Positions 1-54,572 of a DNA stretch of 54,572 bases are shown here, piece after piece (within the stretch, counting starts at the first letter, position 1; the number at the start of each line of letters is the position of its first letter). Origin of the DNA: a virus (Duplodnaviria; Caudoviricetes). The stretch spans positions 1 through 54,572 of IMG/VR virus record IMGVR_UViG_3300036832_000372. The stretch is one strand, 5' to 3'. The notes below the pieces were generated by a model. The model was not told the origin of the DNA. It saw nothing but the letters and a program-made list of their open reading frames with translations, and did no database searches. The position numbers and the translations under genes were made by a program.

Positions 1-147
1 TCCACGCCAGTGGAGCGCGCTTCTGACCCCCGGCGGTGATAGTACGGATCAGCGTCTTAGCGCGATAGGCGAGCTCCTGGCGAGCTCCACGGGTGGACTG
101 TCACGGTGAGCCGTGGTAGTCCGTTTAGACTGAGTCGAGGGACGGGA

Positions 148-711
148 ATGCCCTGGTTACTCGCGGTAGTCGAGCACGATGAGGCGACACTCGATCGCGT
201 GGTCCGGGCTGGCTACGACCCCATGATGGTCTACGTTAGGCGCTTGACTGTCAGGCGCGGCATCGTCGAGAAGAGGCTCTCCCCCGCCTTCCCTGGCTAC
301 ATCTTCGTCAGGTTCCCGGACAGCGTTCGCCGCCTCCTCGAGGTGTCGGGGATCTTCACGTTCGTCAAGTGGCGCAGCACCGAGACCGACGAGCTAGAGG
401 TCGCTACGGTCTCCGACGCCGTGGTCGATGCCCTGACGACCGACGCCGAGGAGATCGGTGAGAAGAGGTACGTCCTGGCGGAGCCCGAGCGCGAGGAGCT
501 CTTCTCTGTCGGGGACCGGGTCAGGGTCATCGGGTCGAGCATATGGGCGGGCAAGTACGGCACCATCCGAGAGATAGGGGGAGCATCCATAGCCGTGGGC
601 TTGAAGATGTTCAGCAAGGAAGTGCTAGCGAAGTTCGAAGAGTTTGAGCTGACTGTAGTGTCGGCGAGGCGCAACCGTCGGCGAAGGAAGTATATCCCTC
701 TAGCGGCCTGA
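148..711 (+). CDS. NusG/RfaH-family transcription antiterminator (NGN + KOW), phage late regulator
   Basis: NGN motif PAFPGYIFVRF and KOW motif FSVGDRVRVIGSSIWAGKYGTI. Likely start is ATG 148 after GAGGGACGGGA (ORF is open from 106). C-terminal RRNRRRRK. Confidence 0.9.
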   Translation: MPWLLAVVEHDEATLDRVVRAGYDPMMVYVRRLTVRRGIVEKRLSPAFPGYIFVRFPDSVRRLLEVSGIFTFVKWRSTETDELEVATVSDAVVDALTTDAEEIGEKRYVLAEPEREELFSVGDRVRVIGSSIWAGKYGTIREIGGASIAVGLKMFSKEVLAKFEEFELTVVSARRNRRRRKYIPLAA

Positions 712-724
712 CTCAGGTCGCGGG

Positions 725-860
725 CATCCGCTTCGGCAGGATCGGGGGCGCGGATGGGCGAGCAAGATTAGCTCGGAAGTCGTAAGGTTGGCTAAATTTA
801 TTTAAGTTCCCCATGGAACTTGCTGAGATATAAAACATTCCGGTGTCTGATCGGAGTGCT
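725..860 (+). promoter_or_regulatory. Structured leader/promoter region of the late operon
   Basis: Hairpins ATCCGC-TTCG-GC(A)GGAT (726-742), CGAGC-AAGATTA-GCTCG (759-775) and AAGTTCC-CCAT-GGAACTT (804-821). AT-rich tract at 793-840, otherwise rare in this window. Confidence 0.55.
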
Positions 861-865
861 TTAAT

Positions 866-1219
866 ATGGCTGCAACAAAACCGGTGAAGTCTTACTTGCA
901 GATTGTCGATGGTAAGTACATCGATGAGGAGTTTCCGAGGGCCGTCGAGAAAGCAGTGATGAGAGACGACAAGATCTTGATTCAGAAGCTCACTTTCCTG
1001 TTGTTCAAGGATATCACTAGCCTTGACAAGAAAGTAGAGCGCATCATGAACAAGGTCGAGCTCTACCGCACCCTGGCCTCTCACGCTACGGACTCTCACG
1101 ACCGGCAGACGTACCTCGAGTGCGCAGAGGTCTTGACGCAGCGCGTCAGGATCGCTCTGAACGAGACGAACGAGAGAGTGGCTCAAGTCCACAAGATCAA
1201 GGGCACCGGCGGTGAGTAA
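866..1219 (+). CDS. Hypothetical helical protein
   Basis: 117 aa ORF overlapping the next gene; no motif recognised. Confidence 0.7.
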   Translation: MAATKPVKSYLQIVDGKYIDEEFPRAVEKAVMRDDKILIQKLTFLLFKDITSLDKKVERIMNKVELYRTLASHATDSHDRQTYLECAEVLTQRVRIALNETNERVAQVHKIKGTGGE

Positions 1220-1667
1220 GTCGTTCCCGAACAGCGCCAGAGCGATAGCCTCCAGGAAGAACGGCTTCCAGAAGGGGCACAAGCGCATCGGTGGGAACGT
1301 CAAGGGCTCCAAGCATAAGTTCACCATGAGGATGAAGGACGCGATCCTTCACGCCATGGAGCTCGCGGGGAACAAGCAGCAAGATCCTCAGACGGGTGAG
1401 TTCACCAGGCCGGGCCCAGGAGGTCTCGCTGGGTTCATGGAGTACCTGGTGCTCCACAGGGAGAAGTTGTTCTGCAATGCCTTCGGCTCGAAGCTCCTGC
1501 CGCTGACTCTCGACGGCTTGCTCGACCCGCAGAAGGAGACTCTGACTGAGGAAGAAGTTGCAGCGCTGTGCGCGACGTATGGCGTCCCGTTCGAGAAGAT
1601 GGCGCCAGCCGAGATCCGCAGCAGACAACCGAAGATGATCGATGTCACGCCCAGCGAGAGCTCATGA
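1212..1667 (+). CDS. Probable terminase small subunit
   Basis: N-terminal GFQKGHKRIGGNVKGSKHK resembles the FxKGxSGNPxGRPKG motif of small terminases; lies upstream of TerL. Confidence 0.65.
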   Translation: MSKSFPNSARAIASRKNGFQKGHKRIGGNVKGSKHKFTMRMKDAILHAMELAGNKQQDPQTGEFTRPGPGGLAGFMEYLVLHREKLFCNAFGSKLLPLTLDGLLDPQKETLTEEEVAALCATYGVPFEKMAPAEIRSRQPKMIDVTPSESS

Positions 1668-1926
1668 GCTCCCCGTCCGCCTGGCCTTCCGCGAGGAGGG
1701 CAACTTCTGGAACGCCTACCTCGCGCTCTCAGACACGATGGAGCGTGCTACGCTGATCGGCTCGGTGAGGATCGGCCCGATGATGGCCGACCCTGACCTG
1801 AAGCGTCAGTTCATAGATCTGATGAAGAGTGTGATGCAGCACGCGATCGAGGAGGCGATCGGCGTCTCAGTAGACCACTTCAACGAGAGGACTGCTCCAG
1901 AGAGCGAGAGGTCAGGTAATGCGTGA
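1642..1926 (+). CDS. Phage hypothetical protein
   Basis: 94 aa globular-looking ORF (RLAFREEGNFWNAY...) with phage-like codon usage. Confidence 0.65.
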   Translation: MSRPARAHELPVRLAFREEGNFWNAYLALSDTMERATLIGSVRIGPMMADPDLKRQFIDLMKSVMQHAIEEAIGVSVDHFNERTAPESERSGNA

Positions 1927-2086
1927 GCACCTCACTATTATTCGCGGGCTTCTGTCTGAGGTATTGGAAGGTATGCTCAAATCAGACCTGACGAGTTCGT
2001 CATCTTTTGTCAGTGAGCTCAGAGCTGAGATCGCGTGGTTAGATACTGAGTTAGCAGGTGAGCACGTTCAGTCGCAGAGCAGCTGA
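1919..2086 (+). CDS. Small hypothetical protein (55 aa, not in ORF track)
   Basis: Read by hand as MREHLTIIRGLLSEVLEG...QSQSS; fills the gap and overlaps both neighbours. Confidence 0.4.
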   Translation: MREHLTIIRGLLSEVLEGMLKSDLTSSSSFVSELRAEIAWLDTELAGEHVQSQSS

Positions 2087-3491
2087 GGCGATCATCCACG
2101 CCGAGGCCGTCGGAGCCAGGAGAGACTTCGCTGCCTACCGGAAGATGATCCGGCCTGGGATGAAGTGGAACTGGTTCACCCAGAGGATCAGCGACGAGCT
2201 GCACGAGTTCTACGAGAGGATGGTCAGCGGCGAGCGCCCCAAGCTGGCGATCATGGCGCCGCCCCAGCACGGGAAGTCTAGCGTCGCTGAGGACTTCATC
2301 TCGTGGCTAGCGGGCAAGTCGCCGAATCTGAAGACGATCTTCGCGTCTTACTCCGAAGACCTTGGCGTCAGGACGAACCTCGGCGTCACTCGCGTGATGA
2401 CGTCCGACAGGTATAGGAGGATCTTCGCCACGCGGATCGGCCTGGCGGGCTGGGTGTGCAACACTAACCTGGTCGAGTACTGCAGCTCGACGGGGTCTCT
2501 CCGCAACACCACGGTCAGAGGTCCCATCAACGGGATGGAGCTGCACCTCGGCGTCATCGACGACCCGATGAAAGGGAGAGCCGAGGCGAACAGCGAGACG
2601 ACGAGGAACGCCACGTGGGACTGGTTCGCCGACGACTTCGGCCCTCGCATGGCGGCCGACAGCGGCATGCTCTGGATCATGACCAGGTGGCACGTCGACG
2701 ATCCCCTGGGTCGCGTCATCGAGCGGTACCCCGAGGTCAAGATCCTCAAGTTCAAGGCGGTCGCCACCGAGGACGAGGAGCACCGCAGCAGGGGTGAGGC
2801 GCTGTTCCCCGAGTTCAAGCCCCTCGACTTCTTGCTCGAGCGCAAGAGAGTGATGAGCGAGGCCTCGTGGGAGGCCGAGTACCAGCAGGAGCCATTCGTC
2901 GTCGGCGGCGGGATGTTCCCGATCGACAGGATGAGCATCATCCCGGTGTTCGATCGATCTGAGATCATGAACTCTGTCCTCGCCGTCGACAAGGCAGGGA
3001 CAAAAGATGGCGACGGCGCTTATACAGCGATGGTGCTGATGCACAAGCTGAAGTCGGGGCGCTTCCTGGTCGAGAGCGTGCTGCGTGGGCGCTGGGCGGC
3101 TCTCGAGCGCGAGCAGCTGATCAAGTCTGCGGCCGAAGCGTGCCTCATGAGCCTGCGGCACGTCGGCGGGGCGCTGACGGTCGTGATCGAGCAGGAGCCC
3201 GGCTCTGGCGGCAAGGAGAGCGCTGAGTCTACTATTCGAAACTTGGCTGGCTTCAACGTCATCGCCGATCGCGTCAGCGGCGCTAAAGAGGTCAGGGCCG
3301 AGCCGTTCGCCGCCCAGGTCCAGGGCTCGAACGTGTGGATGGTCGCCGGCCCGTGGGTCCGCGACTACCTGTCTGAGCTCGAGAGCTGGCCGAACGGCAA
3401 GACTCTGGACCAGGGCGACGCCTCGGCGATGGCGTTCAACCACCTCACTAAAGACAACTACGACTATAGCTATTCGGGGTTCACAACATAA
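2058..3491 (+). CDS. terL: Terminase large subunit
   Basis: Walker A region MAPPQHGKS, Walker B GVIDDPMK, coupling motif MTRWH, nuclease AVDKA, EQEPGSGGK and C-terminal DQGDA. Confidence 0.96.
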   Translation: MSTFSRRAAEAIIHAEAVGARRDFAAYRKMIRPGMKWNWFTQRISDELHEFYERMVSGERPKLAIMAPPQHGKSSVAEDFISWLAGKSPNLKTIFASYSEDLGVRTNLGVTRVMTSDRYRRIFATRIGLAGWVCNTNLVEYCSSTGSLRNTTVRGPINGMELHLGVIDDPMKGRAEANSETTRNATWDWFADDFGPRMAADSGMLWIMTRWHVDDPLGRVIERYPEVKILKFKAVATEDEEHRSRGEALFPEFKPLDFLLERKRVMSEASWEAEYQQEPFVVGGGMFPIDRMSIIPVFDRSEIMNSVLAVDKAGTKDGDGAYTAMVLMHKLKSGRFLVESVLRGRWAALEREQLIKSAAEACLMSLRHVGGALTVVIEQEPGSGGKESAESTIRNLAGFNVIADRVSGAKEVRAEPFAAQVQGSNVWMVAGPWVRDYLSELESWPNGKTLDQGDASAMAFNHLTKDNYDYSYSGFTT

Positions 3492-3721
3492 TGGCGATGA
3501 CCTTCGGCGGCGCTCTCGAGCACATGAAGAACGGCGGGACGTGCTACCGCGAGAACAAGGGCAAGGACGTCTGGATCGGGATCTTGGAACCAGGCTCTAA
3601 TTCCAAGATGACGCAGCGGTACATCTACATCCACTACTCTGACGGAAGTCAAGTCCCCTGGTGCCCGCGCCATGGCGACATCTTGGCCAGCGACTGGATC
3701 AAGATCGCGATCAAGGAGTGA
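3491..3721 (+). CDS. DUF2829 / Tad2-like small protein (candidate immune-signal sponge)
   Basis: MTFGGALEHMKNG..YR, YIYI..SDG..VPWCP..GDILASDW matches the family pattern F..AL..LK.G..V.R ... PW.PSQ.D.LA.DW. Confidence 0.8.
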   Translation: MAMTFGGALEHMKNGGTCYRENKGKDVWIGILEPGSNSKMTQRYIYIHYSDGSQVPWCPRHGDILASDWIKIAIKE

Positions 3722-3766
3722 TATCTTCTCAGACCCAGTGGAGAGACCGCCCCCTGGAGTGGGAAG

Positions 3767-4006
3767 TTGATGAGCTACCTGGGGCCGGTCCGACCGAGGC
3801 TGCGAGTGACTCTTCAGGGAGAGCTGGCGGAGGTCCTCCGCCGGAGGGGCGACAGAGTTCTTCTGACTGACGCTGACGGCCTCGAGTGGTGGATGAAGAT
3901 AGCGCCGTTCCGAGAGGCCGCCGAGCCGATCAGCTGCCGCCTCAACGACGGCGGCCCTTGCCTGGCAATGACGCTCAGGACGTGCCGATGCAGAGAAGGG
4001 GTCTGA
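3767..4006 (+). CDS. Hypothetical protein
   Basis: 79 aa ORF after a GGAG-containing RBS. Confidence 0.5.
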   Translation: MMSYLGPVRPRLRVTLQGELAEVLRRRGDRVLLTDADGLEWWMKIAPFREAAEPISCRLNDGGPCLAMTLRTCRCREGV

Positions 4007-4065
4007 TGAGGGAAATGTCAGACCCCTCAGTGATTCAGCGTAAGGACGGTCAGTAGACCTCAGGA

Positions 4066-4428
4066 TTGTGGTATCTTTTTACCATGATCAAGTTCTTATC
4101 TTGGCGAGAGTCGCCCTTATCTAGGAAGCTGTTCGCTGACACTGGCGGCCGAGGCCGCTACATGATTCATCCCACGGCCGACGGCAGATTTCATCTGCGC
4201 CTCAGCGGATCTCCCGTCGGTATCACCGACTCTGTCACAGAGGCGAAGAGGTTAGCGAGAGATAACTTCAGGGCGATGACTGATGCTCGTGAAGGTGGTT
4301 CTCATCTGGGTGCTCGCCAACGTGGCTGTAGCTCTCTTGCTCATGGCTCGGGGCGACCGAAGGAAGCGGTATCTCCAGGAGTACCGCCGTCAATTGAAGT
4401 CTTCTCGACGCTCGTGAGGAGAGAGGAT
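4066..4428 (+). CDS. Hypothetical region in frame with the DUF3606 domain
   Basis: Open frame upstream of 4429; could be an N-terminal extension or a decayed separate gene. Confidence 0.3.
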
Positions 4429-4599
4429 ATGCCAGACGATACCTCGCAGGACCACATTCGCATCCGCATCGACCAGATCCGCGATGTGCGGTACTGGGCT
4501 GGTAGGTTTGGCGTGACAGAGCAGGAGCTGAGAGACGCGGTGGTTAAGGTCGGTACCCTAGTCCGCGACGTCAAGAGTGAGCTAGGCGGCCGCGGCTAG
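4429..4599 (+). CDS. DUF3606-domain small protein
   Basis: MPDD...DHIRIRIDQIRDVRYWAGRFGVTEQELRDAVVKVG; strong RBS GAGGAGAGAGGA before ATG 4429. Confidence 0.8.
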   Translation: MPDDTSQDHIRIRIDQIRDVRYWAGRFGVTEQELRDAVVKVGTLVRDVKSELGGRG

Positions 4600-4603
4600 C
4601 CCC

Positions 4604-4642
4604 GTGCGGGTTGCATTGTCTCGGGGACTCTGCAGCCCGCAC
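4604..4642 (+). other. Intergenic long hairpin
   Basis: GTGCGGGTTGCA ... TGCAGCCCGCAC forms a 12-bp stem with an inner GTC/GAC stem; no U-tract follows. Confidence 0.6.
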
Positions 4643-4656
4643 TCTCTGGAGGATCA

Positions 4657-4881
4657 ATGACACCGCTGCAGACGGTCATAACCTATCTGTCAGCATTCAC
4701 GTTAGCGCTCATCACGGCAGGCGTCTTGATACTGCTGCTCGTCAATGCCTGCAGCGCAGGAGATCACCACTGGGTCTGCAGCTACGCATCGCTGTCTAAC
4801 CCGGCGCACAGCGGAAGGCACAGCATAGATCCAGTGGTGACTGGACAGCCGTCGACGGGAGATGGTACTGTCGGGCAATGA
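4657..4881 (+). CDS. Small membrane protein
   Basis: Hydrophobic N-terminal helix; GGAGGA RBS. Confidence 0.6.
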   Translation: MTPLQTVITYLSAFTLALITAGVLILLLVNACSAGDHHWVCSYASLSNPAHSGRHSIDPVVTGQPSTGDGTVGQ

Positions 4882-5022
4882 TTAACTTGTCTGAGCATCT
4901 CCCAATGGACTGCAAGGCGGCGGAAGAGTTCATAGAGAAGCGGCGCGCTCAGGAGCGGCGCCTGATGGAGCTTCGAGCTCAAGAGATCGAGGACGACATT
5001 CCACTCGAGAGGAGAGGAACAC

Positions 5023-5346
5023 ATGAGCAGGACAGCGGTTCTCGTGAGAGACTCTGACGGCAAGGACCACATCATCGTCACTAGCAGCATAACGGGCGTG
5101 GACTTCGACCCTGGGAAGCCAGCCGTCCCGGAGCAGCCCGCCGTCGAGGCCAAGGAAGCTAACCCCGGCCGACCCGCCAACGGCGCCGACCCTGGTGAGC
5201 CGCCGACGGCCGCCGTCGAGGCGAAAGAAGCTGTGCCCGCCGACCCTGGTGTACCCCCGACGGCGACGATCAACTACGGCGGCGGCAGCGCCAAGGTCCA
5301 CGCCACGGCGGCTCAGGTCCTCGAGATCCTCAACGCCACAGGATGA
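5023..5346 (+). CDS. Hypothetical protein, FlbD-like fold with inserted Pro/Ala/Glu repeats
   Basis: Strong RBS; PAVEAKEA/AAVEAKEA repeats inside a small beta-rich domain ending VHATAAQVLEIL. Confidence 0.7.
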   Translation: MSRTAVLVRDSDGKDHIIVTSSITGVDFDPGKPAVPEQPAVEAKEANPGRPANGADPGEPPTAAVEAKEAVPADPGVPPTATINYGGGSAKVHATAAQVLEILNATG

Positions 5347-5609
5347 TCACCGAGCGCCACAGGGTCGAGTGGCACGGAGCTGGCCGCAAGGCTCAGCTGC
5401 AGGCTGACCCTGACTACCCTCACGGTATATCTGTCAATCTGTCTGACTCTGACGAGCGGTCGTGCCAGGTCATCCTGCCGTACCCGGCTCCTGAGTGCGG
5501 CTACTGGCAGGTTACGTGTAGTGAGTGTGGCTTTAAGATAGCCATCTCGGCCGCTGGCCGCGCTGACGACCCCACCGACGTGACCATAGCCTGCAGAGGG
5601 CACGACTGA
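5343..5609 (+). CDS. Hypothetical Cys-rich (putative Zn-binding) protein
   Basis: C...ECG...CSEC...C; coupled to neighbours by ATGA/TGATG. Confidence 0.7.
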   Translation: MITERHRVEWHGAGRKAQLQADPDYPHGISVNLSDSDERSCQVILPYPAPECGYWQVTCSECGFKIAISAAGRADDPTDVTIACRGHD

Positions 5610-6049
5610 TGGCTACCTCTTGGTTCAGCTACGTCCCCTACGCCGTCCGGGCGATGCAGTACCGCGGCGAGATCGAGGCGCTCGTCGAGGAAGCTATCCC
5701 CGTCATCAGGAGAGCTCTCACCATGGTCCCGGAGCTTCAGAAGCTGTTCGACAAGGCCAAGGCTCTAGCCGTGAAGATTGCGCCCGAGCTGTTCAAGTCT
5801 TCGAGCCAGCAGGAGCAGCTGCCGCTCGGTCCAGCTCCGCGGACAGTGAGCCCATCGACGTCGTCGAAGTACGACGTCGAGTGGCTCCAGACGACGCTCA
5901 ACCACAAGACGCCAGGGATGACGCCCCTCGCAATCGACGGGATCTACGGCCCTGGCACCAAGGCTCGAGTCGAGGCGTATCAGCAGGCTCACGGTCTCAA
6001 TGTCGACGGCTGGGCCGGCATCGAGACGATGACTTCGCTCCTCAGTTAG
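5609..6049 (+). CDS. Peptidoglycan-binding domain protein (PG_binding_1), no catalytic domain seen
   Basis: VEWLQTTLN...LAIDGIYGPGTKARVEAYQQAHGLNVDGWAGIET. Confidence 0.88.
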   Translation: MATSWFSYVPYAVRAMQYRGEIEALVEEAIPVIRRALTMVPELQKLFDKAKALAVKIAPELFKSSSQQEQLPLGPAPRTVSPSTSSKYDVEWLQTTLNHKTPGMTPLAIDGIYGPGTKARVEAYQQAHGLNVDGWAGIETMTSLLS

Positions 6050-6051
6050 CA

Positions 6052-6177
6052 ATTAGCGCTGCGGCGCTGATCGAGTCGGGCTGATCCGGCTCGCACTCAG
6101 GGAGGTGTCCCTCGGCGTCCAATTCACGGGTGACACGAGAATCAGCACCAGCTGGGCGCCTCCACAGGCGCCTGGCT
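6052..6177 (+). ncRNA. Candidate structured RNA (four hairpins plus a long-range pairing)
   Basis: Stems at 6052-6071 (cUGCGg loop), 6072-6093, 6099-6112 and 6150-6177; loop GCTGAT 6080-6085 is complementary to ATCAGC 6141-6146. Confidence 0.45.
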
Positions 6178-6193
6178 CCTCACGGAGGCACCT

Positions 6194-6319
6194 ATGAAAG
6201 ACAAGAAGACGACTGAGAAGAAGCCGCAGCCCGTAGAGGAAGAGGTCGAGATCGGTGTCCCGACTCTCACTGTGAACCGCCCATCTGACAGACGCAGAGC
6301 CGATGACGACGGTAGGTGA
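6194..6319 (+). CDS. Small charged protein (41 aa, not in ORF track)
   Basis: RBS GGAGG, then MKDKKTTEKKPQPVEEEVEIGVPTLTVNRPSDRRRADDDGR. Confidence 0.5.
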   Translation: MKDKKTTEKKPQPVEEEVEIGVPTLTVNRPSDRRRADDDGR

Positions 6320-6761
6320 GTGGATCGACTTCGCATTCCACCTTATAAGAGGTGACCCGATGCCTATGATCCTCATCGACTCTGCCGAGTGGAATAAGAT
6401 GGTCAACAAGATCAATTCACTAGGAGTGAAAGTCGACACTCTCCTGGCGCAGTCAAAACCCGTCGACATGACACGATTGGAGGAACTCATGGCTGACACT
6501 CACAAGTCGCTCGATGACATCATCTCTGACATCCAGGAGCTCAAGACGCGTGAAGAGGGCTTGATCGAGCTGGTAAGCGGCGTCCGTCAGCAGATTGACG
6601 CTCTCGGCTTGCCACCGGACCAGCAGGCCAAGGTCGATGCCATCTTCGACGCGGTCGAGGAGCGCAAGCAGGCGATCCAGAACGCCATCGACGCCAACAC
6701 GCCTCCACCGACGACTCCTCCTCCGACAGATCCGAATGCGCCCCAGGTGAATCCGCTCTGA
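6303..6761 (+). CDS. Coiled-coil hypothetical protein with Pro-rich tail
   Basis: Heptad-rich helices; internal RBS-linked starts at about 6360 and 6489 make the true start uncertain. Confidence 0.7.
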   Translation: MTTVGEWIDFAFHLIRGDPMPMILIDSAEWNKMVNKINSLGVKVDTLLAQSKPVDMTRLEELMADTHKSLDDIISDIQELKTREEGLIELVSGVRQQIDALGLPPDQQAKVDAIFDAVEERKQAIQNAIDANTPPPTTPPPTDPNAPQVNPL

Positions 6762-6772
6762 GGTCGTCAGGG

Positions 6773-6825
6773 TCGGCCGCGTCGCCTTATCCCATTACCG
6801 CCTTTCCCCAAGGTGACGCGGCTGA
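6773..6825 (+). other. 16-bp hairpin with a 21-nt pyrimidine-rich loop
   Basis: TCGGCCGCGTCGCCTT - ATCCCATTACCGCCTTTCCCC - AAGGTGACGCGGCTGA. Confidence 0.65.
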
Positions 6826-6834
6826 TGGATCGAG

Positions 6835-7176
6835 ATGATGAGATTAGCTGCTATCATAGTTCTTGCGATGTGCCTCCCGGTCTCTGCTCAGAACCGTGGA
6901 GCCACCAACATGGCCGTCGGTCAGGTCAGCATAACTACGGCTGCCACTCGAGTAGTAGCGTCGCGGCCAGATCGCATCCGTGCCGTCCTCACCAACGGCA
7001 CGACTAGCAACGTGTGGTGCGGTCCTGACAGCACGGTGACCATCGCGACTGGTGACGTGCTGGAGGGCACCTCCAGCCAGAGCACCGGTCACATAAAGAC
7101 CTACGACTATCAGGGCGACATCTGGTGCGTCTCGACTAGCTCCAACAACGTCATCACTTTCCTAGAGTTATACTGA
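6835..7176 (+). CDS. Beta-sandwich protein with Sec signal peptide
   Basis: MMRLAAIIVLAMCLPVSA|Q signal; beta-rich mature part with a Cys pair. Confidence 0.75.
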   Translation: MMRLAAIIVLAMCLPVSAQNRGATNMAVGQVSITTAATRVVASRPDRIRAVLTNGTTSNVWCGPDSTVTIATGDVLEGTSSQSTGHIKTYDYQGDIWCVSTSSNNVITFLELY

Positions 7177-7177
7177 C

Positions 7178-8659
7178 ATGGGGATCATCACCAGGTTCGC
7201 GAGCCCGATCTTTGACTCCTTCAGTAATCTCATCACTGGGCTGGGCGTCCTCGGAGTCGACAAGAACGAGAGCACCTACTGGGTGTTCAAGCCGCTCGAC
7301 CTCAACGAGCTCGAGGCGGCGTACCGGTGCGACTGGCTCGCCAGGAAGATCATCGAGATCCCGGCCTACGACTGCACCAGGGCGTGGCGCCAGTGGTTCG
7401 GGACCAAGGAGCAGATCACCGCCCTCGAGGAGACGGAGAGGACGTTCGGCATCCAGCGGAAGATGCTCTCGGCTCTGGAGAAGTCGCGCCTCTACGGCGG
7501 CGCTGCCATGGTCCTGGGCGTCGACAAGGGGACATTCCAGGAGGAGCTGAACCTCGACGAGGTCAAGAGGGGCGACCTCAAGTTCATCCACGTGGTGTCG
7601 CGTCACATGATCGCGGCAGGGCCGCGGGTCCTCGAGATCACCAGCCCGTGGTTCGGCGAGCCCACTTACTACACGCGCAGCAACTCAGTCACCGTAGATC
7701 CCCCCGGCGGTGTTCAGCCGGTCGGTGAGCCGACCATGGGCCAGCGGCCCGGCGACATGCTGTACATCCACCCTAGTCGGGTCGTGCGCCTGGTCGGCCA
7801 CGAGTACCCTGACATGGAGCGGAGCCAGGACGCTTGGGGCGACTCTGTCCTCATGCCCGTCCAGGATGCGGTGAAGCGAGCCGGGATCGTCCAGTCCGCA
7901 CTGACGACGATCATCCACGAGTCAAAGCTCGACGTCATCAAGGTCCCTGGCCTCACCGCCAAGATGCAGACGGACGTGGGCACGCAGGCTGTACTGCAGA
8001 GATTCGCGCAGGCCAACCTCGGGAAGAGCGTCGTCAAGGCTCTCCTGATCGACAGGGAAGAGGAGTGGGAGCGGAGCCACCTGACGCTGAGCGGCTGGGA
8101 CGGCCTGATGAACGCGTTCTTCCTGGTGTGCTGCGCCGCCGCCGACATCCCGGCCACGCGGTTCATGGGCCGCGAGCCGTCAGGCATGAACTCTACCGGC
8201 GACAGCGACACACGGAACTACTACGACCGCCTCGCGGCAGACCAGGTCGTGAAGTACACGCCAGCGCTCCAGCGGCTCGACGAGGTGATGATCAGGCACA
8301 CCTTCGGCAGCCGCGACCCCGACATCACTTACAAGTGGAACCCGCTCTACCAGCTGAGCGACACGGACAAGGCCGACGCCGAGCTGAAGGCGGCTCAGGC
8401 GTTCAAGATCGACGTCGACTCGGGCATCATCAGTCCGCACGTCCTGCAGGCTGGTCGGCAGGGGCATCTCGTGACCTCTGGCTGGCTGTACCCGGGCATC
8501 CAGACGGCGATCTCCGACGAGGCTGAGTGGGATGCCGAGGCCGGCTTAGAGTCATCTCGCAGCGCTAGCAAACCCGCTGCTCCAGGTAAAGACGAACCTC
8601 CTCCTAACACTGGCGGCGAGCCCGGGAAGGGCAGCCGCGGTGGCAACGATGAGCCCTAG
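7178..8659 (+). CDS. Portal protein (DUF1073/HI1409 family)
   Basis: WLARKIIEIPAYDCTR, RLYGGA, IHPSRVV, AADIPATRFMGREPSGMNSTGDSDTRNYYD. Confidence 0.93.
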   Translation: MGIITRFASPIFDSFSNLITGLGVLGVDKNESTYWVFKPLDLNELEAAYRCDWLARKIIEIPAYDCTRAWRQWFGTKEQITALEETERTFGIQRKMLSALEKSRLYGGAAMVLGVDKGTFQEELNLDEVKRGDLKFIHVVSRHMIAAGPRVLEITSPWFGEPTYYTRSNSVTVDPPGGVQPVGEPTMGQRPGDMLYIHPSRVVRLVGHEYPDMERSQDAWGDSVLMPVQDAVKRAGIVQSALTTIIHESKLDVIKVPGLTAKMQTDVGTQAVLQRFAQANLGKSVVKALLIDREEEWERSHLTLSGWDGLMNAFFLVCCAAADIPATRFMGREPSGMNSTGDSDTRNYYDRLAADQVVKYTPALQRLDEVMIRHTFGSRDPDITYKWNPLYQLSDTDKADAELKAAQAFKIDVDSGIISPHVLQAGRQGHLVTSGWLYPGIQTAISDEAEWDAEAGLESSRSASKPAAPGKDEPPPNTGGEPGKGSRGGNDEP

Positions 8660-9536
8660 TAGTTCCTCCCCGGGCAGTGGGCCAACCTCTGTCCGCACTG
8701 CGCCGCCTAGGTCGGCGGCGCTCTTTTCTAGCGATCCAACCAAGACGGGGAAGATTAGGACGATCTTCACAGCTGACGCTCTGATGCGCCTGGGGAAGGT
8801 CAGGGCAGCGACGAGAGTCGCCGTCGTCGACAGCGACACGCTCGGCCTCAGGGGCGGCCAGATGGCCTACCACCCGGACGAGATCAGGCTCCAGGCCTTC
8901 GACATGTGGCTGAAGGGGCAGCTGTCGCTGGTCGACCAGAACCACTGGTGGGACAAGTACGTGACTCTGGCGTGGAAGCACGGTGCCACTCACGCCTACC
9001 TCGACGCCGGTGCCACGGTCCCTCCGACGCTGCCCCTAGTAGATCAGACGCTGCTGAGGCGCGTCGAGCCCGACGTCTCGGCCATAACGGCCGTGATCCT
9101 GCAGCAGAGCTCTCGAGTCGCCGAGCGGGGTGTCCTCCAGGGTGAGAGACCTACCCTGCTGTGGCGGCAGCTCGCCGAGGTCTTCGAGAAAGTCGGGGCT
9201 GAGCGCCTGAGGCTCATGGCGGACCACTACACCGTCGCCGCGCACAACCGAGCTCGCCTCGAGGTGTACCGCCAGGCTGGTCAGACTAAGGTCGGCGTTG
9301 TTCCAGAGCAGAGGAGACGCCGAGTCAGAGACTCGCGAATGGTGTGCGACGAGACCCTAGTCGGTGTGCTCACCGCTGGTGACATTGACGTGTGCGACGA
9401 GTGTGAGGATTTTGCTGACGGCATGCCGTACGACATCGACGAGGTGAACGCGACGCTGCCGCTCCACCCTAGGTGCCGGTGCAAGTGGTACCCGTGGTTC
9501 GACATGCGGTTCGCTCACGACCATGACAGATCCTAA
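8640..9536 (+). CDS. Head morphogenesis protein (SPP1 gp7/MuF-like)
   Basis: Follows the portal; TAGDIDVCDEC ... LPLHPRCRC motif. Confidence 0.82.
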   Translation: MATMSPSSSSPGSGPTSVRTAPPRSAALFSSDPTKTGKIRTIFTADALMRLGKVRAATRVAVVDSDTLGLRGGQMAYHPDEIRLQAFDMWLKGQLSLVDQNHWWDKYVTLAWKHGATHAYLDAGATVPPTLPLVDQTLLRRVEPDVSAITAVILQQSSRVAERGVLQGERPTLLWRQLAEVFEKVGAERLRLMADHYTVAAHNRARLEVYRQAGQTKVGVVPEQRRRRVRDSRMVCDETLVGVLTAGDIDVCDECEDFADGMPYDIDEVNATLPLHPRCRCKWYPWFDMRFAHDHDRS

Positions 9537-9711
9537 CACAGTCATGAGCCGCATCGTCCTGCGTGACGAGATCAACGGGCGTATCCTCTGCATCAACGAT
9601 CCGATGAAGCTGAGAGTGATCCTCGAGTTCATCAACGGAGTCAATCGTGATGAGGCTACTGATCGCGACAGCGATGACACTGATGACAGCAGCATCGTCC
9701 CAGGCGTTTGA
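9523..9711 (+). CDS. Small hypothetical protein
   Basis: 62 aa ORF bridging its neighbours. Confidence 0.4.
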   Translation: MTDPNTVMSRIVLRDEINGRILCINDPMKLRVILEFINGVNRDEATDRDSDDTDDSSIVPGV

Positions 9712-9997
9712 CAGCGAGAAGTACCAGGGGGTAGATCCCAACATCAGCAAGTGGTTCCAGGACCAGCACAGCCCCACTGGCGTGCCGTGCTGCAGCGTAG
9801 CCGACGGCCACCGCACCGACTACGACATGCGGCCTGACAACCACTACTGGGTGCCGATCGAGGGAGAGTGGCAGCAGGTGCCGTCAGAGGCCGTGATCTA
9901 CAACTCCGGCAACCCGGTGGGTGAGGCGATCGTCTGGTACGTCAAGGTCAAGAGCGGGTACAACATCAGGTGCTTCGTCCCCGGCGGAGGTGTATGA
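9647..9997 (+). CDS. Secreted Cys-containing hypothetical protein
   Basis: Signal peptide, CCSVADG and NPVGEAIVWY...IRCFVPG; this pattern is recalled from Rhizobiales proteins. Confidence 0.8.
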   Translation: MMRLLIATAMTLMTAASSQAFDSEKYQGVDPNISKWFQDQHSPTGVPCCSVADGHRTDYDMRPDNHYWVPIEGEWQQVPSEAVIYNSGNPVGEAIVWYVKVKSGYNIRCFVPGGGV

Positions 9998-10230
9998 ACT
10001 GGGTCATGTTCACCGCTCCTGACGGCGAGCCGCTACTGATGGATCTCGCTGAGATGAGCCTGGTCAGGAGGCCGCTGCCAACCGAGCAGGTCGGGAGCCA
10101 CGTCGGGGCGGCGATCTTCTCTGGAGGCAACCGGTGGCTGATCCGCGAGACCTTCGAGGAGGTCGTCGGCGCGATGATGAAGTCTGGCATCAAGATCAGC
10201 TGGCCAGACGGGACTGACTTCTCCTTCTAG
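9994..10230 (+). CDS. Small hypothetical protein, FlbD-like fold
   Basis: GGAGG RBS and ATGA overlap; MNWVMFTAPDGEPLLMD...WLIRETFEEVV. Confidence 0.7.
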   Translation: MNWVMFTAPDGEPLLMDLAEMSLVRRPLPTEQVGSHVGAAIFSGGNRWLIRETFEEVVGAMMKSGIKISWPDGTDFSF

Positions 10231-10240
10231 AGGATACGCG

Positions 10241-10405
10241 ATGGCCACTCAGGACGAGATGGACTTTGTCGAGGCGATAAATTTGATCCGCGAGAGCGAT
10301 GACTACAGCTTGCTGATCAACTACCTGATGACGATGCGGCCGCTGTCTGACGCTAACAAGGTCGACGTCGGCAGCGTCCTGAAGAGGCTAGTCGAGTCGC
10401 TATGA
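10241..10405 (+). CDS. Small hypothetical protein (54 aa, not in ORF track)
   Basis: AGAGGA RBS; MATQDEMDFVEAINLIRE...VESL; stop overlaps the next ATG. Confidence 0.6.
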   Translation: MATQDEMDFVEAINLIRESDDYSLLINYLMTMRPLSDANKVDVGSVLKRLVESL

Positions 10406-10650
10406 CCGTCATCCGCGAACCCACCTTGAGCACTCTGTGCAGGATCAACAGGAACAACCAGTCCTACACGAGCGCGGACACGTGCCGCTATGTGATCGGG
10501 ACTGAGCGGGGCTACGAGTGCGCCAAGCTCTCTGGCTTCAAGGACGCCATCGACCAGGCCGTCCTCAGCGGCCTTCAGGCGGCGGTGGGTGACAACTGCC
10601 CTGGCATCGGGATGTCGCGGCCAGCGCTGCCGTATGGCGCCACGGTGTAG
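10402..10650 (+). CDS. Small Cys-rich hypothetical protein
   Basis: 82 aa with four Cys; translationally coupled. Confidence 0.6.
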   Translation: MTVIREPTLSTLCRINRNNQSYTSADTCRYVIGTERGYECAKLSGFKDAIDQAVLSGLQAAVGDNCPGIGMSRPALPYGATV

Positions 10651-10652
10651 CC

Positions 10653-12215
10653 ATGCCGCTGACCAAGAAGGGTAAGAAGATCAAGAGGTCGCTGTTCGGC
10701 TCGTACGGCAAGAAGACGGGCGAGCGCGTCTTCTACGCCATGCGCAACTCGGGTCAGATCTCCGGCGTCGACAGGCGCCGTCGCAGGAGTGGATCATCAT
10801 TCGAGGGAGAGGTCGAGTACGACCCGTTCGGCCGCCAGGTCGCGACTTACGAGGTCGACCCCGACGGCACCGTCGTCGAGTACGACCCGTTCGGCCGCCT
10901 GGTCTCAACTTACGAGGAGGAAGACTCCGTGCTCAATCCAGTGTTCGCCGTCATAGGCGACGTCAGAGTCGAGCCGCCGACTAAGGTCCAGCTCTACGAC
11001 GCGATCGAGATCGACGACGCCGCCAAGGTCTCCTTCACCGAGGACGGCTTCCTCAAGGCGATGCCGCGCATCGCTCGGACTGGCGTTCAAGTCTACGGAG
11101 GAGACGAGTGTGGCATCGACTTCGCGGACGTCGTCAAGGTCTACCGGCCTCCGTCGGCTGTGTTCGACTCTAAGGCGATCCACAGCTATACACATCTTCC
11201 TACGACTCTCGAGCACCCCGACAGGCCAGTCACCACCGACAACTGGAAGGAGCACGCCACCGGGGAGACCGGCGACGAGGTCCTCAGGGACGGCGGCACG
11301 GTGAGAGTCCCGATGATGCTGCGAGACTCTAAGGCGATCGCAGCGTGGAAGGACGGCACCAAGAAGCAGCTCTCGGTCGGCTACACGTGCGACCTCGTGT
11401 GGGCTCCTGGTGTAGTCCCGCACGGAGAGATTCACGCTGGAGAGGCGTACGACGCTATCCAGACCAACATCAGGGCAAACCACCTCGCTCAGTGCGCCGC
11501 TGCGAGAGGTGGCCCAATCCTCTCGATCGGCGATAGCACAAAGGAGAACGGTATGAACGCCCCAGTCCTGAAGACCGTAATGGTGGACGGCATCCAGTGC
11601 GAGATGACGGACACCGCGGCGCAGCTCGTCCAGAAGACGATCGCTACCTACCAGGCTAAGATCGACGCCTTCAAGAAGAAAGACGAGGACGACGATGAGG
11701 AGATGGAGGACGCCAAGAAGCAGATCTCCGCTCTCGGCGACACCATCAAGGCGAAGGACGCCGAGATCGTGACTCTCAAGAAGGCCGTCGAGGACGCTCG
11801 GTTGAAGCCTGAGCAGATCGATGCCATGGTGAGGGATCGTGCTGACGTATTTTCGAAAGCCAAGCTCGTTCTTGGTGACTCATACAAGTTTGAGGGAAAG
11901 ACTGTTGAGGACGCTCGGCGCGCTGTCGTGAGTGCTCACCTCGGCGACGTCGCCAAGAGCTGGGACGACAACCAGGTCAGGGCCAGCTTCGACAGCATCA
12001 TCGCTATGCTGCCGAAGAACCAGACCCAGCGGGGCACCATCGACCACGCGGTCTACGTGTTCGCTGGCCGACCTGGGTACGTCGAGCAGACCAACCCGCA
12101 GGCGATCAGGGACGCCGCCTACGCTGACTCGGTCCGCGAGCTGAACGACGCCTGGAAGCCCCAGGCAGTTCGCGACGCCGAAGCGGCCGCTCGTCGTGCT
12201 GCCGGCAGCTACTAA
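10653..12215 (+). CDS. Capsid maturation protease/scaffold (DUF2213) with N-terminal extension
   Basis: IARTGVQVY, VYRP, TLEHP, QLSVGY, IQTNIRANHLA..AARGG, followed by a coiled-coil scaffold region. Confidence 0.9.
   Translation: MPLTKKGKKIKRSLFGSYGKKTGERVFYAMRNSGQISGVDRRRRRSGSSFEGEVEYDPFGRQVATYEVDPDGTVVEYDPFGRLVSTYEEEDSVLNPVFAVIGDVRVEPPTKVQLYDAIEIDDAAKVSFTEDGFLKAMPRIARTGVQVYGGDECGIDFADVVKVYRPPSAVFDSKAIHSYTHLPTTLEHPDRPVTTDNWKEHATGETGDEVLRDGGTVRVPMMLRDSKAIAAWKDGTKKQLSVGYTCDLVWAPGVVPHGEIHAGEAYDAIQTNIRANHLAQCAAARGGPILSIGDSTKENGMNAPVLKTVMVDGIQCEMTDTAAQLVQKTIATYQAKIDAFKKKDEDDDEEMEDAKKQISALGDTIKAKDAEIVTLKKAVEDARLKPEQIDAMVRDRADVFSKAKLVLGDSYKFEGKTVEDARRAVVSAHLGDVAKSWDDNQVRASFDSIIAMLPKNQTQRGTIDHAVYVFAGRPGYVEQTNPQAIRDAAYADSVRELNDAWKPQAVRDAEAAARRAAGSY
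10812..10917 (+). repeat. 43-bp direct repeat x2 (period 63 nt) encoding VEYDPFGRxVxTYE
   Basis: 10812-10854 versus 10875-10917, three mismatches. Confidence 0.9.
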
Positions 12216-12378
12216 GAGGTGCCAGAACTGTGGGGCGCCCATCAAGCGAAGGGTGATGCTCACAGCGAAGTACTGCTCTCCGTCCTGCAGGCAGGCTAGC
12301 GCCATGCGTGCCTACAAGAAGCGACAGCAGATCTCAAAACAGAAGGAGCTTGTAAATGACTGTCGTCGTTCAGAATAG
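12196..12378 (+). CDS. Small zinc-finger protein
   Basis: CQNC...YCSPSCRQ followed by a basic helix; overlaps both neighbours. Confidence 0.55.
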   Translation: MLPAATKRCQNCGAPIKRRVMLTAKYCSPSCRQASAMRAYKKRQQISKQKELVNDCRRSE

Positions 12379-13210
12379 TTATGCTCCCTACATCCGCCCT
12401 GCGGTAGAGGGTATGATCGCGGACCAGATGCCTCACGCCGTCGTCACTAGGATCTGCGAGACGGCAGCCGGGATCGGCTTCGGCAAGGCTGTCAGCCAGG
12501 GCACGCTGAGCCCGAAGGGCGTCGTCCTCGGCGGCACTACCTACGTCGGCATCACCTGCCGAGACATCACGCTGAGTCTGTCCAACCTCGACCCCAATGC
12601 TTCCACTCCGTTTCCGCTCGACAAGTACGGCTACAAGACCAACATGGCGGTCATGACGCGAGGCCACATCTGGGTCAAGGCGTTCGGCAACGTCGCCGCC
12701 AACGACGGGGTCTACTTCGACGCTGCGGCGGGGACGCTGGGCAACAGCGCTACGGGTCAGGCGGCCACCGGCTCGATCACGTTCTCTGGTCAGCCTAAGG
12801 ACGGTGACACTCTGGTCATCAACGGCGTCACCGTCACCTTCAAGAACTCTGGGGCGACCGGCGACGACGTCAACATCGGGCCCACGCTGGGTGACACCCT
12901 CCTGGCGGCTGCGACCAAGTGGGAGGCCTCGGGCACCGCCGGTCTCGCTGCGGTGCATTTCGCTGCAGACCCCCCGCTTCCCACCGGCGTGACCGTCGGG
13001 TCGGGCGCTAACGCTATCATCATCGACGCTGCGGCCGTCGGCACCGCCGGCAACGCCTTCGCTCTCAACGTGGCTGGCTGCTCGGTAGCGACGGCGTCAG
13101 CCGCCACTCTCCTCGGCGGCACGGCTGCGGCGACGATCGTCACCGGAGCGCACTGGATCGCTCCCGTCATATCCGGACAGCTCGGCCTCATCTCGGTGTT
13201 CGGCGGCTGA
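12356..13210 (+). CDS. Capsid cement/decoration protein with inserted domain
   Basis: Directly before the MCP; IGFGKAV, AVMTRGHIWV; inserted ATGSITFSGQP domain. Confidence 0.82.
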   Translation: MTVVVQNSYAPYIRPAVEGMIADQMPHAVVTRICETAAGIGFGKAVSQGTLSPKGVVLGGTTYVGITCRDITLSLSNLDPNASTPFPLDKYGYKTNMAVMTRGHIWVKAFGNVAANDGVYFDAAAGTLGNSATGQAATGSITFSGQPKDGDTLVINGVTVTFKNSGATGDDVNIGPTLGDTLLAAATKWEASGTAGLAAVHFAADPPLPTGVTVGSGANAIIIDAAAVGTAGNAFALNVAGCSVATASAATLLGGTAAATIVTGAHWIAPVISGQLGLISVFGG

Positions 13211-13287
13211 TCTACTTCTTCTTTGACGCGTCTCTTTCAGGGCGAGGCGCAGCGAAGATCAAACCATCCTAGATGGAGGAATTTGAG

Positions 13288-14262
13288 ATGTACGGTATCG
13301 GTCACAACAGTCGCCGGTTCTTCGGCGACATGCCAAACGAGCAGGCGTCCCTGAGCTTCCTCGTCTCACAGATCACTTACATCGAGCCGACGGTCTACAG
13401 GATCAAGTATCCAGAGCTCTTCTACAGAGAGCTAGTGCCAGTCGACTCGACGGCGTCAGAGTGGACCAAGTCGATCACGTTCTTCTCGATCGACCAGGTC
13501 GGAGCCGCGGACTGGTTCCACGCTCAAGCTAGCGACGTGCCTCTCGCTGACGTGACTCGAGCCAAGTTCGAGGTCGGCATCGAGATGGGCGCCATCGGCT
13601 ATCGGTACAACACCGAGGAGATCCAGCAGGGCATGATGATCCCGAACTTCTCGCTGACGACGGAGCGCGCCAGCGCGGCGCGGCGTGCGGCTGAGGAGTT
13701 CCTCCACAACATCGCCATCTACGGCAACACGACGAAGAACTGGCAGGGTCTCATCAACAACTCTCTGCCCGTGGTCATCAACACTGCCCACACCTGGGCC
13801 TACGACCTCGCTCAGGCGCCGCCTCTGACCTCGGCGCTGATGAATGACATCAACCTCGCCCTGACAAACATCTGGCAGAGCTCGATGGGCATTGAGATGA
13901 GCGACACTGTGCTGCTGCCGTTCTCGGCGATGAGCCAGATCGTGATGGCTCAGCTGCCCAACACGACGATGAACCTCTTGCAGTGGCTCAAGCAGAACAA
14001 CATCGTGTCGGCTCAGACGGGTGCGCCGATCGAGATTCGCGCAGTGCGCGGCCTCGACACCGCAGGCGCGTCTGGCAACGGCCGCATCGTCTGCTACAAG
14101 AAAGACCCAGAGGTCATCAAGATGCACGTCCCGATGCCGCACCGCTTCCTGCCGGTGTGGCAGCGTAGTCCCCTGGTCTACGACATCCCCGGCATCTTCC
14201 GTGTCGGTGGCCTCGAGATCAGGCGGCCGCAGACCGTTCGGTACATCGATGGGGTAGTGTAA
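13288..14262 (+). CDS. Major capsid protein (DUF2184 family)
   Basis: FLVSQITYIEPTVY, GYRYNTEEI, GLINN, GGLEIRRPQTVRYIDGV; RBS GGAGGA favours ATG 13288. Confidence 0.93.
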   Translation: MYGIGHNSRRFFGDMPNEQASLSFLVSQITYIEPTVYRIKYPELFYRELVPVDSTASEWTKSITFFSIDQVGAADWFHAQASDVPLADVTRAKFEVGIEMGAIGYRYNTEEIQQGMMIPNFSLTTERASAARRAAEEFLHNIAIYGNTTKNWQGLINNSLPVVINTAHTWAYDLAQAPPLTSALMNDINLALTNIWQSSMGIEMSDTVLLPFSAMSQIVMAQLPNTTMNLLQWLKQNNIVSAQTGAPIEIRAVRGLDTAGASGNGRIVCYKKDPEVIKMHVPMPHRFLPVWQRSPLVYDIPGIFRVGGLEIRRPQTVRYIDGVV

Positions 14263-14741
14263 TGAGAGATGGTCCCGTAGATCTTGACTCGCTGCGCCAG
14301 AAGGTGCCGCCTCAAGCAAGCGACATGGTGACTCCAGTCACCATCGTCAAGCCGACGCCGCACCCGGCTGTCCCTCAGATGGTCATGCTGGCGGACGACA
14401 GGCGGCTCAGGTCTGACCACCACACGGTGACGGTCAGGAACACGAGCCACAACCAGGCTCACATCATCGTCGACCGCCACATGAACTGCCACGAGCTGAG
14501 GCCCGGGGAGTCGAAGCAGGTCGACATGCTCGACGACGAGGTCGCGGCGTTCCGCGAGCTCGGCAGGCCGAACCGCGGCGTCTACTCGTCTGGCCACCTG
14601 GCCGGCATGCCTCTGCCGGCGCACCCGCTCCAGTTCCCGGAGATGCCTCTGCCAGAGTCAGCGCGGATCGACGACGGCGGCGGTGGCGACAGCGGTCCCC
14701 CGTCAGCTCCTGGCAAGATCAATAGGTCTGGTAGAGGCTGA
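14262..14741 (+). CDS. Hypothetical protein downstream of the capsid gene
   Basis: Coupled TAATG start; position in the head module. Confidence 0.7.
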   Translation: MRDGPVDLDSLRQKVPPQASDMVTPVTIVKPTPHPAVPQMVMLADDRRLRSDHHTVTVRNTSHNQAHIIVDRHMNCHELRPGESKQVDMLDDEVAAFRELGRPNRGVYSSGHLAGMPLPAHPLQFPEMPLPESARIDDGGGGDSGPPSAPGKINRSGRG

Positions 14742-15166
14742 TGGCCACGACGGCTGACATCGCGTCGTTTAGGTCTAACTTCAGCGAGCTGAGTAGTGCG
14801 ACAGACGCTCAGATCGCGGGAGCTATCAACGTCACTGACGTGATGCTCGGTGACGGTCTGAACTGGCCGAGCCAGAGGGACTTCACCCTGGCTCGCTTGT
14901 GCTACATCGCTCACCAGGTGACGCTGCAGCTCGTCCAAGCTGCCAATGCCGCCGGCGGCACCGGGTTTTCTGACATCTACGTCGACTCGATCAGGTTCGG
15001 TGAGAGGAACATCAGGTACGCTCAGCGTCAGGGCGTCGTCGATCCCTCTAGCCTCGACGCTCAGACGGCCGTCCTGGCTACGACCAACCCAGGCCAGATG
15101 TTCCTCGAGCTTCGCGACCGCAACATCTTCCCAGTAGCTCTCGTGAGCACGTTGGATTGGCCGTGA
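14741..15166 (+). CDS. Head-tail adaptor (DUF4054-like)
   Basis: FRSNFSEL, YIAHQVTL, LATTNPGQMFLELR. Confidence 0.8.
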   Translation: MATTADIASFRSNFSELSSATDAQIAGAINVTDVMLGDGLNWPSQRDFTLARLCYIAHQVTLQLVQAANAAGGTGFSDIYVDSIRFGERNIRYAQRQGVVDPSSLDAQTAVLATTNPGQMFLELRDRNIFPVALVSTLDWP

Positions 15167-15585
15167 GCAACTGGAGAAACTTCGAGAGGATGGTCGACGA
15201 CGCCGTCGACAACCAGTTCGCAGATCCGGTGCGTCTGATCCCGTGGAAGGGGGGCCAGCGCGTCTCCGACACTGGGAGCCAAGATCCGACGCGAGAGGTC
15301 CTCGACACCGTAGGTGTGTACTGCACCCCCGGTGCTAGAGCTATGGGGGAGGCTGGCACTATCGCCTCCGGCCTCGCCACTAGCGTTCAGACTGGCAGGG
15401 AGTGGGTCTCGATCCAGGAGGACAGGCTCGGCGACCCGAGCGTGTGGAAGATGTACGACCGTGTCTTCCTGCCGAACCAGCTGCCGAACCAGCAGTGGCA
15501 CTCGATCCAGGAGATCCAGCCGTCGGCGACCAAGCGATACAACGTGCTGCTGATTCGTCTTCAGGACCCGACGCCGTTCACATGA
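15163..15585 (+). CDS. Head-tail joining/closure protein
   Basis: Position, size and beta-rich content; GTGA overlap start. Confidence 0.6.
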   Translation: MSNWRNFERMVDDAVDNQFADPVRLIPWKGGQRVSDTGSQDPTREVLDTVGVYCTPGARAMGEAGTIASGLATSVQTGREWVSIQEDRLGDPSVWKMYDRVFLPNQLPNQQWHSIQEIQPSATKRYNVLLIRLQDPTPFT

Positions 15586-15788
15586 ATCCCATCAGCGACG
15601 AGGCTGGTCAGACGGCTCGCAGTGTCGTCGACGCTCTCAAGGCGCAGCCATTTGTTCTCGTGCTGCTGTTGATCAACGTGATGTTCGTTGCATTTTTATG
15701 GTTCGGGATGCACGAGCAGGCGGTTCGCAAGGACAAGCTCATCGAGCAGCTGACTAACTATCTGGCGGCATGCCCGCGGAAGGAGTGA
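15582..15788 (+). CDS. Small single-pass membrane protein, paralog of 53920-54378
   Basis: MNPISDEAGQTARSVVDALKAQPFVLVLLLINV; start at the ATGA overlap. Confidence 0.75.
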   Translation: MNPISDEAGQTARSVVDALKAQPFVLVLLLINVMFVAFLWFGMHEQAVRKDKLIEQLTNYLAACPRKE

Positions 15789-15792
15789 CGGA

Positions 15793-16671
15793 TTGAGTCT
15801 GTTGCGGCCGATTCTCAGAGCGACTGCCGTAGCAGCTCTCCGTGACAAGACGTGGGCGGCAGATCGCGTCTATGACAGCGACATGACTCCTCTCTCCGCT
15901 GCCGTGTACGGTGGCCCTCCGCAGCCTTACATTGTCTGCTACACGGACACCGACGATATCAACCCTGTCGACAACGTCGCCAAGGTCTACGCTAGCGACA
16001 ACCGGTCTCTGTATCTCGCTGTCGAGATCGGCGTCGCCTCAGCGGTCCGTAACCAGAAGAACGACATCGTGATCCAGTTCGCCGCCACCGACTCGGGCAT
16101 GGAGTGGGCATGCGACGTTGTCTCGGCGCAGACCGTCGCCGCTCTGATCGGCGACACCCAGTCGCAGTGGGGCGAGCTGTTCAAGCGGATGGTCACCAAG
16201 GTCAGGCGGATACAGTCTCGCCGCGGCGGCATGTCGCAGCAGGGCGTCAGGTTCGCCGCCCGGCGACTCGTGTTCCAGATCCAGCCTCTGTGGGACTTCA
16301 TCCCCGGCCAGCGGCCGATCGACAAGCACCCGGTGTGGGACTTCATCACCCTGGCCAGGGCCAACCCCGAGGTCAACGTCGTCGACGTCGCCGGGATTGT
16401 GGAGGGGCTGATCGACGTCACCAGCCTGCCGGACTGGAGAGTCGCTCAGTCCCAGCTGGGACTCACCAGGGACAGCGTCGTGACTCTCAACGTGCCGACG
16501 ACGCCTCTCGGCCCGCCGTACACAGACGCGGACGAGGAGGAGGTGCCGACGATGACGGACATCACGGTGGCAGACGACGAGTCTGGGGGGATCTCGACGA
16601 CAGTCAGCCTCCCCGTTGTCTCGGTCCATCCTCCGGTGATAGACGCACCATCGATAGGAGTCAACCCATGA
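15793..16671 (+). CDS. Neck/tail-completion protein
   Basis: AVAALRDKTWAADRVYDS...GVRFAAR; lies between head and baseplate genes. Confidence 0.6.
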   Translation: MSLLRPILRATAVAALRDKTWAADRVYDSDMTPLSAAVYGGPPQPYIVCYTDTDDINPVDNVAKVYASDNRSLYLAVEIGVASAVRNQKNDIVIQFAATDSGMEWACDVVSAQTVAALIGDTQSQWGELFKRMVTKVRRIQSRRGGMSQQGVRFAARRLVFQIQPLWDFIPGQRPIDKHPVWDFITLARANPEVNVVDVAGIVEGLIDVTSLPDWRVAQSQLGLTRDSVVTLNVPTTPLGPPYTDADEEEVPTMTDITVADDESGGISTTVSLPVVSVHPPVIDAPSIGVNP

Positions 16672-16883
16672 TCGAGCTCGCCATCTCCATTCTGTGGTTC
16701 TTGGTCGGAGTCGTTGTCTTATGCGGCATCGTGTGGGTGGCGCTATATGTCTTGAAGATATTCCTGCCGACGCTGCCGCCGCGGTTCGAGCAAGCGGTGT
16801 GGGTGATCGTCTTGCTGCTGGTCCTGATCTACTTGCTGTACGCTATCAGTGGGGGCGGCGTCAGGGTGCCGTCGTTCAGATAG
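16668..16883 (+). CDS. Small two-TM membrane protein
   Basis: AGGAG RBS; MIELAISILWFLVGVVVL...VIVLLLVLIYLLY. Confidence 0.8.
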   Translation: MIELAISILWFLVGVVVLCGIVWVALYVLKIFLPTLPPRFEQAVWVIVLLLVLIYLLYAISGGGVRVPSFR

Positions 16884-16886
16884 TAG

Positions 16887-17513
16887 ATGTCCGGCGAGAT
16901 ATCCGTCGACACCTCGGACCTCCTGAAGTGGTCGCGGTACATGAGCAACGTACCCAGGCGGACTGGCGCTGCCGTAGCCAGAGCACTCAACACGGTCGGC
17001 GACAACATCCTGAGAGAGTGGATCGCCTATAACGCTGACCAGACGGGGATGTCGATGGACGTCATCCAGCAGCACATTGAGGTCCACAAGGCGACACCAG
17101 ACGACCTGCGGTGGGAGATGGACGCCACCGGCCTGTCACCCAACGCTAACTGGTCGCGACCGTGGCAGTCGTCGGGGGACGAGGCCTTCGACGACGATCG
17201 AGCCCTGGTTAAGATCGTGACCAGGGGTGACGAGCACGTCTGCGAGAAGTGCATCGAGGTGTCTGACCACTCTCCCTACACCATGGCCGAGGTGAGGGCG
17301 ATGAACCCTACCGGCATGTCGAGCCCGCATGGCAGAGACGACGCGACTAACATAGTTCACGCAGGGTGCCGCTGCGTCACTCAGGCGTGGCAGGCCACCA
17401 GGATGCTGCCTGTCACCACCACCGCAGACGCTCCCCCCGAGCTGTTCACCATGCGTCAGCTTGGGCGAGCCATAGCTGACGAGCTGAAGATTGTCTTGAC
17501 GCCGACCAACTGA
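16887..17513 (+). CDS. Minor tail/neck protein (gpZ-like N-terminus) with a MuF-like Cys/His motif
   Basis: AVARALNTVG; TRGDEHVCEKC...HAGCRC. Confidence 0.6.
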   Translation: MSGEISVDTSDLLKWSRYMSNVPRRTGAAVARALNTVGDNILREWIAYNADQTGMSMDVIQQHIEVHKATPDDLRWEMDATGLSPNANWSRPWQSSGDEAFDDDRALVKIVTRGDEHVCEKCIEVSDHSPYTMAEVRAMNPTGMSSPHGRDDATNIVHAGCRCVTQAWQATRMLPVTTTADAPPELFTMRQLGRAIADELKIVLTPTN

Positions 17514-17515
17514 GG

Positions 17516-18148
17516 ATGACGATGGCTATAGACCCCATGCAGAAGATGCTGTTCCAGATGGCTGAGCTCCGCAGGCAGGCCGCTCACTCGGATCGCGTGG
17601 GCTCGGTCCACGAGATCCAGGGCAACAAGATGCGCGTCAAGCTCGGCAAGAAGAAAGACGGCACCGACTGGCTTAGCCCGTGGATACACACCACCGACCA
17701 CAGAGGGGGTGAGCGGCAGAAGGAAGTCTACGCCGTGGGCCAGAACGTCAGAGTCGCCGCGACGGGCGCTGACTTCAGGCAGGCCACCGTCTCTCCCTAC
17801 GCTCCGAGCCAGAAGCACCCACAGCCCGACCACGCCGGAAGCGCAGGAGACGACGCTCACACCTGGCAGAACGGCGACTCGAAGGTCACCAAGAATGGCG
17901 GGTCGCACAACATCATGCAGGGCGACGGCAGCGACCCGACGGTCAATTGCCGGACCTCGACGTCTGGCGGCTTCACCGGCTTCGTCAAGGCCGACGGCCA
18001 CAATCGGGTCCAGGCCCACAAGGACGGGGTCGTGATCTCGTTCAAGGACGACGAGGCCGTGATCTTCGTCGACAAGGATGGTCCGGCCACGACCGCCCCG
18101 CTCCAGATCCGCAAGTCTGGTGTCAAGGCAGACAACAGCGCTAAGTAG
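17516..18148 (+). CDS. Baseplate spike, P2 gpV-like
   Basis: RVGSVHEI..MRVKLG..WLSPWI..YAVGQNV OB-fold pattern. Confidence 0.85.
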   Translation: MTMAIDPMQKMLFQMAELRRQAAHSDRVGSVHEIQGNKMRVKLGKKKDGTDWLSPWIHTTDHRGGERQKEVYAVGQNVRVAATGADFRQATVSPYAPSQKHPQPDHAGSAGDDAHTWQNGDSKVTKNGGSHNIMQGDGSDPTVNCRTSTSGGFTGFVKADGHNRVQAHKDGVVISFKDDEAVIFVDKDGPATTAPLQIRKSGVKADNSAK

Positions 18149-18160
18149 AGGAGGCACAGC

Positions 18161-18388
18161 ATGCCGAAGTCGACTCGACACTACAACATCGCTAGGAGAG
18201 AGGCAGCGAGCGCGGTCTCTGATCGCAAGCCCTACGCCATCACTGACGTGAATCACAGGCCAGACCTCAGAGGGGAGTTCGCTGGCGCCAAGGTCAAGAG
18301 GCAGGGGGACCAGCAGATCGTCCACCTCACGCCGCAGCAGGCTAAGTTCTACATTGACTCTGGCGCGATCGTACCCCTCGACTCATGA
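18161..18388 (+). CDS. Small baseplate-region protein
   Basis: GAGGAGG RBS; VHLTPQQAKFYIDSGAI. Confidence 0.7.
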   Translation: MPKSTRHYNIARREAASAVSDRKPYAITDVNHRPDLRGEFAGAKVKRQGDQQIVHLTPQQAKFYIDSGAIVPLDS

Positions 18389-18978
18389 CTGACATCCTCA
18401 GCGACATCGACCTCGCGGCCGCGGAGTCGACGAGCACCGTGAACTACCCGGTCGTCGACAACGACTTCTTCCGGTCAGTCAATGCGATATGGCCCGAGCT
18501 CCTCAACCACCAGGCGCTCGTCTCTCCAGCTCGAAACGGCATGAATCGGTTCACCGGCAAGCTGATGCAGGGGTGGCCGCACGTCGAGCAGTCGATGGAG
18601 GTGATCTTCGCGACGCCCTACCACGAGAGAGTGCTGCGCCGCTGGGTCGGCAGCTTCGTCCCGATGCTCCTCGGCGAGAACTTCGTCGAGCGGATCGTCA
18701 TGAGATTCTACTGGGCGATCATCACGGGGATAGATCTGTGGGAGCCTGACTACCGTATCCGCCAGGTCTACTTCATGGGGAACGCTCTGTCCGGGTGGTC
18801 ACCGCTGCCGTCGAGCAGCGCGGCCGCTATGGTCCGCCTCGGCGACGCGATCTTCAGGAACGAGGGAGTCTACCGCCCCCGCGGTCACCTTGGCGACTTC
18901 ACTCCCGCCGACACCAAGCAGTCAGCTCTCACCGGCAAGGGTGACGGCCTCTGGGATGTGGAGAGCACTCCGGGATGA
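18385..18978 (+). CDS. Baseplate wedge protein, P2 gpW/T4 gp25-like
   Basis: GMNRFTGK..GWPHVEQS..IFATPYHERVLRRWVGS..WEP. Confidence 0.88.
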   Translation: MTDILSDIDLAAAESTSTVNYPVVDNDFFRSVNAIWPELLNHQALVSPARNGMNRFTGKLMQGWPHVEQSMEVIFATPYHERVLRRWVGSFVPMLLGENFVERIVMRFYWAIITGIDLWEPDYRIRQVYFMGNALSGWSPLPSSSAAAMVRLGDAIFRNEGVYRPRGHLGDFTPADTKQSALTGKGDGLWDVESTPG

Positions 18979-20009
18979 CCACTAATCTCGTCACTACGAC
19001 TCCCACGCGGTTCCCCGTCATCCGGCCGGAGCTGCTGCCGCCGATGGCGGTGCTGCAGCCGATCGACACGGAGAAGATAATCAGCGATAGAATGCAACAA
19101 TTAGTAACTTTTTGGTCGCAGCGCGACCCGCCGAACTCGGCTCAGTACGACGTCGGCGGCCTCGAGTTCGACCCGATCCGAATCAACCAGGAGCTTAACG
19201 CCTACTACGAGCTCCTGATCCGCGATCGCATCAACCAGGCGTGTCGCGCGGTGACGCTGGCGTTCGCTGTCGGCTCCGACCTCGACGCCATCGGGTCGCG
19301 GTACCCCTACGGCGTCCCGCGGATCAGCGTCGCCAACGGCAACACCTACAACGAGACCGACGACGCCTACCGCCTGCGCCTGTGGTTGTCGCCGTCGATC
19401 CTCAGCCTCACCGGCACCGGTCAGGGCACCTTCGAGTCGTACGTCTTCTGGGCGCTGTCGGCGCCGATGTACGCCAACGAAGATCCCCTCAAGCACGCCT
19501 CGGCCCTCACCAAGCCAGGGACCGGCTACGTCTACATCCCCATCCTGTCGTCGACTTGCTCAAATCCCTCCATGTCGTGGACCATGTCTCCGAACGGCCA
19601 GGTGTGGACGCTGCTCCCTGGTACGGTCCCCACTCCCACCGACAACCAGATCAACGCTGTCCAGCAGTACATCACTGAGCCGAACACCGCAAGGAAGGGT
19701 CTCACCGACGTCATTGTGACGATGAAACCGAAGATCACTAACACCGAGATCAACGTCGACTTGTGGCTGTTCCCTGGCATCAACATGCTGACCATGATGG
19801 GGACCGTGGCCAAGGCCGTCGGAGATCTCGTCACGGCGATGCGATGGCTCGGGGCCGACCTGACGCTGCTGTCCTTGGACGGCGCTCTATCGCAGGCCGG
19901 CGTCTACGACCGCAAGATCTACGCGCCTACCACTGACTGCATCGTCAACGTCGATGGTGTCGTCAACGTCACTAAGGCTACGCTGCGCTACAGAGGGACT
20001 GGTGAATGA
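18975..20009 (+). CDS. Baseplate protein, P2 gpJ-like
   Basis: RDRINQACRAVTLAFAVGSDLDAIG..ETDDAYRLR..G...SYVFWALSA. Confidence 0.9.
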   Translation: MTTNLVTTTPTRFPVIRPELLPPMAVLQPIDTEKIISDRMQQLVTFWSQRDPPNSAQYDVGGLEFDPIRINQELNAYYELLIRDRINQACRAVTLAFAVGSDLDAIGSRYPYGVPRISVANGNTYNETDDAYRLRLWLSPSILSLTGTGQGTFESYVFWALSAPMYANEDPLKHASALTKPGTGYVYIPILSSTCSNPSMSWTMSPNGQVWTLLPGTVPTPTDNQINAVQQYITEPNTARKGLTDVIVTMKPKITNTEINVDLWLFPGINMLTMMGTVAKAVGDLVTAMRWLGADLTLLSLDGALSQAGVYDRKIYAPTTDCIVNVDGVVNVTKATLRYRGTGE

Positions 20010-23000
20010 GTCTTCTCAATAACTGCGCATTTATCGCTACTGCTGGTGGCATCACTGACTTCGGTGTGTCTTCAGCGATGGTCGGGTCGCTTACCCCGGC
20101 TCAGAGTGGAGCCGTCAACTCTGCAGTTTACAGCTACTGTGCCAGATCGCTAGATCAGACGCAGTGGGAGATCGGTCGCGGAACGTACAGCACCACAGGA
20201 CCTACGCTCGCGCGGACAACGGTACTTCTCTCCTCGAACGCGAACGCGAAGGTCAACTTTGCCTCGACGCCGATCGTGGCGATCGATGCCCTAGCCGAAG
20301 ACATACCGGCTCCTTACACTCCGGCACGCGCCATCAACTTGGTCCAGCAGTACGGGGTGGATAACACCGGTGCCACCGATGTGACATCGACCGTTCAGGG
20401 GATCATCAACTCGTTCGGCACCAACAGTGGCGCGGAGATCTTCCTCGACGGCATCTTCACCCTGGGGTCGCTGACCCTTCCTGCGGGGTCGGTGTTCAAG
20501 ATTCGATGGGCGGGTGAGATCAGAGTCCCCATAGGCCAGACGTTCGTCATCCCGCCATATCTCGCCATGGAAGGTGAGGCCGGCACTTACGCCGATCAGT
20601 TTGGCCCACAGGGCAGCAACGTTGGATTGATCACGGGATCGTCAACGAGCAATCCTGTGGTTCAGATGGCAGGTGGCACTCAGTCCTCGCTTAGGAATGT
20701 CAGGATCGCCCCACCGGTCGGCATCGGCCTGCAGATAACTCCGAGTGCCACTAGTCTCGGCTCTGGTGTTTATCTCGAGAACGTCACCTGCCGTGCTCAG
20801 CGCGGCAACCCGAATTCCATCCCACTGCAGGTCGACAGTGTCTTTTGGATCAAGATGGTCGACTGCACGTTCATCGGCGATCTCGGCTCGCATCCCCGCC
20901 CGGTGCAGTTTCTCCAAACCATCACACGCACGCAGGTTGCCTACCTGGGACTGATCGATTGTCGCAACCTTCGTCTCAATGGTGGCGGCATCTACTTCTA
21001 CTCGTGCACGGGGCCTCTCAGCTCGGGGTTCTTGTTCGAGGACACGCAGGTCGAGAACATGGTGGCTGGTCGCTCCATGTTCGAGTTCGACACTACGTTC
21101 GCCACCTTCACCGGCTCGATCGCCGCGGGCACCAACACGCTGGTGGTGTCGGCGATGGCTGCCGTCAACACCGGCCACATCGAGATCGGGCAGCTTCTCA
21201 CCGGCACCAATGTCCTTGCCTCGACCTACGTCACCGGCTTTGTCAGCGGGACGCCCGGTGGCGTCGGCACTTATACCGTGTCGCAAACTCACCCTGCCGG
21301 TGTCGCCAGCACGACGATCACCACGCCCGCGGTTATTATCTCTAACATCAAGATCGTTCGTCCCAAGAACTTCGATGCCATCGGCGGCACCTACCTCATC
21401 AAGAACAGCGGAGCCGGGACGCGTGACATCGTCGTTGAGGACTGGGACTCCACCTTCGGTCTCGTCGACCCGGTCTCGGCACCGATCATCGGTGGTGTCA
21501 AGTTGACGGTGCGGCATCAGTTTCCATACTCGTTCGCCATCCCTACGCCGTGGCCGGCGCTGTGGGCTCAGAACTACTCGGTCGACTACTGGGGTGCGCT
21601 TGACGCCAAGCTGATCACCGCCCCGCGCGGTCCGCAGGCCATTGGCGGCTACGCTCTCGCGGTCGAGCAAGATCCGACGACATGGCCAGCGGCGACCGGC
21701 GGCGGTGTCTTGACGACCGGCATCATCGGCGTCGATGGCCTGCCGACCGCGGGCCAGCTGTCGGGACCGAACGGTGCGGCGATCACCCTCAACAACACCG
21801 TCACCAACAGTTTCGCGATCGGCGACTGGCTGATCCCTGGCTGCTGGGTTCAGTCCGATCCGGTGCAGGCTGGGCCAGCCTCGTTCACCGCCTCGATCAA
21901 TGGCACGACAATGTCGGTGTCGGCTGTCGCTAGCGGCTACCTGTCGGTTGGACAGACCATCTCCGCTCCGAGCGGTCCGGTCTCGTTCAACGGCTGGATC
22001 GACGGCGGCACCGTGCTTCACGTCGTGGCGAACACCGTCGTCGGCACGATCCAGGTGGGTCAGCAGATTGGCGGTCCTGGCGTCGCCACTGGCACCGCCA
22101 TCACCGCCCTGGGAACTGGCTACGGTGCGGACGGCACCTACACGATCTCGCCGTCGCAGGCCAACGTAGGCAGCTCTGGTTCTCCGGTTGCGATGAATGT
22201 CGGCGTCAAGGCAGGCACTCTGATCTCAGCGTTTGGCACCGGCACCGGTGGCGTTGGCGACTACACGATCTCGACTTCGCAGAATGCCCAGAGCCAGACG
22301 ATGACCGGCGCTGGCCGCAACCCGGCCAACGTCGAGCTGCTGATGGCACCGACGACGTTCATTCTCGACGCCAATCCAGTCTCCGGTTATCGCGCCTTCC
22401 TCGACAGCGAGCACGGTCCTGCCAAGCTCGGCTCCAACGCCTGGACGTTCCTCTGTCAGGCCCACAAGATCACCACGATCGGCGCCAACCCGGCCAAGGC
22501 GACGCTGGTGCTGATGCGCACGACCTCAGCCGGCGTCACCAACTTCGACAAGCCAGGCGTGATCCACATCCCCTGCTGCGCGACCTTCACCGCCTCGGTG
22601 GCCGCAGGGGCGCTCAGCACCCTCGTCGTGTCCGCGGTCGCGTCCGGCCGCATCATGGTCGGCATGGTGATTGCCGGCGGCGTTGCGGCGGGAAGCAAGA
22701 TTCTCGCGCTCGGCACCGGTGTCGGCGGCACCGGCAATTACACGATCACGGCGCAGGGCGGTGCGGTCGCCAGTCAGGCGATGACCGGCAATCGCAATAT
22801 CCCGGACGCCGACGTTATGACCATGGCGCGGTCGCTGACCGCGTGGTCGTCGCGGGCGCAGCCAGGCGACGTCAGCCTGCTCGACACCCAGAAGCTCATG
22901 CTCGGCGGCGGTGTCCAGTTATTCAGTGCGCCATCACCGCCATCCACTGGCGTCTACAATGTCGGTGCTCGCTGTCTGAACAGCTCGCCTACCCCTGGTG

Positions 23001-25975
23001 GGATCGAGGGCTGGACCTGCACTGGGTCGTCGCCGCTGACGTGGAAGACATTCGGTTTTACCGACTCGATTGCGTTTGGTGGGACGCAGACGTTCAGCAC
23101 CTTGGCGGCGTTTCAGGCAGCGACGTCGTTCCCCTCTGGCCTCACCGAGGTGCGGGTCAGGAACGTGCAGGGGACGTGGCCGCCTGCGGCTGGCAACGAA
23201 GCGGTCCCGCTCAGCTACAAGCCGATCGCGTCGACGCTCGGGCTCTACGGCGAGCTTACGGTGGCGGGCCAGCTGTTCGCGCCGATGTACTCGACCAACC
23301 CGGTCAACGCCGGTGAGTTCGGTATGGTGGCGGACGGCAGCAACGTCACGACGGCGCGTCAGATCATGGGCGCGACAGCAGACGGCACCAATGTGCTGGT
23401 GGTCCCGGGTCTGCCCGCTGTCGGCTTGTTCTCGACTGGCATGAATGTCGCCGACAGCTGCTGGCACTCGCTGGGCGCGGGTGCGATCCCGACTGGCACC
23501 ACGATCACGGCCATCAACAACGACGGAGCCGGTCACGTCGTGTCGCTGACGCTGTCGAACAACGCGCCGACCGGGCAGCATCTCTGCGTCATCTGCTGGA
23601 CCGAGACGATGACCGGCACCGATAACACGCCGATGCTGCAGGCTGCGCTCGACTTCGCGATGCAAAATCGCTATCCCGACATTCGCATCCCGCTTGGGAA
23701 ATACACCTTTAACGACCAAATCAATATGGGTTGGGGCAATACCTATTATGAGCTGCATCTGATCGGGACGGAGCGAGATTCCTATCAATCAGACTATCCC
23801 GGCGTCGTTCTATATTTCACCAAGACCGACCGCATGGCGATTAGCATCCAAGGGGGGCGGAATATCCTGATTTCCGGCCTCGCGATCGTCGGCCGCCACC
23901 GCATTTTTTCTACCTATGCCCAGTGGTTCGCATTGTCGGGAGCGGGATCGATCCTCAGGGGCCAGTCGTCTGATCCACAGGACTACCTCGATCCGCGTTT
24001 CGTGCCGACCGGCAGCAATCCCGGAGGCATCCAAACTCATTGTCCGCACGCCGCGATCACGCAGGACGCCTACTCGGGAGTGCAGCCAACCGACCATTAT
24101 CCCACTCGCACTTATCCGGCGTGGGTCGTCAATGCCGGGCTTCCTCAAGCAAACCAGTACAATCTTGTGGTCTATACCTCGGAAATCATCATCGAGCGGT
24201 GCTCAATCATCGGTTTCGCGGTGCACATCGCCAGTGGATTGAACACCAACAATCAGGGCGACTTCCTCAAGGTCCGCGACATGAACATGTGTGCTGGCGC
24301 TTATGGCCTGTCGGTCAACAATGGCCAGTCGCGTGGCGTTGAATTTCGCAACATCGACTACGCAGGCTTCCATACGCTGTTCTCGTGCTCCAACCTCGGC
24401 ATCGGCACTGGTGAGATCAACGGTCCGCTCGACAACATCCAGGGCGGTCAGAGCTACCAGTCGTTCGACTTCAACAACATGAGCGTGTGCGGCCCGGTCA
24501 CCATCCACAATCATTATTTCGAGGGCCAAATCCGGCTCGGCAATTTCAACGCCTCGGCGTCGTTCGCTCCACTGGTCCAGTTCGTCGGCGGTATCTTCTC
24601 GTTCCATCTCTACAACATTTCCAACTGTCTGATGACGAGCGGCCAATACGGCAAGATCGTGTTGCGCGGCTGTCAGATCGGCGGACCGCAGCGCATCACC
24701 TCGCTGATCGGAAGCTCTGGCGGCGGCGGGCTGGAGATCGACGGCGGCTCCTTCGTTGGCGGGGCGGCGCAGAACACCAGCGCGGCGCTAGTGCAGGCGG
24801 TGAACTTCTGCGGCGGCATCCTGCACGGTACGCCGCGCTTCAACATGGCGGTGCGCGACGATTACCGGGTGAGCCACCTCAACTGCACCTACTTTAACGC
24901 TGTGGGCGGCGGCCAAAGCTCGTGGGTTCACGACGACGAGTACAGCTTCGTCAATACCGCGACCGGTGTCGCCACCCGCGGCATCGCTACCCAGTGCATG
25001 AAGACGATCACCGATATCTTTAAGCGTAAGTGGTTCATGACGATTCCACCGGAAAACCAGCTGGGCATCGCTTCGATGACCGGCGTTGCTTTCAACAACG
25101 ACATCCTGACCTTTAACTGGGCGACCGCTAACCAGAACGCCGCCGACTATCGATACAATATCGCAGTCGGCGATATGCTGATGGCTCCCAACGGCAACGC
25201 CGCCAATGTCGGGACGTGTTGGGTCGTCACTGCGGTCGGCGCGCTATCCGGCGGCAACTATCCGATCACAGCGCAGCAGCAGAACAACCTGATTATTGAC
25301 GCCAGCAACAACTTCGTGAAGCAACTGATTACCGACTTCAGTTTCGCTGGGACCAATTTCCAGATCATCAAGACCGGCGTGGTGATCCCGTCGACGCTCA
25401 ACTACGCTAACTTCTCTGCGGGTAGTCCCAACATCTCTGGCGTCAGCGACGGCTCCGGCATCTCGAAGTTCTTGAACAACTACGCCAACGGCGACATCTA
25501 CTTTGGGCTCGCCAACGTCAACTCGCCCAACCCGTGGCCGATCCAGCCGGGCACAACGATGACGTCGTTCACCGATGGCACGCCAGGGTCTGCGGTGCTG
25601 AGCAAGAACGCGCTAGTCTCCGGCACCTTCCCGCTGTTCCCCTACGAGCTGCGTGGTGGCGGCGGTGGCGGCGGTACCGTCGCATCGACGCGCGAGGTGA
25701 CGATCAACACCAGCTTCACCGCGGCCGACAGCGACGACATCATCGGGCTCAACCCGACGACGAGCGCCTCGTTCACCGTGACGCTGCCGCTGTCGTCGAG
25801 CCGTGGCGGGCGCTCGATCATGATCGCCGATCTCAAGGGCTTCTGTGCCGCGTTCCCGGTCACCGTGGCGATGTCGGGCTCCGACACCTGCCTTGGGCAG
25901 ACGACGCTGACGATCGGCAATGATTTCCAGTCGCTCCTACTTCGGCCACGCGCCAGCGGAGGATGGTTCCTATGA
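20006..25975 (+). CDS. Giant tail spike/fibre (1989 aa) with two putative beta-helix domains and repeated inserted modules
   Basis: Fibre-type N-terminus WEIGRGTY..TLARTTVLLSSN; two pectate-lyase-3-like starts (YGVDNTGATDVT; FGMVADG..TDNTPMLQAALD); fibre-type C-terminus FTVTLP. Confidence 0.8.
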   Translation: MSLLNNCAFIATAGGITDFGVSSAMVGSLTPAQSGAVNSAVYSYCARSLDQTQWEIGRGTYSTTGPTLARTTVLLSSNANAKVNFASTPIVAIDALAEDIPAPYTPARAINLVQQYGVDNTGATDVTSTVQGIINSFGTNSGAEIFLDGIFTLGSLTLPAGSVFKIRWAGEIRVPIGQTFVIPPYLAMEGEAGTYADQFGPQGSNVGLITGSSTSNPVVQMAGGTQSSLRNVRIAPPVGIGLQITPSATSLGSGVYLENVTCRAQRGNPNSIPLQVDSVFWIKMVDCTFIGDLGSHPRPVQFLQTITRTQVAYLGLIDCRNLRLNGGGIYFYSCTGPLSSGFLFEDTQVENMVAGRSMFEFDTTFATFTGSIAAGTNTLVVSAMAAVNTGHIEIGQLLTGTNVLASTYVTGFVSGTPGGVGTYTVSQTHPAGVASTTITTPAVIISNIKIVRPKNFDAIGGTYLIKNSGAGTRDIVVEDWDSTFGLVDPVSAPIIGGVKLTVRHQFPYSFAIPTPWPALWAQNYSVDYWGALDAKLITAPRGPQAIGGYALAVEQDPTTWPAATGGGVLTTGIIGVDGLPTAGQLSGPNGAAITLNNTVTNSFAIGDWLIPGCWVQSDPVQAGPASFTASINGTTMSVSAVASGYLSVGQTISAPSGPVSFNGWIDGGTVLHVVANTVVGTIQVGQQIGGPGVATGTAITALGTGYGADGTYTISPSQANVGSSGSPVAMNVGVKAGTLISAFGTGTGGVGDYTISTSQNAQSQTMTGAGRNPANVELLMAPTTFILDANPVSGYRAFLDSEHGPAKLGSNAWTFLCQAHKITTIGANPAKATLVLMRTTSAGVTNFDKPGVIHIPCCATFTASVAAGALSTLVVSAVASGRIMVGMVIAGGVAAGSKILALGTGVGGTGNYTITAQGGAVASQAMTGNRNIPDADVMTMARSLTAWSSRAQPGDVSLLDTQKLMLGGGVQLFSAPSPPSTGVYNVGARCLNSSPTPGGIEGWTCTGSSPLTWKTFGFTDSIAFGGTQTFSTLAAFQAATSFPSGLTEVRVRNVQGTWPPAAGNEAVPLSYKPIASTLGLYGELTVAGQLFAPMYSTNPVNAGEFGMVADGSNVTTARQIMGATADGTNVLVVPGLPAVGLFSTGMNVADSCWHSLGAGAIPTGTTITAINNDGAGHVVSLTLSNNAPTGQHLCVICWTETMTGTDNTPMLQAALDFAMQNRYPDIRIPLGKYTFNDQINMGWGNTYYELHLIGTERDSYQSDYPGVVLYFTKTDRMAISIQGGRNILISGLAIVGRHRIFSTYAQWFALSGAGSILRGQSSDPQDYLDPRFVPTGSNPGGIQTHCPHAAITQDAYSGVQPTDHYPTRTYPAWVVNAGLPQANQYNLVVYTSEIIIERCSIIGFAVHIASGLNTNNQGDFLKVRDMNMCAGAYGLSVNNGQSRGVEFRNIDYAGFHTLFSCSNLGIGTGEINGPLDNIQGGQSYQSFDFNNMSVCGPVTIHNHYFEGQIRLGNFNASASFAPLVQFVGGIFSFHLYNISNCLMTSGQYGKIVLRGCQIGGPQRITSLIGSSGGGGLEIDGGSFVGGAAQNTSAALVQAVNFCGGILHGTPRFNMAVRDDYRVSHLNCTYFNAVGGGQSSWVHDDEYSFVNTATGVATRGIATQCMKTITDIFKRKWFMTIPPENQLGIASMTGVAFNNDILTFNWATANQNAADYRYNIAVGDMLMAPNGNAANVGTCWVVTAVGALSGGNYPITAQQQNNLIIDASNNFVKQLITDFSFAGTNFQIIKTGVVIPSTLNYANFSAGSPNISGVSDGSGISKFLNNYANGDIYFGLANVNSPNPWPIQPGTTMTSFTDGTPGSAVLSKNALVSGTFPLFPYELRGGGGGGGTVASTREVTINTSFTAADSDDIIGLNPTTSASFTVTLPLSSSRGGRSIMIADLKGFCAAFPVTVAMSGSDTCLGQTTLTIGNDFQSLLLRPRASGGWFL

Positions 25976-26583
25976 TGCGCAAGGCACTCTGGCTCGCGAT
26001 CGGACTTTTCATCGGGTCACTCGGCGTCGCCATCGGTCAATTCGGCGGCGATGTTGCGCCAGCTACGTTCCTCGGCAACGTCGGCGGGACGCGTGCGCCT
26101 GCAGCGGCGATCCCGCTTTCCCATGCGTTCAGCTTCGCGAACCTGCAGCAGCTGCCAGCGTACACCTATCCGTGCAACAACACTGCGTCACTGGCCGACA
26201 TGCAATCGTGCGCCGCGACCGCACCGACCGCGCCGCTCTACACCGATGGCGCGACGATCTGGATTCACCAGGGGGCATGGGTCGGAAACGGCCCGGTGCC
26301 GACGCCGTCCGGGACCTGCACGGTCTCGGCGCAGGGCGGTGGCACCACGGTCGGCCGCTTCACCGCGGCCGCGTGCGCTGCCGGCACCATCATTCTCACC
26401 TTCAACGTCACCGGCATGGCACCGACGCCGAGCGGCTGGTCGTGCAGCATGGACGACCAGACCACGACTGCGGCGGTCTTCAAGCAGACCGCGAATACCG
26501 CGACCAGCGTAACTTTCACCAATTCTGGTTCGGCCTCGGTCAACGGTGACGCTGTGACCTTCAGGTGTCAGGGGATGCAGTGA
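25972..26583 (+). CDS. Cys-rich fibre-like protein with signal peptide
   Basis: GGAGGA RBS before 25972; MMRKALWLAIGLFIGSLGVAIG; Thr/Gly/Cys-rich. Confidence 0.75.
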   Translation: MMRKALWLAIGLFIGSLGVAIGQFGGDVAPATFLGNVGGTRAPAAAIPLSHAFSFANLQQLPAYTYPCNNTASLADMQSCAATAPTAPLYTDGATIWIHQGAWVGNGPVPTPSGTCTVSAQGGGTTVGRFTAAACAAGTIILTFNVTGMAPTPSGWSCSMDDQTTTAAVFKQTANTATSVTFTNSGSASVNGDAVTFRCQGMQ

Positions 26584-29500
26584 TGAGGTACGCTCTCGCT
26601 CTCATATTAGTTCTGCTGACGTCGCTGGCGCACGCGCAGATCCCGCAGGCTGGGATCGACTTCACCCGCAACGCCTGCACCGACCGCGGTGCGCCGATCG
26701 ACTGCTCGCAGTACATCACCACGACGCGTGCGCTCGGCACCTTCTGCACCAGCGCCGCAGGCGTGATGACCTCTGTCGGCGTCAACACGGCGTGCATCAC
26801 CTCGGCCGGGCTCGAGGTGTGGGAAGGCAGGACTAACTACAATCTGCAGTCGAACACCTTCACCGACGCGGGCTGGACGAAGAGTTCGAGCACTGTGACC
26901 GCCGCCGCTGCGCTCGCGCCGGACGGCACGATGACGGCGACCAAGCTGACCGAGAACTCTCTCAACGCCGGGCACTACCTCCGTCGCGTGCCAGATACCG
27001 GCATCAATGCAGGCACCGCGGTCTTCAGTCTCTACCTCAAGGCGGCCGGACGGACTGCCGTAGGTCTGTTGGGATCACCACGTGGCATCGCCATCGATCT
27101 CACCACCTGCACGGCGCAGAGCATGGTGCCGCTCGGGACGGCGCTTCCGAATGGTGCTTATGGTGCGGCGTCACTGGCGAACGGCTGGTGCAGGCTGTGG
27201 TTTGCCGACACGACTGCCATTCAAGCCGGCGTTCTGATCGAGCTGATGACGGGGTTCGCTTCCGGCAACGCCAACTACCTCGGTGACGGCACCAGCGGCG
27301 TCTATGTCTGGCAGGTTGGAGCTCAGCTTGGTGCCTTCCCGACGCCGCCGATCACCACCACGACCGCGACGGTGACGCGACCAGCTGACGTCCACGTAGC
27401 CTCAGATCGGCTGGCGACGGTGCTTGCCAGCGCCACCGGGTCGGTGTCGTTCACCGTTAACGGGTCGCAGGCGGCCGTGGCAGCCACGCTGGTCGATGCC
27501 AACGGCACCGTGGTGCTCGGTAAGACCGCGGGCAATCTCGCCACCACCGGGCTCGGCGCGACGCTGAGCACGGCCAACACCGCGACGTGGACGGCGATCA
27601 ACGATGCCGGCCTCGCCTGGGATGCGGCTGGCGGGATCGCCCAGCTCAACGGCGGGACGGTAGCCACCGATGCGGTGGCTCGCACCCCGGCAGGTCCGTT
27701 CCGCATCGGCTCGACCGGCGGCACTGCCGCATTCTGGAACGGCAACATCACGCGGTTGTCCGCATTCTCCTCGAAGCTTGCGACACCCGGTCGCATCCTC
27801 GATCTGGCGCCGATCCAGATCGCGGCGGTGCCGTCTCTCACTCCGCAGCAGGTTACACTGTCATGGCCGTCGACCTACGGAGAGGTCGTGAGCGTCGACC
27901 GCTGGCAGGACAGCGGCACCCCGACCTCGATCGGCACCAGCGGCACCGGAGGCTTCACCGACAGCGCTGTGCCGGCGGTGAACACGGTCTATTCATATCG
28001 CATCTCGCGAGCGGTGCGCGGCGCCTCGGTGTCTGCGACGGCCCTGGCGGCGATCTCCGACATGACCAAGCCGTTCGTGTGCCCGCTGATCCCAGACGTT
28101 GCGGCGAACCTTCTCGGCGTCGATCGCACCGAGAGCTTCAACGCGCCAGACGGAACGACGGTGGCGTTCACCATTCGAGCTCCGATCGCTGCCAACATGA
28201 CGACTGTCAGCGTGCCTCAGTGTACCACCTGCACGCCGGGAGTGTCAGATGACCGCGCCAACATCATGGCGCAGGTGGCAAGCGGAAAGAAGGTCCAGCT
28301 CTCCGCTGGGGATTACATCATCGATCCCGGCACCAACGCGTATGGCCTGCTCGGTCTCAGCCTGACCGACTTCGCGCTGGTGGGAGCTGGCCGCAGCGGA
28401 GGAGTGCCACTCACTCGTCTTCATCTTAAGCGTGGCACTGGCACTGCTTTACCCAAGGGCATTCAGTTTGGTGGCAATCGCATCCTGCTCAAGGACTTCT
28501 CGATCGACTGGGATATTCTCTGCGACAGCGGTGGCACATGTCACGGCGGCAATGCGATCCCTGGGACCATCTCCACAATTGACTCTGTAACTCAGCGCTT
28601 CACCGTGCAAAATCCATCTTACTACGTCCCTGACCCGACCAAGCCGCCAGATCTGCGAGCTGTCAACAACTATCTGCTGACGAACCGAGCTTGGGACTTG
28701 CGTCAGGGTGGCAGAGTTGGTTTTGACGGAACGTTCAATCCGAACTTTGCCGTCGATGGGCTCTATTATTACACGCTTGCAGGCTCGAGAGGATACTACG
28801 CAGATGGTGGCGGAGCCGTAGGTTTTGTTCGCACCTCGGTAGGTATTCAGCTCGGCGCTGGAGGCAGTGACTACTCGGTTGAGGGCGTCTCGATATTCGG
28901 TGGCGGCGGTCCCGGTATCATCATCGGCTCTGACGGCATCGGATTTCGATTGAGCAACTTCCAGATCACGCGTAAGCCAGACGCGCTGCTAGTCTCTGGC
29001 GAGCAGCCGCGCCTTGCCTCGGTGTTCGGCGACAGCGACGCCAACTCTACGCAGGGCTCGATCTTGATCGAGAACTCTGAGTTTGGCTGGGTTGGCGACG
29101 ACTGGTTCTACAATCGTGGAGCTGCGATCGCGCTCCAGACCCTGACCAGCACCTCGAGCTTTACCCTGACGACCACTGGCGGCAATCCGGGGAGCGGCAT
29201 CGCTGGCCACAACCTCACAGGCGATGCCTTGCAGTTCGTCGACCCGAACACCTTGGCGATCATCGGTGGGGTGACGGTGCCTGCGACGTGGGACCCGCAG
29301 CGTGACAACGGTGACGGCACGTGGTCGCGTACCGCTCACTTCCCTGCCATACCAGGTCTATCTCCTTACATCGGGCTGCCGGCAGTTCAGCTTCCGATCG
29401 TCTACGAGATGCCCTACTCCGGCCCTAACCTGATCGTGCGCAACTCGTGCTTTCACGACGGTCCCAGTCGATTGCTTTTAAAGTCGCAAAACTTCCTGAT

Positions 29501-30137
29501 CGATGGCAACACGTTCGGCAATGGCTACTATTCCATGATCGAGCTGAGCAGCGATCCTGAGATGCTCAAGGAAGGTCCCAACCCTTCCAACGGCATCATC
29601 CGCAACAACAAGATGTTTGGCAACGGCGGCGGTGATCTCAACGCGATCACTGGCACGTCCGCCGGTTACTACCACAGCCAGGGTCTCGGCGGCGGCATCG
29701 TGGTGTACGGCATCGGCGGCTATAATCAGAACAAGGGCTTCATTCCAGGTGCCGTCAACAACGCGGTGAGCGCGCCATACAAGAACATCTGGATCACCGA
29801 CAATCTCATATCATTCACTCAGGGCGTCGGCATGTCGGTGAACGGCGTCGGCAACGGCCTCATCGCCAGGAACACCATCGTCAACGCCAACACTCAACCA
29901 TTCACCGCTGGCTTCGGAGCCACCTACTGCGGCGCTGCTTCGCAGGGCTACCAGTCTGCGGGGTCGAACCAGCCATGGTGTCTGCCCAAGGTGGCGGGGC
30001 AGGGATCGCTGATGACCACGTGGTCGAGCGATGTTGTGATCTCCGGCAACCGGTTCCTCGGCACCAGCATTGGCGGCATCTTCGTCGCGCCTAACAACAC
30101 GCCGTGGCCGCGCGGCATACTGACGATGCTCCACTGA
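26583..30137 (+). CDS. Signal peptide + spike/lectin-like N-region + FN3-like domain + GH110-like right-handed beta-helix
   Basis: MRYALALILVLLTSLAHA|Q; TRA..GLEVWEGRTN; FTDSAVPAVNTVYSYRI; IENSEFGWVGDDWFYNRG and RLLLKSQNFLIDGNTF resemble GH110 motifs. Confidence 0.7.
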   Translation: MRYALALILVLLTSLAHAQIPQAGIDFTRNACTDRGAPIDCSQYITTTRALGTFCTSAAGVMTSVGVNTACITSAGLEVWEGRTNYNLQSNTFTDAGWTKSSSTVTAAAALAPDGTMTATKLTENSLNAGHYLRRVPDTGINAGTAVFSLYLKAAGRTAVGLLGSPRGIAIDLTTCTAQSMVPLGTALPNGAYGAASLANGWCRLWFADTTAIQAGVLIELMTGFASGNANYLGDGTSGVYVWQVGAQLGAFPTPPITTTTATVTRPADVHVASDRLATVLASATGSVSFTVNGSQAAVAATLVDANGTVVLGKTAGNLATTGLGATLSTANTATWTAINDAGLAWDAAGGIAQLNGGTVATDAVARTPAGPFRIGSTGGTAAFWNGNITRLSAFSSKLATPGRILDLAPIQIAAVPSLTPQQVTLSWPSTYGEVVSVDRWQDSGTPTSIGTSGTGGFTDSAVPAVNTVYSYRISRAVRGASVSATALAAISDMTKPFVCPLIPDVAANLLGVDRTESFNAPDGTTVAFTIRAPIAANMTTVSVPQCTTCTPGVSDDRANIMAQVASGKKVQLSAGDYIIDPGTNAYGLLGLSLTDFALVGAGRSGGVPLTRLHLKRGTGTALPKGIQFGGNRILLKDFSIDWDILCDSGGTCHGGNAIPGTISTIDSVTQRFTVQNPSYYVPDPTKPPDLRAVNNYLLTNRAWDLRQGGRVGFDGTFNPNFAVDGLYYYTLAGSRGYYADGGGAVGFVRTSVGIQLGAGGSDYSVEGVSIFGGGGPGIIIGSDGIGFRLSNFQITRKPDALLVSGEQPRLASVFGDSDANSTQGSILIENSEFGWVGDDWFYNRGAAIALQTLTSTSSFTLTTTGGNPGSGIAGHNLTGDALQFVDPNTLAIIGGVTVPATWDPQRDNGDGTWSRTAHFPAIPGLSPYIGLPAVQLPIVYEMPYSGPNLIVRNSCFHDGPSRLLLKSQNFLIDGNTFGNGYYSMIELSSDPEMLKEGPNPSNGIIRNNKMFGNGGGDLNAITGTSAGYYHSQGLGGGIVVYGIGGYNQNKGFIPGAVNNAVSAPYKNIWITDNLISFTQGVGMSVNGVGNGLIARNTIVNANTQPFTAGFGATYCGAASQGYQSAGSNQPWCLPKVAGQGSLMTTWSSDVVISGNRFLGTSIGGIFVAPNNTPWPRGILTMLH

Positions 30138-30138
30138 T

Positions 30139-32652
30139 ATGCTTGGACTAGGTGATGTCAAAGTCATTGGCCTCACGCGGAGGCCTCTCGGCGGAGCATT
30201 CTGGACCTCAGTAACTACGACTAGCCTCACCGTCGGGTCTCCTGTCATCGGAGCTCCTACCTACGCTCAGCCTCTCAATAACTTAGTGCCGTCGGTTGAC
30301 TACTCCTCAGTCACTGCCGGCTCTCCCTACGCGCTGGTCGATGACAGCGGCCTCATCTGGGCGATAGACTCCTCGGGCAACGTCTACCTCAACGGTGTGC
30401 TCTGGTCGATCAGTGCTACCGCCACATTGATCGAGAAGATCGGCAGTACCGCATGGGTGAGCGGCTCCTTCCCCGGTGGCTACCCGTGGGCCTACTACAG
30501 CGCTGGCGTCTTCATCTACTCAGCGACAGGACCTAATGAGCCTCTGCCAGATCCTACGCAGATAGCGTCAGGTCAACCGGTCGTCGGTTCTCCTCAGCTC
30601 AGGTTCGTTCAGCATCTCTCTAGTCCTGTCGATCTAGTCGTAGGATCGCCGGTCTTCGGAGCTCCTCAGGGACCGTCGCCGTTAGGCTCTGCGATCTACG
30701 CTCCTACCGGCGGCACCATCGTAGTCCCTGGGGCCATCTGGACGTTTGGTTCCTACCCTGCAGGTGACACTAACAATAGGTACGTCCTCCGCAACGGAGC
30801 CTACCCTAACGGCAAGCAGCTCGCCGCCTACCAGCTGGAGATCGACACCTCAGGCGTAGTGTGGGTGCAAGCCTACAACGGCCAGTGGTACTACTGGAGC
30901 GGAACTGACTGGGTGCCGTCGCCGGCCGCTCCTAAGCTCGTGGTTAGCGCTTCAGGTCTCACAGTCGGCAGACCAGCCATAAGTTTGCCGACTACGACGG
31001 TGTACAACGTCTACGGTTTCACCGTAGGCAGGCCGGACATCGGGGCACCGAGCTTCATCGGCATCACCGCCATGCCGGATCCGGTGGGGATCCAGCTTGG
31101 TCCGTCGTCGATCCTGGTGGCGCGGCCCGTCATCAACGAGGTGTGTAGGCTCAAGGCAGAGAACCTGGTGGTGTTCTCTCCGGCTATTGACAGCCTCAGG
31201 CTGGCAGTAGCTCTAGATAATAACGAGATCGGCACCACCGACCCGATCATCCGGCCGCTGGATCAGCACACAGGGTCGGAGCTGATCTACCGATCGGCGT
31301 CTGGTCTCGAGAAGGCGATGGCCGACGTCGACGGCTTCAGGCTCACGGCCACTTACGCTGAGTTGATCAAGGATCAGTGGGACCCGTACGCGATCAGCTA
31401 CCACAACTTACCCTTCCTGGCCTTCGCTATGGGCGTCAATCTGTGGGAGGCTGACTGGGACGAGAGCTTCAGGCGATGGTGGGTGGCGAACCAGTGGACG
31501 CTGCAGTCGATGCGCGGGAGCCTCTGGGGCATCACTCAGTTCGTTCAGGCCGTCGGAGGCAAGGTCAGGCACGCCATCGTGCCGCCGGCTAAGTTCTTCC
31601 CCGGGAAGAGTTACACTGACGCGGAGAAGCAAGCTTATGTCGCTAGGTTCCCTCAGCTCAGGCTCTACCCGTACGTCGCTAGAATCCAGCTGCCGTACCT
31701 ATGCTTCTGTTCGAAGTTCATCGTCGGAGTGCCTCCTGATGCTGAGAGAGTATTCAACAAGAACGGATGCTTCATCGGACCGTCGCAGAAGTTCTACCCG
31801 ACCTCGAGTGACGCCGGTGGTCGCTACACACGGAGCGCGGTCCTCTATGATCCGAAGACAGGTGTCGAGACTCCACTGACGTTCCGCGAGATCACTACCG
31901 TGGGTCTCGACGGGAAGACTCAGACAGTCCAGGAGATCGTCACGCCGTCGCGCAGCTCGACCAGGTACTACGTGGGGCAGGAGAACCACTGGCCGCTGCC
32001 AGCTGATCACCCGCCGCGGCCGGCTCAGAACAAGCACTCGATTTTCTTGGGAGCCTATGACCAGGTAGCGTCGCGCATCATTAAGATCGTGGTCCCGAGC
32101 GACCCGACCATCAGTTACGCTAAGGCGACCTACCAGACGATATCGTTCGGCGATGAGAGCCTGGTGTCGCTGTACCCCGACGAGGTCTCTAAGACTCACT
32201 ACTGGCCGAAGAACTCTCTGGCTAACGGCGCTCCCAAGGGGAACATCTATCTTCGCGGCTTCACCTCGAAGTCTTACCTGACCCTGTCGCGAGCCTGGCA
32301 GTATCGATACGAGGTCTGGTACGTGTTCGATCCGACTCGCGTCCCTGACTATCGCAAGGCCAGCGTCTACATGGGTCACGCTCAGTTCGGTCAGCACAAG
32401 TACACGGCCAAGATCAAGATCGACGTCGGCGAGAAGTGGCGACCGTGGTGGTTCCCGCAGCATCGGTACCTGAGAGGGTTCTGGCACCCCTCCGACTTGC
32501 GAAGGATCAACGCAGTTCGTCGTGCTGTCACCGCTTCGATGGCAGTCCGTGACACCGTCGGCATTGACACGTTGATCAAGCGCGTCATCAATACCAACGA
32601 TAGTCTGCCAGTGAATGGTAAGTTCACGGTAGGCGAATTCATCGACGCTTAA
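30139..32652 (+). CDS. Baseplate/tail protein I (P2 gpI domain) with long N- and C-terminal extensions
   Basis: WDPYAISYHNLPFLAFAMGVNLWEADWDESFRR..MRGSLWGI. Confidence 0.82.
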   Translation: MLGLGDVKVIGLTRRPLGGAFWTSVTTTSLTVGSPVIGAPTYAQPLNNLVPSVDYSSVTAGSPYALVDDSGLIWAIDSSGNVYLNGVLWSISATATLIEKIGSTAWVSGSFPGGYPWAYYSAGVFIYSATGPNEPLPDPTQIASGQPVVGSPQLRFVQHLSSPVDLVVGSPVFGAPQGPSPLGSAIYAPTGGTIVVPGAIWTFGSYPAGDTNNRYVLRNGAYPNGKQLAAYQLEIDTSGVVWVQAYNGQWYYWSGTDWVPSPAAPKLVVSASGLTVGRPAISLPTTTVYNVYGFTVGRPDIGAPSFIGITAMPDPVGIQLGPSSILVARPVINEVCRLKAENLVVFSPAIDSLRLAVALDNNEIGTTDPIIRPLDQHTGSELIYRSASGLEKAMADVDGFRLTATYAELIKDQWDPYAISYHNLPFLAFAMGVNLWEADWDESFRRWWVANQWTLQSMRGSLWGITQFVQAVGGKVRHAIVPPAKFFPGKSYTDAEKQAYVARFPQLRLYPYVARIQLPYLCFCSKFIVGVPPDAERVFNKNGCFIGPSQKFYPTSSDAGGRYTRSAVLYDPKTGVETPLTFREITTVGLDGKTQTVQEIVTPSRSSTRYYVGQENHWPLPADHPPRPAQNKHSIFLGAYDQVASRIIKIVVPSDPTISYAKATYQTISFGDESLVSLYPDEVSKTHYWPKNSLANGAPKGNIYLRGFTSKSYLTLSRAWQYRYEVWYVFDPTRVPDYRKASVYMGHAQFGQHKYTAKIKIDVGEKWRPWWFPQHRYLRGFWHPSDLRRINAVRRAVTASMAVRDTVGIDTLIKRVINTNDSLPVNGKFTVGEFIDA

Positions 32653-32665
32653 CGAAGGGAAACCT

Positions 32666-35137
32666 GTGATGGGCGAGAACGCTGTCATCTTTCGTGACAA
32701 CCAAGAGGTTCAGGCTCAGGATTTCAATAATCTTCAGGACTGGCTTGGTCAGTCGCTCGATCACGTCGTCGAAGACGCGATCGAGCCGAACATGTCTTAC
32801 ACCGGGTTCGCGATCTCGAAGTCAGCTCCCACGCAGGTCTCGGTGCAGCCTGGTCGCCTCTACTCGAAGGGTCAAGTCTACGCCAGGACCGACACAGCGA
32901 CGCTTGACTGCTTCAACGTGCTGCCAGTCACGCAGAAGAAGCAGATCGCCGTAGTGTGCTGGGGGACGACTCTCACTCAGAATACTCAGCCGCGCGACTT
33001 CATCATCGACGCTGACACTGGGGAGGCTCAGCCTCAGGCCGTCGATATGACGACGACGCGATACTGCAATGTCGATATCGTGCCTGGTGTCGAGAGCGCA
33101 TCTCCGCAGTACCCTACGATCGACGCCTCTGATCTCTTGATCGGCTACATCCTGTGCGACCCCACTGGCGTCGTGTCGTTCCAGCAGTCGACGGCTGGTC
33201 AGCTCGACAACATCTCCGACTTGTCGAACAAGATCATCTCACTCCAGAACTGGGCTGGCATCGTCAACGGCCAGATCGCTACGCTGGTGTCAGCGCTGTC
33301 GGCTCTCGCCGCTCAGCTCTCTAACTACACGCTGCTGACGGACTTCCAGAAGCTCGTCACGCTGGTCAACCAGATCTGGGACCTGATCCACCAGCCGCCA
33401 GCTTACATCTGGTACGGCACTGACAACTTCCTCGACGAGTCACTGTCGTTCACCACTGGTAACGTCGATGGAGCTTACTCCGCGAGGATCGAGGAGGGTC
33501 TGCGGTTCCCTGGAGGCACCGGGGTCCAGACGAGCACCCTCAGTCTCTTCAACCCTCAGGACCCCGGCGCCGCCAAGGCTGCAGACGGCTTCACCCTGCC
33601 GACCCCATCGGGAGCTCGGGTGCGGCTCGACTGCTCGTTCCCAGACTACCCGTGGATCGAGGAGAGGCTCCTTCAGTACGTCTACACTAGCTTCACCTTG
33701 CGACACCTGTACCCGTCGCGTCACCGCTTTCGGTGCGGCCCTCTGTGGCCAGTGTGCCCGCCCGCTCAGGTGTGGTGGTACCAGGCTCAGCTCGACCCGA
33801 CGACTCGCATCCTGTCGCTCCTCACCGAGACGTGGGAGCTCAAGCAGTGGGCTCAGATCGCCCAGCATCCAGAGAACAACTGCGACTGGCCGCAGCACAA
33901 GTTCCGTCGCTGGCGGTTCTTCTGGCGCGACTTCGTCGATGTGATGTATTGGTCTAAGCGGTTCGACAACTTCGACCACACTGGCCCGCACATCGCTCAG
34001 ACCTTCCTCAACGCTCAGGACGGCTGGCTCTCTGGCGTGACCTGCTTCATGATGGCTCCCAACGCAGTACCTCTCACGGTGATCGTCGCTGGTACGACCG
34101 ACCAGGGTGAGCCCGACCACCTCAACCAGACGATCAGGCAGGTCGTCATGCAGGGGCCCGATGTCACTGCATGCTTCGCCAACCCGATCCTCGTCGGAGA
34201 CATCTGGGCCCTGGGTGTCACTCCTCGAGGCACTATTCGTCGCTACCCCTTCCTGGTTCCAGTCTACGTGTTCCCGCTTCGGGTCAACTTTCCTCCAGTC
34301 TTCTTAGAGGCAGGGAAGCGATACTCGATATCTTTCTTGTCGCCGACAGGAGATCACCGATTCTCTATCTCTGACCGATGGGAGTGCCTCGGCATCCACC
34401 AGGGTGCCTACTGGGTCAACGGCTCTGGCGGCCTGTACCTGTGGCCGTCGCTGACGACCCCGAAGTCGCTCAGGTTCATGCTCCACTACGCTACGTGGGG
34501 TCAGTGGCAAGACAACACGAACGCCTCTGGAGGCGGTGTTCACATGGAGATCCAGCTCCAACCGCTTCAGATGACGGGTGGGATTGGTGGCATCGACGTG
34601 CTCGCAGATACCATCGTCCCACCCGCTACTGACCTCAGCTACCAGATCCAAGTCAACGGCCAGTGGTACCCGTTCGAGGAAGAGATATCCCCCACTATCC
34701 CTTCTCCACTCGCGTCCCTACCGCCTCTGGTGCCATTCAAGGCCGTATTCACCGGCACGACTGACGTGATGCCGGGAATAAATCTCGCTCAGCAGAGTCA
34801 GGTGCAGCTGACTGGCGGTCAGGCTAGCAGCTTTCACCACATCTCGCAGCCGATCACTCTCGGATCAGCTTGCACTCACGTCAAGGTGATCGCCAAGATC
34901 CTCGACTTCGACTCTAACCACCACTCCTGCAAGTGCTCGATCCACTTCGGCACCACTCACGACATACTACCCACTGTCACTGACGTCACCAACGAGGACG
35001 GCTCGCTCGACAGGTCGTGGGTCTTCACCGACTCGATTGCCTCAGGGGGTCAGTTCTATGTCGAGATCGACGGCACCACCGACAATGCGGTCCCTGGACG
35101 CTTCACCGTCGCTCAGCAAATCACCTACGCCAGCTAG
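32666..35137 (+). CDS. Baseplate/tail fibre attachment structural protein
   Basis: Follows gpI; QDFNNLQ, VSVQPGRLY, ARIEEGLRFP, IAQTF. Confidence 0.7.
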   Translation: MMGENAVIFRDNQEVQAQDFNNLQDWLGQSLDHVVEDAIEPNMSYTGFAISKSAPTQVSVQPGRLYSKGQVYARTDTATLDCFNVLPVTQKKQIAVVCWGTTLTQNTQPRDFIIDADTGEAQPQAVDMTTTRYCNVDIVPGVESASPQYPTIDASDLLIGYILCDPTGVVSFQQSTAGQLDNISDLSNKIISLQNWAGIVNGQIATLVSALSALAAQLSNYTLLTDFQKLVTLVNQIWDLIHQPPAYIWYGTDNFLDESLSFTTGNVDGAYSARIEEGLRFPGGTGVQTSTLSLFNPQDPGAAKAADGFTLPTPSGARVRLDCSFPDYPWIEERLLQYVYTSFTLRHLYPSRHRFRCGPLWPVCPPAQVWWYQAQLDPTTRILSLLTETWELKQWAQIAQHPENNCDWPQHKFRRWRFFWRDFVDVMYWSKRFDNFDHTGPHIAQTFLNAQDGWLSGVTCFMMAPNAVPLTVIVAGTTDQGEPDHLNQTIRQVVMQGPDVTACFANPILVGDIWALGVTPRGTIRRYPFLVPVYVFPLRVNFPPVFLEAGKRYSISFLSPTGDHRFSISDRWECLGIHQGAYWVNGSGGLYLWPSLTTPKSLRFMLHYATWGQWQDNTNASGGGVHMEIQLQPLQMTGGIGGIDVLADTIVPPATDLSYQIQVNGQWYPFEEEISPTIPSPLASLPPLVPFKAVFTGTTDVMPGINLAQQSQVQLTGGQASSFHHISQPITLGSACTHVKVIAKILDFDSNHHSCKCSIHFGTTHDILPTVTDVTNEDGSLDRSWVFTDSIASGGQFYVEIDGTTDNAVPGRFTVAQQITYAS

Positions 35138-35148
35138 AGGAGAACTGA

Positions 35149-35343
35149 ATGTCGAATGGCAACGAGCCTGTCTACTGGAAGATCACCCCTAACTCCGCCT
35201 TCGTGTTCTCTTACACGGTGTACATGCCGTCAAAGACTTACTACGTCCCCGACGCGATCTACCAGGCAACGGATATCGGGGATGGATCGACGTTCGCCTC
35301 GCACTGCGCGTCGGCCGATCAAGTGATGGGTGTCCCAGGCTAG
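35149..35343 (+). CDS. Small tail-associated protein
   Basis: GAGGAG RBS; 64 aa. Confidence 0.65.
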   Translation: MSNGNEPVYWKITPNSAFVFSYTVYMPSKTYYVPDAIYQATDIGDGSTFASHCASADQVMGVPG

Positions 35344-35354
35344 GAGCTGACCCG

Positions 35355-36641
35355 ATGTCGGGCGACGTCATAGCGATGAAGGATCTCCAGGTGCCGCCAG
35401 CCGGCGCCGTGATGGACTATCTGTTCTTCAACAAGCGCTTCCTCGTCATCTCCAACTCGATCAACGGTCTGGCCGCTCGTCAGGACGAGTATGACGTGGT
35501 CGTCGATACGCTGGTGCAGACTGGCCTCGATCGCATCAACCTGGTCCTGGGGCCGTTCCTCACCGAGCTGCAGGCGGCCTCTGATCTCGGCTTCCTGATC
35601 GTCGAGGCCTGGGGCGGAACTCCGGTTCAGCTCTCCCTCAACGCGGACATCCAGTTCCAGGTCACCTCTCCCGGTCAGCAGGTGTTCACGCCGACGCCGT
35701 ACCTCCTGGCGCTCGACGAGCTTGACTCTACCAACTGGGGCATCCTGTCGTTCACATCGTGGAACCCGGACAACGGCCAGCTCGTAGGGCACGTCATCTA
35801 CGCCACCAAGACGCAGAACTCAGACAAGTGGTCGATCTCCTGCAACTCGGCTCTCCCTGCCGCGATGATGGATCTGCTGACGCAGGCGCAGGCGGCAGCT
35901 GCCACAGCGACGTCAGAGGCGTCTACTATCCAGGCTCTTGTCACTCAGGTGCAGCAGCTGATCCAGATCGTCCAGTCTGGTCCGGTGATATCGGTGTGCG
36001 GCAAGACCGGAGCTGTCAGCTTGGTGCCCGCGGACATCACCGGCCTCGTCACCACTCTCAACGGCTACGCCACGACGGGAGCACTCACCACCGGCCTCGC
36101 CGGCAAGCAGAATAGCAGCGCTCTCCTCACCGCATTTGCGGCGCTGACAAGCGCAGCTGACAAGCTTCCCTACTTCACCGGCGTGGGGGCGATGACGGTG
36201 GCGACGCTCACCGCCTTCGCGAGGACTCTCTTGGCCGTCGCCGACGCCGCGACAGCTCGCACGACTCTCGGTCTCGGTGATGTCGCTACCCACTCCGCGT
36301 CGGAGTTCATGCTAGCGAGCGCCTCAGTCCCCTCGAGCTCGATAGCTCCGGTATTCGACGACCAGACGGTGACGAGCTACTCCATGGGGAGCAGCGACTG
36401 GGGCCGCGTGGTGACGCTCACCAACGCTAGCCCGATCACCGTCACGCTGAGCAGCACCATCGCTAAGGGGTGGAACGCGATCGTCTACCAGGGAGGCGCA
36501 GGTCAGGTCACATTCGTCGCTGGCGCAGGCGTCACTCTGCACAACCGTCAGGGTCAGACGAAGACTGCTGGTCAGTACGCGATGGTGAGCCTGATGGCCG
36601 TAGCCAACGCGGTCGTCGCTCTCGGCGGCGACACCGCGTGA
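35355..36641 (+). CDS. Tail fibre protein
   Basis: VISVCGKTGAVSL, ADKLPYFTG, LTAFARTLL..AATARTTLGL and QGGAGQVT fibre motifs. Confidence 0.85.
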   Translation: MSGDVIAMKDLQVPPAGAVMDYLFFNKRFLVISNSINGLAARQDEYDVVVDTLVQTGLDRINLVLGPFLTELQAASDLGFLIVEAWGGTPVQLSLNADIQFQVTSPGQQVFTPTPYLLALDELDSTNWGILSFTSWNPDNGQLVGHVIYATKTQNSDKWSISCNSALPAAMMDLLTQAQAAAATATSEASTIQALVTQVQQLIQIVQSGPVISVCGKTGAVSLVPADITGLVTTLNGYATTGALTTGLAGKQNSSALLTAFAALTSAADKLPYFTGVGAMTVATLTAFARTLLAVADAATARTTLGLGDVATHSASEFMLASASVPSSSIAPVFDDQTVTSYSMGSSDWGRVVTLTNASPITVTLSSTIAKGWNAIVYQGGAGQVTFVAGAGVTLHNRQGQTKTAGQYAMVSLMAVANAVVALGGDTA

Positions 36642-37312
36642 TCATCGTCCCGACGGCGCGAGGCTTCCTCGGCGGAGCCAAGTCGTGGGGGCCGCGCACC
36701 GCGCTCTCGGCGCGCAGCGGCAGCGGCTCCGTGGTGTTCTCCGGCCTCACTGTCCCGGCGGGAGCTCTAGTCGCGATCGGCGTCGCTGACCAGAGCGCGA
36801 CGTCGGTGATGGGCATCGTGTCAGACACGGCCGGAAACACCTGGGCTAGCACCGGGTGGACCGACAACAGCGCGGGCGGCTGCAGCATCTTCTGGTCTCG
36901 GATCACCAGTCCCCTGTCTGGTGGGACGATCACCGCGGCAGCGCACTCCGGGTCCACTACGCTCATGAGCGCCGGGGGCATGTGGGCCGCGGGCGCCGCG
37001 CCCTCGCCCTACGACGCGGCGGCCTACGCCACGGCCTCTAACTCGGGCACCGTCGCGCCGACGGTCACGTCCGGCGCGCCGAGCGGTCCGGGCGAGCTGT
37101 TCTTCGCGTTCTGGGCGGGACCGTCGAATGTGACGACGCCGACCTGCGACGCGGCGTGGGAGAGCGACGGCTCCGTCACCGGCACCGCGACGACTGTCTT
37201 GCCGCTCACGGCGGGGAGCCGCGTCAGCGTCGGGGCAGGCGCCGTCACCTTCACGCCGACCCTGAGCGCGATCAAGATAGGCCGCAGCAACATCGCCGCC
37301 TTCCACCTGTGA
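36638..37312 (+). CDS. Beta-sandwich fibre-tip/receptor-binding-like protein
   Basis: GTGA overlap start; VSDTAGNTW domain shared with 51622-52899. Confidence 0.65.
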   Translation: MIIVPTARGFLGGAKSWGPRTALSARSGSGSVVFSGLTVPAGALVAIGVADQSATSVMGIVSDTAGNTWASTGWTDNSAGGCSIFWSRITSPLSGGTITAAAHSGSTTLMSAGGMWAAGAAPSPYDAAAYATASNSGTVAPTVTSGAPSGPGELFFAFWAGPSNVTTPTCDAAWESDGSVTGTATTVLPLTAGSRVSVGAGAVTFTPTLSAIKIGRSNIAAFHL

Positions 37313-37319
37313 GGAACAG

Positions 37320-37559
37320 ATGCCCTACTCCTACGAGTACTCGAAGCTGAGGGTAGACGGGGTGTTCACTCTCGCCATCAGCGACATCCAGCCCGACGCT
37401 GACACCACGCAGTACGTTAGGCTGGTCCAGGTCTACACAGACCCCCCGTCCAGCGTCAACCGGAGACCAGTCCTCGAGATAGCCGTCTACGGTGGCGACC
37501 AGCAGGTGTCTGACATGACGCCGATCGAGATCACTCTCCCCGGAGGCATCGAGTTCTAG
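37320..37559 (+). CDS. Small protein, paralog A
   Basis: YVRLVQVYTD..RRPVLEIAVYGGDQ..PGGIEF. Confidence 0.8.
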   Translation: MPYSYEYSKLRVDGVFTLAISDIQPDADTTQYVRLVQVYTDPPSSVNRRPVLEIAVYGGDQQVSDMTPIEITLPGGIEF

Positions 37560-37560
37560 C

Positions 37561-38166
37561 ATGCCGCAGGGACACGTCGCCATCGCCAGCGCTGCCTACG
37601 GAGACCCCGTCAGCGGCCTCGTCTTCGCGTTCCGCCTCGGGGGCGGCAGCGACTGCTACCTCTACCAGCTGTGGGGGAGCCTCTCTGGAGGTCCGCAGCC
37701 CTACGCCATGGGCGTCGCCAACGGCATGAACTTCGTGCGTCAGTCGCGGACCCAGCTGTTCGTCCCTGGCGAGGTGTACAGGCAGTCTGCTGGCGGGTCA
37801 GTCGTCACCGACCCTGGCAGCGAACTCTTCAGATTCGACAACTGCATGGCGGCGTGGAACCTGAAGCAGAGCGGCAACGGCGCGGTCGTCACTCCGGTCG
37901 CGATCCAGTACCGCGTGCCGAAGCTGATCCCCCAGGGTCTCCTCAACGTCGCCATCTTCAGCTTCACCTACGCGACCTACGGCGGGTCGCCGTCGCCAGA
38001 TCCGCAGCAGTGCATCGACACCGAGGTCAACCTGACCTTCGACTGGGAGACGACGCCGCCCCCTTTTGACAGCAACCCGGTGAGTCCGCAGCAGCAGACA
38101 GTGGTGCTCGAGCCTGCTCCAGGCGTCGTCACGCAGATGGCTACGCTGAGCGTGAGGCAGAGATGA
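37561..38166 (+). CDS. Hypothetical protein
   Basis: 201 aa beta-rich ORF between paralogs A and B. Confidence 0.7.
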   Translation: MPQGHVAIASAAYGDPVSGLVFAFRLGGGSDCYLYQLWGSLSGGPQPYAMGVANGMNFVRQSRTQLFVPGEVYRQSAGGSVVTDPGSELFRFDNCMAAWNLKQSGNGAVVTPVAIQYRVPKLIPQGLLNVAIFSFTYATYGGSPSPDPQQCIDTEVNLTFDWETTPPPFDSNPVSPQQQTVVLEPAPGVVTQMATLSVRQR

Positions 38167-38363
38167 GCGGACTGATCGTAGTCTCAACTATCGAGCCGGA
38201 CACTAAGAGCAACAGCTACGTCAGGCTCGTCCAGATCTACGCCGACATGCCCGACGTCCTCGACCGCAGGCCCGTCGTCGAGCTGATGCTGTACGGCGGA
38301 GACCAGACTGCTGCTGACAAGTCTCCGCTGATGATCAGCGTGCCGGGCGGCATCCTCTACTAG
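38163..38363 (+). CDS. Small protein, paralog B
   Basis: YVRLVQIYAD..RRPVVELMLYGGDQ..PGGILY. Confidence 0.8.
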   Translation: MSGLIVVSTIEPDTKSNSYVRLVQIYADMPDVLDRRPVVELMLYGGDQTAADKSPLMISVPGGILY

Positions 38364-38381
38364 CAACGCAGGAGAACATCC

Positions 38382-40298
38382 ATGGGAACTGCTCCAGTCT
38401 TTGGCCTTCAATTCATCCAGCAAGACGACCAAGCGATGCCGGTCATCGGCGCCAACATGGACGTCATCGGCATCATCGGGCCGTCCTCGACGGCCGACCC
38501 GGAGATATTTCCCGAGAACACGCCAGTCCTCTTCTTCTCCAACGACACCGTCATGCTCTCTCACCTCGGGGCCGACGGCTACATTCCTGACGCGATCAAC
38601 GCGATCAACGCTCAGCTCGCGGACTTCCAGATAGCCGCTCAGCTGGTGATCGTCAGGACGCCGTACGGCGACAGCCTCGTCTCTGAGACGATGAAGCTCC
38701 AGCAGACCATCGCTCGCATCATGGGCGACTCGGTCCTCGGCACCGGCCTGTACGCGTTCCTCAAGGCTCCGAACACACTGTACTGCACGCCGAGGATCAT
38801 CATCGCGCCCGGGTACACCGGCCAGATGGCGAACTCCCTCGACACGCTGACGATCGGCGTCCCCGGCGTCGGGTACATCCCCGGCCAGCGATACGACATG
38901 ACGTTCGCGCTCGGGAGTGGAGAGCAGAACCTCACCACCGCAGTCCTGCCGCAAGCGCACGCCGTGGCTGACCCGAATGGGCACATCGGCGAGAACGAGC
39001 TGTTCATCGACACCTGGGGCGCCTGGTTCACCGTCGCTCCGACGGCTACTCTCCCGGCTCCCGACGGAACTCCCAAGCCGGCGTCGCAGGCGGTCGGTCA
39101 GTTCATCTTCAACGCTCAGCCCGGAGTGGGCTCGAAGATCACCATCAACTCACAGGACGTCACCTTCATCGCTGCCGCCGGTACGCCAACGGCTCACCAG
39201 GTCAACCTCGGAGCTAATCTCTCCGCGACCATCGACAACCTGGTCACCTACCTGATGGGGACTACAGGTCAGGCAGACCCCAACATCGGCCTCTGCACCT
39301 ACCAGAAGATCACCTCGACCTACCTCAGCATGAACGTGACTTCGGTGGCGGCCGCTGCCGCAGCCAACGACATCACGCTGGCGACGACCGTAGTCGGCTG
39401 TCAGTGCTCTCCTACCCTCCAGGGCGGAGCCGACGCCGAGGTCTCGACCCAGGCCACCGTGATGACGACGATGGCGCTCGGAGCCAACCCGGTCTGCGCC
39501 AACATGACTGGCGTCCTCGACACGCTGATCGCCCACGCCATCGTCGAGAGCGCGGGGACCTCGATGATCGCCGACGAGAACTGGAGGACCACTCTCAACT
39601 CCCAGAGGCTCATAGGCCTGTCAGGGGGCGTCAAGATCCTCGACCCGCAGACGGGCGACATCGTGGTGATGCCGCTGGCTCCGCGGATGGCCGGGGCCCT
39701 GGTCGCCGAGGACTTCAGGACCGGGTACCCGTTCCACTCGTGCGCTAACCGCGCGGTTCAGGGCATCGTCGGGCCCGCGAGGTCCATCGCGTTCTCGCTG
39801 ACTGACGGCGAGACCGAGGGCCAGATGCTGCTCGGAGCTAACCTCGGGATCGTCGCCAGGGGCCTGATCGGCGTCGAGAGCGCCATCAGCTCCGGCGGCT
39901 TCATCCTCATCGCCACCGACAACATGGGTGACGACGAGCTGTGGCGCATGTACAACGTCAAGAGAGGGCGGGACTTCATCCACCTGTCGCTGATGCCAGC
40001 CCTGCGGACCTACCTCGGCAGGACTAACATCGACCGGCAGACCGTAGCCAACGTCGAGGAGACCATCGCTCAGTGGCTCGGGCAGCTGACGGCTCTCCAG
40101 CAGATCCTCGGCTACAAGGTCACGTTCTCCGGGAGCCTCAACACCCCCGAGGAGATCAGGCTGGGTCACCTGACCGTGAGCTTCGCGGCCGAGGAGCCGC
40201 CCGTCCTGAAGAGGATCACCACCATGAGCGCCCGGTACAAGCCCGCCATCGACGCCATGGTCGCTCAGCTGGCCGAGCAGCTCGTGTTCAGCGGCTGA
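38382..40298 (+). CDS. Contractile tail sheath (P2 FI-like) with inserted domains
   Basis: VIGIIG, FPENTPV, TGLYAFL..TPRIIIAPGY, YNVKRGRDFI, AEEPPVLKRI. Confidence 0.92.
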   Translation: MGTAPVFGLQFIQQDDQAMPVIGANMDVIGIIGPSSTADPEIFPENTPVLFFSNDTVMLSHLGADGYIPDAINAINAQLADFQIAAQLVIVRTPYGDSLVSETMKLQQTIARIMGDSVLGTGLYAFLKAPNTLYCTPRIIIAPGYTGQMANSLDTLTIGVPGVGYIPGQRYDMTFALGSGEQNLTTAVLPQAHAVADPNGHIGENELFIDTWGAWFTVAPTATLPAPDGTPKPASQAVGQFIFNAQPGVGSKITINSQDVTFIAAAGTPTAHQVNLGANLSATIDNLVTYLMGTTGQADPNIGLCTYQKITSTYLSMNVTSVAAAAAANDITLATTVVGCQCSPTLQGGADAEVSTQATVMTTMALGANPVCANMTGVLDTLIAHAIVESAGTSMIADENWRTTLNSQRLIGLSGGVKILDPQTGDIVVMPLAPRMAGALVAEDFRTGYPFHSCANRAVQGIVGPARSIAFSLTDGETEGQMLLGANLGIVARGLIGVESAISSGGFILIATDNMGDDELWRMYNVKRGRDFIHLSLMPALRTYLGRTNIDRQTVANVEETIAQWLGQLTALQQILGYKVTFSGSLNTPEEIRLGHLTVSFAAEEPPVLKRITTMSARYKPAIDAMVAQLAEQLVFSG

Positions 40299-40372
40299 GG
40301 GAAGCTCGCTGGTACGCTTTTCCCCGTACCCCATCCCTGGGTATGGGGCGGCTGACAGGCCGCTCAGCGGCC
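40299..40372 (+). promoter_or_regulatory. Multi-hairpin intergenic element between sheath and tube
   Basis: CCCCGTACCC-CATCCCT-GGGTATGGGG and GGCCGC-TCA-GCGGCC stems. Confidence 0.45.
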
Positions 40373-40418
40373 ACTCTACGCGCAACGAGAGAGATATTAT
40401 CACAAGGAGTGACGCGAC

Positions 40419-41009
40419 ATGGCAGAGACTATCCTGACGCTCGACCAGGCCAACATGTTCTGCGGCCGCCAGCCGAGCGACGTCAACAACGGCCTCTACC
40501 TCGAGCTGACTGAGGTGAAGCTGCCGGCGCTGAACGAGCAGTACGTCGACCACAGGGCCGGCGGCGTGCCGATCGCCATCGAGATCGACACGATCTTCTC
40601 CAAGCTCGAGTCGACGTTCCAGCTCATCGGCTGGAACCCGAACGTGGCGACTCTGGTCGCCTCTTTCATGGCGGAGCAGAATGTGTTCTGGATCTATGGA
40701 CTCTTGCGAGACAGGCTCACCGCCGAGGCGATGAGGGTCACCGCCAAGATGAGGGGCCGGTTGGGCCTGGCCGACCCCCAGAACTGGAACCGGTCGGGAA
40801 CCCAGCACTGGAACTACGCGATCAAGGGCATCATCTCGTACGACTTAGTCGTCGGGAATAGCCCCATCTACAGCTGGGACTTCTTCGCCAACAGATTCGT
40901 CGTCGGCCAGTGGGACCGCAACGCCTCGATCAACGAGCTCCTTAACATCCCGATCGCGGCGGCTCCGCCGGTCCTCTCTGGGCCGATCGTCACGCCGGGG
41001 ACGCCGTAA
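40419..41009 (+). CDS. Major tail tube protein (P2 FII-like)
   Basis: EVKLPALNEQYVDHRAGG..KLESTF..MRGRLG..WDFFAN; AAGGAG RBS. Confidence 0.9.
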   Translation: MAETILTLDQANMFCGRQPSDVNNGLYLELTEVKLPALNEQYVDHRAGGVPIAIEIDTIFSKLESTFQLIGWNPNVATLVASFMAEQNVFWIYGLLRDRLTAEAMRVTAKMRGRLGLADPQNWNRSGTQHWNYAIKGIISYDLVVGNSPIYSWDFFANRFVVGQWDRNASINELLNIPIAAAPPVLSGPIVTPGTP

Positions 41010-41012
41010 GCC

Positions 41013-41525
41013 GTGGACACTCTCCGCAAGTCGGGCGGCTGGTGCGTCGAGCTGACGGTGCCCATCAAGCACGGGAACCGCGTCATCGAGGAGATCGACA
41101 TCAAGGCGCCGTCGATCCGGACCCTCACCAGGTGGCAGCGCGGTCAGATCCCGTCGTCGATGGCTCTCCTGTCAGAGCTGTCGGGGATATCAGAGTCAGT
41201 CCTCGACACCATCACCTACCCCGACGCCGACCGCGTGCTCCTGGCGCTGTTCAACGTCGTGCCGAAGCCGATCCAGAGCGACTTCTCGTCCGGCACCAGG
41301 CCCCTGTCCACGCCGGTGGAGGAGCTGCCCGAGCCCGCTCCCGGCACGAGACCCGTCGCGCAAGACGACCCCAGGTTCCCCTACCACGACGGGCCAGTCG
41401 TCGAGTCAGCCGTCGGCAACGTCTCGGTGTCGCGGCCGCCCGGGACGGAGCCGCCACCCGAGGAAGAGGCTCCGGTCAAGCCCCTGAACTTCGACCCCCC
41501 GCCAGTCATGAGGAAGGTCGTCTAG
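41013..41525 (+). CDS. Tail assembly chaperone (gpE/gp41-like) with Pro-rich tail
   Basis: VELTVPI..IEEIDIKAP..LSELSGI..D; lies between tube and tape measure. Confidence 0.8.
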   Translation: MDTLRKSGGWCVELTVPIKHGNRVIEEIDIKAPSIRTLTRWQRGQIPSSMALLSELSGISESVLDTITYPDADRVLLALFNVVPKPIQSDFSSGTRPLSTPVEELPEPAPGTRPVAQDDPRFPYHDGPVVESAVGNVSVSRPPGTEPPPEEEAPVKPLNFDPPPVMRKVV

Positions 41526-41526
41526 G

Positions 41527-44500
41527 GTGTCAGACGTCGACTACAACGTACGGATAACTGGGTCCGACGAGACGAAGGCTGCCTTCGAGTCGGCGGCGAA
41601 GAACGCGGTCGAAGCCTCCAAGGTGATGACCGAGGACTTCAAGAAGCTGTCTGATGCCGTCGAGAAGCAGACCCAGCAGATAACGAAGCTCGCCAAGCGA
41701 GCCTCAGGGCAGACGCCGGAGGATCTCGCCGGCGCCTTCGGCAAGGCCGGGGAGAGCGTCATCGGCTTCTCCGAGGGGATGACCAAGGCCCTGTCGGTGG
41801 GCGCCGTCACCGCATTCGCTGTCGCTGCCGTCAACGAGTTTGCCAAGGTCGAGGCAGCTCAGAACCGCGTCCTCGCCACCGGTCAAGCGAACCGCAAGGA
41901 GCTCGAGGAGCTCAACGAGGTGTGGGAGAGGAAGCTAGCCCCCACCATCGGCAAGGGGATAGAGGAGATCAACAAGGACTACGCCATCCTCTTAGCTGGC
42001 AACGCCAAGCTCAAGGATCACTTCGAGGAGATCGAGCAGTACGCCAAGATCACCAGGAGCACGTTCCAGGACAGCTTCAACATGGTCAGCACCGCCACCT
42101 ACGGCGGTCTCAAGCCAGAGGACATCCCGTCGTTCCTGGCCGACCTTGCCAACGCCTACCGGGAGAACGGCAACGCCGCTACCGTGGCGCACGACAACGC
42201 CTCGAAGGCTCTCAAGGAGCTAGGTATCACTGGAGGGGAGTTCCAGAAGCAGCTCGGCGAGGCGATCGCCAATCTCGGGAACGTCACCAACAGCAGCACC
42301 ACGGCCGCCGAGCAGATCACCGCCGTTCTCAAGGAGATCGCTCTCCACAAGGGCGAGTCCGGCATGATGAGGATGATCGATCAGCTCAAGGACGGCAACA
42401 TAAATCTCAATCAGTTTCTCGACATGCTGACGATGAAGAATCATCCTGACTCTCGCAACTTTCAAAGGATGATGGAGAACGATGCACCACTGCGGACGTT
42501 CGCCACCAACTGGGCCGAGGTGATCAAGAATGGACCCGGTCAATTCCATGACGACCTTCGCAAGCTGAGCGAGGACCCGGCCCTCGTAGGTAAGACCGAG
42601 CAGGAGATCAATCGCCTGGGCACCGCGATATCCGCCTTTGGCACTACCATCATCTCTCTCACGCCTGCTAACACGATCATCGGAGGACTCGCCGATGCGT
42701 TAAATCGCCTGAATGATGCGGTGAAGAGCCTCAAGTCAGCGTCGCCTGCCAGCGTCATCAGGGGCATCACCGGTGACATCGTCATCGGGCCGAAGACTCC
42801 TCAGGATCAGCCGAAGGGCGGTCCTGGAAGCCGCAGCGTCAGGCACAGAGGAGGCATCTTCGAGAAGCCGGTCACGACTCCGCAGCGGTTCGGTGGCAGC
42901 GCTCCTGTGTTTAGCGGAAAAAGCTCCTTCGACCTGTCGAGCTGGCCGAAGTCGACCAACATCGAAGACCGCCGCGGCGAGGTCTACCCGGGCGGGGGAG
43001 AAGCCGGTGGCTCAGTCAATCCGCAGTACTTCACTGGCTCCGGGGGCAGCGACAATACTGTGATGGCCTCGCTTCAGGCTGCCAACGAGGATGAAGTCCA
43101 CGCGATGGCGATGCGCGGCTACGGCGATCGCGGAGCCGCCTTCACCCCAGGGGCAGGCGAGTCGCCGTGGTCGCTAGAGGCGCAGGTCGAAGGTTGGGGG
43201 TTTGGCACTGGTCGCGGCGGTGGCGGTGCCGGTTATGGCTATGGCGGCTTCCGCCGCGGCATCGGTGCGGCTGGTAGACGTGGCCGCGGCGGTAGTGGTC
43301 CCGGTGGCAGCGGTCCAGGTGGCAGCGTCGACTCCAGTGGCCCGGGCGGCAGTGTGCAGCAGACAGCACCATGGCCAACGGGAGCAGGTGTGTCCGGTGG
43401 CAAGATGATGCAGACGCCGTGGGGGCCGATGCCGACCGGTAGCGGTCCCGGTGGTGCCGGTACATTGCCGTGGCCTGGCACTGGTGGCGGCTTCGAGGGC
43501 AAGAACGTTCAGTCGATTGTCGCCGATGAGTGGCGAAAGGTCGGCATGTCGGACGCTGGCATCCGTGGCGTGCTTGCTAACATCAAGGAGGAAAGCAGTT
43601 TTGATCCGACGTTGAGACACGCAGACCAGCCGCGATTTTCCGGCGAAGCGCACTTCGCCCACGGGCTGTATCAGGAGGGCGGCGACGAGTGGAATAACTA
43701 CGCTAAGTGGCTCAACGGCAGGGACTGGAGAGACCCGCGACTGCAGAGCCAGTTTGCCGCTGAGAACCTGAAGAAGAACTACCCCAAAGTCTGGGCGCAG
43801 ATGAATCAGAGCGACGCCCAACAAGCCGCGGCTGCCTATGTGCGAGGTTATCTCAAACCAAAAGCCGAGTACCAGGCAAGCCGCGTCGCCGGGTTTCAGC
43901 GCCGTGGCATCCCGACGTTGGATCAGTTCGGCGTCGGTAAGGCGACTGCGAGCACGGGTGCCGCACCCAGCGTCTCTGGTGGCGGTGGCATGGTCCAGAC
44001 CCCGTGGGGGGCGATGCCATCGGGCACTTCTCATGCCGGAATTGCGAGTGGCGGTGATGGCGGCGGCGGCGGCGGCGGTGGCGGTGTTGCCGGTTCGGCT
44101 CGGCTCTCAGCCGTCGAGAATTATGCAGGCGGCAATGATCCGAATCGCGGGGCTTTGCTGGCCGCGGCAAGAGAGGCATCGAAGTATCTGCCAGAGGGTT
44201 ACACCGTCGAAGCTTACTCCGGACAGCGAAGCGGAAAGGATCAAGGGCCGCACCTCTCCGGCAGCGCCATCGACTTCCGCATCAGGGACCCACAAGGAAG
44301 GATGCTGGCCAACTATCAGGACCCCACTCAATACAGGATGTATGAGCAATTTCACCAAGACATTCATTCGGTCTTGCAGCAGACCAATCCTGCACTTGCG
44401 GCGCGTCATCGCTGGGGCGGATATTTCCTTCACGGGTCCAACAATTACGGCGTCATGGATACGATGCACAGCGATCTCGCTGGTCCCGGAAGGATGGCAG

Positions 44501-44979
44501 CAGGTAGCTGGGAGCAAGGACGAACGGCAGGGGGCAGCTTTTACTCACCTAAGAGAGGTGTGACGGTTAATTGGAACGAAGCTCAGAGTCGAGGTATGGG
44601 CAAAGGCTACCGCCGCGGTGACTATCCTAGAGGTTCGCAACCATCCGTAGCTACTCCGGCTGCTGCACCCTACATGCCCGAGATGCTCGACGCCGATCGT
44701 CAGCGCAATATGCCACCGAAAGATGATGATTACGATCCTCTAGGTGGAGCGATCCCTGACAAGTACAACAGGCTCGGCGGGAAGGATCACAGTGAGCTTG
44801 AGAACATTCGCCGCCAGCGCGCGGAGCTGAGCAGACCGATCAAGACGACGATGAACGTTACCCACCCGCGGCAGCACTCGAAGGCCGAGCCACCGGAGCG
44901 TCACGAGTCCCGCATCAACTCGATAGCTCAGTCGCGCCTCGATCGCGGCAGATCTGCCAGTGACATAGGATACGCCTGA
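41527..44979 (+). CDS. Tape-measure-like protein 1 with tail-lysozyme and M15-like peptidase domains
   Basis: Helical N-terminal ~400 aa; Gly-rich linker; GVLANIKEESSFDP..HGLYQ; SGQR..PHLSGSAIDF..RWGGYF..DTMHSD. Confidence 0.82.
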   Translation: MSDVDYNVRITGSDETKAAFESAAKNAVEASKVMTEDFKKLSDAVEKQTQQITKLAKRASGQTPEDLAGAFGKAGESVIGFSEGMTKALSVGAVTAFAVAAVNEFAKVEAAQNRVLATGQANRKELEELNEVWERKLAPTIGKGIEEINKDYAILLAGNAKLKDHFEEIEQYAKITRSTFQDSFNMVSTATYGGLKPEDIPSFLADLANAYRENGNAATVAHDNASKALKELGITGGEFQKQLGEAIANLGNVTNSSTTAAEQITAVLKEIALHKGESGMMRMIDQLKDGNINLNQFLDMLTMKNHPDSRNFQRMMENDAPLRTFATNWAEVIKNGPGQFHDDLRKLSEDPALVGKTEQEINRLGTAISAFGTTIISLTPANTIIGGLADALNRLNDAVKSLKSASPASVIRGITGDIVIGPKTPQDQPKGGPGSRSVRHRGGIFEKPVTTPQRFGGSAPVFSGKSSFDLSSWPKSTNIEDRRGEVYPGGGEAGGSVNPQYFTGSGGSDNTVMASLQAANEDEVHAMAMRGYGDRGAAFTPGAGESPWSLEAQVEGWGFGTGRGGGGAGYGYGGFRRGIGAAGRRGRGGSGPGGSGPGGSVDSSGPGGSVQQTAPWPTGAGVSGGKMMQTPWGPMPTGSGPGGAGTLPWPGTGGGFEGKNVQSIVADEWRKVGMSDAGIRGVLANIKEESSFDPTLRHADQPRFSGEAHFAHGLYQEGGDEWNNYAKWLNGRDWRDPRLQSQFAAENLKKNYPKVWAQMNQSDAQQAAAAYVRGYLKPKAEYQASRVAGFQRRGIPTLDQFGVGKATASTGAAPSVSGGGGMVQTPWGAMPSGTSHAGIASGGDGGGGGGGGGVAGSARLSAVENYAGGNDPNRGALLAAAREASKYLPEGYTVEAYSGQRSGKDQGPHLSGSAIDFRIRDPQGRMLANYQDPTQYRMYEQFHQDIHSVLQQTNPALAARHRWGGYFLHGSNNYGVMDTMHSDLAGPGRMAAGSWEQGRTAGGSFYSPKRGVTVNWNEAQSRGMGKGYRRGDYPRGSQPSVATPAAAPYMPEMLDADRQRNMPPKDDDYDPLGGAIPDKYNRLGGKDHSELENIRRQRAELSRPIKTTMNVTHPRQHSKAEPPERHESRINSIAQSRLDRGRSASDIGYA

Positions 44980-47291
44980 TGGCAGACAACGAAACCGTAA
45001 CAAAAGTCGTCGTAACCGCCGACATCAAGCTCAAGGGAGCGTTCGATCAAGCGGCTCGAAGCTTCAATCAGTACTTCAAGGCGACCGACGACTTCTGGAA
45101 GCACCAGACCCAGCGCGTCAAGGACCACGATGACGCTGCCAAGAAGCTGGCCAGGCGGGTGTCGGGTTCGGGGAAAGAGGAGATCGCCGGTGCGTTCGGC
45201 TACGCCGCTGCCGCAGTCGTTGGCTTTGCCGAAGGCATGGCCGAGGCTTCCAAGCACGCGGCCGAGGAGATCGGAGAGTACGCCAAGGAGTCGGTGTTCG
45301 CCGTAGCCGACTACGAGAAGGCCTACAACCGCCTCATCGCGACAGGGAAGATCAACAGAGAGGAGATCGAGCACCTCGAGGAGAGCTGGCGAGCCAAGCT
45401 GGGACCGTCGGTCGACAAGGGCAACGAGAAGCTCATGCAGGACCTGACCAAGCTTCTCAGCCTCAACGAGAATCTCAAAGAATACTTCCCAACATTAGAG
45501 AGAATCACGAAGACGACCGGAGCCAGCTTCACGTCGGTCCTCAACATGGCCAACGCCGCCTGGGTCGCCGGCGTCAAGAACGAGGACATGCCAGAGTACC
45601 TCAAGCGGGTCGGCTGGATGTTCCAGGAGATCGGTCAGCAGGGCATCGCCGCCTCCACCAAGGTGAGTCAGAGATACAAGATACTGGGGATACAGGGAGC
45701 CGAACTCAACAAGGATATCGCCACCGTCGTGACAGGTCTCACCGGGTCGGTGCTCGGCAACGCCTCCCAGGTTGGGGAGAGTCTCATCACCTTCATGGAG
45801 CAGGTCGCCAAGGGCGGCGGCGACTCCAAGATGCAGGCGTTCGTGACCGACCTGAGGACGGGGAAGATGACCCTGATCGAGTTTCTCGACATGCTGGTCG
45901 AGAAGAACGATCCTACCGCCAGGGCCTTCCAGCGTCTCCTCGAGAACGACCCGGTGACCAAGGGTCTAGCTACTGCCTACAAGGAGAGGCAGGAGCTGAT
46001 TCACGAGCTTCACGATAAGCAGTTCCCTGATCTCGAGAAGCACCCGATGGTGAACTCCGAGACGGCGAACGCGATCAACTATCTTGTCTTCGAGCTGAGA
46101 GAGCTGAACAAAGAGGTAGGAAATCTTCTCCACATAGGAGATGCCATAGCGTTCATAGCCAACGCCTTGGAGAGAACTAACTCGGCTCTCAGGCATCTTC
46201 CTGAGTTCACCAAGCCAGAGAACGTCCTCAAGGACGTCGCTGAGCCGAGCACCATCGGCGTGCTGTCCGGCCTGGCTGGCATCATGAAGATGATCCTGGA
46301 GCAGGCTCGCAAGAAGCAGACAGAGCCACCCCCTGGTGAGCCAAAGAAGTTCGCCGAGGGTGGCACCGTCGATCGCGATACCTTGGCGGTGACCAGCGAG
46401 ACCGGTGCCCCAGAGGCGATCGTGGGCGCTGACGGCACCATCAAGAGGATGACCGACAAGGCAACGATATCTACTCTCAACGCTGGTGACAGCGTCGTGC
46501 CGTTCGCCGGCAAGGGCGGTGGCAGTGGCGGCGGTGGAGCGTCAGGCTCTGTAGAGATGCCGAGCGGCCTGCCGAGGCAGCTCACGCCTGGCTTCAACCC
46601 TGACACCGCGAGGTATGGCCCGAGCAGTGAGGGCTGGTACTATACCAAGGGCACCAACTACGGCGGTCATCCGGGTGACCCGAGTCGCGGCATCCCGAGG
46701 ATAGTGGACCCCGGTGACCCGTTTGGCTCGAACCAGGCCCGGGTGAAAGAGGAGCATCAGGGCGTCTCGCTGCCAGGAACTCCCTTCGGAGGCACTGAGT
46801 CGCGCGGCCCTGAGCTCAACCAGACATATCTGGTGCAGCTGCCCGATGGATCTTACACGCTGCAGCGCGTAACCGACACCGGACCCGGGCACAAGGGTCA
46901 CGGTGGGATCGACATATCTGTCGGCGCCATCGTACGCGAGGGCCAGAATCCTCGCAACTTTGGTGGGGATGTCCGCTACAGGAAATACACAGGCGGGCCT
47001 CTGCCTGAGAACATGCGCATCGGCAGGAACGCTGTCACTGCCGGCGGATATCTCGACCCAAGCAGCGGTGAGGGGTCGCTGCCGTATGGCTCACCGGAGT
47101 ACGACATCCCGAACCGGTACCGGCCAGAGCCAGCGCAGGCATTCAGGTCGACGATGAAGGTCAAGATGGAAGTCGAGCCACCTCCGCGTCACCAGATCGA
47201 GCGTGCCGGGCGCCACCAGTCTCAGATCGACACTCATCGCCTGCGTCGCAGGCGTCAGGCTGAGTCCGCCGGCAACATAGGGTTCGCGTAG
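44979..47291 (+). CDS. Tape-measure-like protein 2 (paralog) with RlpA/DPBB-like domain
   Basis: N-terminus colinear with TMP1; FAEGGTV..TLAVTSETGAPEAIV; VTDTGP..GIDIS. Confidence 0.8.
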   Translation: MADNETVTKVVVTADIKLKGAFDQAARSFNQYFKATDDFWKHQTQRVKDHDDAAKKLARRVSGSGKEEIAGAFGYAAAAVVGFAEGMAEASKHAAEEIGEYAKESVFAVADYEKAYNRLIATGKINREEIEHLEESWRAKLGPSVDKGNEKLMQDLTKLLSLNENLKEYFPTLERITKTTGASFTSVLNMANAAWVAGVKNEDMPEYLKRVGWMFQEIGQQGIAASTKVSQRYKILGIQGAELNKDIATVVTGLTGSVLGNASQVGESLITFMEQVAKGGGDSKMQAFVTDLRTGKMTLIEFLDMLVEKNDPTARAFQRLLENDPVTKGLATAYKERQELIHELHDKQFPDLEKHPMVNSETANAINYLVFELRELNKEVGNLLHIGDAIAFIANALERTNSALRHLPEFTKPENVLKDVAEPSTIGVLSGLAGIMKMILEQARKKQTEPPPGEPKKFAEGGTVDRDTLAVTSETGAPEAIVGADGTIKRMTDKATISTLNAGDSVVPFAGKGGGSGGGGASGSVEMPSGLPRQLTPGFNPDTARYGPSSEGWYYTKGTNYGGHPGDPSRGIPRIVDPGDPFGSNQARVKEEHQGVSLPGTPFGGTESRGPELNQTYLVQLPDGSYTLQRVTDTGPGHKGHGGIDISVGAIVREGQNPRNFGGDVRYRKYTGGPLPENMRIGRNAVTAGGYLDPSSGEGSLPYGSPEYDIPNRYRPEPAQAFRSTMKVKMEVEPPPRHQIERAGRHQSQIDTHRLRRRRQAESAGNIGFA

Positions 47292-47292
47292 C

Positions 47293-47841
47293 ATGCCCAA
47301 CACAGCTCAAGCAGGCCTGCCAGACTTTCGCACGACGAGGCCGGACACCACTGGCTGGTACGCTCCCTCGCTCAGCGTCGCTGGCGAGGGCAGCACGAAC
47401 AGGCCTGTCCTCTACAGCTGGGGGCATGTTCTGTTCCAGGTGATGCCCCTCAACGTCCACGAGGTCGACTACGAGTCAGCGACGGACTGGGCGCACAAGG
47501 AGATTGCGGGGGCGCCGATCTACCGCGAGTGGGTCGGTGAGAACGATGAATTAGTTCACCTGAGGGGACGGATCTTCCCCTACCGCATCGGCGGCATGAA
47601 CGAGCTCGAGAGCATGGAGTCGATGCGTCGGAAGGGGGTGCCGAACCCTCTGATCAGAGGTAACCCGGCGATGATGCTGGGATGGTTCGTGTGCGAGCGC
47701 CTCGTTCGCTCCCACACCTTCCTGTCCACTCAGGGCATCGGGCAGCAGGTGACGTTCGAGGCGGTGATGGCGCGGATGCCAGTCCCCGCGTCGGACCAGT
47801 ACTTCGCTCAGATGTGGCAGACCAACGGAGCTGGAGGGTAG
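47293..47841 (+). CDS. Tail protein, P2 gpU-like
   Basis: WAHKEIAGA..EWVGE..LRGRIFP..LGWFV. Confidence 0.88.
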   Translation: MPNTAQAGLPDFRTTRPDTTGWYAPSLSVAGEGSTNRPVLYSWGHVLFQVMPLNVHEVDYESATDWAHKEIAGAPIYREWVGENDELVHLRGRIFPYRIGGMNELESMESMRRKGVPNPLIRGNPAMMLGWFVCERLVRSHTFLSTQGIGQQVTFEAVMARMPVPASDQYFAQMWQTNGAGG

Positions 47842-47842
47842 C

Positions 47843-48115
47843 ATGGCGATCACCGGATTCGAGCTCGTCCAGGTGACGACGGAGTATGTCACAGCAGACT
47901 TGATCATCTGGAAGCGATACATGAACAAGGCGTTCGGCATGGTCGAGCTGATGCTCGACGCCAACCCCCAGCTCGCCTTCGCTCACCGGTCATCGCCATT
48001 CATCCCGGTCGGGACCTACCTGAGAGTGCCGATTGACCCTGGACTCATAGCGGGGCGGCCTCAGCCGAAGAGTCAGGACAGCCTGTGGACTGACAAGCTA
48101 GGCTACACGATCTGA
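47843..48115 (+). CDS. Tail protein, P2 gpX-like
   Basis: DLIIWKRY..VELMLDANPQLA..IPVGTYLRVP..LW. Confidence 0.9.
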   Translation: MAITGFELVQVTTEYVTADLIIWKRYMNKAFGMVELMLDANPQLAFAHRSSPFIPVGTYLRVPIDPGLIAGRPQPKSQDSLWTDKLGYTI

Positions 48116-49368
48116 TGGCGCTCACCCTCACTCTCGCTGACCCAGAGATCTTCGATCCTTATTCCTCCCTGGCAGACCCGATCCAGTCGAACCGCCTCCG
48201 CGCCTACGTCAAGATCGAGATCGGCAGCGGCAGCTACTTCATGGACGTCACCAGCAAGGTCGACCCTCACCTGGTCATGGTGAGGATACTGACCGGTGCG
48301 CACATCGAGGACTACCAGTGCGAGATCGAGCTCGACGACAGGGACGGATCACTCCCTATCCCGCCGATCGAGTCGCCGCTGAACATCAGCCTCGGGTGGG
48401 TGGGGGAGAATCTCCATCTAGTGTGGGAAGGCGTCATCCACGACATCGAGCACGGGTTCGGCCGCAAGCAGGGCGGCCGCCGGATGTGGATACACGGTCT
48501 CGGCGCGGAGATGCTCGGAGGCGGCAAGGAGCCGCAGAACAATCACTGGGGCGAGGGAGCCAAGGACGGTCAGGAGAGCGGCATCAAGCTTCCCGTCTCG
48601 ACCGCCCTGAAGGCTGCCGCCAAGGAAGCGAACCACGAGATAGAGGTGCACCCGGACTTCGACAAGACCGAGCTCCAGAAGGACTGGTACCAGCAGGCCG
48701 GCGAGAGCTACTACCACTTCGCCAAGCGGCTGGCCGACGAGTACGGAGCGGTGTTCCGCGTCAAGGCCGGCAACAAGGGCCAGTTCACCAAGCAGGGCCA
48801 GAACATCGACGGCACGCCCACACCGAACGTCATGGCAGTGTGGGGCAAGAATCTGATCGGCTGGAGAGTCAGGCCCGTCTCGACGCGACAGATGTGGGCC
48901 CAGACCAGCGGACACTTCTTTGACGTCGGAAAGTCGATGTGGGATCAAGTCAAGAGCGCTGTCACGGCGTCAACGCCGTTCAACTTCGCCTCAGCTGGGT
49001 TCCAGCGGGCTCAGCCTGCAGCCAACCAGGAGCAGGCCAGCGGACAGAACCAGGGTGACGACGACGGCATCGGTCAGCAGCAGGGTCAGGGCCGCATCGT
49101 CATCAACGGCGAGCCGACCGCTCAGGGCAACTGCATCGTGCAGCTGTCTGGCGCTAGGCCCGGCGTCGACGGCTCGTACTGGGCTCAGACGATCGAGCAC
49201 ATCTACAGCAGGCAGGGCTACGTCACGTGGTGCGACGTCCAGGCGGTGCAACTCACTGACGCCGAGCTCGCCTATCTTCACTTCAAGCCGCCGCTCCCGC
49301 CGCCGCGACCGCCTGAGGCGCCTCAGGCGCCGCCCGCCGTACCGCCTAATCTGCAACAAGGAGTCTAG
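48115..49368 (+). CDS. Baseplate hub, P2 late control gpD-like
   Basis: CEIELDDRDG..LGW, QAGESYYHFAKRLADEYGA, G.RPGVDGSY..IEH..SRQGY.T. Confidence 0.9.
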   Translation: MALTLTLADPEIFDPYSSLADPIQSNRLRAYVKIEIGSGSYFMDVTSKVDPHLVMVRILTGAHIEDYQCEIELDDRDGSLPIPPIESPLNISLGWVGENLHLVWEGVIHDIEHGFGRKQGGRRMWIHGLGAEMLGGGKEPQNNHWGEGAKDGQESGIKLPVSTALKAAAKEANHEIEVHPDFDKTELQKDWYQQAGESYYHFAKRLADEYGAVFRVKAGNKGQFTKQGQNIDGTPTPNVMAVWGKNLIGWRVRPVSTRQMWAQTSGHFFDVGKSMWDQVKSAVTASTPFNFASAGFQRAQPAANQEQASGQNQGDDDGIGQQQGQGRIVINGEPTAQGNCIVQLSGARPGVDGSYWAQTIEHIYSRQGYVTWCDVQAVQLTDAELAYLHFKPPLPPPRPPEAPQAPPAVPPNLQQGV

Positions 49369-49370
49369 AA

Positions 49371-49745
49371 ATGGTCGCTTCTCTAGAAGACGTGGTGCTC
49401 GACTTCGGCCTGAACACTCTCCACGCGAACAGTTCGTTCCTCTCGATCTGCGCCGCTGAGCCGACGACGATAGCTGTCGCGTCCAGCACTGGTCTCCTCG
49501 GATACAAGAGCTGGGGCGCCGGTGGCGTGTTTGGAGCGATGGCTCCAGGATCTCCCAACGGGAGGCAGGTGACGTCGAGCCCGATCACTGACGGCACCAT
49601 CACGACCTCTGGCACTGCCTCGTGGTGGGCCGTCTACGCCGCGGGCACTCTGCACGCCCACGGCACTCTGTCGGCCGCCCAGGTCGTCACCGCCGGCAAC
49701 ACGTTCACGTTGACGTCATTCAGCATCCGCATACCCAACCAGTGA
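49371..49745 (+). CDS. Virion structural protein (beta-sandwich)
   Basis: ITDGTITTSGTASWWA..VTAGNTFTLTSFSI. Confidence 0.7.
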   Translation: MVASLEDVVLDFGLNTLHANSSFLSICAAEPTTIAVASSTGLLGYKSWGAGGVFGAMAPGSPNGRQVTSSPITDGTITTSGTASWWAVYAAGTLHAHGTLSAAQVVTAGNTFTLTSFSIRIPNQ

Positions 49746-49753
49746 AGGAAGTC

Positions 49754-51625
49754 ATGCTCGAAGCAACACTCAGTCCGAACACACACGAGTGCCGCCACGG
49801 CAAGTTCACTATCTTCAACGAGGATGAGCTCGTCGGGATGTCGCTCGCCATGTACGGCGAGTACTCCGAGGGTGAGGTCGTCGTCTTCCAGACGTGCCTC
49901 CGCGAGGGGAACGTCGTCGTCGAGGTCGGGGCTAATATCGGTGCCTTCACAGTGCCGATGGCTAAGATCGTCGGCGAGAGCGGCATGGTCATCGCGTTCG
50001 AGGCGGCGATGGCCAACGTGTCGCTGCTCCACGCTAACGTCAAGCAGAATGACCTGTCCAACGTTGCAGTCATCCCCGTCGCTGCCAGCGACAGGGCTGG
50101 TGAGCTCGAGGTGTCGCGGCAGGACGCTCTCCACGCCTACACCAGGAGAGACATCAACACTGGCGCCTTTCGAGTGCCGTGCCGCACCATCGACAGCCTG
50201 AGCTTGCCGAAGTGCAACTTCATCAAGATCGACGTCGATCGCCACGAGATCCAGGTCCTCAGGGGCGCCGAGGAGACGATCAAGAGGTGCAGGCCGATCA
50301 TCTACGTGGAGAACGAGGACCAGGGGAAGAGCGAGGCTCTGATCGCCTGGCTGGTCGACCACGGCTATCGCCTCTACTGGCACAGGCCGAGCCAGTACAA
50401 CCAGAAGAACTTCCGCGGCGAGAAGCGGAACGTGTTCGGCACGCTGATCTCGATCATGATGCTGTGCGTCCCTGACGACGATTGGAGCTACGACGTCCGC
50501 GGTCTCGACGAGGTGGCGGACATCCGTCAGGATGACGATATGTTCAACCGGGAGATCGTCAGGTACGCGAAGATAGTCCGGAAGCGGCCAGACGACCTGA
50601 TGAGCCGCCTGCTGCAGGCGCACTACCTCAACCTGATGCAGTTCAGCTCTGAGGCCAGAGACCTGATCGCCGAGAACCTAGCGATCGATCCGAGTCACCA
50701 GGCGTCGAGGAACATCAAGGCGCTGATGGACCTCCAGGACGGGAACTGGCACGAGGGCTGGCAGGGGTACGAGCTCAGGTACGGTCACGCTAACCTTCAC
50801 CTCTTCGGCGGCCACCGTCAGCACCTCGACGCCGATGGCAGGAAGATCCCTCGCTGGAACGGCTCCCCCACTCAGGAGCCAGTGCTGATCTGGACCGAGC
50901 AGGGCTTCGGCGATCAGATCATGTTCGCCAGGTTCATGAGGCACGTCCTCAAGCGAGCGCCTCACGCGTTCATGGAGGTGCAGCCTGAGCTGTTCGAGCT
51001 GTTCGAGTACTCTGACTCGACCCTCGGCTTCGAGTTCTACGACGCCGTATTCCGATCTCGGCGGTACCTGCCACAGTACACCAGGCACCTGCCGTTACCG
51101 TCGGTGCCAGCCACTCTCGACGCCGACGAGAGCATGATCAGGATGACCGAGCCGTACCTCATCGTGGACCCCGACACCGTCGCCAACTGGACCTTCGGCG
51201 GCAGGAACCCGTTCGCCGCAGGCCGCGACCCCCTCAACGGGACACGGGTCGGCCTGTGCACCGTCGGGTCCCTGACCTCGGAGAGACCCTACACCAGGGA
51301 CCTCCCGGCGGATCTGGTAGCCGAGTTCGTCAAGCAGCACGGGCCGTTCTTCTCGCTGGAGAGCTCCGGTCAGTTCGAGTCGTTCGCCACCACGGCCGCC
51401 GCCATCATGGCCCTCGACCTGGTCATCACGGTCGACACTTCGATCGCTCATCTCGCGGGGGCGCTGGGGAAGCCAGTGTGGCTGCTCCTCTCGTGGGACC
51501 CCGACTGGCGGTGGGGGCTCTACGGAGAGAAGACGATATGGTACCCGTCGATGAGGATCTTCCGGCAGCCGAAGTTCAGAGACTGGAAGTCAGTCCTTGA
51601 GAGGGTCGGTGCGGAGCTGGCGTGA
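49754..51625 (+). CDS. FkbM-family methyltransferase + TPR + GT-B (GT9-like) glycosyltransferase fusion
   Basis: VVEVGANIG, IKIDVD..E; helical linker; EQGFGDQIMFARF; LDLVITVDTSIAHLAGALGKP..DWRW..WYPSMRIFRQ. Start at 49754 after AAGGA. Confidence 0.88.
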   Translation: MLEATLSPNTHECRHGKFTIFNEDELVGMSLAMYGEYSEGEVVVFQTCLREGNVVVEVGANIGAFTVPMAKIVGESGMVIAFEAAMANVSLLHANVKQNDLSNVAVIPVAASDRAGELEVSRQDALHAYTRRDINTGAFRVPCRTIDSLSLPKCNFIKIDVDRHEIQVLRGAEETIKRCRPIIYVENEDQGKSEALIAWLVDHGYRLYWHRPSQYNQKNFRGEKRNVFGTLISIMMLCVPDDDWSYDVRGLDEVADIRQDDDMFNREIVRYAKIVRKRPDDLMSRLLQAHYLNLMQFSSEARDLIAENLAIDPSHQASRNIKALMDLQDGNWHEGWQGYELRYGHANLHLFGGHRQHLDADGRKIPRWNGSPTQEPVLIWTEQGFGDQIMFARFMRHVLKRAPHAFMEVQPELFELFEYSDSTLGFEFYDAVFRSRRYLPQYTRHLPLPSVPATLDADESMIRMTEPYLIVDPDTVANWTFGGRNPFAAGRDPLNGTRVGLCTVGSLTSERPYTRDLPADLVAEFVKQHGPFFSLESSGQFESFATTAAAIMALDLVITVDTSIAHLAGALGKPVWLLLSWDPDWRWGLYGEKTIWYPSMRIFRQPKFRDWKSVLERVGAELA

Positions 51626-52899
51626 GCGTATTCCTCCACGACCTCGGGTCGACGAGCTCAACGAGCTCGAGAGTATCTATCCCTGTCGCTGGACCTATCC
51701 CCGTCGGTAGCCTCATCTGCGTCGGCGTGTCGCTGTACACTTCTGGTGTTGTCACCGGAACTCCGTCAGTCACCGACAACTCAGGCAACACTTACAAGTT
51801 AGCCGCCTCGAAGCTGCTCCAGTCGTCAGCGCAGAATGCTCCGAGTCTATGGGCCGGCTTCTTCTATGCCCCTAACTGCAAGGGAGTAAATCCTAACACA
51901 CAGATCACCTTCGACTTCAATCCGACGAATACTTCAGCATCTGTAGTGATGTCCGCAGGGTGGGCTAGTGGCATCGTCGCTCTGGTCGATCCTCTCTCCA
52001 CCGTGAAGATGAACAGTGGTAACACCGTCTCCAAGACGACAGTGACGGTCAGCTCGATCGTATCTCTGACGCCCGGTGACCTCATGTGGGGCTTCCTCGG
52101 CATGTCTCCGTGGGACATCAACGTCCAGGCAGCCTACAACGAGGACACTAGCCTCAGGTGGGCGTCGCCACCGTTTCAGAGGTGGTACTCCTACGACGGT
52201 AAGATCGGTCTCTCCGGTCCCACTGTCATCAACCCGAACGGCACTGGCATCGTCACCTGGACGCCGCGCATCCCCACGAGCGACTTCTGGATCGCGATCA
52301 TGTGCGGATTCAAGGTCGCTGAGACGACCAACCTCAGCGCTGTCGGGTACGACGTGGGGCGGCCAGAGATAGGGCCCACTGGGTTCTCAGTCTACGGCAA
52401 CTCGGTGCCTAGGGGGATCACCGTCGGGTCGCCGTTCATCGAGGCGCCCAGCACCAACATATCGAATCCGCAGGTCGTCTGCCTGACTCACCGCGACGAC
52501 GGCATCATGGAGAGCTTGTTCACCAACGTGAACGTCGACTTCACGCTGGAGACAGACTCCAACTCTATCGTCGGCCGAACTGACCCTGGCCGCGGTCAGG
52601 TTCAGCGCGTCACTGTCCAGTATCCTCTAGTCATGGGCAGCGGAGCTATCACTCTCGACTCCACCGGCGCCATGGGGGACATCCCCAACCGGGTCGTCGT
52701 CCTCGAGACACAGATTCAGCAGATGGTCCTGCAGTCCGCTGTCTTCACTCAGGCGCTCGTCGACATCAGGAACCAGATCGCAGATCTCCAGAGAGCGGTG
52801 TCTCAGCTCCAGTCTGCCGTCAACGTCAGCAACATCTACATCCTGCGGCAGCCGATCACTACCGCGTCTCCGACGATCGGCAAGCCAACGCTCGGGTAA
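51622..52899 (+). CDS. Virion structural/fibre-like protein with coiled-coil C-terminus
   Basis: VTDNSGNTY domain, VGxP motifs and a heptad C-terminus. Confidence 0.65.
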   Translation: MSVFLHDLGSTSSTSSRVSIPVAGPIPVGSLICVGVSLYTSGVVTGTPSVTDNSGNTYKLAASKLLQSSAQNAPSLWAGFFYAPNCKGVNPNTQITFDFNPTNTSASVVMSAGWASGIVALVDPLSTVKMNSGNTVSKTTVTVSSIVSLTPGDLMWGFLGMSPWDINVQAAYNEDTSLRWASPPFQRWYSYDGKIGLSGPTVINPNGTGIVTWTPRIPTSDFWIAIMCGFKVAETTNLSAVGYDVGRPEIGPTGFSVYGNSVPRGITVGSPFIEAPSTNISNPQVVCLTHRDDGIMESLFTNVNVDFTLETDSNSIVGRTDPGRGQVQRVTVQYPLVMGSGAITLDSTGAMGDIPNRVVVLETQIQQMVLQSAVFTQALVDIRNQIADLQRAVSQLQSAVNVSNIYILRQPITTASPTIGKPTLG

Positions 52900-52901
52900 C
52901 C

Positions 52902-53084
52902 ATGGACCTCACAGTAGGATCTCCCGTCATCGGCGTCGCGTCTGCCGTCGCAGTCACTACCGTCATAGTGAACTCCACCGTGAAGTCCGCAGTGGGTAGC
53001 GAGCAGTCGGCTGATAGCGAAGTGACGATCACCGCAGCCTTAGACGTCAAGTCGGTGCCTATATACAAGATTTTCTCCACCTGA
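52902..53084 (+). CDS. Small beta-rich protein
   Basis: Starts with the LTVGSPVIG motif. Confidence 0.55.
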   Translation: MDLTVGSPVIGVASAVAVTTVIVNSTVKSAVGSEQSADSEVTITAALDVKSVPIYKIFST

Positions 53085-53128
53085 GAAGTGGCACGCCGTC
53101 CGACCCTGAGATGGAAGCCATTTTGAGG

Positions 53129-53155
53129 CCGGTCCGGGCTGACAGTCCGGACCGG
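53129..53155. other. 12-bp inverted repeat
   Basis: CCGGTCCGGGCT-GAC-AGTCCGGACCGG in the intergenic gap. Confidence 0.6.
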
Positions 53156-53179
53156 TATCAGATCTGAGAGGTCAGCACC

Positions 53180-53554
53180 ATGCCTACGCATCACGAAGAT
53201 GTCGAGCTGACGGCAGGCGACAACTGGACGATATCAGGAGACCTCACTGACGTCAACGGCGACCCACTGGACCTCTCCGACGTGGTGACCATCCAGTGGA
53301 TCATGCTCGGTCCCGACGGTCTCCCGTGCCTCCCTGCAGGGTCGGCTGCGATCCTGGTCGTCAATCCTCCTACGCTCGGCCAGATCCAGGTCGTCGTCCC
53401 TAGTAGTGTCACCAAGCTTCTGGAGCCTGGCAGATACTACGATGCCCTGCGGGTGATCCTTCCACAAGAGTACATGGCGACTGTGTGGACTGGGTCCATA
53501 TCAGTCGACTGCAACGCCTTCGACGTGATCGACAACCCGCCACTGCTGAACTGA
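53180..53554 (+). CDS. Ig-like virion protein (BppU N-terminal-like)
   Basis: AGDNWTI..DVNGDPLDLS..GQIQV..T..L.PGRYYD. Confidence 0.65.
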   Translation: MPTHHEDVELTAGDNWTISGDLTDVNGDPLDLSDVVTIQWIMLGPDGLPCLPAGSAAILVVNPPTLGQIQVVVPSSVTKLLEPGRYYDALRVILPQEYMATVWTGSISVDCNAFDVIDNPPLLN

Positions 53555-53566
53555 GAGGAGTAATCC

Positions 53567-53920
53567 ATGCGAGTTCTACCAATCATGCTTGCGCTAGCGC
53601 TCACCGCGTGCAGCGGTGGCAGCTCTGTCAACATAGCTGACCTCGTCACCAAGGTCCAGCAGACCTGCGGCTTCGCCACCTCGTGGGAGGAGATCGCCAA
53701 GGTGATCGCGACGATGGTGTCGGGCTTCGACCCTAACCTCGGGTCAGGCGCTACCGTCGCTGTGGGGATCGGTAACTCGGTTGTCGACGGTATCTGCGGC
53801 GCAGTCAAGAACAAGATCAGCGCGTCTCAGCCACAGGCTCTGCTCACACCGACGGACACGACCGTCGTCGTCAACGGCGTGCCCGTCAAGGGCCGCATGG
53901 TCGCGAACGAGAAGAAGTAG
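53567..53920 (+). CDS. Lipoprotein, possibly part of the lysis cassette
   Basis: Lipobox LALTA|C; GAGGAG RBS. Confidence 0.75.
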   Translation: MRVLPIMLALALTACSGGSSVNIADLVTKVQQTCGFATSWEEIAKVIATMVSGFDPNLGSGATVAVGIGNSVVDGICGAVKNKISASQPQALLTPTDTTVVVNGVPVKGRMVANEKK

Positions 53921-54378
53921 TGATGAATGCAGGTATTACAGAAGAGGTAGGCTCGACGACGCGCAGCGTCATCGACGCTCTGAGAGTTCAGCCGCTGTCA
54001 ATCGTGCTGATCATCCTGGTCGGTGTGATCCTGACATACGTGTTCTACATCCAGACCCGCCAGCTCGACACCCGCGATCGCAACTTGCAACAGCTGTTCG
54101 ATTCTCAGAAGGATATCCTCGAGCAGTGGCGGCAGGTTTTCAACTATCAGCAAGACAACATGCGTTCGATCGTCAAGGACCAAGGCCAGTTGACCGAGAA
54201 GATGATGGTGTGCATCACCCCGGATATCTTGCGGGCAATCGACGATCAGAAGGCGAGGGGTTTGCTACCTCTGCCACAGGTGCAGCCACAACCTCCGCCG
54301 TTTCGACTTCAGTCTGACCAGTCTGTGATTGTGCTGCCATCGCCACTCCCGACAACTCCTGAAGAGATAAAGCGATGA
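53920..54378 (+). CDS. Single-pass membrane + coiled-coil protein (holin- or inner-spanin-like)
   Basis: One TM segment then a coiled coil; lies between the lipoprotein and the putative lysin. Confidence 0.6.
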   Translation: MMNAGITEEVGSTTRSVIDALRVQPLSIVLIILVGVILTYVFYIQTRQLDTRDRNLQQLFDSQKDILEQWRQVFNYQQDNMRSIVKDQGQLTEKMMVCITPDILRAIDDQKARGLLPLPQVQPQPPPFRLQSDQSVIVLPSPLPTTPEEIKR

Positions 54379-54572
54379 TCACCATCACTGGCAGAGTCTC
54401 GTGGTTCGGCGGTCCTAACGACAAGGGGGTGAGGCCATCAGAGGGTCTCGCGATCTTTCAGTCGGTGCGGCAGTGCCCCGAGATCTTCTTGGCAAAGCAG
54501 CCCAAGGCCACCTCAGGTCTCGCCAGGAGGCTCGACCCGGAGAAGCTCTACATCGCGATGCGGTGGCCTTGG
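54375..54572 (+). CDS. Putative endolysin, truncated by the window end
   Basis: Read by hand as MITITGRVSWFGGPNDKGVRPSEGLAIF...GLARRLDPEKLYIAMRWPW; the G.VSWFGG start resembles RlpA/DPBB-like cell-wall enzymes. Confidence 0.55.
   Translation, partial: MITITGRVSWFGGPNDKGVRPSEGLAIFQSVRQCPEIFLAKQPKATSGLARRLDPEKLYIAMRWPW

Follow-up and report, generated by a model that had tools for sequence, protein, structure and literature searches.

The window analysed here, a stretch of 54,572 nucleotides estimated to be 59% complete, comes from an uncultured soil phage with a contractile tail of the P2 type, in which two adjacent, related tape-measure protein (TMP) genes lie between the tail chaperone and gpU. 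All features given below are on the + strand. TMP1 (41527-44979) begins with GTG and encodes 1150 aa, and TMP2 (44979-47291) begins with ATG and encodes 770 aa. Upstream are the tail sheath (38382-40298; phrog_23 tail sheath, E 4.4e-37), a P2 FII-like tail tube (40419-41009; PF04985 Phage_tube, E 7.5e-16, 58.8 bits, cut-off 22.4) and the tail assembly chaperone, a single 170-aa ORF (41013-41525) that ends 1 nt before the start of TMP1. Downstream are a gpU-like tail protein (47293-47841; PF06995, E 5.2e-21, 74.9 bits, cut-off 27.5), a gpX-like tail protein (47843-48115; PF05489, E 4.4e-6, 26.6 bits, cut-off 22) and a gpD-like baseplate hub (48115-49368; phrog_52, E 8.9e-20; PF05954 weak only, E 0.0069). 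An earlier note on this DNA had described a single P2-type TMP slot holding two intact, coupled genes, and its ORF coordinates and neighbours were correct. The chaperone consists of a conserved N-terminal half and a Pro-rich C-terminal half, and its match to Phage_TAC_7 (E 0.0039, 17.6 bits) is under the cut-off of 25. No frameshift partner was seen. An ORF at 41042-41557 was considered as the chaperone gene and rejected, since every relative conserves the 41013-41525 frame and one of them, L008, has stops in the others.

TMP1 matched phrog_1533 (E 6.2e-6) and phrog_28 (E 0.004), and TMP2 matched phrog_1272 (E 2.4e-5), all three of which are annotated as tail length tape measure. Neither protein matched the Pfam TMP models; the homolog in a more distant relative, L020, passes PF10145 (34.7 bits versus 33.2), with weak matches to TMP_3. 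No sequence match was detected between the N-terminal domain and TMPs of cultured phages. The assignment of both proteins to the TMP family draws on low PHROG scores (E 1e-5 to 1e-6) together with gene position.

BLASTP aligned the two proteins over 564 columns at 28% identity (E 7e-51), covering the N-terminal domain of TMP1 (~420 aa; 41527-42786) and that of TMP2 (~425 aa; 44979-46253), which bears out the proposal that the first ~400 aa are colinear. A six-frame search of the record gave 33% identity between residues 10-427 of TMP2 and the TMP1 region (E 8.5e-63). The C-termini, which had also been noted as matching, align weakly as a pair (31% over 58 aa, E 0.003); the match is real across the family, where 9 sequences all keep K1106, R1125, R1137 and G1148. 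By these alignments TMP1 and TMP2 are paralogs. The TMP1 stop TGA (44977-44979) and the TMP2 ATG (44979-44981) share one A, a 1-nt overlap, with AGGA ~10 nt upstream of the TMP2 start. According to ORF coordinates, the orthologous genes in the close relatives L006-L009 overlap by 1 or 4 nt. Promoter-like or terminator-like sites were not found on the + strand from 41013 to 47291.

The middles of the two proteins differ, as the earlier note had stated. In TMP1 the N-terminal domain is rich in Ala, Leu, Glu and Lys, with a hydrophobic stretch at residues 88-106, and is followed by a Gly-rich linker (42787-43506, 27% Gly by composition). The linker carries a conserved AAFTPGAGESPW motif at residues 537-548 (43135-43170), which is present in 10 of 15 TMP-clade and related sequences scanned (8/10 T1 and T2 proteins, as we call TMP1, TMP2 and their orthologs, plus P0005 and P0008) and in none of 14 slot ORFs scanned from other relatives. 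TMP1 ends in an Arg-rich conserved C-terminus (44797-44976), which over 116-123 aa is 53-59% identical to that of T1 orthologs. Single-TMP relatives have a C-terminus of this type, and TMP1 appears to be the ancestral-type tape measure. TMP2, apparently the derived paralog, has its own conserved C-terminus, the T2 type (47139-47288; 53-56% identity to T2 orthologs over 45 aa). It is shorter than TMP1 by 380 aa, a size gap that would be awkward if both proteins were extended rulers in one tail.

Three wall-degrading activities had been proposed for the pair, of which the lysozyme is a firm domain and the other two are probable. The tail-lysozyme-like domain of TMP1 was confirmed as Phage_lysozyme2 at residues 663-786 (43513-43884; PF18013, E 1e-14, 55.3 bits, cut-off 28.2). 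For the M15/LAS-like peptidase, motifs and weak homolog matches suggest that 44155-44520 of TMP1 is a probable M15/LAS-type metallopeptidase module, and the window sequence itself had no HMM match in Pfam, PHROGs, NCBIfam or a targeted PF08291 search. The module is 44% identical (E 2e-17) to a module within TMPs of Rhizobium phages; H54, D61, D123, H126 and D128 are invariant in 5/5 homologs. There was one match to PDB 9flh/9fln (E 3.4e-4), and among the homologs sub-threshold matches to VanY in 2/5 members and to M15_4 in 1/5. For the RlpA/DPBB-like domain of TMP2, no HMM searched matched the region, and a structure search with a predicted model points to a probable DPBB (RlpA-like) domain at 46620-47024. 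This search used ESM Atlas's own TMP2 model and returned 4 rows (TM 0.47-0.51 by query and 0.40-0.72 by row), 3 of which aligned to PF03330. Two C-terminal fragments elsewhere (P0019 and P0020) are 76-82% identical. Across the family, Phage_lysozyme2, Peptidase_M15_4, Amidase_2 and M23 are found above Pfam's cut-off, and CHAP (23.6 bits versus 26) and VanY (20.7 bits versus 25) below it. Wall-hydrolase-like modules are present in TMP2 of the window and of L008 and L009, and no enzyme domain was detected in the TMP2 orthologs of L006 and L007. A different hydrolase is thus not a conserved feature of the second copy; judged from these domain matches, cargo is shuffled between TMP orthologs.

The TMP pair occupies the same slot in all 4 close relatives found (L006, L007, L008 and L009), whose sheaths are 84-87% identical to that of the window. 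The pairs of L006, L007 and L009 are complete, and in L008 the contig stops within the second gene. The slot could be judged in 13 contigs, of which 7, all more distant relatives, have one TMP. The other 6 carry two: 5 belong to a single sheath clade, and the sixth is the distant relative L023 with its own independent pair. The record of the single-TMP relative L013, which is complete (88.8 kb, with terminal repeats), has only one TMP match; such counts are reliable for close relatives only, since the 2-row TMP profile used failed to pick up the TMPs already identified in L020 and L023. The double-TMP contigs are all metagenomic, with no complete genome among them. T1 proteins are 1146-1206 aa and T2 proteins 735-796 aa long, while their cargo differs. 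Mean pairwise N-terminal identity is 37.3% among T1 orthologs and 36.2% among T2 orthologs, and the TMP2 frame is intact in 4/4 complete copies. By this measure conservation of the N-terminal domain is equal in the two copies, and both copies are under constraint. Among the close relatives found, the second copy is neither sporadic nor decaying, with the pair in the window and in 4/4 of them. As for the assembly, a Logan contig of run X1 covers 44095-47900 with zero differences, although it is not independent because X1 may be the source sample, and a second soil run, X2, contains identical short pieces of both TMP genes. The stretch was present in no RNA run.

The sheath tree groups the double-TMP contigs in one clade (support 100/100), whose sister group consists of the single-TMP contigs L013, L014 and L032. 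In the TMP N-terminal tree, T1 and T2 together form a clade (100/98) sister to L013/L014, with support of 87/89 for T1 and 97/95 for T2, and L007 and L009 are sisters at 100/99 within both. The trees place the duplication before the split of the double-TMP contigs, and the mirrored T1 and T2 clades, together with the pair in every close relative, support the long co-retention suggested earlier. The duplication is young relative to the wider group; sheath identity to the nearest single-TMP relatives is 74-76%. With the data set reduced to 13 rows, T1 was not a clade in the free tree; the AU test rejected neither a T1 clade (p 0.477) nor a grouping of L008_T1 with L008_T2 (p 0.14). Identity between the two L008 paralogs is 46% overall and 69% in one segment. 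Because of these AU results and identities, a single clean duplication is not proven for L008, which may have undergone gene conversion or a separate event.

The conserved duplicate pair is almost certainly real. It presents two rulers where relatives have one, both intact in close relatives, and the question is how one tail uses both. Our main reading, to which we give a probability of about 0.6, is that a cargo-bearing tape measure was duplicated within this lineage and that the tail is loaded with both copies. The TMP gene of a P2-type contractile tail module would already have had peptidoglycan-hydrolase cargo when it underwent tandem duplication in the ancestor shared by a small clade of uncultured soil phages, and both copies would since have been retained as working genes. 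TMP1 would keep the ancestral layout of N-terminal TMP domain, Gly-rich linkers, two wall-hydrolase modules and T1-type C-terminus; TMP2, ~400 aa shorter, would combine the same N-terminal domain with a diverged C-terminus and at most one cargo module. The two would be translated in a coupled manner from one message, be handled by the same chaperone through the common N-terminal domain, and be anchored in the gpD hub by the related C-terminal peptide. They would then lie in the tube lumen, either mixed together or in hetero-oligomers, and contraction would expel both, with flexible linkers that allow the enzyme modules to cut the cell wall in advance of the DNA. Judged from sequence, both proteins are probably tail-lumen components of the virion; that they co-assemble in one tail is a more tentative suggestion.

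Each tail could instead contain a homo-oligomer of either TMP1 or TMP2, giving two virion classes that differ in payload and perhaps in tail length, as bet-hedging against different cell-wall states. Both proteins do keep the N- and C-terminal parts that independent assembly would require, and each paralog keeps to a conserved length class and a fixed C-terminal type of its own. However, the TMP2 of L006 and L007 would leave the class with a different payload empty, and tight translational coupling predicts similar amounts in the same cell at the same time, which favours mixing; we consider this arrangement unlikely. It is quite improbable that TMP2, though derived from a TMP, stays outside the virion and serves assembly as a scaffold or co-chaperone that helps to fold or load the bulky cargo-bearing TMP1 and is then discarded or degraded. 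Its shorter length, the dispensability of cargo in L006 and L007 among the 4 complete copies of the window and close relatives, and a chaperone without frameshift partner, which makes extra assembly help conceivable, would fit such a role, but single-TMP relatives, whose chaperone is of this type and whose TMPs bear similar cargo, need no second copy, TMP2 retains the C-terminal peptide conserved across all TMPs of the group, and the wall-hydrolase-like modules of some TMP2 proteins are sensible only if delivered to the cell. An assembly chimera, a frameshift-split TMP or a pseudogene is very improbable and already contradicted by the sequences: adjacent TMP-annotated CDS do occur as split genes, but TMP1 and TMP2 are full-length paralogs with their own N- and C-terminal ends rather than two halves, the pair is found in five independent contigs, a separate assembly bridges the junction, and T2 is as conserved as T1 with intact frames.

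In P2, gpT is the single TMP, encoded between the chaperone genes E/E' and gpU. The window has the same module order as P2 (sheath, tube, chaperone, TMP, gpU, gpX, gpD). Unlike P2, its TMP slot holds two genes, its chaperone lacks a frameshift partner, and its TMPs have Gly-rich linkers and enzyme modules. Phrase searches of the literature found no published tandem TMP paralogs. Rhizobium phage vB_RleS_L338C has adjacent CDS, gp034 and gp035, both annotated as tail length tape measure protein, and gp035 shares the M15-like module of TMP1 (44% identity, E 5e-21). However, gp034 and gp035 have no mutual similarity (best E 1.9) and together correspond to the single TMP CDS of RHph_I4, so that they represent a split gene whereas the pair in the window represents a duplication. 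The pair of L023 (13738-17817 and 17817-21317; 1359 and 1166 aa) resembles that of the window in its slot, 1-nt coupling and common N- and C-terminal parts. Its first copy has Phage_lysozyme2 and M23, and no enzyme was detected in the second. The two are 52% identical over 584 aa and form their own 100/100 clade adjoining the single-TMP contig L020; compared with the window pair, this is a younger event in a separate lineage, with both copies long. The tail lumen of RcGTA is described as holding a TMP trimer and possibly a separate peptidase, g14 (PMC7296036). As here, a wall-degrading enzyme would lie in the tail channel with the TMP and be released before DNA, but in that account the enzyme is a small separate protein rather than a TMP paralog, and the tail is non-contractile (PMC7296036). 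The mycobacteriophage TM4 TMP has an embedded peptidoglycan-hydrolase motif (Piuri & Hatfull 2006, PMC1796659; cited in PMC3556154), and gp95 of phiCbK is a TMP with a CHAP domain (PMC3556154). Both are, like the proteins here, tail-lumen rulers with wall-degrading modules thought to act after ejection; TM4 and phiCbK have one TMP gene, whereas in the window tandem paralogs occur and the cargo is spread over both.

The window, a viral metagenomic record of 54,572 bases with an estimated completeness of 59%, contains a complete structural module (large terminase, portal, prohead protease, major head protein, baseplate and fibre genes). The tail genes lie on the + strand in the order sheath (38382-40298), tube (40419-41009), tail chaperone (41013-41525, assigned by position and a weak Phage_TAC_7 match), TMP1 (41527-44979, GTG start, 1150 aa), TMP2 (44979-47291, ATG start, 770 aa), gpU (47293-47841), gpX (47843-48115) and a gpD-like hub (48115-49368). 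The slot between chaperone and gpU, which is the position of a tape-measure protein (TMP) gene, contains both TMP genes, and their coordinates in the earlier note were exactly those of the open reading frames that we found. At the junction, TGATG, one base is common to the stop codon of TMP1 and the start codon of TMP2, with AGGA about 10 nt upstream, and no promoter-like or terminator-like site was found on the + strand from chaperone to gpU. A frameshift fusion of TMP1 and TMP2 was rejected, as inspection of the junction by eye showed no slippery heptamer. None of the RNA runs was listed as containing the TMP stretch. In X2, a second soil run with identical short pieces of both genes, some bins had no cover and the junction was bridged by none of the listed pieces.

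Upstream of the sheath, four very large tail/fibre-like genes (1989, 1190, 837 and 823 aa) occupy 20006-35137. Three of them have PHROG tail/fibre matches over partial length only, and the Pfam match of the 823-aa gene is at chance level only. Directly 3' of the hub lies a gene for a 667-aa protein (49622-51625) whose FkbM-type methyltransferase domain matches PF05050 (E 1e-19) and whose C-terminal part weakly matches heptosyltransferase (GT9)-like proteins, an odd passenger for a tail module. The window has one tube gene; in the related contig L009 (8352-9486) it is present in two tandem copies, 81% and 80% identical to that of the window.

The chaperone is a single 170-aa open reading frame whose N-terminal half is conserved in all relatives and whose C-terminal half is variable and proline-rich, with the last few residues conserved. 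PF10109 (Phage_TAC_7) matches it at 17.6 bits (E 0.0039), below the cut-off of 25. With respect to a -1 frameshift product, there is no conserved second frame among the relatives, and in the related contig L008 the other frames are filled with stops. The frame at 41013-41525 nevertheless fits the chaperone role by its position and N-terminal conservation. The open reading frame at 41042-41557 was rejected as the chaperone gene, being an overlapping high-GC shadow frame that longest-ORF callers choose by mistake. A link between the duplication and a frameshift-less chaperone was likewise rejected because the same chaperone is found in single-TMP relatives.

The earlier claim that the two genes are tandem paralogous TMPs is borne out by pairwise alignment. 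BLASTP aligned TMP1 and TMP2 over 564 columns at 28% identity (E 7e-51), and when the record was searched in six frames with TMP2, the region of TMP1 was recovered with 33% identity (E 8.5e-63). The similarity spans the N-terminal ~420 residues. At the other end, the final ~58 residues of the two proteins match weakly as a pair (E 0.003); since four residues (K1106, R1125, R1137 and G1148) are invariant across nine family sequences, we consider the C-terminal match to be real at the family level. Each paralog has a TMP-type N-terminal domain, rich in Ala, Leu, Glu and Lys and with a moderately hydrophobic stretch near residues 70-106, then a modular variable middle of globular modules and linkers (17-33% glycine), and finally a related, Arg-rich C-terminal peptide. 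PHROG TMP families match both proteins weakly (TMP1: phrog_1533, E 6.2e-6, and phrog_28, E 0.004; TMP2: phrog_1272, E 2.4e-5). No Pfam or NCBIfam TMP model matched TMP1 or TMP2 of the window; a homolog in the contig L020 passes PF10145 (34.7 bits vs 33.2). Within the glycine-rich linker lies a strongly conserved AAFTPGAGE..W-type motif (window 43135-43170), preceded by N-D-A-x-V-H-x-M-A. The AAFTPGAGE..W motif is present in T1 (TMP1-type) proteins, in most T2 (TMP2-type) proteins and in P0008, a TMP-related protein from the protein searches, and is absent in TMP2 of the window and in more distant single TMPs.

The TMP N-terminal family is rare. Among 1.84 billion cluster representatives, a profile of the N-terminal domain built from both copies found 16 proteins at E <= 1e-3 and only 5 at E <= 1e-30. 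Cultured phages gave no match, either by megablast of 38382-49368 or by tblastn of TMP2 and the TMP1 N-terminal domain against 50,697 phage records, a word-indexed protein search with TMP2 recovered only TMP2 itself among 7999 scored candidates, and P0008 had no match in viral contigs. Bacterial and archaeal species-representative genomes, scanned with TMP and sheath patterns, contained no relative and thus pointed to neither a prophage nor a host. Four close relatives, L006 (the same contig as L003), L007, L008 and L009, came from pattern scans of viral contigs; the 9-sequence alignment was too divergent for pattern scanning.

The gene pair is kept in the slot in all four close relatives, with T1 proteins of 1146-1206 aa, T2 proteins of 735-782 aa (that of L008 runs off the contig end) and overlaps of 1 or 4 nt between the two genes. 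A sheath-anchored scan yielded 23 loci, to which the window and L007 were added. For 13 contigs the content of the slot could be assessed; 12 further loci break off before the end of the slot and were excluded from the count. The TMP pair was found in 5 of the 13 judged contigs, which together form one sheath clade, a single TMP (1053-1417 aa) in seven (L013, L014, L032, L017, L020, L025 and L030), and a separate pair in one (L023). The complete 88.8-kb record with terminal repeats that includes L013 has one TMP match, obtained with a 2-row profile that missed the TMPs of L020 and L023 and is reliable for close relatives only. A further 3.5-kb metagenome contig (L010, positions 1-1857) has a TMP with a T1-type C-terminus directly before gpU; it is a more distant relative, with a gpU 67% identical, and is cut at its 5' end, so that it shows at least one TMP gene.

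In the sheath tree, the double-TMP contigs form a clade with support 100/100 whose sister group consists of L013, L014 and L032, all with a single TMP; L023 is placed elsewhere. In the 22-row tree of TMP N-terminal domains, T1 and T2 together form a clade (100/98) that is sister to L013/L014, with support of 87/89 for T1 and 97/95 for T2. The branching order is mirrored between T1 and T2, and L007 and L009 are sisters at 100/99 in each. We read this as a single duplication that would predate the divergence of the five contigs, and a second, independent duplication in the lineage of L023, whose pair forms its own 100/100 clade in the TMP tree. The L023 pair (13738-21317) consists of proteins of 1359 and 1166 aa that are 52% identical over the first 584 aa, with a 1-nt overlap of their genes; L023 is a more distant relative, with a sheath 63% identical.

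The free tree of a reduced 13-row set did not recover the T1 clade, and the AU test on this set rejected neither T1 as a clade (p 0.477) nor the two L008 copies as a group (p 0.14). Within their N-terminal domains the L008 paralogs (9429-14911) share 46% identity, rising to 69% in one 60-column window, compared to 23-37% in the other contigs. This suggests gene conversion between the L008 copies, or L008 may have a separate history.

Mean pairwise N-terminal identity is 37.3% within T1, 36.2% within T2 and 28.8% between paralogs, and the two types are equally constrained. The TMPs of the close relatives are 35-48% identical compared to about 85% for the sheath; since the TMPs evolve much faster than the sheath, the co-retention is long relative to this clade. 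Read within this clade, the long co-retention proposed in the earlier note agrees with the presence of the pair in all four close relatives, its co-divergence and the equal constraint on T1 and T2. The TMP slot holds two coupled, intact and co-diverging paralogs. The conservation of the pair, its co-divergence and its two origins make the observation of tandem TMPs more solid than before.

The enzyme modules in the middles of the two proteins are identified with unequal certainty. Residues 663-786 of TMP1 match Phage_lysozyme2 (PF18013) at 55.3 bits against a cut-off of 28.2 (E 1e-14). For the M15-like module of TMP1 (44155-44520), Pfam, PHROGs and NCBIfam were all blank, with no match in the window above the cut-off to the M15 families PF08291, PF13539 and PF02557, and a targeted search of the record with PF08291 gave nothing at E <= 1. 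Five homologs of the module gave VanY in two (best E 0.0072) and M15_4 in one (E 0.0086), all below the cut-off. H54, D61, D123, H126 and D128 are invariant in all five aligned homologs and make up an H-x6-D pair followed by a D-x2-H-x-D group. The zinc-ligand pattern that we take to define LAS/M15 enzymes, H-x6-D with D-x2-H further on, is therefore present. A profile of the module matched PDB entries 9flh/9fln, named only 'LysM domain-containing protein', with E 3.4e-4 across the H-x6-D motif; a literature search on 9FLH, 9FLN and 9FLJ found no relevant paper and no description of activity. A word-indexed protein search with the module scored 333 candidates, none at E <= 0.01. In the language-model-feature search of the ESM Atlas, the M15-like part reached a best score of 0.88, and the cluster at rank 6 (score 0.83) has 11% Peptidase_M15_3 members, which we treat as a lead only. 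As judged from these alignments, the module is probably an M15/LAS metallopeptidase.

The same module is 44% identical (E 2e-17) to a TMP segment of Rhizobium phages P11VFA and vB_RleS_L338C, and also matches RHph_I4 and Mesorhizobium phage Cp1R7A-A1. It is a recurrent TMP module, exchanged between TMPs of unrelated tail types (the Rhizobium and Mesorhizobium phages are siphophages). A module common to Rhizobium and Mesorhizobium phage TMPs weakly hints at an alphaproteobacterial soil host and, taken with the origin from soil, weakly at the Rhizobiales.

For TMP2, an ESM Atlas model of low confidence (pLDDT 0.50) matches four clusters at residues ~548-682, with TM scores of 0.47-0.51 by query and 0.40-0.72 by row. 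Three of the four rows are DPBB_1/RlpA-like and align to PF03330. No DPBB match to TMP2 came from Pfam, PHROGs or NCBIfam, a targeted search of the record with PF03330 gave nothing at E <= 1, and tblastn of the module against phages gave no match at E <= 1. The putative DPBB/RlpA-like domain is thus a single-source call. A phmmer search of TMP1, TMP2 and 2- and 3-sequence profiles against PDB gave low-complexity or chance matches only, and hhalign of shallow cargo-module alignments gave every probability below 2%. The earlier note proposed three wall-degrading activities, of which the lysozyme passes Pfam, the M15-like peptidase is probable, and the DPBB-like domain comes from one predicted model only.

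Cargo is shuffled across orthologs. The T1 protein of L006 has Peptidase_M15_4 (25.5 bits vs 25), that of L008 has Amidase_2 (35.4 bits vs 26), and the T2 protein of L009 has a sub-threshold VanY-like match (20.7 bits); the T2 proteins of L006 and L007 gave no enzyme match. Among single-TMP relatives and L023, matches to Amidase_2, Phage_lysozyme2 and M23 pass the cut-off, and those to CHAP and M15_4 stay below it. In L023, the first copy carries Phage_lysozyme2 and Peptidase_M23 and the second has no detected enzyme. In the window, GC3 is 0.88 for the sheath, 0.91 for the tube, 0.82 and 0.80 for the TMP N-terminal domains, and 0.66 and 0.74 for the cargo halves; the drop in the cargo halves may weakly suggest module exchange.

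If the pair works as known tape measures do, the chaperone would bind both proteins through the shared N-terminal domain, the C-terminal peptide would anchor both at the hub, and the tube would enclose both. Contraction would then expel them, and the enzyme modules would open the peptidoglycan. The T2 proteins of L006 and L007 have retained the two conserved termini and the length typical of T2, and because these orthologs have no detectable enzyme, the conserved role of TMP2 is more likely structural than that of one more enzyme. The length difference of 380 aa suits either shared or separate tails, as slack can be absorbed by the glycine-rich linkers. An obligate hetero-oligomeric tape measure of fixed stoichiometry, in which the common ends would act as ruler and hub anchor and the unequal middles would stagger bulky enzyme modules along the narrow lumen, is a tentative reading, to which we give roughly three chances in ten. 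If it were true, a contractile tail could carry more wall-degrading cargo, and of more kinds, than a homotrimer could accommodate, and the independent L023 duplication would mean that this solution evolved more than once. The tandem pair of the earlier note is confirmed, and the interpretation given there is supported in part.

The tape measure is the textbook example of a single-protein ruler, with one gene, an oligomer in the lumen and a tail whose length scales with that of the protein. It is well established that TMPs can contain hydrolase motifs, and the TMP of mycobacteriophage TM4 reportedly has one. Unequal rulers in one tail module bear on length determination and lumen packing, and a clade that stably keeps two of them makes it testable which part of a TMP measures length, whether mixed oligomers form in the lumen, and how much enzyme cargo the lumen can take. 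With variable enzyme modules on glycine-rich linkers, the slot would be a swappable delivery platform, which is relevant to the engineering of tailocin-like particles and phage lysins. Phrase searches of open-access full text, supplements aside, found no description of tandem paralogous TMPs, and a published case may exist; the two-ruler arrangement would so far be known from genomes of uncultured phages alone.

According to PMC3556154, gp95 of phiCbK is a TMP with a CHAP domain, and PMC7296036 proposes for RcGTA a separate lumen peptidase beside the TMP trimer. Rhizobium phage L338C has two adjacent CDS annotated as TMP, yet these are not mutual paralogs (best E 1.9), and since together they match a single CDS of RHph_I4, we consider them a split gene. 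Judged by the sheath, the nearest cultured phage is Microcystis phage Mae-JY30 (40.6% identity), whose slot is occupied by one gene. Compared to these systems, the pair varies a known design, the cargo-bearing tape measure, and does not amount to a new system.
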